Assembly (NCBI GenBank): GCA_047495785.1
Contig: JBLDXI010000020.1
Span: 1-64,000 of the forward strand
DNA: 64,000 bases
Reading direction: 5' to 3'
DNA from: Lepidodermella squamata
Taxonomy: Eukaryota > Animalia > Gastrotricha
Part shown: in pieces, positions 1 through 64,000 of the stretch
How positions within the stretch are numbered: position 1 is the first letter of the stretch
How the letters are laid out: every line of letters begins with the position of its first letter
The notes under the pieces: generated by a model
Seen by the model: only the letters and a program-made list of their open reading frames with translations
Databases searched by the model: none
What the model was told of the DNA's origin: nothing
Translations under genes and position numbers: made by a program

Positions 1-17
1 ACACATCTCGTGAGAGT
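1..17 (+). other. Probable residual PacBio barcoded overhang adapter (bc1003-like)
   Basis: ACACATCTCGTGAGAGT matches, from memory, PacBio bc1003 plus T overhang. It is exactly the part of the window start not mirrored in the inverted repeat (mirror breaks at 17/8471). Confidence 0.75.
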
Positions 18-1594
18 TACTTGGACGCGGAACTGGCGAGGCTAAAAATGGCAGAACACAAGTCTTCTGTATTATTGCAAACGGCTGCCATGTCACTGTG
101 AAGTCCGCGCTGACACCAAGCCCTTCTTTGTCAGCGGCCCTGTAAGTCGTAGCCAGAGCGTCATCCAGCGCTGCCTTGACCGGAGGTGTCGCCGACTCGT
201 ATATCTCCTTGAGGCTCAGCCATTTCTCCGCTGCTCTGGCCAGGTTAACAGTTATCTTTAGCCTCAACTTCTCGCCCACCAGTTTCAGCGACAGGTCGAC
301 CGCCTCATTGGCCAGCGGTTCATAGTCTAATATGTCGTTGTCGCAAACGATCTTCGCGATGTCACGAACTGCCGGGTCAGACAGAGGAGATAGACTCAAA
401 ACTTTGGTCTTGTAACCGTCCATGTCCTTGAACACACGGAACGTTTGACGCCAAAAATCATTGAAAAGTTGCGTAGCGCGTTCAGTCGAGTCGCCGCCGG
501 TTCGGTTCGTCGGGTTGAAAGCCGATAGAAAAGCCGTGAAGCGATCGTTCGAACTCGAGGACCGCCCATCATCCGAGCGACGATCGCCGTTCTGACCATC
601 GAAACGCTTCCGATTGTACTTGCCGTTACCGTTGCCGAATCGATTGTTGTGGTTACCAGGCATCTAAGAAGATATTAAACAAATTCATTAGTGAGTTGAA
701 CTAACATCGCACGTACGGCACAAGCAAATTGTTAGGGTTAGTTTAGGGTTAAATACCAGACAGGAAGCCTAAGCAACCCCGGCAAAGAGGCTCTAATGCA
801 GTTCAACCCGAATGAATTTTTTTAAAAGTGAGCTTACCATGTTCGTTGTTTCTTCCGCGGGGATAACGGACGATAATACACAAAGATTTTAACAGAATCT
901 AAAATACAGAAACAATACAAATTGCTAGTTACAAGTTAAGGTTACCAGAACCTTAAATCATTTGTTTATAATAAATCGCCAATGTAGACACTAACCATAA
1001 GTGCCTAAGGGTGTGGCTCAAAAAGGATAGGGTGTGAACCTTAAGTGGTTAAGCCTATACAGGCTATTCCGTATTTAAATCTCTCAATGCTGAGATCGAG
1101 ACCGAATAGGATTTATGGTTCGTAACCATATCCAGTTATGTGGTTCAATCCGACCATAAGTATATGAACCTTAACTTAGGTCAAGCTTCAGTTCAGGGCT
1201 CTTGCTGAACCTTAAGTTATTTAGACTTAAGATACCTTAAGTCGACCCTAAGTTATTTAGGGTCAGGATACCTTAAGTCAACCTGAGCAGCCAAGGTGCC
1301 ACCACAGTTGCGGGAAGCGTGTTTCTAAATGCCACCCATTAGGGGGAAGCCAACCGATTATGCCACCCGTTGAAGGGAAGCCGCAAATGTGATGCCACCC
1401 GTTGAAGGGAAGCCGCAAATGTGATGCCACCCGTTGAAGGGAAGCCGAAAAGGTAACGCCACCCTTTTAAGGGAAGCCGACAACAAAACGCCACCCATTA
1501 GAGGGAAGCCAAGCCACCCGTGGAGGGAAGCACCCGATAATTAAGTTGAGGAGCGGTATTCAGTGAAATAACAGAATGTAATGCTAGATATAGT

Positions 1595-1663
1595 AAGCAA
1601 CGCCCATAGTGTCAGACCGGTTTCGCCTGTGGGCAGCAGGCTCATCAGTGACTCTAGTTGCTT
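1595..1663 (-). ncRNA. Mirror copy of HHR1
   Basis: Reverse complement of 6824-6892 in the left arm. Confidence 0.8.
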
Positions 1664-3685
1664 AAAACAAAATCCGCTCGAATGACGAAAATGTTCGAAA
1701 ATGAGGCTTTTTATACTGCGGTCCCTTCCGCCATTTTGAAAAAAATCGTGGCACGTGGGTTTTGGCGCGAAATTTTTTCTAGAAACTGATGTTATTTTCA
1801 TAACTCGGTGGTGGTGGTTAGTTTATTTCCAAGGGTTGACACGTTTTGGAATTTATTGGCCGCAGGTGATTTCAAGGTCGCTTAGCCGCAGGCGATAGAC
1901 TTAGAGTTAAGGTTTCTTACTTATGATTTCTTATGTTAGAAGTCGTTTGACCCTAAGTTCGGTATCCAGCAACATAGTCGATTTAAGGTTACTGTATATT
2001 ATTTAAGGTTCTGTTGAGTTTCGCTGCTCGTTTAAGTCCTCAAACCATATGTTAGATTTATGGTTAAGGTTACCCATTATCCTTCCTTTAATATAAGCCC
2101 ATCCCCATAAAGTGGACTTAAGGTTAGAGTCCCATAGTTAGAGCAAATGTGCATTTCCGCGTTAGGTTCTGTAGTAAAACCTTAAGTTTTTGACTTAGGG
2201 TTAAGGTTCGGGAATACCTTTGGACTTGTTGTGTTTCTGTTCTTTTTATGGTTTATGGTTAGAGTTAAGGTTCATGCCCCTGAAAAAGTCGTAAAATGCT
2301 CAACAACATGTTTTTTTATTTCAGAACACTCATCAGTTACACTCACATGACACAGACACAAATTGTCTCAAAAATCACGCTTCTTCATGATTTCGGCGCG
2401 AAGGCGAAGACGTTCTTCATCCAGCGCCTGAGCCTGGCCTAGCAGCTCTTTTCCGTGCTTCTTCAGGAAGTGGCCAAGTAAGCCGTCCGATCTGGTGCAA
2501 GTAAAGGCGCACGATCCAACTCGGCAGAAGATAATTGATTCTTTCTCGCCAGAGGCTGTAGGAGGTTGCTCAACACGCTCCCAGATGAGGTCGCCGTCGT
2601 AGTTGGCGCGGAGTTGATCCCAAGCGAGGCTTTCGGCTACCGCTCTAGCCGAGCCCCCAGCTAATCTTCGACTCGTAGTGGCGGGTCCTCGAGCAGGGGT
2701 GCTGCGGATAGTGACCGTGCTACTACTGCTCGATGACAATGAGCGTTCTGCGAAAAGGTAAAGTTAAGGTTACGGTATTCAATAAAGAGAGTTTCTTACC
2801 CTCTAACGACGGAAGTGGTCGTTTGCGATTCGCTCTGTTGACCGTAGGTGCGGAAGACGAAGCCATTGACCAGTTGAAGCGGGGTGCTGGTGACGAGGCT
2901 GCCGAGCTTGTAGCGCTGCTAAGTTCCAGTGGAGTCGAGGTTGCTCCTCCTCTCAGAGGCCGTCCGAACAAGTCGATATCCACGAAAAGTTCGCGATCGA
3001 GACGGACAACACACTCTCTGGTCGACAGTTTCGGATCTGGAGTCTCCAGGGTCGTATCTGGTTGCAGAGTTCTATCCAGGCGTGAGTGCGATTCGTCGGG
3101 TAGCTGATCGTCAGCCTCGACCTCGATCGCGTCTTCAGTAGTCGAAATCACTGGTGAGTCGGCGATTTCGATGACGCTATCATGGTCGCTTTCCGGTGCC
3201 GCGCTGCTGGTGACGACTACGGGTCCGTCGGTGCCCCGGGCCAGCTCTGGTTCCAAGTTGACTTGGGCACCATCGTCCTCAAGGAGGTCGAGGGCCTCCT
3301 GTAAAGTAGCCGAGTCTGCAGCAGAAAAGCTCCCAAGGCCACTAAAGGTTGACGCGCACACTTCGGGACCGTTGCTCGCCGATGGTTGTTCGAGCCTGCG
3401 ACCAATGGTAACGGGGGAGGGGCAGGGGGCTCTCCAAGCCGACTCAGGAGCCCAGCGGCCGGTGTCGTACGTGACGCCGAAGTTGAAGAATCTCCAACTC
3501 GGTGAAGTCGTGTCAGCTGGAAATGTTGTTATAGGGTTACGGATGCAAAGAAAGGATAAAAAAGGCAAGTAAATTTGCACCAACTGTTTTATTTCTCACA
3601 AATGTTAGTATCATGTTGGATCATCGTCAAATGTCATTGTTCAGGGCCATAGTTGCATTGAATGATGTCTTGTGTTGTTGTTTCT

Positions 3686-4196
3686 TTAGCTCTGACCTAG
3701 AAATTCAGATTTAGTGAAACGTTTACGATTATTTTTATTAAGACGAAGAGCCATTTTTCCTTTCCTTCGGATTAGGCTGTACGCGGGTTGAAGTGCTTTA
3801 GCATAGTGTAAAACGTGCATTGTCTCGTAATTTTTCTTTTTCTCCCGGTTGTTGTTGATAAAGGGCCACGTTTTTCCCTCCAATTTTGACAAGGTGCTTT
3901 TTGTAACTTTTGTGAGTAGTGTCCATGAGTACCCCCGTTTAACCAAGCTGTTGAAAAGGGAGAGCGTTGCATATGCCCAATCTGAGAAGGTTGAGGCAAT
4001 TCTGCTGAAGCGTAGAATTTGGGATTCAATGACACCACTGAAAATGTGTTCCGGATGTTCCGATCCGTAACTGAGCAAGGCGAGGTTATCAGTAGGTTTG
4101 AAGTAGACGCCCGTTTCTAGCCTACCCTGTTTTTTATAGATAATCATATCCAAGTATTGGCCACTAATCTGGGAAGAGGTCACTTCAAGTTTGATA
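3686..4196 (-). CDS. Mirror copy of the PLE RT C-terminus (lacks YLDD)
   Basis: Identical translation; lies in the left arm of the inverted repeat. Confidence 0.7.
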
Positions 4197-4802
4197 CTCG
4201 GTTGCCGTTACCTCGATGACCTCCTCACGATCTTTCTCAACAACCAAAGATCATCATCCTTTGAAGCGGATTACAAAAAACTGCACCCGAATATCAAACT
4301 TGAAGTGACCTCTTCCCAGATTAGTGGCCAATACTTGGATATGATTATCTATAAAAAACAGGGTAGGCTAGAAACGGGCGTCTACTTCAAACCTACTGAT
4401 AACCTCGCCTTGCTCAGTTACGGATCGGAACATCCGGAACACATTTTCAGTGGTGTCATTGAATCCCAAATTCTACGCTTCAGCAGAATTGCCTCAACCT
4501 TCTCAGATTGGGCATATGCAACGCTCTCCCTTTTCAACAGCTTGGTTAAACGGGGGTACTCATGGACACTACTCACAAAAGTTACAAAAAGCACCTTGTC
4601 AAAATTGGAGGGAAAAACGTGGCCCTTTATCAACAACAACCGGGAGAAAAAGAAAAATTACGAGACAATGCACGTTTTACACTATGCTAAAGCACTTCAA
4701 CCCGCGTACAGCCTAATCCGAAGGAAAGGAAAAATGGCTCTTCGTCTTAATAAAAATAATCGTAAACGTTTCACTAAATCTGAATTTCTAGGTCAGAGCT
4801 AA
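4191..4802 (+). CDS. Penelope-like reverse transcriptase, C-terminal part (5'-truncated), no GIY-YIG endonuclease
   Basis: RYLDD (motif C), QYLDMII (motif E), VYFKPTD and SYGSEHP..IFSGVIESQILRF thumb motifs typical of PLE RTs. The ORF stops after the thumb/linker. Confidence 0.88.
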   Translation: MILGCRYLDDLLTIFLNNQRSSSFEADYKKLHPNIKLEVTSSQISGQYLDMIIYKKQGRLETGVYFKPTDNLALLSYGSEHPEHIFSGVIESQILRFSRIASTFSDWAYATLSLFNSLVKRGYSWTLLTKVTKSTLSKLEGKTWPFINNNREKKKNYETMHVLHYAKALQPAYSLIRRKGKMALRLNKNNRKRFTKSEFLGQS

Positions 4803-4904
4803 AGAAACAACAACACAAGACATCATTCAATGCAACTATGGCCCTGAACAATGACATTTGACGATGATCCAACATGATACTAACATTTGTGAGAAATAAA
4901 ACAG

Positions 4905-6120
4905 TTGGTGCAAATTTACTTGCCTTTTTTATCCTTTCTTTGCATCCGTAACCCTATAACAACATTTCCAGCTGACACGACTTCACCGAGTTGGAGATTC
5001 TTCAACTTCGGCGTCACGTACGACACCGGCCGCTGGGCTCCTGAGTCGGCTTGGAGAGCCCCCTGCCCCTCCCCCGTTACCATTGGTCGCAGGCTCGAAC
5101 AACCATCGGCGAGCAACGGTCCCGAAGTGTGCGCGTCAACCTTTAGTGGCCTTGGGAGCTTTTCTGCTGCAGACTCGGCTACTTTACAGGAGGCCCTCGA
5201 CCTCCTTGAGGACGATGGTGCCCAAGTCAACTTGGAACCAGAGCTGGCCCGGGGCACCGACGGACCCGTAGTCGTCACCAGCAGCGCGGCACCGGAAAGC
5301 GACCATGATAGCGTCATCGAAATCGCCGACTCACCAGTGATTTCGGCTACTGAAGACGCGATCGAGGTCGAGGCTGACGATCAGCTACCCGACGAATCGC
5401 ACTCACGCCTGGATAGAACTCTGCAACCAGATACGACCCTGGAGACTCCAGATCCGAAACTGTCGACCAGAGAGTGTGTTGTCCGTCTCGATCGCGAACT
5501 TTTCGTGGATATCGACTTGTTCGGACGGCCTCTGAGAGGAGGAGCAACCTCGACTCCACTGGAACTTAGCAGCGCTACAAGCTCGGCAGCCTCGTCACCA
5601 GCACCCCGCTTCAACTGGTCAATGGCTTCGTCTTCCGCACCTACGGTCAACAGAGCGAATCGCAAACGACCACTTCCGTCGTTAGAGGGTAAGAAACTCT
5701 CTTTATTGAATACCGTAACCTTAACTTTACCTTTTCGCAGAACGCTCATTGTCATCGAGCAGTAGTAGCACGGTCACTATCCGCAGCACCCCTGCTCGAG
5801 GACCCGCCACTACGAGTCGAAGATTAGCTGGGGGCTCGGCTAGAGCGGTAGCCGAAAGCCTCGCTTGGGATCAACTCCGCGCCAACTACGACGGCGACCT
5901 CATCTGGGAGCGTGTTGAGCAACCTCCTACAGCCTCTGGCGAGAAAGAATCAATTATCTTCTGCCGAGTTGGATCGTGCGCCTTTACTTGCACCAGATCG
6001 GACGGCTTACTTGGCCACTTCCTGAAGAAGCACGGAAAAGAGCTGCTAGGCCAGGCTCAGGCGCTGGATGAAGAACGTCTTCGCCTTCGCGCCGAAATCA
6101 TGAAGAAGCGTGATTTTTGA
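4905..6120 (+). CDS. Accessory protein: acidic/Ser-rich region plus C-terminal C2H2-like zinc finger (spliced, intron 5689-5740)
   Basis: A phase-1 GTAAG...TTTTCGCAG intron joins ORFs 4905 and 5749 in frame; motif FCRVGSCAFTCTRSDGLLGHFLKKH. True start uncertain. Mirror copy at 2368-3583 (-). Confidence 0.6.
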
Positions 6121-6715
6121 GACAATTTGTGTCTGTGTCATGTGAGTGTAACTGATGAGTGTTCTGAAATAAAAAAACATGTTGTTGAGCATTTTACGAC
6201 TTTTTCAGGGGCATGAACCTTAACTCTAACCATAAACCATAAAAAGAACAGAAACACAACAAGTCCAAAGGTATTCCCGAACCTTAACCCTAAGTCAAAA
6301 ACTTAAGGTTTTACTACAGAACCTAACGCGGAAATGCACATTTGCTCTAACTATGGGACTCTAACCTTAAGTCCACTTTATGGGGATGGGCTTATATTAA
6401 AGGAAGGATAATGGGTAACCTTAACCATAAATCTAACATATGGTTTGAGGACTTAAACGAGCAGCGAAACTCAACAGAACCTTAAATAATATACAGTAAC
6501 CTTAAATCGACTATGTTGCTGGATACCGAACTTAGGGTCAAACGACTTCTAACATAAGAAATCATAAGTAAGAAACCTTAACTCTAAGTCTATCGCCTGC
6601 GGCTAAGCGACCTTGAAATCACCTGCGGCCAATAAATTCCAAAACGTGTCAACCCTTGGAAATAAACTAACCACCACCACCGAGTTATGAAAATAACATC
6701 AGTTTCTAGAAAAAA

Positions 6716-6807
6716 TTTCGCGCCAAAACCCACGTGCCACGATTTTTTTCAAATGGCGGAAGGGACCGCAGTATAAAAAGCCTCATTTTCGAACATTTTC
6801 GTCATTC
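6716..6807 (+). promoter_or_regulatory. Putative Pol II promoter: E2F site, E-box, TATA, Inr
   Basis: TTTCGCGCCAAA 6716-6727, CACGTG 6731-6736, TATAAAA 6772, TCATTC 6802. The E2F core and GTCATTCGAG recur in the paralogous region near 13559-13651. Confidence 0.5.
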
Positions 6808-6823
6808 GAGCGGATTTTGTTTT

Positions 6824-6892
6824 AAGCAACTAGAGTCACTGATGAGCCTGCTGCCCACAGGCGAAACCGGTCTGACACTATGGGCGTTGCTT
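6824..6892 (+). ncRNA. Type-I hammerhead ribozyme HHR1
   Basis: GUCA-CUGAUGA-GCCUG(CUGCCCA)CAGGC-GAAA-CCGG-UC-UGAC; distal stem AAGCAAC/GUUGCUU; predicted cleavage after C6872. Confidence 0.92.
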
Positions 6893-6955
6893 ACTATATC
6901 TAGCATTACATTCTGTTATTTCACTGAATACCGCTCCTCAACTTAATTATCGGGT

Positions 6956-7189
6956 GCTTCCCTCCACGGGTGGCTTGGCTTCCCTCTAATGGGTGGCGTT
7001 TTGTTGTCGGCTTCCCTTAAAAGGGTGGCGTTACCTTTTCGGCTTCCCTTCAACGGGTGGCATCACATTTGCGGCTTCCCTTCAACGGGTGGCATCACAT
7101 TTGCGGCTTCCCTTCAACGGGTGGCATAATCGGTTGGCTTCCCCCTAATGGGTGGCATTTAGAAACACGCTTCCCGCAACTGTGGTGGC
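6956..7189 (+). repeat. Array of 8 quasi-palindromic GCTTCCC-N5/6-GGGTGGC units with variable linkers
   Basis: Read directly; period about 31-32 nt; mirror at about 1299-1531. Confidence 0.9.
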
Positions 7190-7703
7190 ACCTTGGCTGC
7201 TCAGGTTGACTTAAGGTATCCTGACCCTAAATAACTTAGGGTCGACTTAAGGTATCTTAAGTCTAAATAACTTAAGGTTCAGCAAGAGCCCTGAACTGAA
7301 GCTTGACCTAAGTTAAGGTTCATATACTTATGGTCGGATTGAACCACATAACTGGATATGGTTACGAACCATAAATCCTATTCGGTCTCGATCTCAGCAT
7401 TGAGAGATTTAAATACGGAATAGCCTGTATAGGCTTAACCACTTAAGGTTCACACCCTATCCTTTTTGAGCCACACCCTTAGGCACTTATGGTTAGTGTC
7501 TACATTGGCGATTTATTATAAACAAATGATTTAAGGTTCTGGTAACCTTAACTTGTAACTAGCAATTTGTATTGTTTCTGTATTTTAGATTCTGTTAAAA
7601 TCTTTGTGTATTATCGTCCGTTATCCCCGCGGAAGAAACAACGAACATGGTAAGCTCACTTTTTAAAAAAATTCATTCGGGTTGAACTGCATTAGAGCCT
7701 CTT

Positions 7704-7757
7704 TGCCGGGGTTGCTTAGGCTTCCTGTCTGGTATTTAACCCTAAACTAACCCTAAC
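7704..7757 (+). other. Conserved 3'-terminal stem-loop (type A) plus short telomere-complementary seed
   Basis: TGCCGG-GGTTGCTTAGGCTTCC-TGT-CTGGTA followed by TAACCCTAAACTAACCCTAAC. Recurs at 12676-12728, 15889-15941 and, diverged, 17217-17292. Confidence 0.75.
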
Positions 7758-7824
7758 AATTTGCTTGTGCCGTACGTGCGATGTTAGTTCAACTCACTAA
7801 TGAATTTGTTTAATATCTTCTTAG

Positions 7825-8805
7825 ATGCCTGGTAACCACAACAATCGATTCGGCAACGGTAACGGCAAGTACAATCGGAAGCGTTTCGATGGTCAGAACG
7901 GCGATCGTCGCTCGGATGATGGGCGGTCCTCGAGTTCGAACGATCGCTTCACGGCTTTTCTATCGGCTTTCAACCCGACGAACCGAACCGGCGGCGACTC
8001 GACTGAACGCGCTACGCAACTTTTCAATGATTTTTGGCGTCAAACGTTCCGTGTGTTCAAGGACATGGACGGTTACAAGACCAAAGTTTTGAGTCTATCT
8101 CCTCTGTCTGACCCGGCAGTTCGTGACATCGCGAAGATCGTTTGCGACAACGACATATTAGACTATGAACCGCTGGCCAATGAGGCGGTCGACCTGTCGC
8201 TGAAACTGGTGGGCGAGAAGTTGAGGCTAAAGATAACTGTTAACCTGGCCAGAGCAGCGGAGAAATGGCTGAGCCTCAAGGAGATATACGAGTCGGCGAC
8301 ACCTCCGGTCAAGGCAGCGCTGGATGACGCTCTGGCTACGACTTACAGGGCCGCTGACAAAGAAGGGCTTGGTGTCAGCGCGGACTTCACAGTGACATGG
8401 CAGCCGTTTGCAATAATACAGAAGACTTGTGTTCTGCCATTTTTAGCCTCGCCAGTTCCGCGTCCAAGTACGGCTACGTCGACGCAGATGTTTTTGCGCT
8501 CGCCCACGACGTCATCACAAGTTGCGAAGGTCAAGACTGGCCGTTCCCACGCAATCGTGTCGACAACTTTCGCTACCAACAAGACTGGCGACCACCGGTC
8601 GAAACGAAGTTCGTTCGGCCACTACGGCCACTGTACGACATCGCACGCCGGCGACGCATTCGTCTCGTCACCCGACTCGGTCCAAGCGTTGTCAAGCAAC
8701 TCTGCCGAACGAAAGACTGCTAGCCGAACCAATCGACCAGTAGCCAGCGACGATGTCAAGAGTAGCAACAAAGCCACCGACCGTTTATTAATTATTCTTA
8801 ATTAA
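7825..8805 (+). CDS. Accessory ORF with N/R/G-rich N-terminus and helical core; probable upstream ATG micro-exon (7647-7649, intron 7650-7824)
   Basis: 326-aa ORF; ATG|GTAAG donor and TTCTTAG|ATG acceptor in phase 0. C-terminal frame is ambiguous (alternative ORF 8397-8723). Confidence 0.55.
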   Translation: MPGNHNNRFGNGNGKYNRKRFDGQNGDRRSDDGRSSSSNDRFTAFLSAFNPTNRTGGDSTERATQLFNDFWRQTFRVFKDMDGYKTKVLSLSPLSDPAVRDIAKIVCDNDILDYEPLANEAVDLSLKLVGEKLRLKITVNLARAAEKWLSLKEIYESATPPVKAALDDALATTYRAADKEGLGVSADFTVTWQPFAIIQKTCVLPFLASPVPRPSTATSTQMFLRSPTTSSQVAKVKTGRSHAIVSTTFATNKTGDHRSKRSSFGHYGHCTTSHAGDAFVSSPDSVQALSSNSAERKTASRTNRPVASDDVKSSNKATDRLLIILN

Positions 8806-9452
8806 TTCATTAGATTAATTACCACCATTACGCAGTATTATATGTTTCTCCACTAATGTTTTATAGCCTGTTCAACGCGGTATCGGCCAGTAACCCGCAG
8901 CGAGGTCTAATGTTCTGGACGTCAGCGAGTCATAGTCGCGCACGACCACGGCGGCCAAGCCATCCTGGTATCAACCAGTAACCCGCAGCGAGATCCAAAG
9001 TCGATAACGACCTTAGAATCGGCATATCCTGTTTTATGACTTTTATTGCTTTCAATACCTTGATGTCGCCGGCAATAACGCCTTGCGTCAGCTGTCAATC
9101 TTCTATTGGTCATCTTCATCATTGTAATTGTCGTCTCTCAACAGCACAGATGTCACGTTAGCTCGTCATCAAGGCCTCGCCAGCCTAGTAGCACACCTTG
9201 TTACCCATTTGGCTAGAATCACCGATTAACAAGTAGTGGCCACAACATCTGTGCGCTAATCCGATATAGTGCGCACACCTAGACGCACACCTGCCGTAGT
9301 TAACTTGAACTTAGTAACACGTGTGCGCGAAACAACACCTTGTAATCCTAATCCGCTGCGCCTAACATAGTCCGAGGCACACGCACCTGGTACGGTGTTA
9401 TCATAGCGCTGTCACAATAATGTCACTCGTTATAATTCTATCAGAAGTATGA

Positions 9453-9491
9453 TATTGGTACTGAAGAAATAGTGAAACCGGTCTACCAATA
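9453..9491 (+). ncRNA. Minimal type-I hammerhead ribozyme (helix II reduced to about 1 bp)
   Basis: UAUUGGUA-CUGAAGA-A(AUAG)U-GAAA-CCGG-UC-UACCAAUA; 8-bp stem I; palindromic ACCGGU stem III. Confidence 0.85.
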
Positions 9492-9500
9492 AATCTCGTT

Positions 9501-10583
9501 ATGTCTAACCGTAACCGTTTTGTTTCTAATAACAACGGGTTTACAGAAATTAACAACGACCGCCCGGGACGGGCCATCTTTGGCCGCTTCCGCTACGTCT
9601 ATTACAACTCGAGTCGTCACAATCCGCCCTATCAACAAGAACGGCGCGATCGTCATCAAAGCCGCTCGAAACAGACAGTCTCCGCAGCAGCGTCCAGTTC
9701 GAACACTCGATCTTACCGTTCGCACGAGGGTGCTACGCACGGCCGCTCCAGTCGCTCGCACGGGTCTGGTTCGAACGCTCAGTCAGACCGTCGGCACGCG
9801 GATGGTACGAAGCGACCGCAAGACTCAACGGACAACAGGCAGCTACCTTCTAAGGCAGCAGCAGAAGGGCAACGTCGAGCGAGGGAACATCGACAAGATC
9901 TCCTCGATCGCTTCCGCGAGAAACTCAACAATTTTATTCATCATTTCTTCATTTTAGCCAAGCTCGCCACAGCCAACTTCAGTGAAGACTACGCCAAACC
10001 TCAAAACGAGAGACCCACCACCGCTCACGAGAAGGCACTCCGGCCAGTGCTCGAGAAGTTTTTCCCGCGCGAGCATCGGTTCGAAGCTAGCACTCAGGGC
10101 ATCGTTGATTTGCTTTTTTACAATGTTGTTTCCGAGATACGTCATAAATCCATGACAGGACACGAGCAAGCTCTCGAAAGTGCGTTCACCGATGCACGCC
10201 AAGCAGCAAACTACTGCCATCCGTCGGACAGAGCGGCCCAAACGTCGCGGGTCTTCAACACTGTCGCGAGCAGCAACAGCGTGCTACGAGTCCTGCGCAA
10301 GTCGAGCAACATCTACTGGCCGGCGATCTACGAACAATTTCAATGCGCCTGCAACGAAATGAAACGCGCCATGCGCAGCCCTGACTTGCTCACCAACGTT
10401 ACGAAGGGCTGGCAGGCTTTTACTTATCACCTTGCGCAAAACAAAATACAGGCGGACCGCAGCTTACTAATTAACCCTAACCCTAACCCTAACCCTAACC
10501 CTAACCCTAACCCTAACCCTAACCCTAACCCTAACCCAACCCTAACCCTAACCCTAACCCTAACCCTAACCCTAATTTTCTGA
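9501..10583 (+). CDS. Accessory ORF (Arg/Ser/Gln-rich N-terminus, helical C-domain) reading into telomeric repeats
   Basis: 360-aa ORF, paralogous to ORF 11354 (MxxRNRxV...GxFRY; EKLxxFIxHF; GWQ...DRS). Ends in NPNPNP encoded by the telomere tract. Confidence 0.75.
   Translation: MSNRNRFVSNNNGFTEINNDRPGRAIFGRFRYVYYNSSRHNPPYQQERRDRHQSRSKQTVSAAASSSNTRSYRSHEGATHGRSSRSHGSGSNAQSDRRHADGTKRPQDSTDNRQLPSKAAAEGQRRAREHRQDLLDRFREKLNNFIHHFFILAKLATANFSEDYAKPQNERPTTAHEKALRPVLEKFFPREHRFEASTQGIVDLLFYNVVSEIRHKSMTGHEQALESAFTDARQAANYCHPSDRAAQTSRVFNTVASSNSVLRVLRKSSNIYWPAIYEQFQCACNEMKRAMRSPDLLTNVTKGWQAFTYHLAQNKIQADRSLLINPNPNPNPNPNPNPNPNPNPNPTLTLTLTLTLTLIF
10472..10575 (+). repeat. (TAACCC)n telomeric tract, about 17 units
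   Basis: Direct reading; one variant unit. Confidence 0.98.
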
Positions 10584-11078
10584 CACTGCGAAACATGTTC
10601 CTTATCACCAAAAAGAAATAAGAAAAAAGAAAAAATGATATTAATTTGTGTGCACCGACCGGGAGTCGATAGTGGATTTTCGTCATATTCAGGCTATAGA
10701 AAGCTCTAATCTTTGTAAAAAATAGCATGGCCTCCTAGGCTCATATCACAGGAAGTCCCGGAGGTGAAGATAATCACCCCGCTCCCTCCTGCCAAGCGTC
10801 AAGCCCTAAGGTCAAGTTGTTACGCTCAACCCGTCGGTTACCAAGACGGCTTATATTACGTCATGTCTATTGGTCTTATATATGTAAAATATCGCAAAGT
10901 TTATTATTTTCTTGCGCTCATCACGAATCTATTAATCTCTTGGTCTGACAAAAACTTTTGTTAAGCCGGTCAAGTCGCCGTCGAACAGCTGTAAAGGATT
11001 AAACTTTGTAACTATAGTTTGTGCTGTGCGACGCACAGCTGTTGTGCGCGCACCTAATTAACGCCGCGTTATAAGCGG

Positions 11079-11242
11079 CTTACTGCACAGGTGCTATCGC
11101 TACCGTTGTTAAGAAGTAGCGCCTAACTCGATCTTACTGCACAGGTGCGGTCGTTATCGCTGTTAAGATGCTGCGCCTAACTCGATCTTACTGCACAGGT
11201 GCCATCGTTATCGTTGTCAAGAAGTTGCGCCTAACTCGATCT
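11079..11242 (+). repeat. Three tandem 54-bp repeats, each containing CACAGGTG
   Basis: CTTACTGCACAGGTG...GCGCCTAACTCGAT x3, upstream of TATATA (11276) and the hammerhead at 11306. Confidence 0.85.
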
Positions 11243-11305
11243 CACCTGGGACCGGGCGGCGCAGCTTCCCTCATTTATATACGGTGAAAAAGTTGTTATT
11301 TTATC

Positions 11306-11341
11306 ATTGTCTCTGAAGAAACCTGAAACTAGTCAGACAAT
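11306..11341 (+). ncRNA. Minimal type-I hammerhead ribozyme
   Basis: AUUGUCU-CUGAAGA-A(ACC)U-GAAA-CUAG-UC-AGACAAU; palindromic ACUAGU stem III; ATG follows at 11354. Confidence 0.85.
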
Positions 11342-11353
11342 AAAACTTTTAAA

Positions 11354-12420
11354 ATGAATCACCGTAATCGTTATGTTACCGACAACTACGAAGGCTTTAC
11401 ATCGGCCAACTACGAACCAGCAAGGCGGTCTAACACAGGCCACTTTCGCTACAACTTCGTCAACTCGGCGGTAGCCGGTCGTTTAGCGCATCAGCGCCGA
11501 CCAGTTCAACGCCAGGAAGACAGTGTCAACTCGGCGGCAGCCGGTCGTTTAGCGCATCAGCGCCGACCAGTTCAACGCCAGGAAGACCGCGTCAACTCGG
11601 CGGAAGCCGGTCGTTTAGCGCATCAGCGCCGACCAGTTCAACGCCGGGAAGACCAAGTTCGCCATCGTCCCGAGCCCGAGCAACGCGCTCAAGCTCAACG
11701 CCACAACGGTCATGGCCGCCTTCGTCCCGAGCCAAGGCAGCGCTCTCCGCCTAGACAACAGTCGAGGCAAGCCCAGCCCGCTCAGACCAAGCCGGTCGAC
11801 CGTCAGCAACGCGACGCCAAGTATCGTCGGCTCATCCTCGAGCGATACTCAGAGAAGCTTGAATCCTTTATTAATCATTTTGTCATTCGAGCTCGTATTA
11901 GCACGGCCACCAACTGCGGTGGTCACACAGCACATGAAAATAATTTAGTTAAAAATATGTGCAAATTGTTTCCCTCAGATTCGCTCAACGCCGACGTCGT
12001 ACAAGTCCGGGACCAGTGGGTCAACAAGGCCATCAGCGAACTCCGTACTCGTTCGGGGTACGCTCGCTCCGTAGCCGCCCACGCCGTGTACGACGACGCG
12101 TCAGATGCGTTCAGGGGCTGTGCCAACCCCGCCGAAACAGCCGACTACGCCGCCCGCGCGTTCAACAAGGCGTGTCGTCAAGGCAGCACCGTGCAAGCAA
12201 TCCGTCAGATGCGCAATGTCAACTTGGGCGTGTCGAGGGAGAACTAGTCACCGCATGGAAAGCTGCGCTGTTCGCCATGAACGGCAAAAACCTGCGAGAC
12301 AACATTGTCTGCGGGTGGCAAGTTTTGCTTGAACAGCTAGCTCAATTTGATGAACCGAAGGACCGTAGTAACCCTACTAACCCTAACCCTAACCCTAACC
12401 CTAACCCTAACCCTAACCCT
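11354..12420 (+). CDS. Accessory ORF paralogous to ORF 9501, with three 22-aa repeats; frameshift/stop near 12245
   Basis: GAGAACTAGTC here vs GAGAACTTTGTC in the copy near 16711. The intact frame continues ...LRDNIVCGWQ...DRSNPTNPNP into telomeric repeats. Confidence 0.7.
12369..12420 (+). repeat. (TAACCC)n telomeric tract
   Basis: Direct reading. Confidence 0.97.
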
Positions 12421-12728
12421 TAGTTTTGGTTCAACTAAAGTGTGGTTCTACACTAATTGTTAACCTCAATCTTATGGTTCGGGTTCAATTAAGGCTTTTG
12501 TCTGGATGGAACTTTAAGTTATGGTTCCACGCACGACTTACGTTCAACCTTTATTTCAATTGATCATTGAAATCGGTTTAGCCCATCACCTTACTCTGCT
12601 GCTAATCCACAGATTAAAAAGTGGTTTACTCTCCTCTCACCGTTGCTAGAGTGAAATAGATCGCTAGAGCTTTTATGCCGGGGTTGCTTAGGCTTCCCGT
12701 CTGGTAATTAACCTAACCCAACCCTAAC
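12420..12728 (+). repeat. Direct repeat of 15633-15941 (pLTR-like 3' segment)
   Basis: Near-identical, offset 3213. Confidence 0.93.
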
Positions 12729-13666
12729 ACTGGCTCGTGTCGTGAGTACGGCGACCCCCTAACCCTTAGACGGCCTCTTAACATACACTTTGATGGAACT
12801 TTTCTCCATCAAAACTTATTCAGGCTCAACCTGCTAGGATGACATGGAGCCTTCTTCGGGCTATAATTACCCTGCTTTTATGCTGAGGGAAAAGGGCTAA
12901 GCAATATGACTAAACAAGCTACTGTGGGACAGTCATCAATTAACCGATTGACTCCACATTTGGATTAGTAGTGAGCTATGTCAGTACCGCATCTATGGTT
13001 TGTTGGTATCGTAATCCCGGGAACAACGATTAGTGCGGTCATTAGACTCACTACACTCATGAACGATCAATTGACTGTGCGTGCACAGGCAATGACGACC
13101 GATTGGAATCATTCTATGATCCACTAATGCTTAGACTTTCCCACAACAGACAGTAAAAAGTTGATATAAGTTTGTTGTAACTAGGGTAGAGATTATCAAA
13201 CTGTCATCTATGTTGTATGTAGAGAGTTCGAGGATGAAATATCTTATCCAGCGACAGGAGTAAGAAACCTCGATTCAAAGGAACACGATGGACAACAACA
13301 TATCGGATGTCTCGGACTACTAAACGAGATGATCTCAATAGAGACCAATAGACAATGACGCATGTTGTGTATTTAGAAACCATGGCCAGAGAACAGTGAA
13401 CTTTAACAGTTAACACTAAAGCTGCAAATACACTGAGTAGTGAACCTTAACTCTTAGCCTGTAGCCTGCGGCTAATTAATTTTAAAGCATGTCAACTCTT
13501 GGAAATAGGCCAAGTTCAAGCAAAATATTACGAAAATTATATCAAATCTTGAAAGAATTTTCGCGCCAGAACCCACATGGCACTAACATTTAAAGAACGT
13601 AAGAGAACGCGGTTTGTAAGGCCGTGCTTTGGAGAAATTCTGTCATTCGAGTGGATTTTGTTTTGA

Positions 13667-13732
13667 GCAACTAAAGTCACTGATGAGCCTGCTGCCCACA
13701 GGCGAAACCGGTCTGACTATTCTGGGCGTTGC
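13667..13732 (+). ncRNA. Type-I hammerhead ribozyme HHR3
   Basis: AGUCA-CUGAUGA-GCCUG(CUGCCCA)CAGGC-GAAA-CCGG-UC-UGACU; distal GCAAC/GUUGC. Confidence 0.92.
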
Positions 13733-13764
13733 GTATTTTCCATCGTCTACTTGTGATATCCTGG

Positions 13765-13980
13765 GCCATCCTTCCATGGGTGGTGCTTTTCCTTGTTGCT
13801 CCCCTCAATGGGTGGCTTGTACTCATTGTGCTCCCCTATACGGGTGGCATTTCATGTTTGCTCCCCTGCACGGGTGGCTTGAATCCATCGATGCTCCCCT
13901 TTATGGGTGGCCTGAATTTGAATCCATTGGTGCTCCCCTTTACGGGTGGCTTGAAACCTTTGGTGCCTTCCTTCGCGGGT
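13765..13980 (+). repeat. Array of about 7 GCTCCCC-N5-GGGTGGC units (paralog of 6956-7189)
   Basis: Direct reading; linkers differ from those of array 1. Confidence 0.88.
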
Positions 13981-14111
13981 GAATTGCCATCCCGCTATAC
14001 TCCTCGAGTAATGGAACTAGACGTGGTTCCTAGCATGCCTAAAACCTTAACTTTCATGTTTTGGTTCAAGTAAGGTTTCCTTCTCTAAGGAACCTTAGGT
14101 TATGGTTCTAC

Positions 14112-15290
14112 ATTTTATTTTATTTATTTATTTATTTTATACCGGCTTGCAATCAATCTCAAGGATTATTAGCAATCAAAGGCGCCTCACTGTAGATATC
14201 AAAAACTTCGTATTATCCAAGTTATCAACAAACAATTTAAAATTAGCTAAAGAGCCATTAACAATGTCTAAAGGCAGCTTGTTCCATAATATTACATACC
14301 TTCTAAGAAAAGAGAACTTAAAGCAGTCTCTGTGGCACATAGGCAATGAGAGCCTGTGCGTGTCAGCATATTTGTTGCTGGATTTGTTAAAAAATAAACC
14401 AAAATCAACATCAACAAAACCACGATATAATTTAAACATTAGTATCAAGTCACGTTGACAACGTCTATTTTCGAGAGTTTTCATGCTAAACATTTGGAGT
14501 AGGACTTTGTAGTCAGTCACCCTGTAACCTGTCATCCTTTTCAGGAAATTATGCAGAACTGATTCGAGCCGACTGATTACTGTTAGCAGATATGGAGAAT
14601 ACACAGTGGAAGCATAGTCGAGGTGTGGCATTACATAGACATTAAAAGCCTTAAGTCGTAGACTATTCGATTTGAAAGTTCGCAAAATGAATCCCGAAAT
14701 CCTGTTGCACTTGGCAATAATTTTAGAGCAGTGCGATTTAAAATTTAGATTCTCGTCTACCTCAATTCCGAGGTCTCGGATCGATTTAACAAACTCGATC
14801 TCGTGACCATTTATTGAGTACTTGAAATTAGCAACTTCAGCAGATTTCTTGCCGTTGAGGCGGAGAACAAAACATTTTTGGCTATTAATGTTAAGCCCAT
14901 TGTCGGCAAACCATTCGATGATATTGTTCAAATCAGCTTGAAGACTGTGACAATCTTCCACACAAGATATCTTATTATAGATCTTAGTGTCGTCGGCGAA
15001 GTACTTAGTTAAAGAAGTCCTTATACAGTCATCAGTGAATAGCAAGTACACAACGAACAGCAAGGGTCCAAGGACGGAGCCCTGTGGCACTCCAGATGGA
15101 ATATCAAATTTGCTAGATACCGAGTTGTTTATCAGAACTTTAAAACTCCTGCCGTATAGGTAACTTTTCAGCCAGTTAATGAGATTACCACACACATTAA
15201 TCTCTTCAAGCTTGCTAATTAATATATGAATAGGTACGGAGTCTACAAGCTTGCTAATTAATATATGAATAGGTACGGAGTCAAAAACTG
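14112..15290 (-). mobile_element. 5'-truncated non-LTR retrotransposon (CR1/L2/Jockey-type RT, ORF 14176-15195) inserted in the telomeric element
   Basis: SGVPQGSVLGPLLF, YFADDTKIY, DLGI motifs; (TAAA)n tail at 14112-14138; about 38-bp tandem duplication at the 5' junction (about 15208-15282). Confidence 0.88.
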
Positions 15291-15376
15291 GGATAAAAGG
15301 GATGAGTTACGTAGATCAGCTGCGGGAAGAGCCAACTCAGATCGACGAGGGCGGCATATACGATAAACATCAATAC

Positions 15377-15745
15377 ATACATTGTTGACCTCAACTTTAT
15401 AGTTGTGGTTCAATTAAGGTTGCCTTCTCTAAGGAACCTTAAGACATGGTTCTACTTACATTGCTGACCTCAACTTTATAGTTGTGGTTCAATTAAGGTC
15501 TCACTCTCTATGGAACCTTAAGTTGTGTTCTACACACTTTGTTAACCTTAACCTTATGGTTTTGGTTCAATTAAGGTCTCCGTCTGGATGGAACCTTAAG
15601 TTGTAGTTCTACACACATTGTTGACCTCAACTTTAGTTTTGGTTCAACTAAAGTGTGGTTCTACACTAATTGTTAACCTCAATCTTATGGTTCGGGTTCA
15701 ATTAAGGCTTTTGTCTGGATGGAACTTTAAGTTATGGTTCCACGC
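15377..15745 (+). repeat. Degenerate ~80-bp tandem repeats rich in AACCTTAA/TTAAGGTT
   Basis: Recurring GTTGACCTCAACTT...GGTTCAATTAAGGT...GGAACCTTAAG. The same array begins at about 14043, before the LINE insertion. Confidence 0.8.
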
Positions 15746-15921
15746 ACGACTTACGTTCAACCTTTATTTCAATTGATCATTGAAATCGGTTTAGCCCATC
15801 ACCTTACTCTGCTGCTAATCCACAGATTAAAAAGTGGTTTACTCTCCTCTCACCGTTGCTAGAGTGAAAGGGATCGCTAGAGCTTTTATGCCGGGGTTGC
15901 TTAGGCTTCCCGTCTGGTAAT

Positions 15922-16009
15922 TAACCTAACCCAACCCTAACCCTAACCCTAACCCTAACCCTAACCCTAACCCTAACCCTAACCCTAACCCTAACCCTAA
16001 CCCTAACCC
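15922..16009 (+). repeat. (TAACCC)n telomeric tract capping the next 5'-truncated unit
   Basis: Direct reading. Confidence 0.97.
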
Positions 16010-16896
16010 CAGCCGGTCGTTTAGCGCATCAGCGCCGACCAGTTCAACGCCAGGAAGACCGCGTCAACTCGGCGGAAGCCGGTCGTTTAGCGCATCAGCG
16101 CCGACCAGTTCAACGCCGGGAAGACCAAGTTCGCCATCGTCCCGAGCCCGAGCAACGCGCTCAAGCTCAACGCCACAACGGTCATGGCCGCCTTCGTCCC
16201 GAGCCAAGGCAGCGCTCTCCGCCTAGACAACAGTCGAGGCATGCCCAGCCCGCTCAGACCAAGCCGGTCGACCGTCAGCAACGCGACGCCAAGTATCGTC
16301 GGCTCATCCTCGAGCGATACTCAGAGAAGCTTGAATCCTTTATTAATCATTTTGTCATTCGAGCTCGTATTAGCACGGCCACCAACTGCGGTGGTCACAC
16401 AGCACATGAAAATAATTTAGTTAAAAATATGTGCAAATTGTTTCCCTCAGATTCGCTCAACGCCGACGTCGTACAAGTCCGGGACCAGTGGGTCAACAAG
16501 GCCATCAGCGAACTCCGTACTCGTTCGGGGTACGCTCGCTCCGTAGCCGCCCACGCCGTGTACGACGACGCGTCAGATGCGTTCAGGGGCTGTGCCAACC
16601 CCGCCGAAACAGCCGACTACGCCGCCCGCGCGTTCAACAAGGCGTGTCGTCAAGGCAGCACCGTGCAAGCAATCCGTCAGATGCGCAATGTCAACTTGGG
16701 CGTGTCGAGGGAGAACTTTGTCACCGCATGGAAAGCTGCGCTGTTCGCCATGAACGGCAAAAACCTGCGAGACAACATTGTCTGCGGGTGGCAAGTTTTG
16801 CTTGAACAGCTAGCTCAATTTGATGAACCGAAGGACCGTAGTAACCCTACTAACCCTAACCCTAACCCTAACCCTAACCCTAACCCTGAGGTTTGA
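16010..16896 (+). pseudogene. 5'-truncated, telomere-capped copy of ORF 11354 (intact 3' frame)
   Basis: Near-identical to 11538-12420 (offset 4472); begins abruptly after telomeric repeats and ends in tract 16842-16887. Confidence 0.88.
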
Positions 16897-16957
16897 AGTC
16901 ACTGATGAGCTACCTTAGCCAAGTAGCGAAACCGGTCTGACAAATTAGGCTAACCTC
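16888..16957 (+). ncRNA. Type-I hammerhead ribozyme HHR4
   Basis: GUCA-CUGAUGA-GCUAC(CUUAGCCAA)GUAGC-GAAA-CCGG-UC-UGAC; distal GAGGUU/AACCUC. Confidence 0.92.
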
Positions 16958-17261
16958 TTCATTTCTTGCTTCAAGTATCCATGTTGTATCATAATACTTT
17001 GCAGTCTTCCCATTGTCGTAATCTCTGCGGAGAGTTACGCTCAAAAACATTTCCTCTACGCAGCCTCTACGGAGTGTAGCGATCAGAACAGAGTATTTTA
17101 CGCAGCCTCTACGGAGTGTAGCGTATTTACGAATGGTCAGTATGCGTTAAACATACTAGTACCCATATAACCTTCAAGTTGTTCCCAAGTCGTTGGGTTA
17201 CAGGATTAGGACTCTTTGCCGGGGTTCTTTCATAAGAAACCTGTCTGGTATTCACATTGAT

Positions 17262-17292
17262 CTAACCCTAACCCTAACCCTAACCCCAACCC
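17262..17292 (+). repeat. (TAACCC)n telomeric tract
   Basis: Direct reading, preceded by a type-A stem-loop at 17217-17250. Confidence 0.93.
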
Positions 17293-17725
17293 ACACAAGG
17301 TAGAGACCCCGATCTCTAACCTCGACTCCTGAAGAGTAATGGTAGGGCCCGGCTTGTTTTCCTTCTGGAAAACCCCGGTTTGCAGCTTCGTCTGTAGTCA
17401 CACACCACTCAAAAAACCCTAACATATCTTGCCCGTTCGGTCCAATGGATCACCGTGAAATTTGGGAGTTGAGACAGAGATCTCGATATAAATAAGTGTC
17501 ATCCCATGGAAATGAAAACTCAATAATTCTTTGGATCTTCAGGCATTTCTCGATTAATCGCATGGAAATAGTGTTATCGAGTCCGCTTAACGCGAATATG
17601 TGTACGGCCAATGGCGAAGGCTCCAGATCGATCCAAAATGACCTAGTTCCAAGATGTGTCCCAAGATGACGCACTGAGAACAAAACACTGCTTTACAGGA
17701 ATTGAAATCTCGCTTGTTATGTTGC

Positions 17726-17955
17726 TGGGCTCTTTGATTTTTCGAATTGCCAAAATAGTGCTTAACAGGCTATTGATTTTTTGTGATACCGGTTCATGAT
17801 TTTTGAAAAACTTTCATGAGGGCTATGTTCTACACTAAGGTGTGGTGCCCGTAACAGATTGCAATCAATAATTGAAAATTATTGTGAATTTACCTGATTT
17901 TAAATAAAAAGGTATCGATCGAATGGCCAACGTGGTCTGAACCTCACAAAATAAT
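17726..17955 (+). repeat. ~230-bp direct repeat (second copy 18968-19197) flanking the zinc-finger gene
   Basis: Near-identical, offset 1242. Confidence 0.92.
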
Positions 17956-18045
17956 CTCGGACTGAAGTGACCTTGTCGGTTAATAACTCAATCATGCTGG
18001 ATAGGAAGTTGTCAATATTATTCATGGAATTCATGAATAATAATA

Positions 18046-18797
18046 ATGAGCCGCATAAATCTTTTCCAAGATTATCTAATTGACCGTATTTTTAATACAG
18101 ATCAACAAGATGAAAGTGCTAATTTGGCATCAGAGGATCTCTCTGATATCGAAATCGATGACAGAACTCACGAAGAATTCGTAAGAGATGAAATAGCACA
18201 ACACGAAAGCATGAATAGGTCAACAGACTCGTATAAAACCATATCGGGCCATCAATCAACGGATCTTGGTATTTCATCTGGTAACCCAGAAAGCCTTCAA
18301 TCGTCTGAACATAACGAAACATTGTCATGTACTAACGTGACTAACCCCCGTAAAAGGAATTTGGAATCAGAGGATAATAGCATCAACCCGAAGGTTGGTA
18401 AATTTGAGTTTCAAAACCTATAATACCGTTGACGAATTCTGACGAAAGAATCAAACTAACTTCAACACCTATTGCACCACAACTTTCAGAACAGCAACGT
18501 TGGAACATAGGAAAGAAGATTCGGCGTACGAGGAACGTGGAGGATTGGTGGAAGGCACAAATTAACGAAGTTTTCGGGAAGCCCAGCAAGCAAAATTTTG
18601 TTTGCTCTATCCAAGGCTGCAAATATAAATCGCCAAGATTGGATGGGATGCTAAAGCACTTCAAAGACAGGCATCATGAGAAACACAAAGATGCAGAGGC
18701 AGTGGCTGCCAAATTTTTCCGTTATTTCAAACTGAAAAAGTTCGGATTCATCAATGTGGAGGAAATATTGGCACGACACTCTGTTGTCGTAAAATAA
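18046..18797 (+). CDS. Second acidic plus C2H2 zinc-finger accessory gene (probable intron 18398-18489)
   Basis: FVCSIQGCKYKSPRLDGMLKHFKDRH aligns with the finger of the 4905-6120 gene. A phase-1 GTAAAT...TTTCAG intron joins the two ORFs in frame. Confidence 0.62.
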
Positions 18798-19454
18798 CAG
18801 CGACTTGGATTCTTCAAACCAAGTATGTACGAAAAGTACGAACAGTGTTATGAATGTATAAGGATTATGTAATTTGAACGAACATACTTAGGTTACGTCT
18901 TACCGATGCAAAAATACGTTCAAGGAACGATGTCAAGCTAAATATAAATGTGGTCATATCATTCAGTTGGGCTCTTTGATTTTTCGAATTGCCAAAATAG
19001 TGCTTAACAGGCTATTGATTTTTTGTGATACCGGTTCATGATTTTTGAAAAACTTTCATGAGGGCTATGTTCTACACTAAGGTGTGGTGCCCGTAACAGA
19101 TTGCAATCAATAATTGAAAATTATTGTGAATTTACCTGATTTTAAATAAGAAGGTATCGATCGAATGGCCAACGTGGTCTGATTTTCACAAAATAATATC
19201 ACACTCATTTGACCTTGACATTTATTATGCTCATCCGGACATCATTTAGGCCGTGTAATGTTTTCCTAATCCGTCTAATCCGTGGTCGGACACGTTCATA
19301 AAATGAGGGCGAGCAGCTGTTGCAAAAGAAGCTGCGCCTCGAATAACACTACGCTGCGCTACGAAATGCTCCATATGGCAGACACCACGCCGCCTTTGAC
19401 GCAATGCTTGGTATTTAAATGAATCGTTATTGAAAAACAAAGTCATTCTACTAA

Positions 19455-19519
19455 GAGGTTAAAGTTACTGATGAGCTACACTAGCCAAGTAGCGAAACCG
19501 GTCTGACGATGGCTACCTC
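19455..19519 (+). ncRNA. Type-I hammerhead ribozyme HHR5
   Basis: GUUA-CUGAUGA-GCUAC(ACUAGCCAA)GUAGC-GAAA-CCGG-UC-UGAC; distal GAGGU/ACCUC. Confidence 0.9.
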
Positions 19520-19764
19520 AACTCGAGTAGAATCTATGCTTTAAAGTTATAAAGCATATTATTAACCTTACCGTTAATTTTATTGGATTAAATATCCATT
19601 TCATACAAAACATGTGCTTACCCACATGATAAGAATTCAGAATTTTCGGATTCTCTATTCTAGTCCGTCGTGACTTATTCGGTATAGACCCAGTACTATC
19701 CGATCTACAACATTTCACCACTGATTCGACATTCTCTTGATCGGTTCTTGCGGAAATAGTGGTT

Positions 19765-19815
19765 GGGCCCGGCCAATTCGCTACGTACGAATTCCCGGTT
19801 TACAGCTCGTCTGTA
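19765..19815 (+). other. Conserved 3'-terminal double stem-loop (type B); paralog at 17345-17396
   Basis: GGGCCCGGC-[hairpin]-CCCGGTT-TRCAG-loop-CTGTA in both copies, each followed by AAAAACCCTAAC. Confidence 0.7.
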
Positions 19816-19831
19816 TTAAATCTAAAGAAAA

Positions 19832-19880
19832 AACCCTAACCCTAACCCTAACCCTAACCCTAACCCTAACCCTAACCCTA
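19832..19880 (+). repeat. Innermost (TAACCC)n tract; boundary with single-copy DNA
   Basis: Direct reading. Confidence 0.97.
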
Positions 19881-20113
19881 TAGCAACGATCCATTGACCA
19901 ATCAGCGTGCGCATTGGATTGGACTTTTAAGTGGTCACACAATGCATCAATGCGAATTGCGAAATATTAAGGCTTTCTATTCTTTTTATTCTTCGGGCGA
20001 TATCGGGACATCGGTAGCATAATTCTGACATGACATTCACGAGTTCTTGTTACTTATACGTAGATTCAAATGATGGCGCAGTTGCATTATTGAGGTGTAT
20101 AGGATTAGTTTTG

Positions 20114-22535
20114 TTAAACCACGGGGAACTTTTTCTTAATAATTGACAATCCATTTTGTTCGTACTCGCTTTTGGAAATCCATTTGTCAGCAGATACCTC
20201 ATCCTTCGATTTGGTAGCGCCAATCCAAGCCGCATATTTTCGATTTGGTAATGCAGTAATTTGAGCTCCGTGGTGACCAAGTTTATCTAGCTCAAATTTA
20301 AGTCTTGCGTTCAGACCGTTGAACATTGACGAGCCACCGATTAAAACAATGTTTTTCAGCAATTCGTCGGCATTGCTGGAACAGAAGTCGGGTTCTTGTT
20401 GTTGGGACACCTTGACGGCATCAATCAACAGCTCGCAAATATTCGGATGCGCTGGCTGGCCGCATATTGATGGATCGAATAGCGCTTCAGCAACTTTGAA
20501 CCGCTCCGAGCTGATGCTGATCCAATGGCCACTTGTCAGCTCATATTCCTGAGCAATTTCGGCCGACGGCTTCGTGAGCTCAGCTACGAAATCAAGAGCG
20601 CAATACCCGAGTTTTTCTGTATAATTAAAAGCGTAAGAATCTTAATATGGATCGGGTTACCGTTAGGTAAGGCCGTATTACTGAACTTTGAGTGTCACTA
20701 CTGTATATGAAGTTTTGGGTAAATCTGTTTTTTTCAGTAACCACAATCTACAATTAGAGTGGCATATGATGATTGTGAATAAATAGTTGGAGTAAATAGG
20801 TATCTTTAAACCGAGTGGCGTTGCATTCATGGTATGGTAAATTTGAAACAAACCTTTTATGGCACGAGCAATTTCAAGATCAATGGAGGGTGCCAACGAA
20901 GTGCCATTCGGGTCTTCCTTAGAAAGAAGACGTGCCATGAAAGCTGTGAGTTTTGTTCCACCAAATGACAGTGTTTGAACGCCATGCTCCAGCACTCGGC
21001 CCTCGAATATTGGAACGGCTCTAATTCCTAATGAAAATTAATAAATCATTTAATTGAAATATTGAAATATTATTTTTCGAATTGTGAGCTACTTCCACAG
21101 ATATATGTTATAGCCTCTAGAATTCCGCTCTGAAGTGAAAAGATGCAAAAAAACACATCCCTGATGCCCCGCAGTCAAGAACGATCCCATTCAATCGACC
21201 ACCAGACGCAGTGAGTCTCAAGGCAGCAATAGCCTGATTTTCGATTAGTAGCCGCTCAACACCGAATGACTCAAACATGATCTGTATCATTTTTTGCCGA
21301 CTTGTTCGCGCGTTACAAGGTGGTTCTATTTAATGGGAAGATTTAATTGTAAAGAAACCAAATTTCAAACGAAAATGTATTTATTACCAAGTAAAATTAC
21401 TGAGCGTGAGCGAGGGTTGATAAGTAATTCATTGCTGAAAGTATGGCTCCAAACTCGCCTGTTCCGGCGTTACGAAAGAAGAGGTTAAAATATAGCGAAT
21501 AAATAGTAACATCTGAAATAACTCACCCCATATTCAGCCAGTCTCCAATGAAACCTCGCGAAACTGGCCATTTGCAATTCAGCAGTCCCAGCCGACTAAT
21601 TGCTTCGTTCCCGATGTAAAAACTTTTTAAAGTTGTGCCAGCCTGTTGAAGCGCATACCGCGGCTCTCCGACCACATTAACAAAAACATGACTTGGTTGC
21701 TCAGTGCCCCCCAAACCAGCTTTTACATAAAACGACCCGTTGTCGATTATAATGGGTTCCACAACGGGTGATGAGGCCGGAGCCTTCGGAGCAACAACTG
21801 CAACAGGTGGGGTTTCTGGCTTCGGCTTGTTCGCTACCACTGCAGTGTTTGTTTCCTTGTGTGTTTCTTTGTTTGCAGTATTAACAGTAGCCGGTGGCGC
21901 AGCGGTCTGAAATTAAAAAATGAAAAGTCCTCAAGAAAAACTAAGTAAACCCTAATTTTCACTTGACAACGGTCAAATCTATTTTCGGCTAAAACTCTCC
22001 CACCGAAAATCCCAAACCGGCGCAGAAAGTAAAGAAAGAATTCTAAAGAAATACAATCCGCTTTGGGAGCGGAAGCGAAAGAATAAAGAATTACTTTGTC
22101 TTCTTTTTTAGGCGACGCAGTGACACTGCCACCTGCAGTTGGTATCTCGGCTGTCGTTCCATCTGGTTTAGATGAGGCTGATGACGAGGCCTTCGGATCA
22201 GCAATGGCTGCAGATGAAGTTTCTGATTTTGGCTTGTTTGCTGCCGCTGTATTTTGCGTATCGGCGACGTTCGGTTTCGTTGCCGTATTATCAGCCTTCT
22301 CAACAACTTTGTCAGCAACCGGCGGTTCAGATTTTTTAGTTTCAGTGATTGCCTTCGTAGAATCTGTTGCAGACTCAGTTGCATTTTCTGTTGCAGTCTT
22401 CGCGTCTGTTGCTGGCTTCTCCGTGCCTTCCATTTTTTCCCGTTTAGCTTCAGATGCTGGTGCCGCCTTGGCATCTTTGGTTTTCGACGGCACTGCGGCT
22501 TTTATGCGTTCCCCGAATTTGCTAGATAAAACCAT
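20114..22535 (-). CDS. Divergent actin-like protein with long low-complexity N-terminal extension (multi-exon; 5' end uncertain)
   Basis: IIIDNGSFYVKAG, EPP.N...RQKMIQIMFESF, IVLDCG, VPIFEG, IK|EKLGYCALDF (intron 20617-20853), ERFKVAEALFDP, NIVLIGGSSMF, RKYAAWIGA, WISKSEYEQ. Confidence 0.88.
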
Positions 22536-23986
22536 TATTATTACAGGAAAGGTATAAACGAGGGGCTAATTAAACAAAACAAAAATAAACATTGAATTTC
22601 AAGGTATTTCTTATAATTTTAGGGCGAAATACAGCGTGTATACAATGTGGGACTCGGTTTGGGAGAATAAAGAATGAAGAATACATCTTGATGCAGACGC
22701 GCTTTTTCGCATGATGAACAATGGGCTGGTTATATATACAGGTTAACACGTAAGGATTAGCCGTTCACACGCAGGCTACTTTTATTATTGCTACCGTGTT
22801 GTTGCTATGTATATACCTGCACCGCGCATTGCTCACATGCTGTAGCGTTACCGCAACACTCGCAACGGAACCCCCATCATGACGGCTTGATTATTTCTCG
22901 CGAACAGCGAACTTGTTGAGTATCTTACCTATATTATGTTGATCGCACATTGAGAGCAATTGGAAGAGCAATCATTCCAAAGAACAAAAAATAAAACCTT
23001 CTGTATACTGCGTTGCGGAATAACTAAAACCCGCCGGCTCTCAATCATACATCTTGCTTTATCGCGTCTGTAGTATATATGGATGTCAAATGTTCATGGT
23101 GTAAGCTGGAGCATGAACAGCAGCAATGTGAATAGATGAATCGCAGTGAATAGTGCTAACTGACTTGACTCAGGTAAAGCTGTGCATTCCGCGTTGAAGT
23201 AAAACAACCGATTAAAACAACTTACTTCGTTAGATTTTTCGCTATGACAGCCCTTATTAAAGCCCATATATCGTCACAATTCCGCTGCTGTAATGTCAAA
23301 TCTCGTTCGATTCATAAGTAGGTAACTCTGTCATAGAAACCACTGCAATAAAAGCATGCTATACCTTTGTTAACCATTTTAGTAGTAATGACTGTCATGA
23401 TAAAATGAAACCCAAATGATAAATGAACGGGGATATTTCAGGGCGGCGACTTCGGCTTATAAGTGAAGCTCTTCCGCAATAATAAGACGAAAGCTGCAAT
23501 CATCGAGAGGAATCTGGAATCTGTGTCATTTATTATAGTACATAAAAAAAATGAGAAGTAGAAAAAAAATAAAACGAAAATTAAGCGCAATAAAAGGATG
23601 AAATGAAAGGAACTCATTTGACCGCCAAACGTCTTTATTTTTGATGACCATTAGACCAACAAAAAATGGAAATCTTCAGTATCTGCAAGGATATGCATTC
23701 AGCGTTCTGGTTCAAACCCTCATTCTTTCATTCTTCTGAATGTAATCAACTTATGTGGCTCACCGAAATATCGGCTGCAAACTGAACAAAGAAACAGAAT
23801 CTTCAGCTGTAGAAAATCTTGCGGAATTGAGATTTAGCTTGATCGGAATTCGCCAAAATCTGTTCCTTTTGACCTGAACCTTCTCAAACCATCGACAACA
23901 ATGAGTAAAGAAGAAAGAAAGGAACTACATACGTATGAACCAACTGCTACACTCGCGCCCATGCAGTCGGTCGCCGACTGCCGACC

Positions 23987-24153
23987 GGGTTAGGGTTAGG
24001 GTTAGTAGGGTTACTGCGGTCCTCCTGTGCTTTTTCTGTTTGCGCTAGTGCTTTCCAGCCGTCGACGACGTTGTCGCGTAATGTGCTACTTTACATGGCC
24101 TGCATGAACGCGCGACACGCCTGGTCGTACTGCGCTGGTGTGGCTGATGAGTC
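23987..24153 (-). mobile_element. Interstitial inverted 3' fragment of the telomeric accessory-ORF family with short telomeric tail
   Basis: Minus strand translates to ...LRDNVVDGWKALAQTEKAQEDRSNPTNPNPNP, homologous to the end of ORF 11354/16010. Confidence 0.82.
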
Positions 24154-25044
24154 GCTATGACAGCCCTTATCAAAGCCCATATATCGTCACAATTTCGCTG
24201 GTGTGATGTAAAATCTATTTCGATTCATAAGTAGGTAACTGTCATAGAAACCACAGCAATAAAAGCATGCGACCTCTACTTGCTGTTGTGCCTTTATATA
24301 TGGTGACATTTACGTTTTCCTCATTCCTATTTTTTCCAAGCATCAAAAAGTTCGACTAAATTTCGTCATTATGTTGTTTCTGCTGGGTGCTTCAGTTTGT
24401 TGTTCGATAAACACTTTTGAATTGCGCGTGATGGCGTACTTCGAAGCTGACTCTAGCCGTAACACCAAACTTGTGTCAATCCTTTTCATTCCACAGTCTA
24501 TTTCTTATCATCCATCGCATCAGACTGCGCAGAAAAGCACCATTTGCCACTAAAAATTCACCTTAGTAATTTTCAAATTGAAATGTGTCGAAAGCTGATT
24601 GGCTGACGGCAGTTACTCAAAATACCAGCTTTTTCTATGACAGGGAGAAACGGCAGCGCAGCGCTGGTGGAGAAGAAGCGAAGATTACAGGGGAAAGAAG
24701 AGGAAGATTTATCGATTGTTTTCTTTATTCCGTTCATCGTAATTTCCACCTTCAACAACATTTTGTCATTTTGTCACTTCTTATAAATCGTTGACGACGA
24801 CGACGACAATATAAAGCACGCAGACCCGTGCAACGGTGTTCGAATAGACAAAAGTATTAATAAAAACAACAGCTTCATTTTACAATAGCTTGTAATAATG
24901 AGAAGATCATAATAATAATAATGATTTAATAACAACGGTGACAATCATCAAAATAATGTAGCTAATAATACAAGTAATGATCAATCGAACAGTTTTGAGA
25001 GTTGTTCCAAAATATTTAAGTTTTAGCAAAGTGATATTATAATA

Positions 25045-27827
25045 GGCTCCGTGTGTTGCGCCCGCGGAATTTGATAAAACGATGCGGTGTCATTCTGCGG
25101 TGTTGTGAGTGTGCGCGCGCGTCTGTTCACAAAGCTGCGCTAGTGTGCACTTTGCCGCCAAAAGTGCAAGTCTGCCGCGGATTTAAATAACTCAGACGCG
25201 GTGATTTAATTGTAATACGCGGATCGTTTAAAACCTATTTTTTCGCCATTAAAATGTTGGAAACTGGGTTTCTAATCCTCCTGTGGGCTTTCCTGATGCC
25301 TTTCGTGGCGGACGACGGCGAAATCGATGACGTTCGATCAAATCCGTCATCGGGTGACAACAGCGTCTTGGGGCCGGAAAATGAGCCGGACCCTGAATAC
25401 ATTGCGTACAAGAAGCAGAAGGCTCTTTGGATGGCTGAGGAGGGCGAGTACGCCGACCAAGCCGGCTGGAAAGCTAAACTGGTCGAATTGCGGCATCTCG
25501 GAACATCATGGAACATGGCAAGAGCCCCTGAGGAAACGAAACGAGGCTTGGTTACCACCTACTGCTGTTCGAAAGGTGGAAAGCGCGGACCGTGCCGAGC
25601 CGGTGTTCGAGTGATTCTGGATGCGAAAATGCCCCAGGAAAAGTTCATCGTTGAAACCAACAACATTGAGCACAGGCACGAAGATGAAATCAACGAAAAT
25701 GTCATCACACCGGAAGTGCGAGAGGCAATCGATCGTGGCTTCGATGCAAACGTGGGTCTCATTTGAAATTAAAAAAAATTAGAATTTTTTCTGAAATTTT
25801 AGATCCATACTTTACGGCTCATGATCGACTACTTGAAGATAAAGTGTAATCTCGACATCAGCAAAATTCCCGAAAGCAAAATCGCGTACGTCCTTCGAAA
25901 GAAGCGTCAAGGCGGTCCAACTGTTCAGCCGTGGACGTTGGGTGATTTCGAAGAAGTCGCAAGCGCCCACTCGGAAATCCCCGACAATCCCGATCAGCCG
26001 TTCGTCGCGTTGTGCGAAACAAACTTGGCAACAGAAACAACTCCGCAATCGTTCCGCTTCGTCGTAACAACTCGGCGATTGATCGCCCTACATGGTCCCG
26101 CCACGGTTCTGCATGTAGATGGGACATACAAAACTAACTACATGGGGCTACCGCTCATCGTCGTCGGTGTCACCGATAAGGCTCGCAAGTTTCACCCAAC
26201 CGCCATCGCCATTACTTCGGGTGAGACGGAGAAAGACTACGAGAGCGTCTTGCAGTCTGTCAAGGACACTTTTGTGTAATTTGTTGACTTTGTTTACTTA
26301 TCACCACTTGCAAGTACTTGTGTAAACAGGCGCGTCGTCAATAAGCCCTTTCCGGCTCTGCAGGCTGTCGTGCGCGATGGTGCCACTGCTATCGACACTG
26401 CGGTCGACACGGTGTTTAAAGGCGTGTTGCAGCTCATGTGCTGGGCGCACGTGGTGATGGCGTGCGACAAGAGCGGCGAGTACAAGTCCTTGTCAAAAGA
26501 GCGGAAAGAGGAAGTGCGCACCGGTTATCACCTACTCCAATTAGCTCAATCACCGGAGCAGTTTGAGGTAATTGCTTTGAAAAAGCTGCCGATGCGTTTG
26601 ATTTTATTGTTGTAATAGGTTCAAGCGAAACTTTATTGCGATTATTACGCCTCAATGCCTGATACCGCTGCCTGGGCTAATTATTTCAAGACCCACTGGA
26701 TCGAAGGCCTCGAATGCCGTCGAAAGTGGTACGAAGGCGCCGCGCCCGGTATCCCGTCGACCAACAACGCTTGCGAGGCCACCAACAACGATATCAAGCG
26801 GACTTACACTGCGCGACAACAGCTTTCGATTCGCAATTTGTTAAAGGTGCTGCTTGAATCGCTGGTCCCAGCTTGGTCGCGTCGCCGCGATACAGACTCA
26901 GTCAGCTGCGTGCGCTTCGAAGAAACACCGCGTCCTGAAACTAAGACCTGGTCTCTGGGTGTCGCTTTTCAGAACACAGTCAAGTCATCAGCGTTTAAAG
27001 GTCGCTCGACTGGTCTGGGTGACAACAGGCGCCTTTACGCGTGGCGCGATGATGGCAATGCGATGTCTGAGCTCGAATGGGCTAAATTCAAGTCGTCAAT
27101 GACGGTACCGGCCGCGGCTTATCAGGCGTGGTTGGATTACCGAGCGTGGTGGTCAACTTACACGTGGGCGTTGAAAATGGCGGATGGCACGTACGAGTGT
27201 ACGTGTAAGTATTTCCAGAAGAAATTCATCTGTTGTCACACGATCGGTCTCGAGATCTACGCTGGTCGCCGTGTCATCTCGCCGCGAGCCGCGAAACGAG
27301 TCGCCAAAATCGAGGCGAAACGCAAACGTGGTCGCCAAGCCCAGGCCAAGCCAGCTTTGCACAAACAAGCTGTGCCAGTGCTCGACCCTGTTGATGAAGT
27401 CATCGTGCAAGCCGCGCCAGACAGTCCCGCCGATCCCGGAAGCCCTTTCGACCTAGATCAGCCCGTCTTTGAAGCTGAAGCCGTAGGCCCTACTCCGAAG
27501 ATGGCGAAAAATTCGGGCTGTTCCTGTGGTGGCGGCTGCAAAGAGTCGGCGCGGGGTCGTAAATGTAGCTGTCGGAAAGCTAACAAACTGTGTACTGAAA
27601 ATTGCTCTTGTAAAAACTGCGAAAATCAGTGACATTTCAATTTTTAATAAATCGCGGCCATTTGTTTACTAATAGCGTATCTTGTCCGCGCGCACACTCT
27701 ATTTTCAGCGTTAGCAGCTTAAATATCCGCGGCGGATTAAAATTTTGACCGCGCCTTCACATATCCGCGGCACACACACACATTCGGCGTCGTTTCGCAA
27801 AATTCCGTGTCGTGTTTACTTTGGGCG
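25045..27827 (+). mobile_element. Mutator-like (MULE) DNA transposon with 9-bp TSD ATTATAATA
   Basis: TSD at 25036-25044 and 27828-27836; imperfect TIRs sharing CGGAATTT and AAACGA at the same register. Confidence 0.85.
25254..27632 (+). CDS. MULE transposase (spliced) with SWIM finger and C-terminal CXC-like domain
   Basis: LHVDGTYKTN, VRDGA, CWAHV, TNNACEATN, CTCKYFQKKFICCH, CSC..C....CSC....CTENCSCKNCEN. Short introns near 25753-25802, 26277-26329 and 26568-26618. Confidence 0.88.
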
Positions 27828-29109
27828 ATTATAATATTATATATGATTGTTGGAAATCTGCAACGAACATCGAAATGCACAACAATGCAGAATAATGAGT
27901 CTAATTCGTCTTCTATACCATATCATTATTATTATTATTATGACGAGAGAAAGTACAAGCGAGTTGCCCTGATGCATGTTAACGTCGATGATGCAAATGA
28001 ATGTGGGTTTTCCTATTATCATCTTGGTTACAAACTGAGTTTTGAATGTTATCAAAGTAGAAAACTGAAAAGAGGGACAGTCGTCGTTTTTAGGCGGGTA
28101 TAATCCATCAATAACCGGGTTTTAGAAATATTTACACCAGATATGTACGGTGATATAGTATTTCGCCTTGATCCGAAACTGATATCATGTGCATATTATA
28201 AAGTTGGCTATAACTGCAAGATTTTAACTATATCATAGCCAATTCTACATCTAAATCAAATTCATTCTTCCAAACGAAGTGAGTTATTCTTGCGAGAATC
28301 ATTAGTTACTCTTCAATTAGTCTTTGAGAGCACAACATGCTCAAAGAAAAACCTTACTTATATGACTTTCCTAATAGGCGATGAAAAGATTCACACGAAT
28401 CCGTAGAAATGAGATGCCCAAGAAGTAATAAAATGTGAACGCTACTATCTTGGCAATATTTGAGATATCCACGCGTAAAAACTAATTTCTCGCCGCTAAT
28501 TGTAACGTGAAAATCGAGCAAAATTGCCTCGCGTAAATTACAAGAATGAAAGCTCACAGTAGCCAGATACTTGCATCCTCGTAGCAATCAGTTCGACATT
28601 CAAATGACTAATTCAGTGCCAGCCATCTGCATTATACTTTCATTACATGCGCTGCGAGCATGTAAATAAGACGATAATTTGCGTTCATCTATCACGCGTG
28701 TGCTGTGACTACCATTACCATATCCTTAAACCCTAACATCACTGCTGCGACGATACTGGAGACCACGCGTAAACCGTAAGGACAAGAGCAGACAGTTTCA
28801 CTTGCTCATCGCTCGTGTTCTGCCACTCTTAAGGCACAAGTTCGAATAACATTCGCACGGCAAAAATTTGGCAAGATAGAATGGCTCGAGCCGAAATCGG
28901 TCACAGCAGCTGTTCAGGGTTAGGTACAGATCAATATAGATCGAATCGATAGCCCGGTAAAACGGCTTTAGGGATTTCCATTAGAGAGATTTGTTGGGTT
29001 TGCTTGATGCCATGACACGCCAGATGCGATGCCATTCGGATTTTGAAGTACTATCATGTATTATGAATTATTAGAAAGAATAGCATAAAGCGGTGTAACA
29101 AAAATATCT

Positions 29110-32100
29110 TCATAAAACAGGCGGATTTTGATCATCTCCCGGTTTTTGATCTACGACAACAATTGCACATGCGTCGAACGCCGATGACGCCGAGGGCCGC
29201 TTCTTCTGAGGAGCTGTCGACGGCAACGACGATGGCGAAGATTGCACATTGGAAGCATTGTTGGTCGCTGTCGACGACGAAGATGACGGGTTCGGCTGCG
29301 ACAGCGTTTGCATTTCGGTGCCAGTATCGATTGATTTGGTCATTTGGGTGCTTGTACTTCCGGATCTAGAAGATCGATCGGCTATAATTGCATGCTTGTT
29401 CACTTTTCACTCGAAAAGGGGTACTAAATTACCTGAGCCTGGTTGAGCTGAGCTGCCGAGAATACTATTGATGTTGCTCGTTGTCGCTGGTGGCGATGTG
29501 ACATTGGAAGTCAACGAATTTATTGGTGGGGTGTTAGAAACAAGACTCGCTGCTGCGACCTGTTGCCGACTGCCTGTGCTAGATATTGAAGCACGGGAGC
29601 CGGGAAGAGCAGCGGAGGCAGTCCCAGGCGTGGCTGGTGCAACCTGTAAAGGGTCGCCTGACTTCGATGCTGAAATAATCAGTTTTGCCAACATTTACAT
29701 CCATATGATCCATAAAATATCAACCTACCGCTTGTTAACATATTCGTCGCTGCCGATGTCGACGTCGGAGGCGGGGGAGGCGGCAATATAATATCTTGAA
29801 CAGATCCAGCTGGTCGTCGGGGAACCAGAGCAGCTGTTGTTGTTGAGGGATTTTCGCCGGCGTGGTTCACCAGCAGCATCGGAACCGCCTCGTCGAGCAT
29901 TGATTCTGAGTAAAATAGATAAGCAAGCATTATCACAACTGCATCGCATTGCGGCATCAAAGAAGAATTTCTTCGCTCATCAATTTTTTGTAATCTATCA
30001 CATTCATTTCTTTTTGAAACATCCGATGATCGGGAAGCAATTCACGCATTTGCGGCTCCAAGAATGTCCAACAAACTCAACAAGAGATTGAAAGGTATAT
30101 AGAGTACAACTGCTCTTCGGCAATAGAATTTAGCAATGAAGATGCAAACTGAAAACTAGAGAGAATGTAAAGCGCAAATTAGAACAATAGACAGCGGCAA
30201 TCCAAGACAAACAGTCCACTTCCCAGTTACCAATCACCGAGTACGCATCCATTCGATGTAATTATTCGCTTTTCCACCCATATCAAAATGTTGCATAATA
30301 GCTTTATTCAGGACATGCTTTTTCGCCGTGCTTCAGTCAACCGAACAAGCAAGATTTGCGAAATTCTACCTTTGAAACTGAGTAACGCCCACAAGCATCA
30401 GAGCCGAAATTAATTTCGCGGCGAACGCATTGCAGCTTATGAAGGGGACATACATCTACCGATAATTCGCATTCCATAAATCTTCAGATTGAAGAGACGT
30501 CTCAATCTTTTCATGAAGCCAGAACTGTATGTCCTCACCCGTTAGAAATTCGACCGGTATTTTATATATCTTAAAGCCAATTCTCCCAGTCCAAACTTAT
30601 TTAATTAAGAAGTTTTTCGCTTAACCAGATTTCCGACGGAACAGGAAATTGGCTAAATTCTGCCTGCGGCTAATTTCCTAAATGTGATATTATTGTGTGT
30701 TTTCATCATAATTGAGTGAGCTTGCTGCCGCATTAAAATGTAGGGTAAAGCCAGGTGAGCTACTGAAATTAAGCTTATTGCTATCATACGATTTACAAGA
30801 TGACATGGTACCTATAAAAAACTGCATCAGCCATCGCATATTACTTATGGTATCGTGCGCCCTGTATGGTGCAATGGATCAAGCTATATAATTAGCAGTG
30901 CTTTCCCTGAAAATATTACTACCTGGAATCCGACCCCGCTGTTACGGAATAACAATTTGTAATGAACGAAAATCTATTCAGTTAGCAAAGTCAAATTAAA
31001 AAGGCTAAAAATGGCTAAAACGAGGCAAAAGTGTGATCATTTGTTGGGTGATAACTGCAGCTGATGGAGCACATGGTAGGTGAGGCTGAATTTAATAAAA
31101 ATCTTAAGCTCCAAGTCTCAATGTGCGTAGGTAAGTTGTTTTCTAGAAGCGTTTCGCCCTCGGGAAAGCAAATGAATAACGCCTTGGCGACACTGGTGAC
31201 AACTCATTTCAGAGAAAGCTGTCGAACTCTTGAAATAAATGTTGACACATACAATCACAAACGTAGCTATCGATTAACGGATATGTCTCATTTCATAGAT
31301 TGAAGTTATTGGTTCAGAGATAACAGCCTCCCGAGTGAAACTCTATCCAGCGAGATCCAAATTTGTGATTCGCCTTAGCTATGCTCTATTTTACGAAGTC
31401 AATGAGGCTCGTCATATAGGCAAAAGGTAGGGCTTGCATTTGACCAGTCTTAGCTTTCGAAAATTGAGCAGAGCTAAAAGCTAAAATTTGATATCTCGCC
31501 ATGATATTTTTCCCTCGGGTTCAAGATCACACATTTAGTCTCCCGAAATGATAACAAAATGTGTAGAAAAGGCGCTAAAGAAATGCAAAGTATTGTTTCA
31601 CTTACTCAACATTGCTGGAAAATTGTCAAAAATAATAAAATTAAATCGATAAAGGGCGATTTACATACCAAAGCTAACTTCAATAAAAGTTTAGTATTAA
31701 ATTAAAAGGATTGTCATATAATCACTAGTGAAGGATTCCCAGATTGAATCCTTAATTGAAACTAAAAAATATTCCAGAAATAACTACTGCATTCGACAGG
31801 AGCAAATTTAAAAGAAGATCGGTGCATCAAATGAATAAGTCAATGTTCGCAAAGCACTTGATTCGAGTCGTTATTCACCACGTGTAAGATGCATGTTAGC
31901 AAAAATATAATAATAAGGCGATATGATGTGGAACTCACTTTCAAGTGGACTTCGACCGATGCCACCTGGAAAAAAAATCGTACATGAGCGCAAGTTAACG
32001 CAAAATCGGGGGATGATAAATCGAGAGAAAGTCAGACTGACCTCCCATTCGGGCCATTTTAGACTCCCCGGCGCCACCCGACGGCCCAGACGCGCCACCT

Positions 32101-33719
32101 CCGCGACGGCCTGGTCCGCCGCCGCCACCTCCTCCGTGGCCGTCTCCACCAGCACCGCGAACTGGTGGACCTTTAGGTCTGACGGCCTCCACCGGCAATA
32201 CGCGCCTACGTTTCTTCGGCAGCTTTGAGCGGGCTTGGGTATGTGAGTAGAACATGGCAAAGTTTGAGACGATGACGGGCACTGGCAGAGCGATAGTTAA
32301 CACGCCGGCCAGGGCACATGCAGCACCAACGAGCATACCACAGTAAGTTTTGGGGGTCACTAGAAAAATGAAGGGTCCAAATATAGCAAACAGAATTACT
32401 GAGGCTAAATATTGGCTTACTATCACCGTAGCCGACTGTGGTCATTGTTACTATCGCCCACCACAATCCAACCGGTATAGAATCGAATTCATTATCCGGG
32501 TTATACTGTATTCGCTCGGCATAGTATATTAGTGAGGCGAATATGACGATGCCGATTACTAAGAAGAAGACAAGCAGACCGAGCTCCTTGGCCGATGCCT
32601 TGAACGTGTGAATGAGAATCTTCAATCCTTTGGAGTGTCGCGTCAGCTTGAACAAACGCATAATACGGATTATTGAAAAAAACTCGAGAATATCATGATC
32701 GCGGTTGAGCGTCGTCAACACATAGTCGACGTAGAATGACAGGGTGGCGACACAGTCGATAACGTTTATAGCATCACGGGCGAACTCGAATTTGTTAGGA
32801 CAAACGATGAAGCGTATAATAATTTCGAACGTAAACCATCCATTACATATGCACTCTATGTAAAAGAATGCACCGTGTGGCTTCGTTTTTTCCTTCATCA
32901 ACGCCCAGTTCCGCCCCGCGACCAGGTCTGTGAACGTTTCGTTGTAGATGTTCGGCACACGCAAAGCGGCGTGAGTTTTCAGGCAGAAGGACAGGATCGA
33001 CACAACGATGAAAAACACGGACATTGAGCTTACAACCTGGCAAAACAAAAAATGGCTCGTGTAATATTAAGTCTTGTACTCGGTGTCGCCAGGGCACGTA
33101 CTTTGGCAGCAGTTGACGAGTAGGGTTCATCGAACAAGGCGTACGCTTTGGGCTTGATGCGCTGCCAAGCCGTAAGCCGTCCGGCTGAGTACATTTCTTC
33201 GAGGCCGAACTTTTTCATGAGATCCTCCTCTGTAACTTTGTCTGTGTCGATTTCAAGCCGATCGATTATCGCCAGCGTTTCTTGGGTGTCTCTGTGCTGT
33301 GTGTAAGTCATCCAACAGCACGGCTCCACTTGGTTGGCATCGAGTCCCCAAAACTCCAACTCCTCCTCGAACAGGGGGCCGCACACGTCGGTAGGGTAAT
33401 GCAATTTACCCGTGCGGTAGTAGCTAGTAAAAACGGGCTTAATTGACACGGAGAAGCGAGAAAAACTTCGCGACTTACTTGAGAATCATCGAAAATACTC
33501 CGGGATGACGGTCAAAGAAGTATCTGAAATTTAGTATTTAACGACACTAATTAGTGAGAATCTTACACAATCTTACTCATTCAGGACTGGGTCGTAGTTA
33601 GCTAACGCCTCCGTAAGCCGGGAAAGGCGAGTTGCTGGAATTTTTTTCAGAGTAGCTTTGTAGGTTTCGTGGCGGATCCCGCCGACGTTGAGGACCACTC
33701 TGTTTTCGGAGTCCGCCAT
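29110..33719 (-). CDS. Shaw: Shaw/Kv3 voltage-gated potassium channel (multi-exon)
   Basis: [37 protein letters not shown]1 domain; [26 protein letters not shown]; S4 [13 protein letters not shown]; pore TMTTVGYGD|MTPKT; PVPVIVSNF. The low-complexity 3' exons (29110-29905) are less certain. Confidence 0.95.
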
Positions 33720-34964
33720 TCAGTAAGGCTTCGATTAAAAGATTTCAGAGATTTCAGCAGAAGCCAGATGGGTTCCGAAGTTCGACAGATTCACCTTCAC
33801 ATCAGATGCTTGCAATAACGCAGCACCGCAGCATAGTAGATAGCAATTAGCCTAAGAAAGCACCATTTTGCAGGAGACAAAAATGGAAAATGATGAACGG
33901 TGCAGAGGATTAGCCAAACAAGATCAGAGGCTGTCAGCACGCCCTTTCCATTGACTGATCGGGTTTTCGCGGTTTGATTGCTGGAACACTCTTTCAACTT
34001 GAAGTAAATCTCTAAATAGAACGCTGCTCGCGGGCAGCTGAAGATGGGTAATTATTCGTAACTAGAAATGGTAGGCAAAACAGTGCAAATATATGATTGG
34101 AAGATATTTCAAATTATTGCTAGACGCTGTCATTGGCAAAGATCAAATAATTAGCAAATGATGGTAAACGAATTAACGCGGGCTGTTGGTCTTAGCGGAA
34201 ATAGCCCATTAGGCAGGACACAATGATATGCAATAAATTATTATGATACAGGTAAGCAAAATGTTGACAAGGCGGCGATACACATAATTCAAATCGGTCA
34301 CTTTTAACGCAACCAAATACAAGAGAGCGACCAGACTCCCGGCATCAGATGTTGTTGTAATTACTTGAATTTCTTCACTTTTAAGCTGCTGATAGATAAG
34401 GCCACTAGAGTGTGAAGATCGCGACGACATCCCTTCATTCAGTAAGAACGATCTAAATGGCAGATTTGATGAGGGAGCGATAAGAGAACAGAATAGAAAA
34501 AATCAGTGCTGCTCGGTTATGTTTTAAAAAGCGCGAAACAAGGTCGCCTGATTTTACATGTCGCTGAGACTGAGTCGAGCTGCATTGCAAAATTGCAACA
34601 CGAGAAATTTCGTCAATATTATTAATGTTATTGCTTTAGTCATTACTTCAGAAGAAACGCAGCAAGCAAGAAATTTCAAGTATTACATACTGGGGCGTGC
34701 TTGTAAGACGACGAGCGAGTGAAGTGTACAAATTTACTGCGCGTGTGTGTTGCGCTCGCAATTTTACAATACACGGCGTATAGTAATAAGGCGCGATATA
34801 AAATCACTAGTAATAATAAAAAATAACATGAGCAGGGGTGTCGACGTGAGGCGCAAGCGATCGAAATGGCGAGCCGGCATCTTGTAGTAGCTACGCCGTC
34901 GCATCGCTTCTGGTTGTATATTTTCTGACCGTGCGCCTGTAGAATGAAATTCGCAATGAATCAC

Positions 34965-35001
<37 letters not shown>
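34965..35001. repeat. (ATT)n microsatellite
   Basis: Direct reading. Confidence 0.9.
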
Positions 35002-38000
35002 GAGGTGAGCGCGCCGCGTTAAAAAAAAGCGGATTATGCTAGTAATATTAATAGCGAGACAGTACTACTTGACGAAAAAGGTGTCGCAAACAACATGGCT
35101 CAGCCAGCCGCACGCCGTACGAAATTGCTTGCACTTGCTTTTTCGCGTGGAAATGTCATGCGCGCCTGTGCCGCGGCGATTTCGCGCTCAGCAGGCATGC
35201 TCGATAGACTTACCGGCGCTGGCGCGTCTTTCGCGAGCGATCGCAGTCCCAGAAAAACTGCAGGCTCCACCAGTCAGCAAATGATAGTGCTATCAAGTCC
35301 ATTCAATGACCAAAAAACATTGCGTTTCGCGAAATAGGATTCGCGGTGAATCGCTGAAAAAGCATGCTCTTATTAATATTAGCTCAGTTTTTGATTTCTA
35401 ACGATACTTATCGATAGTTGTGATCGATAATTAATGATCAGTAAGAAAAGCGTTCCAAAATTGGGTTCGCAGGCAAATAGTTGCAAAATAAAGAATGCAT
35501 CTCGGGCCCACAACAGCTACGGGCGGTTAGATAACGCATAATGGAAAGGGGCGAGCTCCTCGAGAGTCCACATCATCTCTATCTATATTCCGCAATTGCT
35601 CTATAAATTAACTATTTGGAGTCAGCCGCGTTGTAGCCTCAGCTAAACATGAGGGAAAACGAATATATCTTATGGCCGGGTCATGCGTTGCGCGCGAAGT
35701 TGGATATATGGTGCCTCTGTCACTGTGGCGTAATAATTTTACACCGGCTATCGCAGTCTAATATGCCCCCGCGATAAAAAGAAGCATCAAGCGAAAATGA
35801 AGGTGCGATGAGCAGAGAGGGACAATGAGTGGCGATCGATACGTGTGACTATAGGCCAAGAGCAGGCGGCGAAAATTTGTTATCGGCGAGACGCGTATCA
35901 TTGCGCTGACGTCGTTTATCATCTCATCAAAGATCAGCTATGGCTCACCACTACATCCACATTATTATAACCGACAACAAGTAGGCGGCGGCTTGATTAT
36001 GAGTAATATGGATATTAGGTAATTTTATTAATACATAATATTCGCGGTAATAACACGGCGGCGATAATGTCACAGGTCAAGTTTCGGTTTTCAAGTCTAA
36101 AAATAATCCTAATACAAGAAACAAGCTCCCCGCGCGAGAATTTGTACTTCGTGTGGCCAAGCAAAAATGAGGAGAATTTGCCAATTTTACGCTCTTTGCC
36201 GCAATCATCGCTTCTGTGGCACAAAAAGAATGCGACATCGTAGACGAAAAGTTTCTTCGTGTTGAAAAACTGCATTTCATGAAGTGTGTGCGAGTGAAAA
36301 GTCATTAAAAAATGTAAAATGCGTAAAATGCCCGGTTTTGGTTATGCTAAAAATAAAATAATGCACTTTAAAAAACGCCACGTGATAACTCCTCAATAAA
36401 AACGTGAAGACATAATAAAGAAATAAATAATTTCAGAGATTATGAAGCACGGTTTCGTTTATATATCGCAAGTAAGGCTTTAGCTAAAACAATCGTCACA
36501 AACGATATGGATTATCGATTGCTGATGACCAATCGAAGTGAATACATTAGTTAAACTCATTATACGAATATAGCACATGCATGCTAATGAGACACGAGAA
36601 AAATTAGTTCTTCAAATGCGACTGCATAGCGCTAGTGGGGCTTTGGATAAATCCTTTGTATTTCTGCCTATAAACTCACAATATACATCCGGAATCACGG
36701 CAGAAGGGTGTAAGGTGTAAAATATTAGGTCAGGTGTAGGCTGTGAGCATATCGACTACAGGTTTGCCAGGCGAGTGGGTCCGCCTCATACAAAAATGCA
36801 TCACCAGTAATATACAAGACGACGCGCTATTCGCTGGAAACACACACACACATATATATATATATATAAATATAGTACATCAGCGGCGCATGAAAATAAT
36901 GTAATAATTTTATATAATAATAACAACAATAACAATAATCATAATATAATGTGAATTTGCGCTCATTTTTCTTGGCTTGAATGAAGTTTTTCTTCAGTCA
37001 GCGTCGCCGAGCTCTAGCATGTATCGCGCAGCAGTGTTGTGCTTCGGTCGGCATTTGTTCGTTGGCTGAATATAATAAAACCCAGCAGAAATCGCTGCCG
37101 CATCGACATGTTCGCAAGCGCGCGTGCGCCGCCTATAATAGCACAGTGCGAAGTGTAATGCAATAGAAAAGCCGCTCGTGATGCGAAACGGCGCGGCGAT
37201 AATAAAAAAGTCGCAGAGCGGGCGGCATGTAGCAAAAATCGCGTCTAACGACATCCTAAATGCAGGCGATGTCAGGCGCGCGCGCGCAACGTAAGAGAGC
37301 GCGCGCGCACATGAGAATATTGCGGCGGCTGGCGCTGCCGGGCGGCGGCGGCGGCGGCGGCGAATCGGCGGCGCAGTTCGCAGTGCACGTATTACGAGCC
37401 AGGCGACGCCGCATTTTTGCTGCCAGCAGCACACAAATATCGGCGCTGGACTATCGAAAGTACTGCGCGCGGTATTGCCAAAGACGTTAGCGCCGCGCAA
37501 AATAGTAATAGAAATAAAAATAATAATAAATAATAACGTCATAAATGTGCAGTATAAATATTATAGAAATATTTCTTATTGGCTCGCAGGCTCGTAGGCG
37601 CGTGCTCTTCGTTATCGGCACGCAAAAGCGCACACAGCCGGCAGGCGCGCAAGCGCCGACGGATAGTGAGCGAACCTAGGACGACCGAGTCGCAAATGGC
37701 CGCCGCCGCCGACGACGAAGATGACGACGACGACGAAAAGGACAAGGAATTCGGCAATGCGGCCACGAGCTGTCTTATTGATTTTCGGATCTGCGCAAGA
37801 CTTTCCTCGTAGTTGTGCTGAGCACGTTAAGCGTCCCAGAGTGTTTGCGAGTCTTCGAAGGTCGTCGTCGCCACGTTCCTTCTGTTAATAGGTGATGGTC
37901 CATCGTGCTGCACTTCCTAACTATCACTTATCGGTTTTTAAATATCTGGCCAATGTAGGTCGTTACAGGCTTTTACTAGCAGACTCCCCTTTCTGCGAAA

Positions 38001-39422
38001 TTTTGTAATCTACTTATAACTTGGACCTGGAAACCGTCGACCAGCATCCGAAGCGTATAAATTAATTTTTCCATGGCCATAGCTTTTCATGATTTTCAGT
38101 TGGGATTCGATATACTTTGAGGACGGATCACTTGAAGGAAGAAACCAGAACGACGTGATGATTAGTAACGCGAATTTATAAACCACATCCAATTTGAAAA
38201 AGAAACGCATTGTCTCATTTCCGACGTTATTTGATACACACTTCAGTGAGTGTGCTAAAAAACTAGCACGTAGAAAAAAGTAGAAGTACTTTCGAAGTAC
38301 AACTTTTGGAAGTTTTATAAGTGTACACCCTAGACAGAAGCTATTTATCTATTTGAAAGCTTTATGCCCAAGAGATGACAACTAAAACGTTAGCTATGGA
38401 AAAAAGACATAATTACATGTCATGTTCAGAAATTAGGACTGAAAAAGGGAGAAATTATAGGTTAGGTTATAGATGTCAACAAGAGTAATATAACGTTCTA
38501 ATAAGTTCAAACATAACGGTTTCCAATTCTTTGACAGTGGCAATAATTTCTGCTTTCTGATGATTGGATGTTAATACTGTTGCCCTGCCGCCATCGAAGA
38601 GGATTGTGTAATTTAGGTCAAAAGCATAATAATTCTGCAATAAAGGACGGCGCCAAACTTGTGCGCCAAGAAGAACATGTGTAAAATTTACTTTCATAAA
38701 ATTACATTATTTGTTGACAGCTGAAAGCAAGAAAAATCCAAGGAAACGGAAGAAATGAAAGATCCTCAAGCTAGCGTGTAAAATGGAGCTGCGAGAGTGG
38801 CAGCTTTAGCTGAGTTTTCGGAGACGTTACCCAAAGTTGGGTCGAGACGCAGCATTTCCAAAAGAATTTCACCCTTGGACGAGTGAGCCATTGGAATAAA
38901 TAATAATGTCGTGTAATGTTTCCAGCCATATCGCGTTCGGAATCGCAGCTGCTGAAAATAGCATTTCTTGTTGCTCGGATCCACCTCAAATAATCTTTGT
39001 CATGAAAATTTAGATTGGTTCGGGTCACGAACTGAAACGATGGGGGAAACAAAAATCAAAACTGAGAGAAGAATTTCGATGTCCTGTGATACTAAAATTA
39101 GGTCGCAACAAATTGAGTGAAGGGGTAGAATACGGTTGGAGAATCGAGTGAAAGGATGCAAGAAGGGTGGATAAAAATTTCGCAGCTTGTACCCAGAGGT
39201 ACGCCAGTTTTTACCGCTCGATGATAATTATTCATACACACATTTGAGAATTGATTTCAAATAGCACGAAACGCGCACATTGAATGGCAAACAATCATTA
39301 TAATATCATCATCATCACCAGCAGCAGCATAATATTTAACATATTATAGGGCAGCGATTTCGAACAGCCAGCCGCGGCCCATCATCGTCATCATCGACGG
39401 CGATGCGCTGCTACGATAATAC

Positions 39423-39426
<4 letters not shown>

Positions 39427-39456
<30 letters not shown>
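39427..39456. repeat. (AT)n microsatellite
   Basis: Direct reading. Confidence 0.9.
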
Positions 39457-39458
<2 letters not shown>

Positions 39459-42400
39459 CGATGTCTGGAGCGCCCGATGAGGCACGTAAAATGTTTTCAG
39501 TGGGCAAAACATATTGCCCGATAGCACAATTATTTGTGCATTATTATGTTGTAATGTGAATACGCCTATAACAAAGTATTCCTACACGCAATATTTGAAT
39601 GCAGTACTATCAGTTGCTTGGTGAATAGCCATTTTTGTAGGCATAAAATACATCATTATGAATTTTCCTGTTATAGAATGAAGCCGATTTATATGAGAAC
39701 GAATAACAAGTATAGGTAAAGGTAATATTAATATTAGCCCATTTAACAAAATTCACACAATTATTATTATTATTCGTACATGGTAGATAGATAGATATAT
39801 AGATATCTAGAGAATGTGGAGGCATCGTGGCAAAAAGGCCGCAACATTGCCATACCAGCTACGAGAGCCGCAGCGATTTTTCCATGTTATGCTTGGCTGA
39901 TGTGCAAGCGGTTATTTACCAAACTATACAGAAGTGTGATAAAAATACAGCCTTTTTATTGGCACATCGCTCAAATTTCGCCAGTCCTCCAAGAGTAAAC
40001 AAACACAGATTCGCGATTTCAACAACAGCAGATGCGAATCGATCATTGAACGTCAGTTGTGAGATACGTGTGATCTTCCCTGCTGAATTCCTCATGAATT
40101 TGCAAAAGCGCGTACCCAGAATTTATTATGACTGAAATATAAGGTAACGGAGTCTTGTAAAAACAGAGCGGTTTTATGAACTTTACAAGCCCATCCCTTC
40201 TTTATTCCGAGGGAGCAAAATAAAGGAAAACAACGAAGCGCCTCACTAGGCAAGTTCATAAACTTCATAAAATTGATATAAACTATCGACTCTTAATCTA
40301 TGCGGAGAAATGCTGGCTGATAATACTTCGCATATTATATTTGACGGGCACGCGGCCAAAGCGAGGCATGTGGCAGACGTATGGCGGCTTTTTAGCGCTA
40401 ACTGCCGATACGAAAATGCGGGTAACAAACGGCAATATTGCTTGTGGAATTTATTATATATACCCACTATAGCAAACACTAAACTAATTGTGCGGAAAAT
40501 CGTATCTGAATCGCCAAACGCTTTAAAATTTGCCGCACTTGATGGGCGAAAAAATGTGATAATATGTGGTATAAACTTTGTGATGCTCTCCATTCGCGCA
40601 ATTTTTATTATTTTAAAGCGCTAAATAAGCAATCCGCAAGGGGTGATGTTCCACTGCCGCGAAAATAATGGCTTTCATGCTAACATTACCGCATTAAAAT
40701 GGAGAGACATCGAAGAATAGGAAAATAACACATTCGAAATATGTATGTAGTTCAATGCACCACAAAGCCCGATCGATTGGCTATTAGATGAAAATTCGGA
40801 AAAAATAATTCCAAATGACGTCAGAAAGCCAGCACATCACTTGTTAGAACGTTCTATTAAAACTCATACAACATCAATCTTTATAGCTTATAGCTCTTCT
40901 CTGAAAGGACAGTGAGAATTGAAAAATCCTTGTAGATAGACATCCCTCTAGATAAGGCAGTAAACGCCCCAAACACCTACGGTAACCAGCTACCTCATTT
41001 TGCGCAAATTTCAACGAAAAGCGTCGCCTGAAATTGAGCATATTTTGTAAAAATAGAGATACCGTATCCTTGTCTCGTCAACACACAGTTAATGACTACA
41101 TGCGTTTCGAAAAAAAAAGATTTTAACAGTAGTAAGCATTCAAGCGCTAGAACGCAAATTTACCGATAAGCTTTCAATTAAGAAAATATGAACTACGAGC
41201 ATTCACAAACACGAGAAAATTATTTTCAAACGCCATCACCAAAGATTGAGTAAGTAACAAATTATGATCTGGTCTGCGTTCACCAGTTGAAAGCTGCAAA
41301 ATGGCAATAATCGTCTCGCTGTTTTCGTTGACGCCGACATGCTGGGCATATATGTGGCTGCAATATACGTAGTGTAGCAAATACATAGTTACGCAGTGAA
41401 TTGATCATTCGCTGTTTCCCCGCGGAATCGCGCGGTTATTTTAAAAGATAATACTCAAGGTGGGCGAAGTAGGTACCAACGGTAGCGGAGCATGAAAGCA
41501 ATAATGTTATTCTACGCAGCCAGGAACCGCACCGCATTGTATATTTAATAGGAGCCCACTCGTTCTTGGCCTTGTGTTTTCCATTAACTCATTTCACTTG
41601 AACCCGTACACGCTGCTTACCTACTTCTTGACGTAAGCATAGGGCTGCCGATTCTTCACCCCCTCTCTCTTCCCTTCCGATTTTATTACTTACCATGTGC
41701 TTGAAGTAAACATTTGGCAGTTTTTTCCACAAATATAAGTTAATCTGGCAATCTGCTAAAGAATGCTAGAGAATCAGGACGAGGAAAAATAAATTTTGGT
41801 TTACGTTTACACACAGAGGAAGATTCTGGATCAGATGGATCAAACGTACCTGTAAGTTCTATCAAAATAGGACTTACCAAGGAACGCTTAGTTACGACTC
41901 TCTAACGGAGATGGAAAGAAAATGAAGACTTGACTTCTATCGCAGCGCAAAAGAAGCAGCATTCGGCTCCGCTAATAATGAAGTGAACAAGAATTTCTTT
42001 GAAAATAAGCAAATAAGTATCTAATGATTGGTGCACGCCAAACATAACTCCTCATTATTTAAAAATTACCGAAGCATAACTTTGCTCGGTGTAGCTCTTT
42101 CACTACCTTGTTATACTCGAACGAAAATTGCGCTCAACTTCAGGCAGGAAAAGTCCACTTCTGCTTCCAGGAACTGAACATGACGTTTACGTTTATAAAC
42201 GAGGAGTATAAATATACCTATGATATGTTTTCTCAAATAAAATAATAAAAATTAATGTAATTAGTAAGTACGTTTTCTTGCAGCTTCGAAGTCCGTTGCC
42301 TAATATAATGCATAGGTATGTACATAAACGCGATCAAATTAAACAAAATTTATTCAAAAATTTCAGATATTTTATCAACGTTCGTATCAATTAATTGTTC

Positions 42401-43106
42401 GCACAGACAGACAAGTTTAGATAGTATGAATATTGTACCATGAGACACGCAAATTGAAGCAAGGGTTTACCTAGCAAATAACGAGACTTTCTTCAATGCT
42501 CTTTGATGACACCCATTTTACGTAACATCGAGACGAAATGAGTAACGAGTGACAACAAAACATGGAGCCCTCTATATGCAAGTCACGTGTCTCTTATTGG
42601 CGCACTCAGCTGTATAGGCTTCGCGGACTCAGATCATAAGTGGCAATCCAAGACTAGGATAGGATGTATAGGTAAAAGCCTCAAAACAAGCAGGCTGATA
42701 TTTTTGTATCCTTTCAAGAGTTAGGTATATACTTATGGAGATTCAGAATCTAAGAAGAGAAAATTCGGTATGCCAAGAGTCTCGACATGCCCATAGTTAT
42801 AATCAATAAAATTGCCCATGAATTTGCCCATAAATTAGCAATCATCTAGGTACTTAGATGATTGATAAAAATATTGATCATATTATGTAAGAGAAAAAAA
42901 TGACAAGATTCATCTGACTTGGTAGCACATGAAATTGTTTTTCGCGTGAGATAAAGTACAAAAGGCGCGGTATCAAATTAGGATGAATTGTGAACGTGAA
43001 ATTCCTGAAGTGGCTAATGACAAATGACAAGACCAGAGTTTTATCGCTTATCACTAATGTAAAAAAATCAATCAGGCGATTCGAGAATCGTTGTTGAAGT
43101 CAGCTT

Positions 43107-44185
43107 TTAAAACACTTCATAGTGTTCCTGCCTCCGGCATACCAAGCATGAAACAGCTATCAATGCGATGACCTGGATGAACGCAAAAGCGAGGCCAACT
43201 CCCTGGAATAGCAAAAGAAAAACACACACAGTTGGGCAGCTGTGGTCAACAATTTCAAACAACGCTCACCCCAATGAGATTCAAGTTGCCGAAAAATTTA
43301 TCGTGAAGCTCTGAACTACAGCCCTTGATGTGGTGATTGAAAACAATCTTTTCGTTGCATTTTTCAGCTATTGTTAGGTTGAAACTGCAGCAACTCGGCG
43401 GGATTGACAAGTTCATAACGGCCCAATCCGAAGCATTATTGTAACCGCAGCAACCAAAGTAACTCTGAATCCTGCAATCAAATTATTTATGTCACAAGGG
43501 ATATGAACGTGGAATGAATTCGATTATACGTACCAATCGATTTCTTTAGCTACGATAGAAGAGTTGTTGTATTCTTTCATAAACTCATGAAATTCGAATT
43601 GAACAGCTTCTTCGAACTACACATGATACCAGAAATGATCTTTCGAATTAAATGTGATAACAAAATCTGCAAAACTCACCTTGGAACGGCGAGCAAGTGC
43701 AAGTGAAGCTCCGACGATTTCAAGTACAAACAAAGCTCCAGATAGGACGAAGAACACGGCAAGAGCGCACTTGCTCTCTGCGATGGATGAAAATACCATT
43801 TATCTTACATTTAATGTCAACGCCTAGAGTAACCCACCTTTCACAGCTCCGCAAATGCCGACTATTGCCAGGATCATCTAATCAATTCCACGACGAATGA
43901 ATTTTAGCATGTGTGATGCAATCAAAAGTGGTCATTTTACCAAAAAAACACCGGCAGAAATCAAAATCGAAGCAGGAACCAAAGTCATGGTATTATGCGC
44001 GAGCTGTTTCACGTTGCCTACGGAGACGAAGACTCCAACGCCAGCTGCCATGAGAATAACCGCGGCAGTCTGGCAGATGAAAAAACAACATCGTTCGCAG
44101 TGGCAGAAGAAATTAGATAAAACCTTACCAACTGCAGCAACGCAAGAAAAATAATGCACGTTTTGTAACCGCACTTGCAACTCAT
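43107..44185 (-). CDS. Tetraspanin (multi-exon)
   Basis: Four hydrophobic segments, GICGA, LEIVG, large loop with CCG (GCCGYNNASDW), PPSCC and GC, C-terminal YEVF sorting motif. Confidence 0.85.
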
Positions 44186-44496
44186 TTTTTATATAACAAA
44201 TCTAAATCCTAATCTCATCGAGGGCAGAAATTGATGAAGTTCTGATGCATTTTAAAAATTTTAAAGAAAATATTCGCGAGGATTTTAAATGTTGTTTACA
44301 TTTGCAGATCTGTGCAAGCGAACTGTCGGCCTTGCAATTACTAGACCTAGGCTAGCCGAACTCTAGATTTGTCGCGATGCTGTAGTCCGCAAAAATTACG
44401 GACGAGACGCGGGCTGCCGACATTCCTAGACTGTTGAAAACTTATTTCAAGTTCATATGCTCGAGAGGTTTTCTCTCCATTGATGGATGCGATCGA

Positions 44497-45112
44497 ACCG
44501 TTTCAGATTCCAGACGCTATGAAATGCTTCCCAAGCAACTGCTTCCCAATCACTGCTCTAGAAGCAAAGTGCTTCCCAAGCAGGTAAATAAACATGGCGT
44601 AACAATCACTGCTTCAGAAGCAGTTGCTTCCAAAGCAAATGCTTCCCAAGCAGAGTTTCGCGACTTTTCACCGCTGAGCCACAAAAGTAATAAGTAATAG
44701 GAAATCGCAAGTAAAGCCGAAAATTGGATTGTTAAATTCTGAGCTAATGCTTCTCGATCAAACTCATCCTTCGCCCTGGGTCCTAGCCGCCCCCCATTCA
44801 GATGTGAAATAAAACATATTTTTCATTAGCTTTTTATGTTACCGTTGAATTCCTTGATCGATCGGTTGATTGATCATGCAACGGATCCTTGCTCCGTGTG
44901 GCCTACAACCCGCGGTAACAGGGCTAAATAGTGAATTTCTTAAAAATTCAGCTTGCTTGAAAAGTAGTGCTTCCCAATCAATTGCTTGGGAATCAGTTGA
45001 TTGGGAAGCAATGCTTGAGGCGCAGTGCTCTGTAAGCGTGCTGCTTGGGAAGCAGTTGCTTTGGAAGCAATTGCTTGGGTAGCATTTCATAGCGTCTGGA
45101 ATCTGAAACGGC
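44497..45112. mobile_element. Non-autonomous foldback/MITE-like DNA transposon
   Basis: TIR CCGTTTCAGATTCCAGACGCTATGAAATGCT at both ends; internal TGCTTCCCAAGCA subrepeats; flanking GCGATCGA duplication (44489-44496, 45113-45120). Confidence 0.82.
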
Positions 45113-45908
45113 GCGATCGAGAGAACTTGTAAGAAGACTATGGATGTTCGCTCAAAACCCGCTCAAAAAATTTCAGCGGGACTAGTCACAAAATTACACA
45201 AATACCTTGAAACGTGAATAAAACGGTACTTCTTCTGTATAAGCTCTTGTTCTCAGACCTGGAGGCAATCGCTCAGGCAATCGCAACTAAATACGCAAAC
45301 CACAGGCTACTTGTCGCTCATCGACCTCGCGACGCCGTCTCCGACTATTTCTTAAAAAGCCAGCCCATCGAACTTGCGAGGATTCTGCTTTAAACTCTCC
45401 CGATTTCCATTCGGGCGAAGCGAGCATGTCCGAGCGAAATTCGGACAAAAGATTTCAGTTTTATTGCTATTGCTATTGCTATTTGTTCACTTTCAACAAT
45501 TATGAAAGGACCGACGATATAGCGCGACACATATCCACCAGATATTTTATTATTTATGCAAATTGCAAAATTAATTTTTAAAACTCTAAAAATATTAGAA
45601 TTTGAATCTTTTAAAGTATTCTTCGATATTTGTTTGCCGCGTGACTTCAGCCCCAACTTTCTTCTTGATCTTTTCTCATCTTCGGCATGTCCATCTCGAT
45701 AATCGTTGTACGCGTTAGTGCGCTGGAGCAGCGTTGTCGCCTGCCCAGTCCACCCTCGCATTTGCAAGCCGTCCAGTGCCGGTATGTTGAGTCGCGATTC
45801 TGCGTCACAGATTATGGAGATTCGCGTGTCAACGAGCTACTTCTACCATTCAGCCGCTTTGCCGACAACAAAAAGATCGGTCTAAACGTGAAAGAGGTCG
45901 CTGTCCGA

Positions 45909-46940
45909 ATGGGCAAGGCCGAAGAAGCGATCGAAAACCTACCTTTCTCGATGATGCAAGCGTTTAATCACCTCATCACGAAAAAAGTTGGTCAGATTCT
46001 GGAAGAACGGCTACCAGGCATGATATCAGACTTGAGGCGAGAAGGTGGTCTTTTAGATCCCTCACAGGACACCAACCCGTTCCCAGAAGAGCGCCTCATT
46101 GCGCTGAAAGCCGATCTTCACAATGTTGCACAGACGGCCGCCAGCGAAACACACGAGTTGCTCGAATCGCAGATCGCCGGACTGAACAACCAAATCAAGG
46201 AATGCAAAGGGTTGATCGAACAGCTGAGGAGAGAAGATCAAATAACGCTCAGCCAGGGCGTTGACATGCTGGACGGTACTGAACCGGGCCGGCGTTCCTA
46301 CTCCGACGTGACTCGACTTGCTAGCGAGTTGGAATGTATGAAGCGAGATATTAACGCGACGATGGTCGAAAACATGAAGGCGAAGGCTAATTTCGAAAAA
46401 GACAGCCACAAGGGTTCGTATGTTCTGACAGGCATCCCTGAAGCAAAAGGCGAGACAGGCGACCAACTGCTGAACTGCATCTTGAACGCTGTGAAATCGC
46501 TACACCAGCCAGATGTTGGATCCGCCATCAGACAGGGAAGACCGTCCCCAGCAGCCCGGCCGATTCTATTCCAGCTGACGGAAGAGGGCCACGATAAGAT
46601 GAAACGGAAGCTTAAAGACGTACAAGCCCAGCTCCCAGCTGGGGCTCGCATCAGACCCTGGCTCTCCTTTGATCTACATCGACGAGAACAAGAGCTCAAA
46701 ATCCGAGGACGAACGATGAAATCCGCCGGGCTGGTAGACTACTTCCAGATTCGAGGTGGCTTGCTGAGAGGCATCAAGAACATCGAGACTGTTAGTCGGA
46801 TCGAGGCTCATTACGAGGGAGCATTCTTGAAAGTCAACGAGGTGACAGCGTCTGACTGGGAAAAGTTCGACAAAAGGTTCCCCGAAGTATCACCCCTTCG
46901 TGTTCGTGCTCCGAATCAAGCGGCTGGCGGGCAGCATTAG
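45909..46940 (+). CDS. LINE ORF1 (coiled coil plus L1-ORF1-like RRM)
   Basis: Heptad-rich region followed by VLTGIPE..GE and R.GR....RPILFQL; first ATG inside the element. Confidence 0.72.
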   Translation: MGKAEEAIENLPFSMMQAFNHLITKKVGQILEERLPGMISDLRREGGLLDPSQDTNPFPEERLIALKADLHNVAQTAASETHELLESQIAGLNNQIKECKGLIEQLRREDQITLSQGVDMLDGTEPGRRSYSDVTRLASELECMKRDINATMVENMKAKANFEKDSHKGSYVLTGIPEAKGETGDQLLNCILNAVKSLHQPDVGSAIRQGRPSPAARPILFQLTEEGHDKMKRKLKDVQAQLPAGARIRPWLSFDLHRREQELKIRGRTMKSAGLVDYFQIRGGLLRGIKNIETVSRIEAHYEGAFLKVNEVTASDWEKFDKRFPEVSPLRVRAPNQAAGGQH

Positions 46941-46943
46941 GTT

Positions 46944-49900
46944 TTGTTGAGCCATTTGTTAAGATTATGCTATATCAACATTAATGGATACTTCGAAAGA
47001 AAGCACGACCTAGTATTAGAGCTCACTGATCGCTGCGACATAGTCGCCATTGCTGAACTCTGGAAAGACAAGCCCTGGACGCCTCCACAAATAATTGGAT
47101 TCTCATGTATCTTTATACCCGGCCAGAAACTCACTCTGAACGGCCGATGCTCTGGCGGTTTTGCCATATACCACCGCGAGAATAGTTTTTTCAAGTTGGA
47201 TCTTCTAGAAGCCGATCAATATGTGGTCATACTCAAGCTACAGGTACCTTGCGAAGAAGCCGTAATACTAACTTTCGCCTACGCTCCACCCACGTCAATC
47301 CATCATGCGAACCCGGAAAGGCTGGAATCAATCTCTCAGGCAATTTCGCGTGCCTGCGACCGTGTCCCAGCAAACGGCGGCACAGTCGTAATGGGCGACC
47401 TTAACTCTAGAATTGGAGCGGAGCCAGACCTACCGGACGATTTAGCCGAGGAACTTGATATCCCACTGAGAAACACTATGGATAACGCCCCATCTGACAG
47501 CGCTGACAGGCTTGTGTACTTTTTAAACTCCAATGACCTGATTTTGATGAACGGTAGATTCAAACCTGATGTCACTGGCGCCTTCACTCATTTCTCCGCA
47601 CTTGGATCCTCCATGATCGACTACGGCGCTGTATCGCCGGCAATAATAAAGCGCGTTGACTCGTTCGAAGTTCGCCCCCGCTCTAACCACTCCGATCACT
47701 GCCCCGTCATAGCTAGTCTAAAATTCAGAAGAACGTCGTATAACTCTACGCGTTTAACTTTAAACAAGCAGCGTTTCGATAATCTAATCAAGCAAAGACT
47801 ACCGTTGCTAGCCCATGAATCGCATGCTGCCGACCCGGACTGGATGGCAAAGGAACTCAACAAGATCGCCGAAGCCAGCGCAAAACCTGCGCGATCAAGG
47901 GCAGCTATGGTGAAGAACATTCGTCGCATCCGATACTACCCTGGCCCACCGGTTGACATGCCTGGAAATTCGCGTCTCACTCTAACAAGAGAGGAAAGGG
48001 AAGTCCTTGAAGCTTTGAAAAGAAATCATAACAATATATGGAAATTGCGCAGGAAAGATCCCGAACCTGAGGACATTCCAGATCTGGCGATCTTCAAGGA
48101 ACACTACGCGAATCTAATGTCCCGCGGGTATACCGCCCCCGATCCGGCTCCCCAGCCACCAAGCAGTGATCCAAAAATCTTCGGCGACGGTTGGCCTGAT
48201 TCATCAGTGAAAGCTCTCCTCCAACAACGGAAACGTGGCTACTCATCTTCACTCGACCCACCTGCAACTCTGGTCCGGCTAACATCTTCGTGGAGCTGGC
48301 ACTGCCAATCTCGCCCGTTGCTTTTCAGCAGTGCGGACGTGACTGATTATGAAAAATGGCGCAAGCTCAGTGATGAACCACCGCTCAAACGGGTCACTGG
48401 CAGAACCCAGCACGATGAACTGCTCAGGCCTATTAGCGTAGAAGAAATCACCGCCTGCATCGCCGACTGTGATCTAACTTCATCGGCCGGACTCGATGGC
48501 ATTACCTACGATGACCTGAGAAGAGAAGAAACCACAATCGCGCCATTCCTAGCTGACATGTTCACAAAAATACTGGAAACAGGGAAGTACCCCAAAGGTT
48601 GGAAATCAGTTGTAATCATTCCTATCTTCAAAAAAGGTGACGCCAAGGATCCGAAAAACTACCGACCCATAGCATTGCAATCCTGTACGGCTAAGTTGTT
48701 CTCGAAGATTCTCGACTCAAGGCTGAGAAAGTGGCTTCAACAACGCAGTCCTCTCCGACGCGAGCAATTCGGTTTCCAACCCGGCACATCTGCCATCGAC
48801 GCAATTGCAGTGTTCCATGCCGCCATCGCTTACTGGACTGAACGCAACCCTGAGCTCCGCCGCAAAGTCATAGCCACGTTTGTCGACTTCAGCTCAGCGT
48901 TTGACACGGTTGACCACAAAATATTGCTGGCAAAACTCACAAAACGAGGTGTTCCAAATGAGTTTATCGGAGTAATCGAAGATATGTACGAAGGCTGCTC
49001 AGCGGTTGTGTCCTCACAAGGTATTCTCTCGGAGCCGTTCCGCACCGACAGGGGAGTCAAGCAGGGCGACCCGCTCTCACCCCTACTATTTTGCGTATAC
49101 ATAGACGAGCTACTCGACATCCTGGATCGCCTAAGTGGAACGCAAGGCCTCCCAGTAGGCTGCCACACGATTCGTGCACTGCTCTACGCCGACGATGTCG
49201 TATTTCTGGCACTATCTACAGCCGATATGAAGCGCTACCTGGCAGAACTCGAGCGGTTTTCTCTTGATAATCGATTGATGTCGACAAGACAAAGTGGATG
49301 TTGTTTTACAAGGGCGATGCCGATCCCTCCTCTAGCGGCATAACATTTCGTCTAAATAACCTCGACATCGAAAGAGTCTCCAGCTTCAAATATCTTGGCG
49401 TATGGCTCGACGAACAGCTGCTCTACAAAAAAGCTATCGCTGAGGCCAACCTGAAATTGCAACGCGCGGCCGGCACCATACCGCAGTTATTTAAGTTCTT
49501 CAACCACCTGCCTCCGTGGGCAGTTCGCGAACTTTACAACAGTTGCGTCCTATCGCAATTTGGATATGGTGCCGAGATCTGGGGCTTATTCTACCCAGCG
49601 TCCTCGCCCCCGACGCATATGCGTTTCGCAAAGAGAGCCCTGGGCTTGCACACGGCTACATCCCACCGTATGCTGCATAAAGAGTTCCCGCTTACACACC
49701 CGGAAGACCACCGAACGGCGGCTGCAATCAAATTTCTCTATCGCATGAAGAACGCCAGTTCTCTCAGTCTGCTACACCAATCGCTCCTCAACTTCGATTG
49801 GATGGGACGGAAAGCTCCTCCTAATCTGGCTGAAAGGGCTGAGAAAGCAGTTACCGATCTGAATTTAGGGAACATTTCCAACTTGCCTCCCGCACAGAGG

Positions 49901-50341
49901 AACGAACTGTTGAAAACATCACTGGAAAAGAAGCGTTTAGACGAAACGCGAGAGGGTCTCGTAACCAAGTACGGTCAACACCCCGTGCTGGCCGACGTCG
50001 ACAATGCAAACTTTGCAGAATTCTATTTTGAGATGCTTCCTCGCGAACTAGCCACCACCTTGTTGAAAATCCGCTGCAATTCCTTGTCGTCACCGCGCCA
50101 ATACTTGGGCAATTGCCATCGCTGCGCTACTACGCCGACTGACGGCAGCAGTTGGAACTACATCCGCCACCTTATCACCGACTGTCCGAACCCATCACCT
50201 GCAATCGCCAGCCTACGCCCTTCGCTCCCACCCATTTACGACGTCTACTTCGGCAACCTATTTAGCTCGAAATCAACCATCGACAGAACTAGTGAACTCA
50301 ACAAATGGCTCAACGTATTTAGGAAAATTGTAAACAAATAG
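46944..50341 (+). CDS. LINE ORF2 APE endonuclease-RT, frameshifted near 49280, C-terminal CCHC
   Basis: NING, IAELW, MGDLN, IDY, SDH; YRPI, QFGF, FVDFSSAFD, GVKQGDPLSPLLF, LLYADD; the second frame carries FKYLG, YGAEIWG and CHRC...HLITDC. Confidence 0.9.
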
Positions 50342-52609
50342 TCATTCTGATATTTTCATCAGCAGCTCGGTGAATCCCGAGTGCTAAGTAAGGTTATTTT
50401 GCTGATTTATAAATGTTGTTCCTTTTTATTTTCTATGTTTGTTAAAAATCAATTATTTCAATGGCGATTCATCAATCAACAATAAACCTGCTACTACTTT
50501 CTTCTTGATCTTTTCTCATCTTCGGCATGTCCATCTCGATAATCGTTGTACGCGTTAGTGCGCTGGAGCAGCGTTGTCGCCTGCCCAGTCCACCCTCGCA
50601 TTTGCAAGCCGTCCAGTGCCGGTATGTTGAAAACATCGTCCGCTTCGTCCTGCCGCTGCGCGAGGACATCAGACAAAAATGCGAACAAAGTGTTCGACTT
50701 TCCCCGTCGCCGCTAGTAAAGTCGCCAGAACCAAGCTTCATTAATTCCATGCGATTCCATTTTTCAACATCATTATTCTATAATCGACTTACTCTCTTGT
50801 CATCTTATTTTATTCGTGCAATGTCCCTAGACGGTAAGTCTAATATTCATCTTCCAGGCGACTTTCTGGAAAGGTTTTGGATAGAGGAAGAAGAGAGAAA
50901 CGGCTCGATTTTACCATGAGAAGTACTATAGGACGCCGCGGTTCGCAGGGAATCAGAAAAATTGTGATTTTTATTGAGGTGCAAAGTCCAACTTGCTGAT
51001 GGTTTGCTCTATAAAAGTGTTAGAAGCTCATTATCTTTTAGAGTTAAATGGTGAGCGCTGCGTAAACCTGAGTGACTGTAGCAGAATTAGGAGAAGCGCA
51101 ACGAGCGCTCAAAATCTGTGCGAGTGTAGCACCACCCGGTGTTATGTAGCAAATCTGAAGTACCGTAGCAAAAATCTGAGTGAACGTAGCAAGTCGATAA
51201 AGTTATAATTAGAGATTGCTTAAAACATTTATTTAAATTATTCAAACAAAATTGAATTGGGCAATTCCATGTCAATTGGACCGACTACCCAACCCATGTT
51301 TCAGATCTTCGTGAAACATTTTTTTCGGATAGAGCTCGAAAAATTAAGGCATTTTTAGTAGGTATTTTTAGGTATTTTTATATACTCTTGCGACTTTTTT
51401 AACACATGATGTTGACACAATTAATGATTATGAATTTCTCGGAAAAAGTGGGATCTTCAACTGAGGGGGTGGGTGATTTCCATCTTTCGCCAGCCTTCGC
51501 CCTCTTCAAAACCGTTTATCGGTATTCGGTCGTTCGTGGACACAAAAAATCGACCGTGGATGCAATTTATTTATTTTTAAAATATTAAAATGTTTAATTT
51601 ATTTTATACATCGGTCAAAAAGAATCATGGGTCCAAAGAAAATCAGATCTACGGGTTACGTAATAGCTACGGTCAAATCGATAGCACCATTCGATAGCGC
51701 TTGTCGACTTTACTCATCGAATATTTAATCCCTAAACCCTATCACAAATCTATATCCATGAAAAACTTAAAAAACACATTTTTCCCATACTAAATTGCGT
51801 AGGTCTGGGCCCAAGAATTTTTTTTCTTGTAAGAAAGGGAGTGGCTGCCCCGGTATTGGTTGTAATGCTTTATACACTCCACTTGATGAGAGGTACATTT
51901 TGACACCAAAATCAACCCGATAGGAGAAAGTAAACAAATTTTTGCCCCATTATAGAACGACCGAATAGACATTGACTAAATGAAAATATTACTATTATTA
52001 TTATTTATGTACTGTTGCGACTTTTCATCCGACGCAGTCGCTCACCTGTAAAATTCAAAACGTTGAATCATCGCCAAGTCATAGCTACCTGCCTAGATAT
52101 CCACTCCTGGCCACGCTTTACCGGTGTGATTTTTATTGTTGTTGGACCTTGATGTTACAAGACCGTAGGACTCTAGTCTTGCAGAGAAAAATCGCTATGA
52201 GGAGATTTTGATACCCTTAACGACGATAAAACGAGGAATTTCGACTATTCTGCCTTAAAAAACTGCCGAACTTGGCAGGAGACAGTAGGCGGCGCAGGCG
52301 GTGGCAGGGCGTTACAGCATATTATAACAGATAAGAGCAGCCTAAATTTTGCTACATAAAACCGCAAAGCACGTTTTTACGTTAAAAACAGAAGCAGCGT
52401 GACGCCCGCCCCCATGCGTAACCATAACTGCGGGCCGCCCACCTCCTCGCAGTGCCAGTCCCGCTCTTCCTCGCTTAAGATCTCCAGATCGCTTGAGTCT
52501 CCAGCGCGCACGTCGCGCACAATCGAATGACTATAACGATGGAAGAATAGTAAAAGTTTCTATTCCTCCATGGTATAGACCATACAATCGACGGATAGAG
52601 ACAATTCTC

Positions 52610-54478
52610 AAAAGGCTGATGATACTGCCAAGGTACGGAAATGCTTCTACGTCTTCAAGCACCTGATTGTTGATGCTGATCGGCTTCTTGTCGGTTGTCG
52701 CGATGCGCATGACCTTAGTCTTAGCGATGTTGATTTCGAGACCGATCGTTGCCGCGACTTTTTGCAGCCTCGTCGTCTCCTCCTGCAGATGTTGGGCGCA
52801 GGTTGGGCGCTGGCTGTTGTATCAACATCGGCCTTGAGCATTTCGGCCGTGATCGCATCGCATCCGGGAGCTTTCCAGTTCTTCATTGCCAGAATAGCCT
52901 CCTTGATCTCGCTGAGAGTTGGTGGTCCAGTCAAGATTTCAAGATCGACTCCTCTGGGCGATGGCTGAGCCTTGATCTCCGGCTCCGGCATGTTGAGCAC
53001 CCCGTTGAAATGCTTGACCCACCTTGCTATCTGCTCCCGCTAGGTTGTCAGCAATTTGCCCTCTTTGTTTTTGATGGGTGCCGAACTTATCGCCTCCAAG
53101 AAGCTTGATGACTTTGTACAGCTTTCTGAGGTCGTTCTTCGCACTTGCTTCTTCCGCTTCTTTCGCTAGCCCGTTCACGAACTCACCTTTGTCGTGCCGA
53201 GCGCTCCTCTTAACCTGACTGCAAACATGTTCGTAAGCGGTCTCAGCTTGCTCACGTATTTGCGGAGTCGAGGTCTTGAGTAGTTCAACTTGCAGACGTG
53301 CCCTATCCTCCATTAGCGCCCATGTTTTATCGGAGATCCAAGGCTTCTTCACTTTCTTCCTCCAGCCCAGGACCGCCTCAGCAGATTTCGTGAAGGCTCC
53401 CTTAACGAGACGCCACTTCTCTTCCACACCTTCGGCCGTGTTGAGCACGCGGGTCGCCAGTCCGTCAGCTAGACTTCGCCAGAAATTTGCCCGTACTCCT
53501 GGATCTTTCAACTTGTCAGCGTCGATTCTCTTGCAGGGTTTACCCTTCGGTGGCGCCAGCTTCAGGCGTACTGAGCCCACTAAACGCATGTGGTCACTGC
53601 CCATGTTGGCCCGACGATGGACTTTGACATCCTGAAGCGCGCTTCTCCAGCGGCGATTGACGCTGATGTGGTCGATCTGGTTCAGCGTCTTCTTGTCGTT
53701 AGACCGCCACGTGAGCTTGTGAATCTCCTTGTGCGGAAACAAGGAGCCACCAATTCGTTGGTTGCACAGAATTCGACGAAGCGCTCACCATTATCGTTTC
53801 GGGTACCCGGCGAATGTCTGCCCATACACGCTTTATAGCTGGAATTGTCTGAGCCGACATTCGCATTTAGGTCCCCCATGACCAGTAGGAGATCATGGAT
53901 AGGCACGAGACTAGTGCGCGCCTGAAGCATGTCGTAGAAGGTGTATTTTTCCTCGTCCGACGCTTCGTTGGTTGGAGCGTAGCACTGGATGATGGTGACT
54001 TTGCAGTGACGCCCCTGGAACCTAGCTACTAACAGCCGGTCGTTGACGGGTTCCCAGTCGAGTAGCGCTTGAGCGGCGACCTTCGGCAGCAGCAGCCCGA
54101 CGCCTCGGTGATGCTGACTTCCCCCAGAATAGAGGAATGCAGAGCCTTTTGCGAAACTCCTCCTCCCCATCCCACTCCATCTAACCTCACATAGCCCAAG
54201 AGCGAAAAGCCTGTAACTTTCCCTCACGTCCTCTGCTTGAGCGAGCCTCGAAGTTTCGAGCAAGGTCCGCACGTTTAGCGTCCCAAACCTCGATACGAAT
54301 TTTGCTTCAGGCAACCCGGTAGTCGTCGCTCGACCGTCCTTTCGGCTTTCGGCCGGACGAGTCAAACTGCGCCCAGAGTTTCTGGCGCCCGGAGTCACCT
54401 TCGGCGGCGAGTTTGTGTTGTTTTTGTTTGAGGTTTCGAAAACGGCAGAGTTTTTCTGCGGCTGCTTGCGGCTGCGCA
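52610..54478 (-). mobile_element. Internally deleted, frameshifted RTE-clade LINE
   Basis: GTLNVRTL, LCEVRW, QCYAPT, GDLNA, NDNGERF, TW.S...NQIDHI, SDH, KAPG.D.I, then a jump to GLEIN..KTK and FPYLGS. Confidence 0.85.
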
Positions 54479-55365
54479 ATCTTGAAAAAGTAAGCACGTT
54501 CAAGTATTTAGGTAGCATTATAACTGATGATGGCAAAATCAGCCAGGAACTTAAAGCACGCATTGCGAAAGCAGGTAGCTGTTTTGGCGCGATAAGTAAA
54601 TTTATGTGCAACCGAAAACATGTCTCTTCGGGCGTAAAATTAAAAATATTAAAATGCGTTATTATTCCAGCAATGATGTATGCCTGCGAGTCATGGAATA
54701 TTACTGAAGACGAAGAAAGCGCGCTTAATACCCAAGAATATAAGTGGCTGCGATGCATTTTAGGAATTACAGTAATGGACTATATTCCCAACATAGACAT
54801 TAGACTATCAATGTGTGGCGGAATAATTGAAGTCGGTAGATTAATTGAAAAACAAGGCCTAAATTACCTAGGGCATATAATAAGGATGGAAACGTATGTC
54901 GATGATAAAGGTGACCCGATACCACCGGGGCCAGTCTACGACCTTTACAGGTGCGTAGCGCCTAAGGAATGGCAGAGACCGGCGGGAAGACCTCGAACTA
55001 GGTGGCTCGATTCGGTAGAAAGAAGTCTAAGAAGAGGGGGTCTTACAACCGAAAATATAATAAGGAAAAAAACTGACGGGTCCCGTGGCAGACCTCGTAA
55101 AGATGGTAGTAATATAACCGAAATTATCGAAATAACTGTTGACTGGACATTGACCGAAACAACTGCACTAGATCGAGACGAATGGCGTAAAATTGTCGAG
55201 ACTTTGGAAGATTTTGAATTTTACAACAAAAGCAAGATACTCTCGGACGTGGGGGCGGTGACTGATTTTTTTGGTTTGCCTTGCCTTCGCTTTCCTCAAA
55301 ACCCGAAAGGGTATAGACGCTCAGTCGCGGGGAAGTGAAACAATAAAATCATTTTCATTTTCATA
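54479..55365 (+). mobile_element. 5'-truncated RTE-like LINE 3' end (different family)
   Basis: FKYLGS, YACESW, YLGHIIRM, GRPRTRW; AATAAA followed by a (CATTTT)n tail. Confidence 0.8.
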
Positions 55366-55394
55366 TTCGGTCAATCATTTGACATTTGAATATG

Positions 55395-55770
55395 CTAATT
55401 AGCAGGCTTATTGATAAATCTCGAGTGACTTGGAGGGGAAGAAGCGGGTGTAAAGAGACCCCATAGTTCGGCACCATGTGTGAATGTCGATAAAATACGT
55501 GTGTTGTAGATTTCTCTAAACGATTCAGGAGGAAGCAGGTCGAAACGGTGGAAGAGACACGGAACGATGGCTAGAGCCCGTTGTATTTTCATAGTAGCAC
55601 GTTTTACAGAACCACTGTAGAGGAGCCGGTCCGAAACGATGATGCCTAGATAACGGAATTCGCGGAAAACCTCAAGTCGCTCACCATTGCAGCCTAGTTT
55701 AGCTTATCGTCGACAAAGTCATCTATGAAAAGGGTAGACAGTAATGGGGACAGAGGGTCGCCTTGCTTGA
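55395..55770 (-). pseudogene. Degraded LINE RT fragment related to the 45791 element
   Basis: KQGDPLSPLL, FRYLG and HGAELWGLFTPASSPP, matching ORF2 49298-50341. Confidence 0.7.
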
Positions 55771-56941
55771 CGAAGAAGGAGTACGTTCAGCTTATTTGAG
55801 CACTGGTCGCACTTATCGTAATTTGAATTTACGTTCAAGGGTCGAACGTACTTTCCAAAAAAAGCTATAAATTGGAAAGTGGTTGTTTTGGCGCGTCGCT
55901 AACGATTTCATCAGCTGATTTTTCCGGAGCGCATTCTAACAGGGTGGGTAATGACTTCTTCAATTTAAGGTGGCTTCAAACTTGATTTCAACGATTTTAG
56001 CAAGTTTTTTACTCTTCTGCTGAAGCAAGTCAATGACCAAACCGTTTTGTGTACAGCAGACCAATGAGTACATTTTCCATCGGTATCGGGAGCAATTCGA
56101 GCACTGAGAATCGCCAAGTTTGAGCAGTTAACAAACGATAAAAAAAGAATAAATGTTGTTAAAGATGTTAGCCGTTTCCATGGAATTACGGATGCTAATG
56201 TACAGCATGGCAAGTTCATTTGGGACTTCTAGCTCCTTGCCGATGCGCTTGTTCATGTCACATGTCACCCATGACCAACAGACGGAATTCAGACTTGTAT
56301 TTACAAGAAATCGACAAAATATCATCAGTAAGTTTATCGAATAGATATAAAGTATGCGTAATATTTTTTTGCATCGCATTTTTCACCTACATGACCATGA
56401 GGAAATTTTAAACGCGGTTTTCACCAGCCGATAGATCTAGTCTGCGGTAAACGTTCCGCAAATGTTTGTTAGAAAGGGGTTCGAGAGAAAAAATTGATGA
56501 CAAAAATGCTGTCCGCGGTTTTCACTAATAATTTTCATTTTTGAAAAAAATGGCATTTTACAAGATTTGAGGTTGGAGGTTGGATGGCATCACCCTGTGA
56601 AAAGGCTTTATGGAAAGGTTGTCTTAGCTGGGATTAAGGCCAGGATTAACGCGCTGTCAACAGGAAAATTCGACCTAGCACCCACAGAGTAGGTCTTATC
56701 CTCCAACCACGATTCGAAATGATTTTGCGGAATTTTTTAGTGATTTGTCCCAACTTTATGATACCTTGAGTTTCGGATAGTCGTGCAATGTATTTTCAGG
56801 AATCGGTGACTTGGATCCATCCCGGACCATCTCTCAAAAAAACTTGAAGCTTCTGGCAAGAGAGAAAATCAACTCGGTCCACATCGGATGCAAAAATAGC
56901 GTTATATTTGTATGATATAGCACGAGTAAAGAGTCTATATC

Positions 56942-57173
56942 TGTAACGATTGGTGTTACGGCGGCATCCCGGTCATGACTAATAAGATGAATAACCATAG
57001 CTGTGATCTAGGACTTGTGATATATGATCATGTGATAACTAATTAGGCTGTGTAGTGCGTTCTATCAAACTAGTATTGTCAGTACTTAAGCTCTCAATTT
57101 GCCAGTGACTGGTGTTCAGTTTATTTTCAATGAATAAATCAAGCATCTCGGGAAACATTGACTCTTTATGACA
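56942..57173 (+). mobile_element. Solo LTR
   Basis: TGT...ACA termini, AATAAA near the 3' end, 5-bp TSD ATATC (56937-56941, 57174-57178). Confidence 0.78.
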
Positions 57174-59893
57174 ATATCTGAACGGAGCCGGCCGAGATTT
57201 ACGAATCGGAACGAGTCGAAGACGAGTGGCGACGAGTAAATCGAGTACGGCGAGTTCAGATATAAACGATTTACGAGTGCTGTTTCAAAAAATATTGCAT
57301 GAGCACATCTACTAACACTATATTTTTGAAACGAATGCTATATTTGTATGATATAACATGAGTAGGAATCTATATTTGAGTGAAGCACGAAATATAGATC
57401 GAGTAAAACGAATGAAACGAGTGAAATCGAGGCGGAACGAGCCGGCAGGCGAGTGGAGACGAGATTTCACGAGGTGAATGAGTTTTACTCGATCTATACG
57501 AGTGCTTCACGAAAATATAGGTTTCTACGAATGTTTTATCGTAAAATATTACACGGTGTCTATATTTTTCGCAACGCAAAATAATAAATAATAAAAAATC
57601 CAACTTAAAATTTCATTGAAAAATGGCTTTCTATTCATTCTCGCTCATTTTTCTCATTCGTTCGAATTTCGTCTCGTTTTGAAAGTCGATTTTATGTCCG
57701 ACCGGAATTCTGCTCGAATTTCACGAACAAATGCTCCCAGAATTCTGCTCCGATTGGCAAAGCTGCCGCAAGCCGCAATTGAAGCCGAATGGTTCGATAA
57801 ACCATCAACCCTGAAACCTGGTTCCTTCGAAATCAACGTTCGCGAAAACCATGTGCCTTTACAATCCGAAGAAACTGGTTCGATTTGAACGACACGTTTG
57901 GTGGCGATGAAAGAAGGTCAAGCAGTCCGTCGGAATTTCATCTCTGGTTGTTGAAAATGGCTCAGTTTGGGATAAGCGCGTCGTAACGGTGTTTGGTACG
58001 TCGATGTTATCAATGTGATCGAATCGGAACTGTCGCTGGCAGAGTGCTCCAAGTTCAATCAAGTTTCAAGGTGGTGATTTCTGCGAATTGGGGTCAAAAT
58101 GCTGTCCGATTTTCTGGATTTTCTGCTCAGTGTTCCCGGCGCGTTCTATCGATCTAAGGAGACGACTTGCTGACCGTACCTGTTCGATGATCTTCTGCGC
58201 GATCCGACCCACGAATCGCTGCGAATTCATGCACAGCGGGGACGAAATGCTGCCCGATTTTCCGGAGTTTTCTGAGAAATTCTGCTTCCTACGGCCAATT
58301 TTTGCAGCCCGCCTGCCAAGCTGTCCGCGTCTAAATTATTCTCAAAATTGAATTTCTCCATTTTCTTTCATAATAAATTGCGTTGCGAAAACTATATCCC
58401 TGTGTTTTTCCGTTAAAATTAGCTGTTTCAAGACCTCGGAAGTATTGGGCTTGGAAATAGGCATCTATATTCAAAATATAGATTTTCCAGGTCAAAAATA
58501 TAGATACACCTGAATCTATATTTCAGATATAGATCAGAAATATAGTTCATATTCAAATCTATATTTGAAGTATGAAAAAATATAGATTTGTGTTTCAAGG
58601 TTAAAAATATAGACACAGTGTTATATTTAAACGCATTGTTATAGTATAGAACAAGGCCGCCTGACAGGCCACTGGTGTCGGAATTGAGTTCAGCAGGGAC
58701 AACAGCATTAGAAAAATTATCTATTGGAATTTTCAAAAATTATCTTGACAGTCTTTATCGGCACATCTATTTCTTTTTGCTCGTCGGTTTTTGAAGCGGC
58801 AGTGAGCGTTTGCGTAGATTTGGATACTCCAGCCATGAGTTTCGTCAGTGTTGATTAACTTGCTGATCAATTTGTCTTTATCTGCAACTTGCGCTTGAAG
58901 CTGGAGACAGTAGTCGATAACTTGCTTCATTCTTTTCCGTCTTCTCCAAAGCCTTCCTGGACATCGGTACCTCGGCCATGGCCGTTCACATTACTTAAAC
59001 AGTTAAGCGTCTCCTATCTTGGAATTCGAAAATCAAATCTCGAATACTGAGGGCTTGCGGTTCTATATTCTAAAAAATGCGAGGTTTGGCTTGGACGTTA
59101 ACCGCTATGCTGGAGGCGCCAGGTGCCAGAACTCCGTAAGAAAAACTTTTCGGGCACCCTTCTAAATTTCATGCGGCAAATCTATATTCTGAATCCTCCA
59201 TAAAATTCACTTTTTAATTCAACCCTGAATGATTATTTAGTTTTTTATTTAAAATATGACTAATTTATTGAAATTATGGTTTTCACAGATTTCCAACTTG
59301 TTGGTGCGGAACTTGTTGGAACGGAGAGCATATTTTGAGTTCGGTTGGGTTTCGGTTGGGGATTGATTCCTCGAGAACTTCAATTCCTACCGGATTTTGC
59401 TACTAGAGTCTGTGACTAGTAGACGTGAATTAGTTCTTCCTTCTTCGTTTCGCAGAATGGTCTACTTCGTCGCATTTTGGCAACAGGGAAACTGAGCGGT
59501 TCGTGGCTCGCGAGGCTTGCTGTTGACTTTCGATTTCCCGAGTTTTCAAGCTGTTGAATTCATAGACTGCTTATTAACGCTCAAGTCCAAGCGGTGTTAA
59601 AGTGACAAATAGTTGTTATTTATGTGGTTTTCGAAGTCTTCATTTTCAGTGGTAGCGAAGTAGATGAAACAAGATCTCTTCCTCTGTGATGAGCGCCTAT
59701 CTTACTCATGTGACATTTTAAGGCCTAAGGGGTTGTTTCTTTATTACTTATGGTCTCATTTCAACTAAATTGATCTTTTTATTGGCGGAAGCTAACGTCT
59801 TAACTCTTTTTACATTAATACGGATTGTAGATTTGTTCAGGACTTGATATTTGGTCACTATTTTATTGTCAAACGCGCTTGAGCCATAATAAC

Positions 59894-61902
59894 ATGGCGA
59901 GCGCGAGTATTCCCGGATCGTCTGCTATGAGTGGACTTGATATGTCTCAAGTTAGGCCACAAGCCCAGCTAGCGATTACAGGCATAGAGCAGGTAAGCGT
60001 TGCACTTATCGATTCGAAGTTCTAGCATATGTACCTTTCATTTTATAGGTTATGGATGTGCTTCTGTATGGATCACTAGAAGTCAAGCAGTATCTAGCTG
60101 CTGAATGCGACTTGATATTTGAATGCCGCATATGTCGAGCACTATTTCGTAGCTTACCTAACTTTATTGGTCATAAGCGAATGTTTTGCACAGAGAAGTT
60201 GGCATGGATGAACAATAAATGTCAGCTTTTTGTACTATACTGTCATTTTAGAATGAAGGTCCAGCTGTTTGACGAAGTCGATGAAAGTCCATCTAGCTCA
60301 TCGGAATCCTCCCAGCCTACCGAAGTTAAAGCTAGTGCTGAAAAGATTTCCAAAACTCCGGAGGTAAAACAAGACTCCCCATCTCGTTTATCACACCGGG
60401 AAGCGGAGTCAGTGGAAAAAGTTATTGCTGTTACAAATAAAACCAAATCAAAATCAAGCAGCAATGTTTTGCGATCAAAACCCCCAATCATCAAGACGAA
60501 CAGTAATACAGGTATGTCTCAAAACTCTGTTTGTACCCTTGCCAAACTAATACTCGTGTTTTAGAATCTTCTAATACCAACGGAAAGCTAACTTATGCTG
60601 AGGTCGTGGATTTCGTCAAAAAGCAGTGCAAGCTATGTAAGTTTCTTTACCTGAGATCACTTTCGTTCACTTCGATTTTTCATAGGTGGATTAAAAGCTT
60701 CAGAACGCCGTCACTTGGTTGATCATGCTCGAAACAACCACGCAGATCAGCTGTATTTTTTAAAGTGCCCGCATTGCCCATGCTCTTTTTTCATCACGGG
60801 CAATTTGACGCGGCATCTGAAAAACGCACATCAAATAGACCAAAAAGCCGCAGACGTGACTGTTGTTTTACCCGGAATGAACACTCACGCATTATCTGTT
60901 ATTAAAGCTGCTGGATCACCAAGGTCTAATCAGAGTCAACGCAATTCCAAGGTGCGAGTTTCATTGCCTGAAGTCAGCCGGAAGCGGGCAGCTCCAGACG
61001 GGCATTCAGAAACAAGTCCACCGGCGAGGAAAGTTCCAGCGGGAAGAAAAACTACATCTGAATCATCTGAAGCCATTGATTCTGACCGGAAAACTGAGAG
61101 CAGTGGAAAATCGTCCTCGAAGGCCAAAACACTTGAAGACGGATTGAGTGCGTCTAAGAATGCGAATACCAGCGATTGCGAGCAAAGCGATGCCGAAGAC
61201 GACGATAGCTTGTCTTTAGCTGCAATCGTTGGCAAATCGAATGGAAATTCAACCGGAATCGATGAAGATGGTGGGAAAGTTCCCGGTGCCAGCTCAAAAC
61301 TGTCTCGAGAATCTACCACCAGTTCTCGGCCAACGAGAGCACGAGCGACCACAGGTAGTTGATATTGTTTTCCTAAATCATTCTCAATTGAAAATTCTCT
61401 TTGTATAAAATTAAAGGTAAGTATGCCGAGGAAATTACATCTTCCATTCAGGCTGCCCCTCCTGCGCCGAAATTGCCTCGGGTTGAAAGCAGTAGACCGA
61501 GCTCTGACAACGGCCACTTGAGAACAGCTCTGACGACCGTAACAAGCGCGCGAGCTTCGCGCAAGAACGCGGCTCCTCAGCAACACATAACCGATGCGAT
61601 GTCGGTACGTTCAACTCGCCGTCTTTCCCTAGCAAACCCTCAACACATGGCGTCGAATCAACCGCCCGAAGTTCTCGATTTTCACTGTCGCCGGTGCAAG
61701 TTCGCCTCACAAACTATGGCTGAATGCGTGTAAGTACACTTGAAGAAGAATTTAGAAAATTGATGAATGAAACGACGACTTCATGCACAGGTTACATGTT
61801 CAGAGTACACACGGCATCAAGGTTGACCGGCGGGACCCACAACCTCACATCGAGTCGATCAGTCGGGCCGCGAGCTCTGCGCAGCTAGCTATGGTGATTT
61901 GA
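59894..61902 (+). CDS. ZNF800-like C2H2 zinc-finger protein (multi-exon)
   Basis: N-terminal GIEQ|V...ECDLIFECRICRALFRSLPNFIGHKRMFC resembles ZNF800; further fingers CKLC..H, CPHC..HLKNAH and CRRC..HVQSTH; canonical short introns. Confidence 0.8.
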
Positions 61903-62399
61903 TAGTCACTGCGAACGATTCATTCACGAACGATGGATGTGATCGAAGTTGTTGCTATCAATGGAGCTATACTCGATTGAATCAGCGTTTCAGCGTTGTT
62001 TTAACGCTGGAGCGAGGGAATGTGTCGGCCTGGAATAAGTAATCAATTTTATCGATATAAAGCCGCAGCTAGAGGGCGCGGCGCAGTTTGCCACTTAATT
62101 TTCTTTTAACCTCATACCGACCAAAAGAGTGATCGGTTGGAATCTTGAAATTGTTGTAAATATAATTCTTCGGAAAAATAAAGTTTGTGATACACGTTCG
62201 TCGATAAATGTTGCGTCTTTCCTTGATGGCGTTCGTAAAGAAAAGCAGACTAGGCAGATTTAGTTTATTGTCAATTGGTTTTAATTGCACAGCAAATCCA
62301 CTCAAGTTTCTCTTATCCGATCAGATGAGTTTTCAAGAGAAGCTAGAATTCGGAGTCACCGAATTCAACTTCGATTCTTATTCTGAAAGCGCAAAATTA

Positions 62400-63860
62400 T
62401 GTAATCGGTGGAGATTGTAATATTAACCATATGCATTCTGTGAACAAGAGTAATTTCGTAGACTTGATTTGTGCTCATGGACTGGATTTGTCATTTACAT
62501 ACGTAGGCAGACTATTACGCGCCCGAAATCGCAAACGATGCTTGACTGTTCTTGTATCTCCTATTCGCCGGAGAAGGTCGTTCTAACTGGAGCCACCGAG
62601 GGTATTAGCGATCACAGAGGAATCGCTTTAGTAGCAACGGTCGAAAAATCTAGGACCAATTCAGCTTCAACTACCTTGGGGAAAGATTTCAACAAAATTA
62701 ACAAGGATTATAGAGCCTCTAAGAAAACGCCATTTCCATAACAAAATAACGCTGAGGAGTTAATAGCCAATTTGAATAGCGCCATTCTGGAGGCGATATA
62801 TCGGAAACAGCGCCAGAACGAAAAAGCAGTGTTCGGAAAAACACTGAATCTCATGAAACAAATGAACGCGATATCGATAAATTATTATCATTTCGTAAAA
62901 ACTGCACGCAGATCAGCGCCATCGACGGAAAGCAAGACGAGCCAGGTATTGGCGTCAAGTGGCCGATTTTCATTATCTCCTGTTTTCCTACTTTCGAACA
63001 ATGCCTTTCAGTTCTAATAAAAAAATATCTATGTAACATTCTGTTAATCTCGCCCCCATCTCAATTCGGCTTTAGGAAGTATCACTCAACCGAGACTGGC
63101 CTTGCGAAAATGACCCACGATTGACGTTGTGCAATAGACAAGGGCTTCATGACAGCTGTGGTTAGCATCGACATGAGTAAAGCCTTCGATACTCTGAGCA
63201 CATACCGTATTTCGTGTCCTCTTTGCATAGCGCAGGTTTTGGAAAATTATCCCAGACCGCCACCTTGGACTTCGGAGTACCTCAAGGTTCCGTTTCAGGG
63301 TCTTTCTTATTTACGATTTATGTCAATGAATTATCTCTGACTTCACTAAAGTCCACTGTTATTATACAATATATATGCCGACACCAATACGACGACACCA
63401 AAATGTAATTTTCGGCAGAAAAGAGTCGGACATGGTTGTGGATAGCTCAAGTCCGGCGGCCAGATTCCAGAGGCCCGAGCCCGGCGCTGAAAAATAGCGC
63501 TGGTTACCATTGGCTTGGGAAGTGTTCATTCAACACTATGCAGTATGCATGAACTGCTGATCAACAGTCGCCATGACAAAGTCCGGTCTATGATCGCCAC
63601 AGCGCTACGCAAAAACGGCGTTTTAAATGTTTTAAATTAGATGTTATGGCAACTCGCCTCCTGAAGTACGCTTTGAGCTATATGGTCAGCCCCTGCCTCA
63701 GGTCAACCGCGCACGCTACCTCGGGATCTACCTCACACCCCAGCTAAGTTGGAATTACCATCTTGAAATAATTGCCTCAAAACTGAAGCCTCGCCTTGGC
63801 GCCCTCTACGCCCTGGCCAAGCGGCACGTTTTGCTTAAACACCTTTGTGTGCTCTTTTAT
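62400..63860 (+). pseudogene. Highly degraded LINE remnants (APE and RT motifs)
   Basis: GGDCN, SDH, QFGFRK, IDMSKAFD, GVPQGS, YAD and YLG scattered across frames with stops. Confidence 0.65.
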
Positions 63861-64000
63861 AAAACCATTGTGTTTGAGGTTGTAAGTTGAAAAAAATCCG
63901 CACGCTGATTGGTCAGTTGGCTCGTATCCATGACTCCGCCTTGCTACTTGATCGTGCGATCTATATAATTTGTGGCTTTTATTATTTTTATGAAGGCCGT

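Follow-up and report, generated by a model that had tools for sequence, protein, structure and literature searches.

We interpret the array near the start of contig C20, at a probability of roughly 0.8, as a subtelomeric stack of truncated, endonuclease (EN)-deficient Penelope-like retroelements (PLEs), Athena-like in working and seated on a TTAGGG telomere. In the window, which is the first 64 kb of that contig (64,000 nt), six (TAACCC)n tracts of 31-104 nt lie on the + strand, each located both by pattern search (43 matches against 0 expected) and by TRF, and the intervening units have a common polarity, their ORFs, hammerheads and 3' ends lying without exception on the strand that carries TAACCC. 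A sequence-only reading had described such a chain of head-to-tail units joined by (TAACCC)n, with their sense strand on the C-rich telomere strand and several of them 5'-truncated, and it was confirmed on each of these points: unit 4 is a shorter unit 2, and family B is cut inside its reverse transcriptase (RT).

Anatomy of the array

The features of the window are as follows.

1-16, + strand: library adapter/barcode left in the assembly (16-mer found 181 times in the assembly, control pattern 0 times)
18-4209, - strand: mirror-image (fold-back) copy of 4279-8470; arms 100% complementary, 69-nt loop
4194-4802, + strand: family A RT C-terminus, YLDD to stop (4210-4802 as a part of the array); 97% identical in amino acids to the closing portion of the 944-aa C57 ORF
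4893-5765, + strand: family A ORF2a; two-frame layout retained in the C57 copy
5725-6120, + strand: family A ORF2b, C2H2-like zinc finger (weak zinc-finger Pfam match); layout kept at C57
6817-6904, + strand: type I hammerhead of family A, core 6839-6872; covariation in 16 distinct copies
6977-7136, + strand: 32-nt tandem repeats in the family A 3' untranslated region
7705-7757, + strand: family A 3' stem-loop and imperfect C-strand seed, internal state, the next unit's 5' end following directly
7758-8407, + strand: opening 650 nt of another family A copy in tandem, alignable with the beginning of the 944-aa ORF at C57
8407-10471, + strand: family B, 5'-truncated; 98.8-99.7% identical to B tandems at the C21, C46 and C54 ends
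8407-8724, + strand: family B RT C-terminus
9461-9483, + strand: family B minimal hammerhead
9501-10470, + strand: family B ORF1, N-terminal part
10472-10575, + strand: telomere tract 1; the family B seed makes up its first 10 nt
10576-12376, + strand: unit 2, of family B', truncated at its 5' end close to the RT stop and ending in a seed
11313-11334, + strand: unit 2 minimal hammerhead; helix I covaries
11354-12247 onward, + strand: unit 2 ORF1, N-terminal part; homologous to family B ORF1 (E = 6e-19)
12377-12420, + strand: telomere tract 2
12421-12730, + strand: 3'-most ~300 nt of an element of the unit 3 type, whose stem-loop and seed are in the internal state; 98% identical to 15625-15924
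12731-15924, + strand: unit 3, non-coding, 5'-complete; hammerhead core 13680-13713, repeats, stem-loop and seed
14176-15243, - strand: LINE-type RT fragment inserted in unit 3 (RVT_1, E = 2.5e-12)
15925-16009, + strand: telomere tract 3
16010-16849, + strand: unit 4, 5'-truncated more severely than unit 2; 100% identical to 11538-12376
16850-16887, + strand: telomere tract 4
16888-17261, + strand: unit 5, 374 nt, non-coding; hammerhead core 16902-16937, tail, stem-loop 17218-17250
17262-17292, + strand: telomere tract 5
17293-19831, + strand: unit 6, 5'-truncated element; hammerhead core 19468-19503
18046-18423 and 18429-18797, + strand: unit 6 ORFs; C2H2-like finger, as in family A ORF2b
19832-19880, + strand: telomere tract 6, the innermost, followed by ordinary subtelomere

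Inward of tract 6, the contig carries MULE fragments, a K+ channel gene and a LINE.

Of the six units as first delimited, the tract-separated chain stands, but the single first unit (4197-10471) does not: it is a composite of family A (4210-8407) and a 5'-truncated family B (8407-10471), without telomere repeats between them. The two meet at 8407 through TT microhomology alone, and this joint could be a chimera. Position 4197 was rejected as a unit boundary because 18-4209 mirrors 4279-8470 at 100%, making it a fold-back point and no unit start. The fold-back at 1-4209 is probably a technical artefact lying outside the array, in which case no terminal cap is assembled at this end; the ends of C9, C54 and C32 show a similar fold-back beginning at base 18, and the adapter 16-mer often falls exactly at contig termini (positions 1-16 or the last 16 bases).

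Within family A, no endonuclease domain was found downstream of the RT C-terminus (4194-4802). The tandem copy at 7758-8407 comprises a 5' leader and ORF1-RT codons 1-194 (N-terminus at 7825-8405), the ORF 7825-8805 being the beginning of ORF1-RT in that copy; at C57, the same terminal module of stem-loop and seed runs on into perfect telomere repeats. Family B forms tandems with periods of 4945 and 4868 nt at the C21, C46 and C54 ends, and its priming seed sits within ORF1, so that internal tandem copies read straight across it. The ORFs at 9501-10583, 11354-12247 and 16429-16896 correspond to the N-terminal third of ORF1. Units 2 and 4 have identical 3' parts, the 3' end being fixed while 5' truncation varies. 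The several unrelated accessory genes of the sequence-only reading were rejected, since these ORFs are the elements' own ORF1 (N-terminal parts, in B and B') or ORF2 (in A and unit 6), and are under purifying selection.

Unit 3 matches an RT-bearing family, A', at 68-86% over its initial 58 nt and its final ~0.5-1.2 kb, and its middle portion is without match; the common 3' part includes the hammerhead region, repeats and terminal module. In 12421-12730 the 5' end of the element comes after the seed, and seed and 5' start are common to unit 3 and A' at C57. Elsewhere in the genome, copies diverge at 14176 and 15243, the borders of the LINE-type fragment. Short units resembling unit 5, at C54 and C41, start at the 5' edge of the hammerhead. 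For unit 6, a search of the assembly retrieved relatives of its two ends only, and no further copy of its central part.

The count of six hammerhead-type motifs was upheld, with four canonical type I motifs (cores at 6839, 13680, 16902 and 19468) and two minimal ones (9461 and 11313). Rfam at its own thresholds reported no hammerhead and gave weak HH9 matches only (15-18 bits), that to the family A motif having E = 0.016 in a 111-nt search. Across 16 distinct copies, pairing is 100% in proximal helix I and in helix II, the core is invariant, and six of nine pairs show compensatory changes. Helix III of the family A motif is cut down to A-U plus CCGG; among four diverged mini-hammerheads, helix I covaries and the helix III loops are palindromic. 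The motifs would probably serve to process tandem transcripts, acting as dimers.

Reverse transcriptases, contig ends and seeds

Where one EN-less RT had been proposed, the window is without a complete RT; two C-terminal fragments and one N-terminal fragment are present, and they belong to families A and B. Full-length copies (4.9-6.2 kb, with two to three ORFs) occur at other contig ends in uniform orientation, and at least four RT-encoding families (A, A', B or B-like, and C9-type), each with its own seed, are present there, the coding units of the window being plain 5'-truncated copies of families of this kind. Recovery of a full-length RT, its phylogeny and mapping across the assembly had been suggested as checks. 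The full family A ORF, obtained at the C57 end, has 944 aa, stops ~200 aa past YLDD and matches RVT_1 only in Pfam. GIY-YIG was not found in full-length copies of the telomeric families, and it is detectable elsewhere in the same genome, for instance directly after a PLE RT match at C24:4310724; as first proposed, the elements are EN-deficient PLEs. Between copies 83% identical, RT, ORF1 and ORF2 evolve under purifying selection (Ka/Ks 0.03-0.18): 0.10 for the family A RT C-terminal part, 0.03 for the N-terminal codons of ORF1-RT, and 0.16 and 0.18 for the two ORF2 frames (4893-6120), against 2.45 for an out-of-frame control.

All ten RTs of the genome fall in one clade with 15 of the 16 EN-minus database proteins (SH-aLRT 100, stem length 1.22); the 30 EN+ proteins of the tree lie outside it. 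The phylogeny upholds an EN-minus clade, its references being EN-minus and EN+ database proteins. Searches of the ESM Atlas, taken as a lead only, place the RT closest to clusters dominated, among their known members, by Rotifera. Relatives with the same layout also occur in other public samples, one (L038) with RT, ORF2 and the same hammerhead type, and three (L040, L041, L044) with TAACCC-like seeds. A candidate telomerase gene is marked by a TERT RNA-binding domain at C21:879202 (E = 1e-15).

Mapping revealed the anticipated enrichment at contig ends with constant polarity. All A, A', C9-type and B copies lie within ~32 kb of seven contig ends (C20, C57, C13, C9, C21, C46, C54), and by our own arithmetic about 8% of the genome falls within such a distance of any contig end; RTs are on the + strand at left ends and the - strand at right ends, with C-strand tracts left and G-strand tracts right. 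The opposite pattern, GIY-YIG-bearing copies dispersed internally in random orientation, was not found among full-length telomeric families. Comparable architecture recurs at at least ten contig ends, with differing unit orders. Every element ends in a family-specific imperfect C-strand seed, after a conserved stem-loop of unremarkable thermodynamic stability (z -0.9 to +0.7), and at 27 sites on eight contig ends this module either abuts the 5' end of the next unit or runs on into perfect (CCCTAA)n.

Proposed mechanism and alternatives

We propose that the element RNA ends in the conserved stem-loop and its short, family-specific, imperfect C-strand telomere run (the seed), which would pair with the G-rich 3' chromosome overhang. 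Extension of that overhang by the element's own RT would place the sense strand of the new copy on the C-rich strand, with the copy's 3' end toward the centromere. Copying would frequently halt early, giving 5' truncation, and telomerase, presumably the product of the TERT candidate, would recap the new end with a few repeats to which the next element could attach. Head-to-tail tandems joined at a bare seed would probably form by template jumping, the RT reaching the 5' end of one template and switching to the 3' end of a second. The autonomous families A, A', B/B' and C9-type would all take part, while non-coding elements with only the 5' and 3' ends of autonomous families would be carried in trans: for unit 3, whose ends are common with RT-encoding family A', this is plausible, and unit 5 probably belongs with it.

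It is improbable that the array arose mainly by ectopic recombination, break-induced replication or segmental duplication of subtelomeres containing old interstitial tracts. Stretches 98.8-100% identical, telomere tracts included, are shared between C20 and the C21, C46, C54, C15 and C41 ends, unit 4 equals unit 2, and C32 bears at least nine near-identical 1.6-kb units. Such an origin leaves unexplained the fixed 3' ends with varying 5' ends, the uniform polarity at all ends, the occurrence of the seed both bare and extended, and the purifying selection on RT, ORF1 and ORF2. The 99-100% identical blocks between chromosome ends could nevertheless have spread by recombination and not by new retrotransposition, and both processes may act together.

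We give still less credence to a multipartite system in which one EN-less RT serves accessory-gene and non-coding RNAs as separate trans partners. It draws on the several window units without RT, on the non-coding units 3 and 5 with only their ends in common with RT-bearing families, and on the single-copy centre of unit 6. For coding units, however, this model is already contradicted: other ends carry at least four RT-encoding families with their own seeds, pieces of two distinct RTs lie within the window, the supposed accessory ORFs are ORF1 or ORF2, and truncation from the 5' side accounts for the missing RT. What remains plausible of the original proposal is mobilisation in trans of non-coding units 3 and 5.

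It is very unlikely that assembly or library preparation produced the entire array artefactually, from reads chained through telomere repeats or from amplification chimeras. Adapters retained at 181 sites, fold-back reads at at least four contig ends and an adapter embedded within a C13 telomere tract do make joins through telomere repeats suspect, and the A/B joint has microhomology alone, but positions 17-64000 are free of adapter, tracts of such length are far below the read length of such a library, the architecture recurs with differing unit orders, and the unit sequences occur in short-read-type contigs of a public run. In the one public run that holds the stretch, the short k-mer contigs break at every telomere tract and so bridge none of the window's junctions. 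An artefactual origin is probably limited to 1-4209, and possibly the 8407 joint.

Comparison with known systems

Among the closest known counterparts of this stack of EN-deficient PLEs is Athena of bdelloid rotifers (Gladyshev and Arkhipova 2007, as summarised in PMC8557442 and PMC6431247). According to these sources, Athena and the present elements alike lack GIY-YIG, are compact (4-6 kb, more than one ORF), occur only at chromosome ends with reverse-complement telomere repeats at the 3' end, form head-to-tail 5'-truncated copies with short telomere tracts between, and contain hammerhead motifs. The same sources give Athena seeds as (ACACCC)n or (TCACCC)n, unlike the TTAGGG type here, and place its hammerhead directly beside the seed; here the hammerhead lies 0.33-1 kb upstream, a different conserved stem-loop adjoins the seed, and the family B seed is inside ORF1. 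By features, the elements may be termed Athena-like.

Published accounts have Athena and Terminons attach to ends by like logic (PMC8557442, PMC6431247). Of the initial Terminon/Athena-like label, only the second half is retained: Terminons of Adineta vaga share 3' seed attachment, head-to-tail arrays and 5' truncation by telomere repeats, but span tens of kb with many accessory ORFs (DEDDy exonuclease, GDSL esterase, Rep and others; PMC6431247), whereas Pfam searches of the present elements, with full units of 4.9-6.2 kb and two to three ORFs, found no Terminon-type accessory domains. Coprina elements are likewise EN-minus and telomere-associated, some in hosts with TTAGGG-like telomeres (PMC8557442, PMC4209133); those hosts are fungi, protists and plants, and the host here is an animal. 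The hammerheads here are of metazoan type, with a 1-bp helix III and palindromic loop, in contrast to the long-helix-III monomeric type of fungal and protist PLEs (PMC4209133).

HeT-A/TART/TAHRE of Drosophila also build one-orientation, head-to-tail, 5'-truncated arrays at chromosome ends from several cooperating families, some without RT, but are non-LTR (jockey-clade) elements attaching by poly(A) in a host without telomerase (PMC5537684); the elements here have PLE-type RTs and telomere-complementary seeds, and a TERT candidate is present. Finally, non-LTR retrozymes, proposed to be non-autonomous PLE derivatives, are non-coding units that bear hammerheads, tend to form tandems and are related to the terminal regions of PLEs (PMC7229834; bioRxiv 10.64898/2026.07.22.740005). 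Units 3 and 5, the 1.6-kb array on C32 and 1.8-kb units on C57 fit that description, and while the retrozymes described in those reports are tied to EN+ PLEs and dispersed through the genome, those found here carry telomere seeds and reside at chromosome ends.

Telomere tracts, element arrays and the contig tip

The + strand of the window holds (TAACCC)n telomere tracts at six places within 10472-19880, 31-104 nt in length (43 matches in a pattern search against 0 expected), and all element-derived ORFs, hammerhead cores and unit 3' ends between the tracts lie on that same strand. Tract-separated units of a single polarity, as proposed for 4197-19880 in the sequence-only reading, are present in the assembly. 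Public k-mer contigs (Logan) covering 12300-17400 end at each telomere tract.

Across the assembly (121 Mb in 151 contigs, with the window as the opening 64 kb of contig C20), members of families A, A', B and the C9 type, all endonuclease-deficient (EN-minus) Penelope-like elements (PLEs), were located at seven contig ends, each no more than ~32 kb from the end; by our own arithmetic, ~8% of the genome lies this close to any contig end. At all seven, the reverse transcriptase (RT) is encoded on the + strand at left ends and the - strand at right ends, in agreement with the polarity of the telomere tracts, which show the C-strand at left ends and the G-strand at right ends. The sole reversed tract, on C21, lies within a further terminal fold-back. 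The expectation that units would map to contig ends in one orientation relative to the end is thereby borne out at the seven RT-bearing ends, and further element pieces were found at the ends of C14, C32, C38, C41, C15 and C55. A TERT RNA-binding domain is encoded at C21:879202. Far inside C15 (~3.5 Mb after its start, 1.7 Mb before its end), sequence resembling unit 2 of the window (88-92%) lies beside an RT C-terminal fragment (C15:3519577-3520254), and may be what remains of a telomeric array at an interstitial position.

Beyond the last tract, on its proximal side, MULE transposase fragments, a LINE and a gene for a K+ channel follow in the window; these and other features on the proximal side of the arrays of this contig and of C9 are listed here:

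Features proximal to the arrays
23987-24004, - strand: isolated (TTAGGG)3, oppositely oriented, 4 kb proximal to the array
23239-23327 and 24152-24240: 89-nt direct repeat (92% identity) flanking the (TTAGGG)3 region
25254-27632, + strand: MULE transposase and SWIM finger fragments
32206-33048, - strand: voltage-gated K+ channel exon (Ion_trans), overlapping a match at 32262-32368 (- strand) to RF00485, the potassium-channel RNA editing signal (51.4 bits; cut-off 51)
45687-50341, + strand: LINE with AP-endonuclease and RT
C9:22549-29997 (L031:2550-9998): one open frame of 2483 aa, repeat-built, just inside the C9 telomeric array, with a marginal thioredoxin-like match as its only Pfam match

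The array had been taken to begin at 4197, which instead marks a fold-back: 18-4209 is 100% complementary to 4279-8470 around a 69-nt loop. Bases 1-16 comprise a 16-mer with 181 copies in the assembly (0 for a control pattern), very often at contig positions 1-16 or in the last 16 bases, and also internally; because of this abundance, the frequent terminal location and the empty control, we identify it as a library adapter or barcode, probably a PacBio barcode. Fold-backs from base 18 also mark ends of contigs C9, C54 and C32, and an adapter copy lies within a telomere tract on C13 (C13:1117-1132). Positions 1-4209 read as a fold-back read taken by the assembler as the contig tip. No terminal telomere cap is seen at this contig end, and the distal continuation beyond the fold-back, absent from the assembly, should be the remainder of the family A RT. 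The contig ends of this assembly need care, as adapters and fold-back reads can mimic palindromic chromosome ends.

Coding families and their reverse transcriptases

The most distal unit, previously described as one element, consists of family A followed from 8407 by family B. Their joint displays TT microhomology only and no telomere repeats, and would reflect either a chimera or priming at an uncapped end; because both arms of the palindrome carry the joint, they lend it no independent support.

Coding elements and seeds of the window
4210-8407, + strand: family A, 83% identical to its C57-end copies when aligned to other contig ends
8407-10575, + strand: family B, 98.8-99.7% identical to its tandem copies on the C21, C46 and C54 ends
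7705-7757, + strand: stem-loop with bare seed (imperfect C-strand telomere-repeat run closing an element's 3' end)
12677-12730, + strand: stem-loop with bare seed
15890 onward, + strand: stem-loop with extended seed
17218 onward, + strand: stem-loop with extended seed

Organization of full units at other contig ends
Family A (C57), in order: ~68-nt leader; 944-aa ORF; ORF2 in two frames; hammerhead; 32-nt repeats; stem-loop and seed
Family B, period 4945 nt (C21, C46) or 4868 nt (C54): mini-hammerhead; ORF1 (843-aa frame); RT (608-aa frame)

Unit periods are ~5.8-5.9 kb for A, 6.2 kb for A' and about 4.9 kb for B. The 944-aa ORF of family A at C57 runs from an N-terminal domain through a zinc-finger-like stretch to the RT, with a stop ~200 aa past the YLDD motif; window ORF 7825-8805 is the beginning of this ORF in a second tandem A copy. 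In family B, the 10-nt seed sits ~323 codons into ORF1, such that ORF1 reads through the seed in internal tandems, and the seed runs into (TAACCC)n in terminal copies. Because the seed lies inside ORF1, the supposed accessory ORFs without a stop at 9501-10583, 11354-12247 and 16429-16896 represent the N-terminal third of ORF1, which is homologous between B and B' (E = 6e-19).

Comparison of the window with the C57 copies of family A yielded Ka/Ks values of 0.10 (RT C-terminus), 0.03 (ORF1 N-terminus), 0.16 (ORF2a) and 0.18 (ORF2b), with 2.45 for an out-of-frame control; on this codon-level comparison we consider the element ORFs real. ORF2 of family A (window 4893-6120; 13940-15193 of reverse-complemented C57) comprises two overlapping frames in both diverged copies, both under purifying selection, which suggests either an intron or programmed frameshifting.

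The proposal of a PLE-type RT devoid of endonuclease is upheld by full-length copies. ORFs of 944, 840, 845, 666 and 608 aa all end at the RT thumb and gave no Pfam match to GIY-YIG (PF01541); the only Pfam match on full ORFs was to RVT_1, and was weak. The same model did find GIY-YIG elsewhere in the genome, once directly after another PLE RT match (C24:4310103-4310960). A protein search retrieved 10,184 homologues at E <= 0.001, whose EN status was judged by tail length and Pfam spot checks: the best ~25 stop at the RT thumb, as do the RTs described here, and the rest carry tails of ~100-400 aa, with GIY-YIG in six of six long-tailed and none of four short-tailed proteins checked.

In a tree of this genome's RTs and database homologues, the RTs join those of PLEs, and so count as PLE rather than LINE or LTR enzymes, the lower-ranked homologues bearing GIY-YIG as in canonical PLEs. 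One clade (SH-aLRT 100, stem 1.22) unites the full set of ten RTs from this genome with 15 of the 16 unnamed EN-minus database proteins, and divides into an A-type, a B-type and an internal-type subclade. PLE-like ORFs of 1040-1084 aa without GIY-YIG also lie at internal sites (C4:683 kb, C19:238 kb and C26:100 kb; L032-L034) and belong to the same EN-minus clade as the telomeric RTs; no seed, terminal stem-loop or telomere repeats occur within 3 kb of them. Internal-site fragments also occur on C3, C29 and C54 (2.95 Mb), the last with a canonical hammerhead.

Contigs from other public samples that encode relatives share the layout: one (L038) carries RT, ORF2 and the same kind of hammerhead, and three (L040, L041, L044) carry TAACCC-like seeds, L044 also having a B-like mini-hammerhead. 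No ACACCC-type repeats were found on the relatives' contigs examined. In the ESM Atlas, the RT lies nearest to clusters in which most known members are rotifer proteins lacking GIY-YIG, a proximity we treat as a lead. The GC content, about 44%, speaks against Brachionus or Adineta as host, going by the figures in PMC7943196.

Seeds, hammerheads and non-coding partners

A conserved 3' module, comprising GCCGGGG, a sequence-variable inner hairpin and CTGGTA, precedes a family-specific imperfect C-strand seed at 27 sites on eight contig ends. What comes after each seed is either perfect (CCCTAA)n or a following unit with a discrete 5' end; element 3' ends therefore carry reverse-complement telomere repeats in two states, as bare seeds in tandem copies and extended seeds in terminal copies. 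The thermodynamic stability of the 3' stem-loop is not exceptional; what is conserved is the module with its variable inner hairpin. We propose that the 3' seed of the RNA would pair with the telomeric G-overhang, which the RT would then extend with element RNA as template, a scheme drawn from element anatomy for which the two seed states are the expected footprint. Tandems joined at bare seeds would be best explained by template jumping of the RT. Among EN-bearing PLEs, tandems and internal initiation of reverse transcription have been documented (PMC6765202, PMC11167929).

Four canonical type I hammerhead motifs have an invariant core, with helix III cut down to A-U plus CCGG; they are of the same metazoan, dimer-dependent type described for PLEs (PMC4209133). 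In a set of 16 distinct copies (this genome plus one foreign contig), pairing reaches 100% in helix II and in the proximal part of helix I, and six of nine pairs show compensatory changes; the covariation score is 0.52 (0.22 in shuffles), with 89% paired cells (72%) and 52 double changes (20). Loop II is complementary to the helix I bulge over 5-7 nt in 15 of the 16 copies, in at least five sequence versions. The ORF1 start codons of B and B' are each preceded, at a distance of 18-20 nt, by a minimal motif, and relatives of these two motifs occur in a B-like copy at C57 and in one foreign contig; this set of four shows perfect covariation in helix I and palindromes in the helix III loops (CCGG, CUAG, CGCG). 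Rfam searches over 26 kb, at the gathering cut-off and at E <= 10, returned no hammerhead, and in tiny windows gave only weak HH9 matches below the gathering score, so that the assignment is established by covariation; by this measure, these are putative ribozymes of the metazoan type I, PLE-type class. The distance from hammerhead core to seed is ~330-360 nt (units 5 and 6), 890 nt (A), 990-1040 nt (B, B') or more. No hammerhead adjoins a seed; a different stem-loop does.

Non-coding units accompany these families. Unit 3 (12731-15924) lacks any element-type ORF apart from a secondary LINE fragment, and its similarity to the RT-bearing family A' is confined to the first 58 nt (86%) and to the hammerhead/repeat region and 3' module (68-77%); its seed and 5' start are identical to those of A', and its middle is unrelated. 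The LINE-type RT fragment (14176-15243, - strand; RVT_1, FADD motif) lies antisense within the unit, and k-mer depth suggests that its family is multi-copy. Units of 1.8 kb at the C57 tip bear the same kind of relation to family A, as do at least nine 1.6-kb units at the C32 end to a C13-type element. Unit 5, of 374 nt, comprises a hammerhead, tail and stem-loop, and shares only the 3' stem-loop with others. Retrozyme-like features (no ORF, a hammerhead and shared termini) are thus seen together in unit 3, with unit 5 sharing the 3' stem-loop only.

Short hammerhead-plus-tail units were noted at 16888, C54:~4289133, C41:~772, C9:30948 and C13:26342 and 32083. They begin at nearly one base, the 5' edge of helix I, where longer copies read YAG|AGG; this start resembles a 3' splice site and could reflect a discrete sub-genomic or spliced RNA. 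Judged by termini common with autonomous families, the non-coding units look like trans-mobilised partners, and that part of the earlier proposal stands. Its single-RT multipartite system is rejected, as several autonomous families occur.

Relation to Terminons and Athena

We interpret the window array as a genuine telomere-attached stack of EN-minus PLEs, Athena-like in its working; its seeds are of TTAGGG type, and several of its families are autonomous, accompanied by non-coding partners that match them. A broader reading, to which we assign a probability of roughly one in three, is that in this animal, which has telomerase and TTAGGG repeats, chromosome ends are routinely built up by EN-minus PLE families that are old and have diversified, together with non-coding, hammerhead-bearing partners cognate to them, each family having its own seed "address" and that of B lying inside coding sequence. 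If true, a retrotransposon telomere layer would exist beside telomerase outside bdelloid rotifers, and the partners would be the first retrozyme-like elements to target telomeres. Among mobile elements, none is more closely related to telomerase than the EN-minus PLEs. The case offers a natural system for learning how a nuclease-free RT primes on a chromosome end, an opportunity to examine how such elements coexist with telomerase, and defined RNA 3' modules (stem-loop and seed) for in vitro priming assays.

The comparison with Terminons fails on several counts. Terminons span tens of kb, carry many accessory enzyme ORFs and, in a 3' architecture common to Athena, place a hammerhead immediately upstream of telomere-complementary repeats (PMC6431247), whereas the periods here are 4.9-6.2 kb, Pfam found no accessory enzyme domains in the element ORFs, and the hammerheads lie away from the seed. 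A Terminon reading is rejected on these grounds.

Athena has been called "rotifer-specific" (PMC8557442) and EN-minus PLEs "restricted to specific lineages" (2026 preprint, 10.64898/2026.07.22.740005); by these two accounts, animal EN-minus PLEs have so far been described only from rotifers. The likeness to Athena is one of way of life, without implying placement in the Athena clade: the elements lack an endonuclease, reside at chromosome ends in one orientation and terminate in 3' telomere-complementary seeds. The present, well-assembled case shows this pattern with seeds of the TTAGGG kind, multiple autonomous families and their non-coding counterparts, and it displays the seed both before and after attachment.

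Follow-up and report, generated by a model that had tools for sequence, protein, structure and literature searches.

The window, i.e. the whole 64,000-nucleotide stretch of Lepidodermella squamata DNA analyzed, was found to contain five intact type I hammerheads of the pseudoknot kind, four on the + strand and one on the - strand (Table 1). The core pattern matched 5 times in the window vs. 0 in 100 shuffles. The copy on the - strand is identical to HHR1 and lies within an inverted duplicate (18-4209) of 4279-8470 (99.86% identity). HHR1 and HHR3 form one family (76% identity over ~270 bp), and HHR4 and HHR5 likewise form one. The window alone therefore holds 2 independent lineages, not 4: the four hammerheads named in an earlier, sequence-only reading are all present and their pattern is genome-wide, but they count as two lineages only, and the fifth copy was added here. 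The motifs given in that reading were exact in sequence, with loop II GCCCA opposite the bulge UGGGC in HHR1 and HHR3 (6881-6885, 13723-13727), and UAGCC opposite GGCUA in HHR4 and HHR5 (16948-16952, 19511-19515). Stem II (GCCUG/CAGGC in HHR1/HHR3 vs. GCUAC/GUAGC in HHR4/HHR5), the distal stem (GCAAC/GUUGC vs. GAGGU/ACCUC) and ACCGGU as stem III in all 4 were also read as described there. The 5-bp length assigned to the pseudoknot helix was correct for HHR1 and HHR3 and too short for HHR4 and HHR5, which have 6 bp. The 3′ linker is 5 nt in HHR3 vs. 4 nt in HHR1, and stem I of HHR5 (GUUA/UGAC) includes a U.G pair.

Table 1. Hammerheads, their parts and carrier features in the window
Feature	Position	Strand	Details
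HHR1	6826..6890	+	Family A1; from sequence, core pattern, parse and pseudoknot table
HHR1 distal stem	6826-6830/6886-6890	+	
HHR1 A-rich linker	6831-6834	+	
HHR1 stem I	6835-6838/6873-6876	+	
HHR1 core	6839-6845	+	CUGAUGA
HHR1 stem II	6846-6850/6858-6862	+	Loop II 6851-6857
HHR1 pseudoknot	6853-6857 with 6881-6885	+	GCCCA (loop II) with UGGGC
HHR1 palindrome	6866-6871	+	ACCGGU; predicted cleavage after C6872
HHR3	13667..13732	+	Family A1; diverged copy of HHR1 unit
HHR3 pseudoknot	13694-13698 with 13723-13727	+	GCCCA (loop II) with UGGGC
HHR3 palindrome	13707-13712	+	Predicted cleavage after C13713
HHR4	16888..16957	+	Family B1; directly 3′ of (CCCTAA)n tract
HHR4 pseudoknot	16915-16920 with 16948-16953	+	UUAGCC with GGCUAA; 6 bp
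HHR4 palindrome	16931-16936	+	Predicted cleavage after C16937
HHR5	19455..19519	+	Family B3
HHR5 pseudoknot	19482-19487 with 19510-19515	+	UAGCCA with UGGCUA; 6 bp
HHR5 palindrome	19497-19502	+	Predicted cleavage after C19503
Fifth copy	1597-1661	-	Identical to HHR1; within inverted duplicate
(CCCTAA)n tract	16850..16887	+	One of six short tracts between stacked units; Tandem Repeats Finder
Other (CCCTAA)n tracts	10472-10575, 12377-12420, 15925-16009, 17262-17292, 19832-19880		Tandem Repeats Finder
RT C-terminal part	4146..4793	+	Family-A element carrying HHR1; tblastn
Family-A 3′-terminal conserved motif	7689..7763	+	blastn; also 12676-12751, 15889-15941

On the same strand, (CCCTAA)n follows 632-861 nt downstream of family A hammerheads and 329-402 nt downstream of those of family B; the next telomere tract is 329 nt downstream of HHR4 and 331 nt downstream of HHR5. 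The reverse transcriptase (RT) fragment upstream of HHR1 showed 66% identity to residues 626-843 of an 844-aa RT ORF in an element on contig C13, which is flanked by two hammerhead copies. This ORF gave a weak RVT_1 match (23 bits, under the Pfam cut-off of 29.6) and no Pfam match to GIY-YIG; its look-alikes in the atlas were HTH_animal/DUF8422/RVT_1 clusters, commonest in Rotifera, some with GIY-YIG. From sequence, the carriers are probably endonuclease-free Penelope-like elements (PLEs) of Athena type, together with non-coding passengers, on TTAGGG tracts. Tandem hammerhead copies are spaced 1605 bp apart on contig C32 and 1793 bp apart on C57, and one passenger consists of eight exact 1605-bp tandem units with a telomere tract at the end. 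Only the hammerhead and the short 3′ motif are common to the coding family-A elements and this non-coding C32 unit. In the arrays of the window and of C13, A- and B-type copies occur, with differing pseudoknot strands and the same stem III.

Genome-wide copies were collected with a covariance model, which gave 46 matches in the 121-Mb genome, nearly all within ~30 kb of contig ends. The exact core (CUGANGA + GAAA + GUC) was present in the 5 window copies and at 36 places in the genome, vs. 0 for a reversed control, with N7 as U, C or A among variants. All copies are built alike: the core is intact, the distal stem has 5 bp, stem I 4 bp and stem II 5-6 bp, stem III is palindromic, the 5′ linker is A-rich, and a 3′ linker of 1-9 nt leads to 4-7 nt complementary to loop II. 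Stems I and II flank the core, and stem I has the open ends. Across 14 variants, 98.4% of cells in the nested stems were paired (slid controls, 21-40%), and 5 of the 9 pairs in stems I and II had changed on both sides. All catalytic core nucleotides and the GUC site were kept across families whose helices had all changed, and internal dead copies had lost the core. The hammerhead is a conserved island within otherwise unalignable element sequence, which agrees with the selection proposed earlier. A comparison with the Rfam hammerhead families, also suggested then, placed the copies in none of them: no model reached its gathering score (best HH9, 18.4 bits vs. 52), as is to be expected of models that require stem III.

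The pseudoknot between loop II and the 3′ strand of stem I covaries and is kept by compensating mutations. A Watson-Crick helix of at least 4 bp from loop II to the stem I flank, as defined by Perreault et al., was found in 18 of 19 distinct copies (4-7 bp). Between loop II and the 3′ strand, the longest stretch of uninterrupted Watson-Crick pairing averaged 5.2 nt in the 19 copies, vs. 2.8 nt for the 5′ strand as a control. With the register anchored on the invariant CC/GG, the adjacent pair was C:G in family A, G:C in B and A:U in C and D (G.U in one copy), the following pair was G:C in A1, C and D and A:U in A2, A3 and B, and the pair on the opposite side of the anchor was A:U in most copies and C:G in A3. 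Three columns thus carried pairing-restoring changes on both sides, including G:C to A:U and A:U to C:G within family A. When cognate partners were deranged, 0 of 133,496 arrangements reached the observed 48.5 of 54 (mean 36.3). For families B, C and D, 85% of positions were paired with two compensatory pairs (slid controls, 5-40%), and the covariation score was 0.281 vs. 0.161 ± 0.031, reached by 0 of 500 shuffles. The linker before the 3′ strand varied in length and sequence while the pairing strand was kept. These compensatory changes among the genome-wide copies support both the Watson-Crick contact and the selection proposed in the earlier reading.

Shuffling the 3′ strand gave P = 0.003-0.05 per window copy and a weak P = 0.2-0.4 for single copies of family A2; all sequences come from one genome, shuffle statistics are inflated by related copies, and the independent compensatory events are few (~5). 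In A2 the pseudoknot is down to 4 bp and has an A.C mismatch, and in B4 copies, where a mismatch interrupts the helix, pairing shifts to another register of 5 bp. An internal copy (C32:4286932) has lost half of the helix, and in B1 copies the distal stem competes for the last one or two pseudoknot nucleotides. The hammerhead-competent nested fold was roughly estimated at -9 to -11 kcal/mol vs. -15 to -19 for competing folds; the pseudoknot duplex would add -8 to -9, bringing the active fold to -17 to -20. On this rough estimate, the active fold would need the pseudoknot to compete with misfolds.

Stem III was CCGG in ~45 copies and CGCG in one, so that the palindromic helix III at 15.2-16.2 of the PLE minimal type was present in all copies. 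The single variant, ACGCGU, differs at two positions and is still self-complementary. Since GAA and C17 are separated by ACCGGU or ACGCGU alone, at most one intramolecular base pair with a four-base loop can form; no stem III closed by a loop, as in type I, was found in these hammerheads, and a 6-bp helix III can form only between two copies. These features are consistent with a dimer-type stem III.

In fast natural hammerheads, tertiary contacts hold stems I and II together. We consider it likely that the copies described here are type I self-cleaving ribozymes of telomere-stacked, endonuclease-free PLEs, with a pseudoknot acting in cis and probably a double hammerhead as the working form. 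The carriers would be stacked head-to-tail on TTAGGG telomere tracts. In each, 4-7 nt of loop II would pair with the 3′ strand of the internal loop in the extended stem I, and the resulting helix, which would abut the distal stem and could stack on it, would keep stems I and II alongside each other and presumably enhance the rate. With ACCGGU alone as stem III, the ribozyme would most likely be active as a double hammerhead: a 6-bp helix III would form between two copies located 1.6-6 kb from each other on a single transcript, either read-through or multimeric. The predicted cut, immediately 3′ of GUC, would fall 330-860 nt before the telomere-complementary 3′ end, and cleavage would serve the life cycle by reducing multimeric transcripts to unit length. 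Catalysis by these hammerheads is likewise a prediction from sequence, and it may matter little, because in the one PLE studied in vitro (Poseidon) the hammerhead cut only with the element's protein, and insertion did not depend on cleavage, being unaffected in catalytic mutants (PMC11167929).

The Poseidon result also fits an unlikely alternative, that the fold is a recognition or positioning module for the element's RT, with the pseudoknot stabilizing a compact 3′-region structure and cleavage being irrelevant. Such cis-acting modules are expected to be what coding and non-coding units have in common, as the hammerhead and the short 3′ motif are here, and a review of rotifer Terminons sees the hammerhead as a 3′-terminal fold presenting telomere-complementary repeats (PMC6431247). 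A purely structural role does not predict, however, that core and GUC are kept while helices change and that dead copies lose the core, and the motif does not adjoin the telomere repeats here but is set back 330-860 nt from the 3′ end.

Two further explanations concern the complementarity itself. Loop II might kiss the 3′ internal-loop strand of a second copy, aiding the dimer and leaving stems I and II of one molecule unlocked; the palindromic stem III leads one to expect a dimer, and covariation cannot separate cis from trans between identical neighbors such as the tandem copies on C32 and C57. Known hammerhead pseudoknots act in cis, however (PMC3088659), and a contact in trans could not join A- and B-type neighbors, whose pseudoknot strands differ, whereas the stem III palindrome could. 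The geometry is also unfavorable. The established structure of hammerheads has helices II and III in a coaxial stack and stem I beside its own stem II; therefore the partner's stem I should be distant in a double hammerhead, and we hold this reading to be quite improbable. The most disfavored, with a very small chance of being correct, is that the complementarity arose by descent or chance in a few related repeat families, without constraint. It draws on the descent of the four window copies from two lineages, the weak single-copy shuffles of families such as A2 and the disregard of relatedness in the shuffle controls. Against it stand the three columns changed on both sides, also within family A, the adjacent linker that is free in length and sequence, the collapse of pairing in slid registers, and the outcome of the same search on a second, dispersed hammerhead family of this genome, where no contact was found (loop II vs. 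flanks in 15 copies, complementarity of only 1-3 nt).

Although PLE hammerheads are numerous, their cleavage in vitro is poor and no role has been established for them. The pseudoknot lock is of a kind known from other hammerheads, but two reviews deny tertiary contacts to PLE and Terminon hammerheads (PMC6155905, PMC7761336), in agreement with the sequence-only reading, which had described PLE hammerheads as usually minimal and without such contacts; such a contact may already be described in Lunse et al. 2017 or Arkhipova et al. 2017. A wider interpretation is offered tentatively, as one that is rather doubtful: the pseudoknotted hammerhead could be the cis-acting processing module of a guild of telomere-extending retroelements, a self-folding, protein-independent dimer that cuts transcripts to unit-length, possibly circular templates, from which more than one unit would then be copied onto the G-overhang. 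If true, this would be a PLE ribozyme that cleaves as a dimer without help from protein, on which the minimal ones depend, and multimeric transcripts of RT-encoding elements and gene-less passengers would both be cut, which would explain why ribozyme and 3′ motif are the sole common parts of otherwise unrelated units, and why eight exact passenger units end in a telomere tract. The genome offers a natural contrast between the pseudoknotted telomeric family and the contact-free dispersed one. A compact construct of 65-70 nt is suited to testing protein-free speed, the need to dimerize, and whether cleavage matters for telomere-primed reverse transcription. Present hammerhead descriptors and Rfam models overlook an architecture of pseudoknot plus palindromic stem III.

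The dispersed hammerheads (CUGAAGA-U-GGC...AAUAAA...GCC-GAAAC-AU/GC/UA-GUC) occur in the same genome as the telomeric family and likewise have type I topology and a stem III that is palindromic (AU, GC and UA all being self-complementary). They differ in their A-rich loop II, 2-4-bp stem I, lack of loop II/flank complementarity and location inside chromosomes, often as inverted pairs, and agree with the PLE minimal consensus as published, down to the additional U ahead of stem II. In that consensus (Cervera and De la Pena 2014), a nucleotide is left unpaired ahead of stem II, helix II is long (6-8 bp), helix I is short and loop 1 is poorly defined. On stem architecture the telomeric family departs from it: the extra nucleotide is absent, stem II has 5-6 bp, and the two-part stem I is extended by a distal helix and carries the covarying pseudoknot. 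Shared with the minimal hammerheads of PLEs and Terminons (Cervera and De la Pena 2014; Lunse et al. 2017; Arkhipova et al. 2017) are type I topology, a helix III reduced to a palindrome suggesting dimers, and probably also placement in the repeated ends of PLE units and association with telomere-attached endonuclease-free PLEs. In rotifer Terminons the telomere-complementary repeats are said to follow the hammerhead immediately, whereas here they are 330-860 nt away.

Pseudoknot contacts occur in ~40% of hammerheads (Perreault et al. 2011; PMC3088659), where mutation and rescue showed that fast cleavage depends on them when Mg2+ is low. These hammerheads, including human C10orf118 (HH10), share with the telomeric family the helix of at least 4 bp from loop II to the stem I flank, which in both replaces a non-canonical loop-loop contact with Watson-Crick pairs. 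They are monomers with a stable stem III and pair through a free tail, whereas the telomeric family has a bare palindrome as stem III and pairs through an internal-loop strand closed by the distal stem. Amphibian satellite and retrozyme hammerheads (newt, axolotl HHR_Amex1) already combine a weak palindromic helix III, of one bp with a palindromic tetraloop and requiring dimeric constructs, with tertiary contacts between stems I and II (PMC7229834), as in the telomeric family. The amphibian contact is the canonical non-Watson-Crick interaction of loops 1 and 2 in 330-350-bp tandem repeats, whereas that of the telomeric family is a Watson-Crick pseudoknot in telomere-attached, probably PLE, units.

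Direct reading of the window returned the sequence of the four plus-strand hammerheads (HHR1, HHR3, HHR4 and HHR5) exactly as the sequence-only reading had reported it. Each copy begins 5' with one strand of the 5-bp distal stem, then an A-rich linker that is mostly 3-5 nt long but reaches 13 nt in one copy; the first strand of the 4-bp stem I and CUGAUGA come next, followed by a stem II of 5-6 bp closing a 7-9-nt loop, GAAA and the palindrome ACCGGU. The last base of the palindrome is U16.1, and the next base, C17, is the predicted cleavage site. After C17 come the stem I return strand, a 1-9-nt linker and 4-7 nt complementary to loop II. The return strand of the distal stem begins directly, or 1 nt, after this complementary strand, so that the pseudoknot helix can stack on the distal stem. 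The pseudoknotted copies were grouped into families by stem II and the distal stem, respectively: GCCUG/CAGGC and GCAAC/GUUGC in A; GCUAC/GUAGC (once GCUAU/AUAGC) and GAGGU/ACCUC in B; GUCCCU/AGGGAC and AGGGU/ACCCU in C; GUUCUG/CAGAAC and GAAAC/GUUUC in D. Stems I and II were 98.4% paired, with 5 of 9 pairs changed on both sides, vs. 21-40% paired in slid controls (alignment A1).

The core plus ACCGGU stem III pattern (CUGAUGA, 8-38 nt, GAAACCGGUC) matched five times in the window and not at all in 100 shuffles. The minus-strand match is not independent, as it lies inside an inverted duplicate (18-4209 vs. 4279-8470, 99.86% identity). The flanks of HHR1 and HHR3 are homologous (76% over ~270 bp), and HHR4 and HHR5 have the ribozyme in common and little else. 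Therefore, the earlier claim of four hammerheads holds for the presence of all four motifs, but these represent only two independent lineages in the window. Across the assembly (121 Mb, 151 contigs), in which the window forms the first 64 kb of one contig, the exact pattern had 36 matches, vs. 0 for a reversed control, and the genome-wide covariance model that had been proposed earlier, built here from 14 variants, had 46. Intact copies were nearly all found no more than ~30 kb from a contig end (on C9, C13, C14, C20, C32, C38, C41, C46, C54, C57), and internal copies (C4, C7, C12, C48, C32:4286932) were mostly damaged. No Rfam hammerhead family exceeded the cut-off in a search with gathering and E-value thresholds (HH9 = 18 bits). 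A 24-bit RAGATH-1-hammerhead-like Rfam match at 9434-9488 was rejected as a motif without stem II. The motif itself (9457-9487, plus strand) has stem I GGUA/UACC, the core CUGAAGA and GAAACCGGUC, but was excluded from the pseudoknotted family for want of stem II; it sits 14 nt 5' of the ATG of an ORF (9501-10583) that extends into a telomere tract (10472-10575). A metagenome scan with the core pattern gave four chance matches, all without stem I, and no relatives outside this genome; covariation was therefore testable within this genome only. Among sequencing runs, the single one matching the stretch is not recorded as RNA and is probably the DNA sample behind the assembly.

Coordinates of hammerhead matches and reverse transcriptase (RT) pieces
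Feature	Sequence	Position	Strand	Basis
Core pattern, HHR1 (A1)	window	6839	+	pattern search
Core pattern, HHR3 (A1)	window	13680	+	pattern search
Core pattern, HHR4 (B1)	window	16902	+	pattern search
Core pattern, HHR5 (B3)	window	19468	+	pattern search
Fifth core-pattern match	window	1615-1648	-	pattern search
Second family, example	G000:C2	2036556-2036642
Second family, example	G000:C4	1386516-1387283
Third type	G000:C6	12423
Third type	G000:C7	1345973
Third type	G000:C15	1355288
Third type	G000:C29	1944519
Third type	G000:C54	596460
RT, C-terminal third	window	4146-4793		similarity to C13 RT
RT, N-terminal piece	window	8140-8418		similarity to C13 RT

When loop II was compared with the 16 nt that follow stem I in 19 distinct copies, the longest Watson-Crick run averaged 5.2 nt, vs. 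2.8 nt for the 5' strand control; per-copy shuffle P values for the loop II/3' strand pairing ranged from 0.001 to 0.55. All copies were placed in a common register, with the invariant CC in loop II and GG in the 3' strand as anchor. The pair adjoining the anchor on the 5' side of the loop is C:G in A, G:C in B and A:U in C and D (G.U in one C copy). The next pair outward is G:C in A1, C and D and A:U in A2, A3 and B, and is mismatched only in the two B4 copies, whose pairing is shifted to another 5-bp register (GCCAA/UUGGC). For the pair flanking the anchor on its 3' side, most copies have A:U, A3 has C:G, and A2 and three B copies are mismatched; the fourth pair occurs as U:A, C:G, U.G or U.U. 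Inside family A, the G:C of A1 becomes A:U in A2 and A3, and in A3 an A:U pair is in addition replaced by C:G. The linker before the pairing strand varies freely among copies, both in length and in sequence.

Cognate pairing scored 48.5 of 54, vs. 36.3 on average and at most 47.5 when every loop was matched with a non-cognate 3' strand (0 of 133,496 derangements reached the observed score); register and derangement scoring for all families, A included, were performed with our own register-anchored script. Because of indels beside the helix, MAFFT gave no single register for all families (alignments A2, A3, A4), and the counting tool was therefore run on families B, C and D only. In their in-register alignment 85% of pseudoknot cells were paired (5-40% with the partner slid) and two pseudoknot pairs had changes on both sides. 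The covariation score was 0.281 vs. 0.161 ± 0.031 and was reached by 0 of 500 shuffles, the shuffle statistics for the pseudoknot ignoring the relatedness of copies. Independent compensatory events number about five, which is modest but consistent. The covariation expected in a larger alignment was found among the genome-wide copies; the sequence-only observation is confirmed and extended, and the pseudoknot is very probably real in the evolutionary sense.

Within one molecule, ACCGGU can form at most one pair with a four-base loop; between two copies, a 6-bp helix is possible (computed at about -9.7 kcal/mol). The copy at C32:4487041 reads ACGCGU; its two changes leave the palindrome self-complementary. 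In the pseudoknotted and dispersed families together, all four self-complementary dinucleotides, and no other dinucleotide, were present among the copies examined. This pattern supports, short of proof, the model of dimers that has been put forward for ribozymes of this kind. Cofolding of two copies was uninformative, as the distal stems exchange partners at equal energy. For the four window copies the hammerhead-competent nested fold was roughly -9 to -11 kcal/mol and competing nested folds -15 to -19 kcal/mol; with the pseudoknot duplex (-8 to -9) included, the active fold reaches -17 to -20 kcal/mol, loop entropy being left out. A hairpin of the stem II 3' strand with the cleavage-site region appears when A copies are folded to their nested energy minimum, but not in B copies, and was therefore rejected as a conserved feature. 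The best reading, which we consider likely, is that the pseudoknot would serve self-cleavage in a dimeric ribozyme.

The window is punctuated by six (CCCTAA)n tracts. On the ribozyme strand, the tract lies 329-402 nt (family B) or 632-861 nt (family A) 3' of the predicted cut site. On C13, two A3 copies flank ORFs of 844 and 357 aa. The 844-aa ORF has a YLDD motif and a weak RVT_1 match below the Pfam cut-off, with no GIY-YIG match in Pfam; its best matches to solved structures reached only E ~0.2 (group II intron and retron RTs). Its look-alikes in the atlas, which provide a lead, belong to RT clusters that bear HTH_animal and DUF8422 domains and are commonest in rotifers. The inverted duplication in the window occupies the extreme outer end of the contig, with its pivot inside an RT ORF. 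It matches the inverted 5'-truncated copies described as a habit of Penelope-like elements (PLEs), but could alternatively be a fold-back assembly artefact; C32 has a similar inverted outermost copy (4502285, plus, vs. a minus-strand array). The interval from HHR3 to the following telomere tract contains, on the minus strand, an ORF at 14176-15195 (RVT_1, E = 2.5e-12) that probably belongs to another retroelement trapped in the array. At 32262-32368 (minus strand), an Rfam potassium channel RNA editing signal (51.4 vs. gathering 51 bits) would imply a Shaker-type channel gene and an animal host.

Gene-less carriers include a 1605-bp unit in eight exact tandem copies (C32:4488724-4499992, loci L020-L027). 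Every copy has an A2-type hammerhead, and a (CCCTAA)n tract closes the innermost copy 632 nt 3' of its predicted cut site; the array looks like the product of more-than-unit-length copying of a passenger RNA. Other gene-less carriers, on C9, are units filled with a 178-bp satellite. Just two segments are shared by non-coding units and coding elements: the ribozyme (52-75 nt, 86-96% identity) and a motif of 75-105 nt adjoining the telomere junction. The ribozyme is a conserved island among carriers, which supports selection. In three B-family copies (window 16888; L031 on C41, ~768; L034 on C54, ~1534), the 5' part is cut off 12-32 nt before CUGAUGA and telomere repeats adjoin at that point, so the template that is copied may tend to end at the 5' edge of the ribozyme.

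With a relaxed pattern, a second, larger hammerhead family was found that is scattered through chromosome interiors, frequently as closely spaced inverted pairs. It fits the published minimal PLE consensus (CUGAAGA plus an extra U, A-rich loop), with stem II of 3-5 bp, stem I of 2-4 bp and stem III palindromes ACAUGU, ACGCGU or ACUAGU; complementarity of loop II to either flank was only 1-3 nt, with no pseudoknot. A third type (five copies) is canonical type I with a stable palindromic stem III (ACGUAUACGU). Its loop II, UUGGCC, has an unvarying 4-5-nt complement directly 3' of stem I, at the same topological place as the pseudoknot, which is suggestive of a contact.

Stem I/II pseudoknots occur in ~40% of hammerheads, and mutation and rescue showed that they are needed for speed (PMC3088659). 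PLE and Terminon hammerheads are reviewed as minimal, without helix III or tertiary contacts (PMC6155905; PMC7761336). What is probably new here is that a PLE-type hammerhead without stem III has a predicted tertiary contact of the pseudoknot type; there is a small but real chance that it was already described in Lunse et al. 2017 or Arkhipova et al. 2017. Amphibian hammerheads have a one-pair helix III with a palindromic tetraloop and canonical tertiary contacts, and dimers are required (PMC7229834). The Poseidon PLE hammerhead cleaves only with the protein of the element, and its cleavage is dispensable for insertion in vitro (PMC11167929). In rotifer Terminons telomere-complementary repeats are said to come immediately 3' of the hammerhead (PMC6431247), whereas in the Lepidodermella squamata family they are 329-861 nt away.

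What the first reader, a model, noticed from the sequence alone, without database searches (positions are those of the whole stretch)
10440..16896. Accessory ORFs have no stop codon before the telomere: priming seed inside coding sequence
Seen: ORF 9501 (...ADRSLLINPNP), ORF 11354/16010 (...KDRSNPTNPNP) and the diverged fragment at 23987 (...EDRSNPTNPNP) all join (TAACCC)n a few bases after a conserved GGACCGYAG, always in the Asn-Pro frame. Inference: the mRNA's own coding end carries a telomere-complementary seed (TAACCCTACTAACCC) used to anneal to the G-overhang. Integrated copies would encode poly-(NP) or poly-(TL) tails templated by telomeric DNA.
Basis: partly seen in the sequence, partly recalled or inferred. 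Interest (0 to 1): 0.75.

Follow-up and report, generated by a model that had tools for sequence, protein, structure and literature searches.

The report
Telomere-priming seed inside a retroelement gene
The "genes without a stop codon" are cut-off end copies of the first gene of a telomere-attaching jumping element, ending at a ten-base telomere-matching seed that intact copies read as Asn-Pro-Asn, so one stretch probably serves as both protein code and chromosome-end docking site.

Summary
ORF 9501, ORF 11354 with its copy at 16012, and the fragment at 24022(-) all run into (TAACCC)n in the Asn-Pro frame without a stop. The junction point is fixed within each family: 11 such junctions genome-wide and no control hits.

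These are not complete accessory genes. They are the last, partial copy of ORF1 (about 320 codons) in head-to-tail arrays of an endonuclease-less Penelope-like retroelement with the order ORF1 then RT.

Full ORF1 copies at other contig ends read through the same seed. They continue for 380-500 more codons (linker plus zinc finger), end in a normal stop and overlap the RT gene.

The seed T-AAC-CCT-AAC is invariant at the nucleotide level in three families here and in eight of nine diverged relatives from other assemblies. Some of those relatives also end in telomere repeats. Units within one array are 99.96-100% identical.

A helix-II-poor hammerhead with covarying helix I sits before each ORF1 start. 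A covarying hairpin lies 22-25 nt 3' of the seed.

Most likely the telomeric G-overhang pairs with the in-frame seed and primes cDNA synthesis. This step is inferred, not shown.

Other notes of this scan cover this same stretch and call it Athena/Terminon-like; the in-ORF seed did not appear in the notes I could read.

The parts
8397..8723 (+). Remnant of the C-terminal part of the family-A reverse transcriptase. It is fused upstream to an unrelated ORF1-like N-terminus (7825-8400) by a deletion or chimeric join at about 8407.
   Evidence: Window 8407-10575 aligns at 98.8% to the RT C-terminus, spacer and ORF1N of the C54 array. The translation matches the RT C-terminus seen.
9454..9490 (+). 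Mini-hammerhead 11 nt upstream of the family-A ORF1 ATG. It has the CTGAAGA and GAAAC cores, a 7-bp helix I and the palindromic ACCGGT in helix III. Helix II is almost absent.
   Evidence: The same motif is found in 10 of 10 elements, with 6-7 bp of helix I of different sequence in each. Rfam does not call it.
9501..10471 (+). Family-A ORF1 N-terminal domain (323 codons), present here as the terminal partial copy.
   Evidence: It is 99-100% identical to the first 323 codons of the 817-835-aa ORF1 at C54, C21 and C46. The AlphaFold model of residues 125-323 is all-alpha with pLDDT 88.8.
10472..10575 (+). Seed TAACCCTAAC (10472-10481), continuous and in phase with a 17-unit (TAACCC) telomere tract.
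   Evidence: Full copies have the same 10 nt followed by TCTCTTTCTCAGGTC....
10576..11353 (+). 5' region of the family-B1 unit. It contains three 54-bp repeats (11079-11242) and a mini-hammerhead at 11306-11341.
11354..12376 (+). Family-B1 ORF1 N-terminal domain, frameshifted near 12245. It contains three 66-bp repeats at 11458-11654.
   Evidence: It is 99.7% identical to the copy at 16010-16887.
12369..12420 (+). B1 seed (TAACCCTAC TAACCC...) merging into a 7-unit telomere tract.
15925..16009 (+). Telomere tract capping the 5'-truncated B1 copy. This is the healing-type junction.
16010..16887 (+). B1 ORF1N copy, 5'-truncated, with an intact frame from 16012. Its seed and 6-unit tract lie at 16842-16887. 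The first stop (TGA) is at 16894-16896, in the neighbouring unit.
16898..16940 (+). Canonical-type hammerhead belonging to the next, older unit and not to the ORF.
   Evidence: Pattern match. The same hammerhead follows the family-A short form at C54.
23987..24170 (-). Decayed interstitial fragment of a B-type ORF1N, inverted, ending with the seed and three repeats.

Best explanation
The window is a subtelomeric stack of endonuclease-deficient Penelope-like retroelements (Athena/Coprina kind) in an invertebrate with TTAGGG telomeres.

One clade of these elements has a unit of about 4.8-4.9 kb. Its order is: mini-hammerhead, ORF1 (helical N-domain, in-frame seed, disordered linker, zinc finger), an overlapping RT, then a spacer.

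Genomic copies are arrays longer than one unit (about 1.26 to 2 units). No telomere repeats separate the units. Every array stops at the seed of a final, partial ORF1, where it joins (TAACCC)n.

Shown: the architecture, the fixed in-phase junction, read-through of the seed in full copies, conservation of the seed at the nucleotide level, and the polarity (sense 5' end facing the chromosome tip).

Inferred: the telomeric G-overhang base-pairs with the seed in the element's RNA, and the RT extends it, copying everything 5' of the seed. Sequence 3' of the seed is therefore never copied, and the last ORF1 is left without a stop.

Also inferred: the identical units in each array come from copying one template more than once. 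This could happen on a hammerhead-processed circular RNA or by end-to-end template jumps. Erosion of the outward-facing 5' ends would explain why seed-terminated ORF1N stubs are the commonest remains.
For: - Full against short forms.
- C57 array: telomere tract, a 267-nt leader, ORF1 of 701 aa, RT of 603 aa, a spacer, then leader plus ORF1N up to the seed, then a telomere tract. It carries a 1,230-bp terminal direct repeat that is 100% identical, and the right edge of that repeat is the seed.
- C54 array: RT C-terminus, ORF1 of 817 aa, RT of 608 aa, short ORF1N, 18 repeats, then a hammerhead.
- C46 array: about 2 units. The units are identical over 1,399 and 2,481 bp. C54 units match at 2,474 of 2,475 bp. 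Identity between arrays is 98.8%.
- Polarity: all copies lie at contig ends with the 5' end outward. Contig C41 starts with terminal (ACCCTA)n on the same strand as the ORF.
- Seed conservation: T-AAC-CCT-AAC is present in 3 families here and in L067, L068, L069, L070, L071, L072, L073 and L076. Given Asn-Pro-Asn, this spelling has probability 0.02-0.06 per element, and a second NPN in L067 is spelled differently.
- Short forms in other organisms' assemblies: L070, L072 and L074/P0029.
- Hairpin 22-25 nt 3' of the seed: 91.8% of cells paired, 4 pairs with compensatory changes, and 0 of 500 shuffles reach the score.
- Literature: EN-deficient PLEs are described as priming on G-overhangs through reverse-complement telomere repeats (PMC8557442, PMC6431247). 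Penelope pLTRs include the start of the ORF (PMC3846280).
Against: - No RNA data are available. The template RNA, its 3' end and any circular form are unseen.
- The B1 family has no full-length or RT-bearing copy among the hits, so its seed is seen only in the joined state.
- Short forms could be inherited from short-form templates that already carried repeats, rather than primed anew at an internal seed each time.
- A stem that would enclose the seed (GGACC...GGTCC) is no better than shuffled sequence (Fisher p = 0.54).
- C21 and C46 may be copies of the same region, so the count of independent arrays is smaller than it looks.
- L075 has a degenerate seed (CTAACCCTACC).
Confidence: 0.75

Rival explanations
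1. The stop-less ORF is the element's normal accessory gene, its mRNA ends in the seed, and NP or TL tails templated by the telomere are part of the product.
For: The short ORFs are open into the repeats. Each has its own ATG and an upstream hammerhead. A public gene call (P0029) even has such a tail.
Against: Full ORF1 copies continue for 380-500 codons past the seed to a conserved zinc finger and a stop, both in this genome and in relatives. The short copies are truncated at random 5' points or frameshifted. Tail length and the stop are set by whatever DNA lies next.
Confidence: 0.07
2. A DNA-level event rather than priming. Recombination, slippage or single-strand annealing between the 10-21-nt internal seed and a telomere tract deleted the distal part of ORF1.
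For: It would give the same fixed, in-phase junction. Palindromic rearrangements are present at these contig ends.
Against: Full units show no canonical 3' end with a telomere tract downstream of the RT that could recombine with the seed. The same terminal architecture recurs in at least 3 families and in other organisms. Nucleotide-level conservation of the seed argues that it is used.
Confidence: 0.12
3. Chromosome breakage inside the ORF followed by telomerase healing.
For: Telomerase healing does occur here at the other end of units: 5'-truncated copies are capped by repeats at random points.
Against: The polarity is wrong. The ORF lies distal to its repeat tract, so it was added onto a telomere and not healed. 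Junction positions are invariant.
Confidence: 0.02
4. The seed region is a micro-intron (GTAGT ... CTAAC branch point ... pyrimidine tract ... CAG|GTC, 35-41 nt), and its conservation reflects splicing signals.
For: A donor-like GTAG(T/A), branch-like CTAAC and an acceptor-like tract are present in B1, B2, L067 and L076.
Against: There is no GT donor in family A, L068, L073 or L075. The candidate lengths (35, 38, 41 nt) would shift the frame, whereas the unspliced frame carries the conserved zinc-finger domain.
Confidence: 0.04

Closest known systems
Athena and Coprina endonuclease-deficient Penelope-like elements (Gladyshev and Arkhipova 2007, as summarised in PMC8557442 and PMC3846280)
   Same: ORF1 plus a PLE-type RT without a GIY-YIG domain. 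They are confined to chromosome ends with the 5' end outward. Their 5' truncations are capped by telomere repeats, their 3' end joins reverse-complement telomere repeats, and they carry hammerhead motifs.
   Different: In the published description the short telomere-complementary stretch is non-coding and sits next to the 3' hammerhead. Here it is an in-frame Asn-Pro-Asn in the middle of ORF1, about 1 kb downstream of the hammerhead, and the element ends in a partial ORF1. Placement in the Athena or Coprina clade was not tested.
Terminons (Arkhipova et al. 2017, summarised in PMC6431247)
   Same: Chains of units at telomeres, the logic of a hammerhead plus a C-rich seed, and host genes lying between units.
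   Different: Terminons are up to 40 kb and carry many accessory genes. These units are 4.8-4.9 kb with only ORF1 and RT.
Penelope pLTRs and partial tandems (PMC3846280)
   Same: A terminal direct repeat arises from a partial tandem. The pLTR contains the hammerhead and the start of the ORF.
   Different: The Penelope pLTR holds 12-22 codons. Here the repeat holds about 320 codons, and its right edge is defined by a telomere seed rather than by a target-site junction.
Telomerase RNA template
   Same: A 10-11-nt stretch of about 1.7 repeats, internal to the RNA, against which a G-rich 3' end aligns for an RT that the literature calls the sister clade of TERT (PMC8557442). The resemblance to the vertebrate template sequence is recalled from memory.
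   Different: There is no evidence of repeated copying of the seed. The RT copies onward through kilobases, and the seed lies in an mRNA.
Drosophila HeT-A / TART telomeric arrays (PMC5537684)
   Same: Head-to-tail telomeric retroelement arrays, 5' ends lost by terminal erosion, and a 3' portion that may serve the neighbouring unit.
   Different: Those are non-LTR elements with poly(A) ends in a host that has no telomerase repeats and no sequence-specific seed.

Membership tests
Endonuclease-deficient Penelope-like elements (Athena/Coprina kind) | PLE-type reverse transcriptase | tested here: met
   RVT_1 match at E = 4.5e-7. [quoted passage not shown] Precomputed Pfam entries DUF8422 and HTH_animal are shared with those relatives.
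Endonuclease-deficient Penelope-like elements (Athena/Coprina kind) | No GIY-YIG endonuclease domain | tested here: met
   The RT ORF of 603-608 aa ends after the thumb region, and Pfam finds only RVT_1. The next feature downstream is the spacer and then ORF1.
Endonuclease-deficient Penelope-like elements (Athena/Coprina kind) | At chromosome ends, with 5' truncations capped by telomere repeats | tested here: met
   Nearly all copies lie within about 25 kb of contig ends. Capped 5' truncations are seen at window 16010, C41:1223 and C46.
Endonuclease-deficient Penelope-like elements (Athena/Coprina kind) | 3' end joined to reverse-complement telomere repeats | tested here: met
   Eleven junctions genome-wide against 0 control hits.
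Endonuclease-deficient Penelope-like elements (Athena/Coprina kind) | Telomere-complementary stretch immediately next to the 3' hammerhead | tested here: not met
   The hammerhead lies 11-90 nt before the ORF1 ATG, and the seed lies about 0.8-1 kb further 3', inside the ORF. This is the feature that makes the clade a variant.
Endonuclease-deficient Penelope-like elements (Athena/Coprina kind) | Phylogenetic placement within the Athena or Coprina RT clade | not tested
   No reference Athena or Coprina RT sequences were available through the tools.
Terminons | Giant units (over 10 kb, up to 40 kb) with multiple accessory ORFs | tested here: not met
   Unit length is 4,810-4,945 bp, with only ORF1 and RT.
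Penelope-type pLTR / partial-tandem architecture | Terminal direct repeat that includes the hammerhead and the ORF start | tested here: met
   A 1,230-bp repeat, 100% identical, in C57 that includes the hammerhead and ORF1 codons 1 to about 320.
Hammerhead ribozyme (type I, minimal) | Conserved CUGANGA and GAAA cores, helices I-III, and self-cleavage | tested here: inconclusive
   The cores and a 6-7-bp covarying helix I are present in 10 of 10 elements, and helix III is palindromic. Helix II is reduced to 0-1 bp, and Rfam gives no hit. Cleavage cannot be tested here.

The most novel reading that the evidence does not exclude
The ORF1 mRNA carries an internal module that works like a telomerase-RNA template. 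The module is a 10-11-nt seed of about 1.7 telomere repeats plus a conserved hairpin just 3' of it. The element's TERT-related RT would align the chromosome's G-overhang on this internal site, as telomerase does on its template. The module could then be a living analogue of the step from Penelope-like elements to telomerase, possibly acting on a hammerhead-circularised unit RNA copied by rolling circle. Nothing here shows repeated copying of the seed or a circular RNA.
Probability: 0.07. Interest if true: 0.9.

Novelty: new variant of a known kind. Interest (0 to 1): 0.6.

Why it matters
Endonuclease-less Penelope-like elements are described as the closest relatives of telomerase. How they dock on chromosome ends has so far been inferred from non-coding 3' tails.

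In this clade the docking sequence is dual-coded. It is Asn-Pro-Asn in the structural gene and, very probably, the primer-alignment site. It is kept letter for letter across elements whose proteins have diverged to 20-35% identity.

This gives a clean experimental handle: synonymous recoding of three codons should abolish telomere attachment without changing the protein.

It also explains a class of odd gene calls, proteins with NP or TL repeat tails, that already sit in public databases. Finally, it suggests that priming occurs at an internal RNA site, as in telomerase.

Tried and rejected
- Rfam search, at gathering thresholds and by E-value, found no hammerhead. The motifs were found by pattern search instead.
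- ORF1N has no Pfam or PHROGs family and no hit in the word-indexed protein search. The exhaustive profile search gave only 5 representatives.
- The AlphaFold model is confident and all-helical, but Foldseek (best E = 0.47) and VIA-align (best Z = 7.4) gave only generic helical matches.
- A stem enclosing the seed (GGACC/GGTCC, with apparent covariation in L067 and L076) is not longer than in shuffled flanks. I dropped it.
- The micro-intron reading was rejected: donors are missing in four lineages and the frame argues against it.
- Organism identity was not established. A Shaw-type K-channel fragment found only generic invertebrate hits. "Rotifer" comes from other scan notes and is untested here.
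- The two key papers (PNAS 2007, MBE 2017) are not held, so I could not check whether in-ORF seeds were noted there.
As a result the C21 and C46 arrays have small unread gaps, and C57 was not read beyond position 209013.
Full report
**1. What is in the window**

The window is the first 64 kb of contig C20 of a 121-Mb animal assembly. Positions 7.6-20 kb hold a stack of short units on the + strand, each ending in (TAACCC)n.

Three ORFs and one fragment run into these tracts without a stop, always as Asn-Pro repeats:
- 9501-10583.
- 11354-12423, frameshifted near 12245.
- 16012-16896, which is 5'-truncated and itself preceded by a repeat tract.
- A decayed inverted fragment at 24022-23987.

GGACCGYAG precedes the tract in each case. 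Genome-wide, the pattern GACCGYAG + 0-15 nt + three repeats finds 11 distinct junctions, and a reversed control pattern finds none. Within each family the junction is at the same base and in phase with the repeat. The DNA after the tract differs from site to site. The observation therefore stands.

**2. Master copies exist and change the reading**

Protein searches of the whole assembly found copies whose open frame is 701-843 aa rather than about 330 aa. In these copies the seed is followed by unique sequence. Family A reads ...ATT AAC CCT AAC TCT CTT TCT CAG GTC.... Family B2 reads ...ACT AAC CCT AAC CCT TTT CTT TCT CAG GTC....

The frame stays open through a low-complexity linker to a Cys/His zinc-finger tail and a normal stop. 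The stop-less ORFs are the first 317-323 codons of this larger gene. Five such read-through sites were found by pattern search, again with zero control hits.

**3. Architecture of the element**

I merged overlapping loci and annotated the sense strand.

- C57 reads: telomere tract, a 267-nt leader, ORF1 of 701 aa, an RT of 603 aa overlapping the end of ORF1 by 137 nt, a spacer, then leader plus ORF1 codons 1 to about 320, then the seed and seven repeats. The two leader-plus-ORF1N segments are 1,230 bp long and 100% identical. The right edge of this terminal repeat is the seed.
- C54 reads: RT C-terminus, ORF1 of 817 aa, RT of 608 aa, short ORF1N, 18 repeats, then a hammerhead of the next unit.
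- C46 holds about two units of 4,945 bp. The array starts at a random 5' truncation capped by some 45 repeats and again ends at the seed.

No telomere repeats occur at the internal seeds. Units within an array are identical (1,399/1,399 and 2,481/2,481 bp in C46; 2,474/2,475 bp in C54). Different arrays of the same family differ by about 1.2%.

In the window, ORF 9501 is preceded by the same RT C-terminal remnant and spacer as in C54 (98.8% identity over 2.2 kb).

The B1 family (11354 and 16012) is found only as seed-terminated stubs truncated at different 5' points. No full-length or RT-bearing B1 copy was among the hits.

**4. Polarity excludes healing**

Nearly all copies lie near contig ends, with the sense 5' end toward the end. 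The exceptions are a few decayed interstitial fragments and inverted duplicates.

Contig C41 begins with terminal (ACCCTA)n on the same strand as its ORF1N copy. The ORF is thus distal to the tract it joins, meaning it was added onto a pre-existing telomere. The opposite junction, a tract followed by a 5'-truncated element, is the healing-type one, and its position is random.

**5. What kind of element**

The RT has an RVT_1 match. Sixteen relatives at 35-62% identity were found in metagenome assemblies. [quoted passage not shown]

The RT here has no endonuclease domain. Together with the telomeric behaviour, this is the endonuclease-deficient PLE kind, described as docking on G-overhangs through reverse-complement telomere repeats next to a hammerhead (PMC8557442, PMC6431247, PMC3846280). 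Units of 4.8-4.9 kb with two genes are not Terminons.

A terminal repeat that includes the ORF start is known for Penelope pLTRs, where it covers 12-22 codons (PMC3846280). Here it covers about 320 codons.

**6. The seed is conserved as nucleotides**

Contigs carrying RT relatives (L067-L073) and ORF1N relatives (L074-L076, P0025-P0029) show the same gene order, ORF1 then RT then ORF1. At the end of the N-domain, eight of nine external elements and all three families here spell T-AAC-CCT-AAC. L075 is degenerate.

Given Asn-Pro-Asn and each element's own codon usage, this spelling has a probability of 0.02-0.06 per element. A second NPN in L067 is spelled CCA-AAC-CCC-AAC. The elements are related, so the product (about 1e-15) overstates the case. 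Even so, their proteins are only 16-34% identical, which implies saturated synonymous sites.

Three external records (L070, L072, L074/P0029) are short forms that end in telomere repeats. L074 is flanked by repeats on both sides, exactly like window 16010-16887.

**7. Other RNA features**

A compact hammerhead-like motif lies 11-90 nt upstream of every ORF1 ATG examined. Its form is CTGANGA, 4-6 nt, GAAAC, NNGTY. Helix I is 6-7 bp long and differs in sequence in each of ten elements. Helix III is palindromic (ACCGGT, ACTAGT or ACGCGT), the arrangement described for dimer-acting PLE hammerheads (PMC4209133). Helix II is almost absent.

A 7-bp hairpin 22-25 nt 3' of the seed shows covariation: 91.8% of cells are paired, four pairs carry compensatory changes, no shuffle out of 500 reaches the score, and the slid controls are much lower. 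Across nine elements, hairpins in this position are stronger than in shuffles (Fisher p = 0.005). This hairpin overlaps a conserved Pro-Arg peptide and rests on seven sequences, so I treat it as probable, not proven. It is absent from the short forms.

A stem that would enclose the seed is not supported.

**8. Mechanism**

Shown: the anatomy, the polarity and the conservation described above.

Inferred: the G-overhang pairs with the seed in the element's RNA, and the RT extends it toward the RNA 5' end. Sequence 3' of the seed, including the hairpin, the rest of ORF1 and its stop, is not copied.

Because the hairpin lies 3' of the seed, the template probably extends beyond the seed. Priming would then be internal, as in telomerase. 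Arrays longer than one unit and made of identical units fit repeated copying of one template. This could occur on a hammerhead-processed and ligated circular RNA, as proposed for retrozymes linked to PLEs (bioRxiv 10.64898/2026.07.22.740005), or by end-to-end template jumps. Read-through transcripts of existing tandems cannot be excluded. Terminal erosion removes the outward 5' parts, which would explain why ORF1N-seed stubs dominate.

**9. The protein**

The N-domain (residues 125-323 of family A) is modelled with confidence as a helical bundle with long helices (pLDDT 88.8, pTM 0.81). It has no informative structural neighbour and no Pfam family. It is the N-terminal half of ORF1, not an accessory gene.

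**10. Verdict**

The finding is a new variant of the Athena/Coprina kind. Whether the two papers I could not read already mention in-ORF seeds is unknown.

Noticed in passing
window 1-887 versus 7600-8470; also 1360-1510 versus 7008-7127: The start of the contig is an inverted duplicate (99.9% identical) of 7600-8470, so the contig end is a large palindrome. Similar inverted duplications sit at the ends of C21, C54 and C15.
   Followed up: partly
window 7690-7760, 12660-12730, 15870-15940, 17210-17290: A second type of 3' terminus (GCCGGGGTTGCTTAGGCTTCCCGTCTGGTA + TTAACC) belongs to another element family. At 7740-7760 it is followed by only about 2.5 telomere-like units and then the next unit. 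Elsewhere it merges into long tracts.
   Followed up: no
window 6839-6867, 13680-13708, 16902-16932, 19468-19498, 1620-1648(-): Five canonical-looking hammerhead cores (CTGATGAG, helix II, CGAAAC CGGTC) occur against 0.09 expected. None reaches an Rfam threshold. Two independent units (16888 and C54) are capped by telomere repeats a few bases upstream of this hammerhead.
   Followed up: partly
L063+L052 composite (C57), sense positions 1234-1252 and 6044-6062: The left edge of the 1,230-bp terminal repeat is GATTAGGGATTAGGGATTA, a G-strand-like motif in sense orientation. At the 5' copy it directly abuts the C-rich telomere tract, giving a head-to-head telomere-like junction. Its meaning is unknown.
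   Followed up: no
window 10576-10600: The B1 unit starts TTTTC TGACACTGCGAAAC. The TCTGACACT part resembles the sequence just after the cleavage site of the canonical hammerhead at 6867, so the 5' end may lie at a ribozyme cut. Only one copy has this end.
   Followed up: no
C57 composite 3467-3603; C54 composite 3764-3915: The RT frame opens 137-152 nt before the ORF1 stop, in another frame and with no ATG. RT expression therefore needs a frameshift, a small splice or reinitiation. Other scan notes propose splicing in other families.
   Followed up: no
window 32262-32368 (-): Rfam K_chan_RES (potassium-channel RNA editing signal) is matched at the gathering score (51.4 against 51 bits), inside a Shaw-type K-channel exon.
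   Followed up: no
window 14176-15195 (-) and 45687-50341 (+): Other retroelement pieces are present: an antisense RVT_1 fragment inside the stack, and a LINE-like ORF1 / endonuclease-RT further in.
   Followed up: no
L068 (JGI 3300043403 contig), both ends: The first and last ~100 bases of this 4.3-kb metagenome contig are the same sequence. That is expected if the assembler closed a tandem or terminally redundant ORF1-RT unit into a circle.
   Followed up: partly
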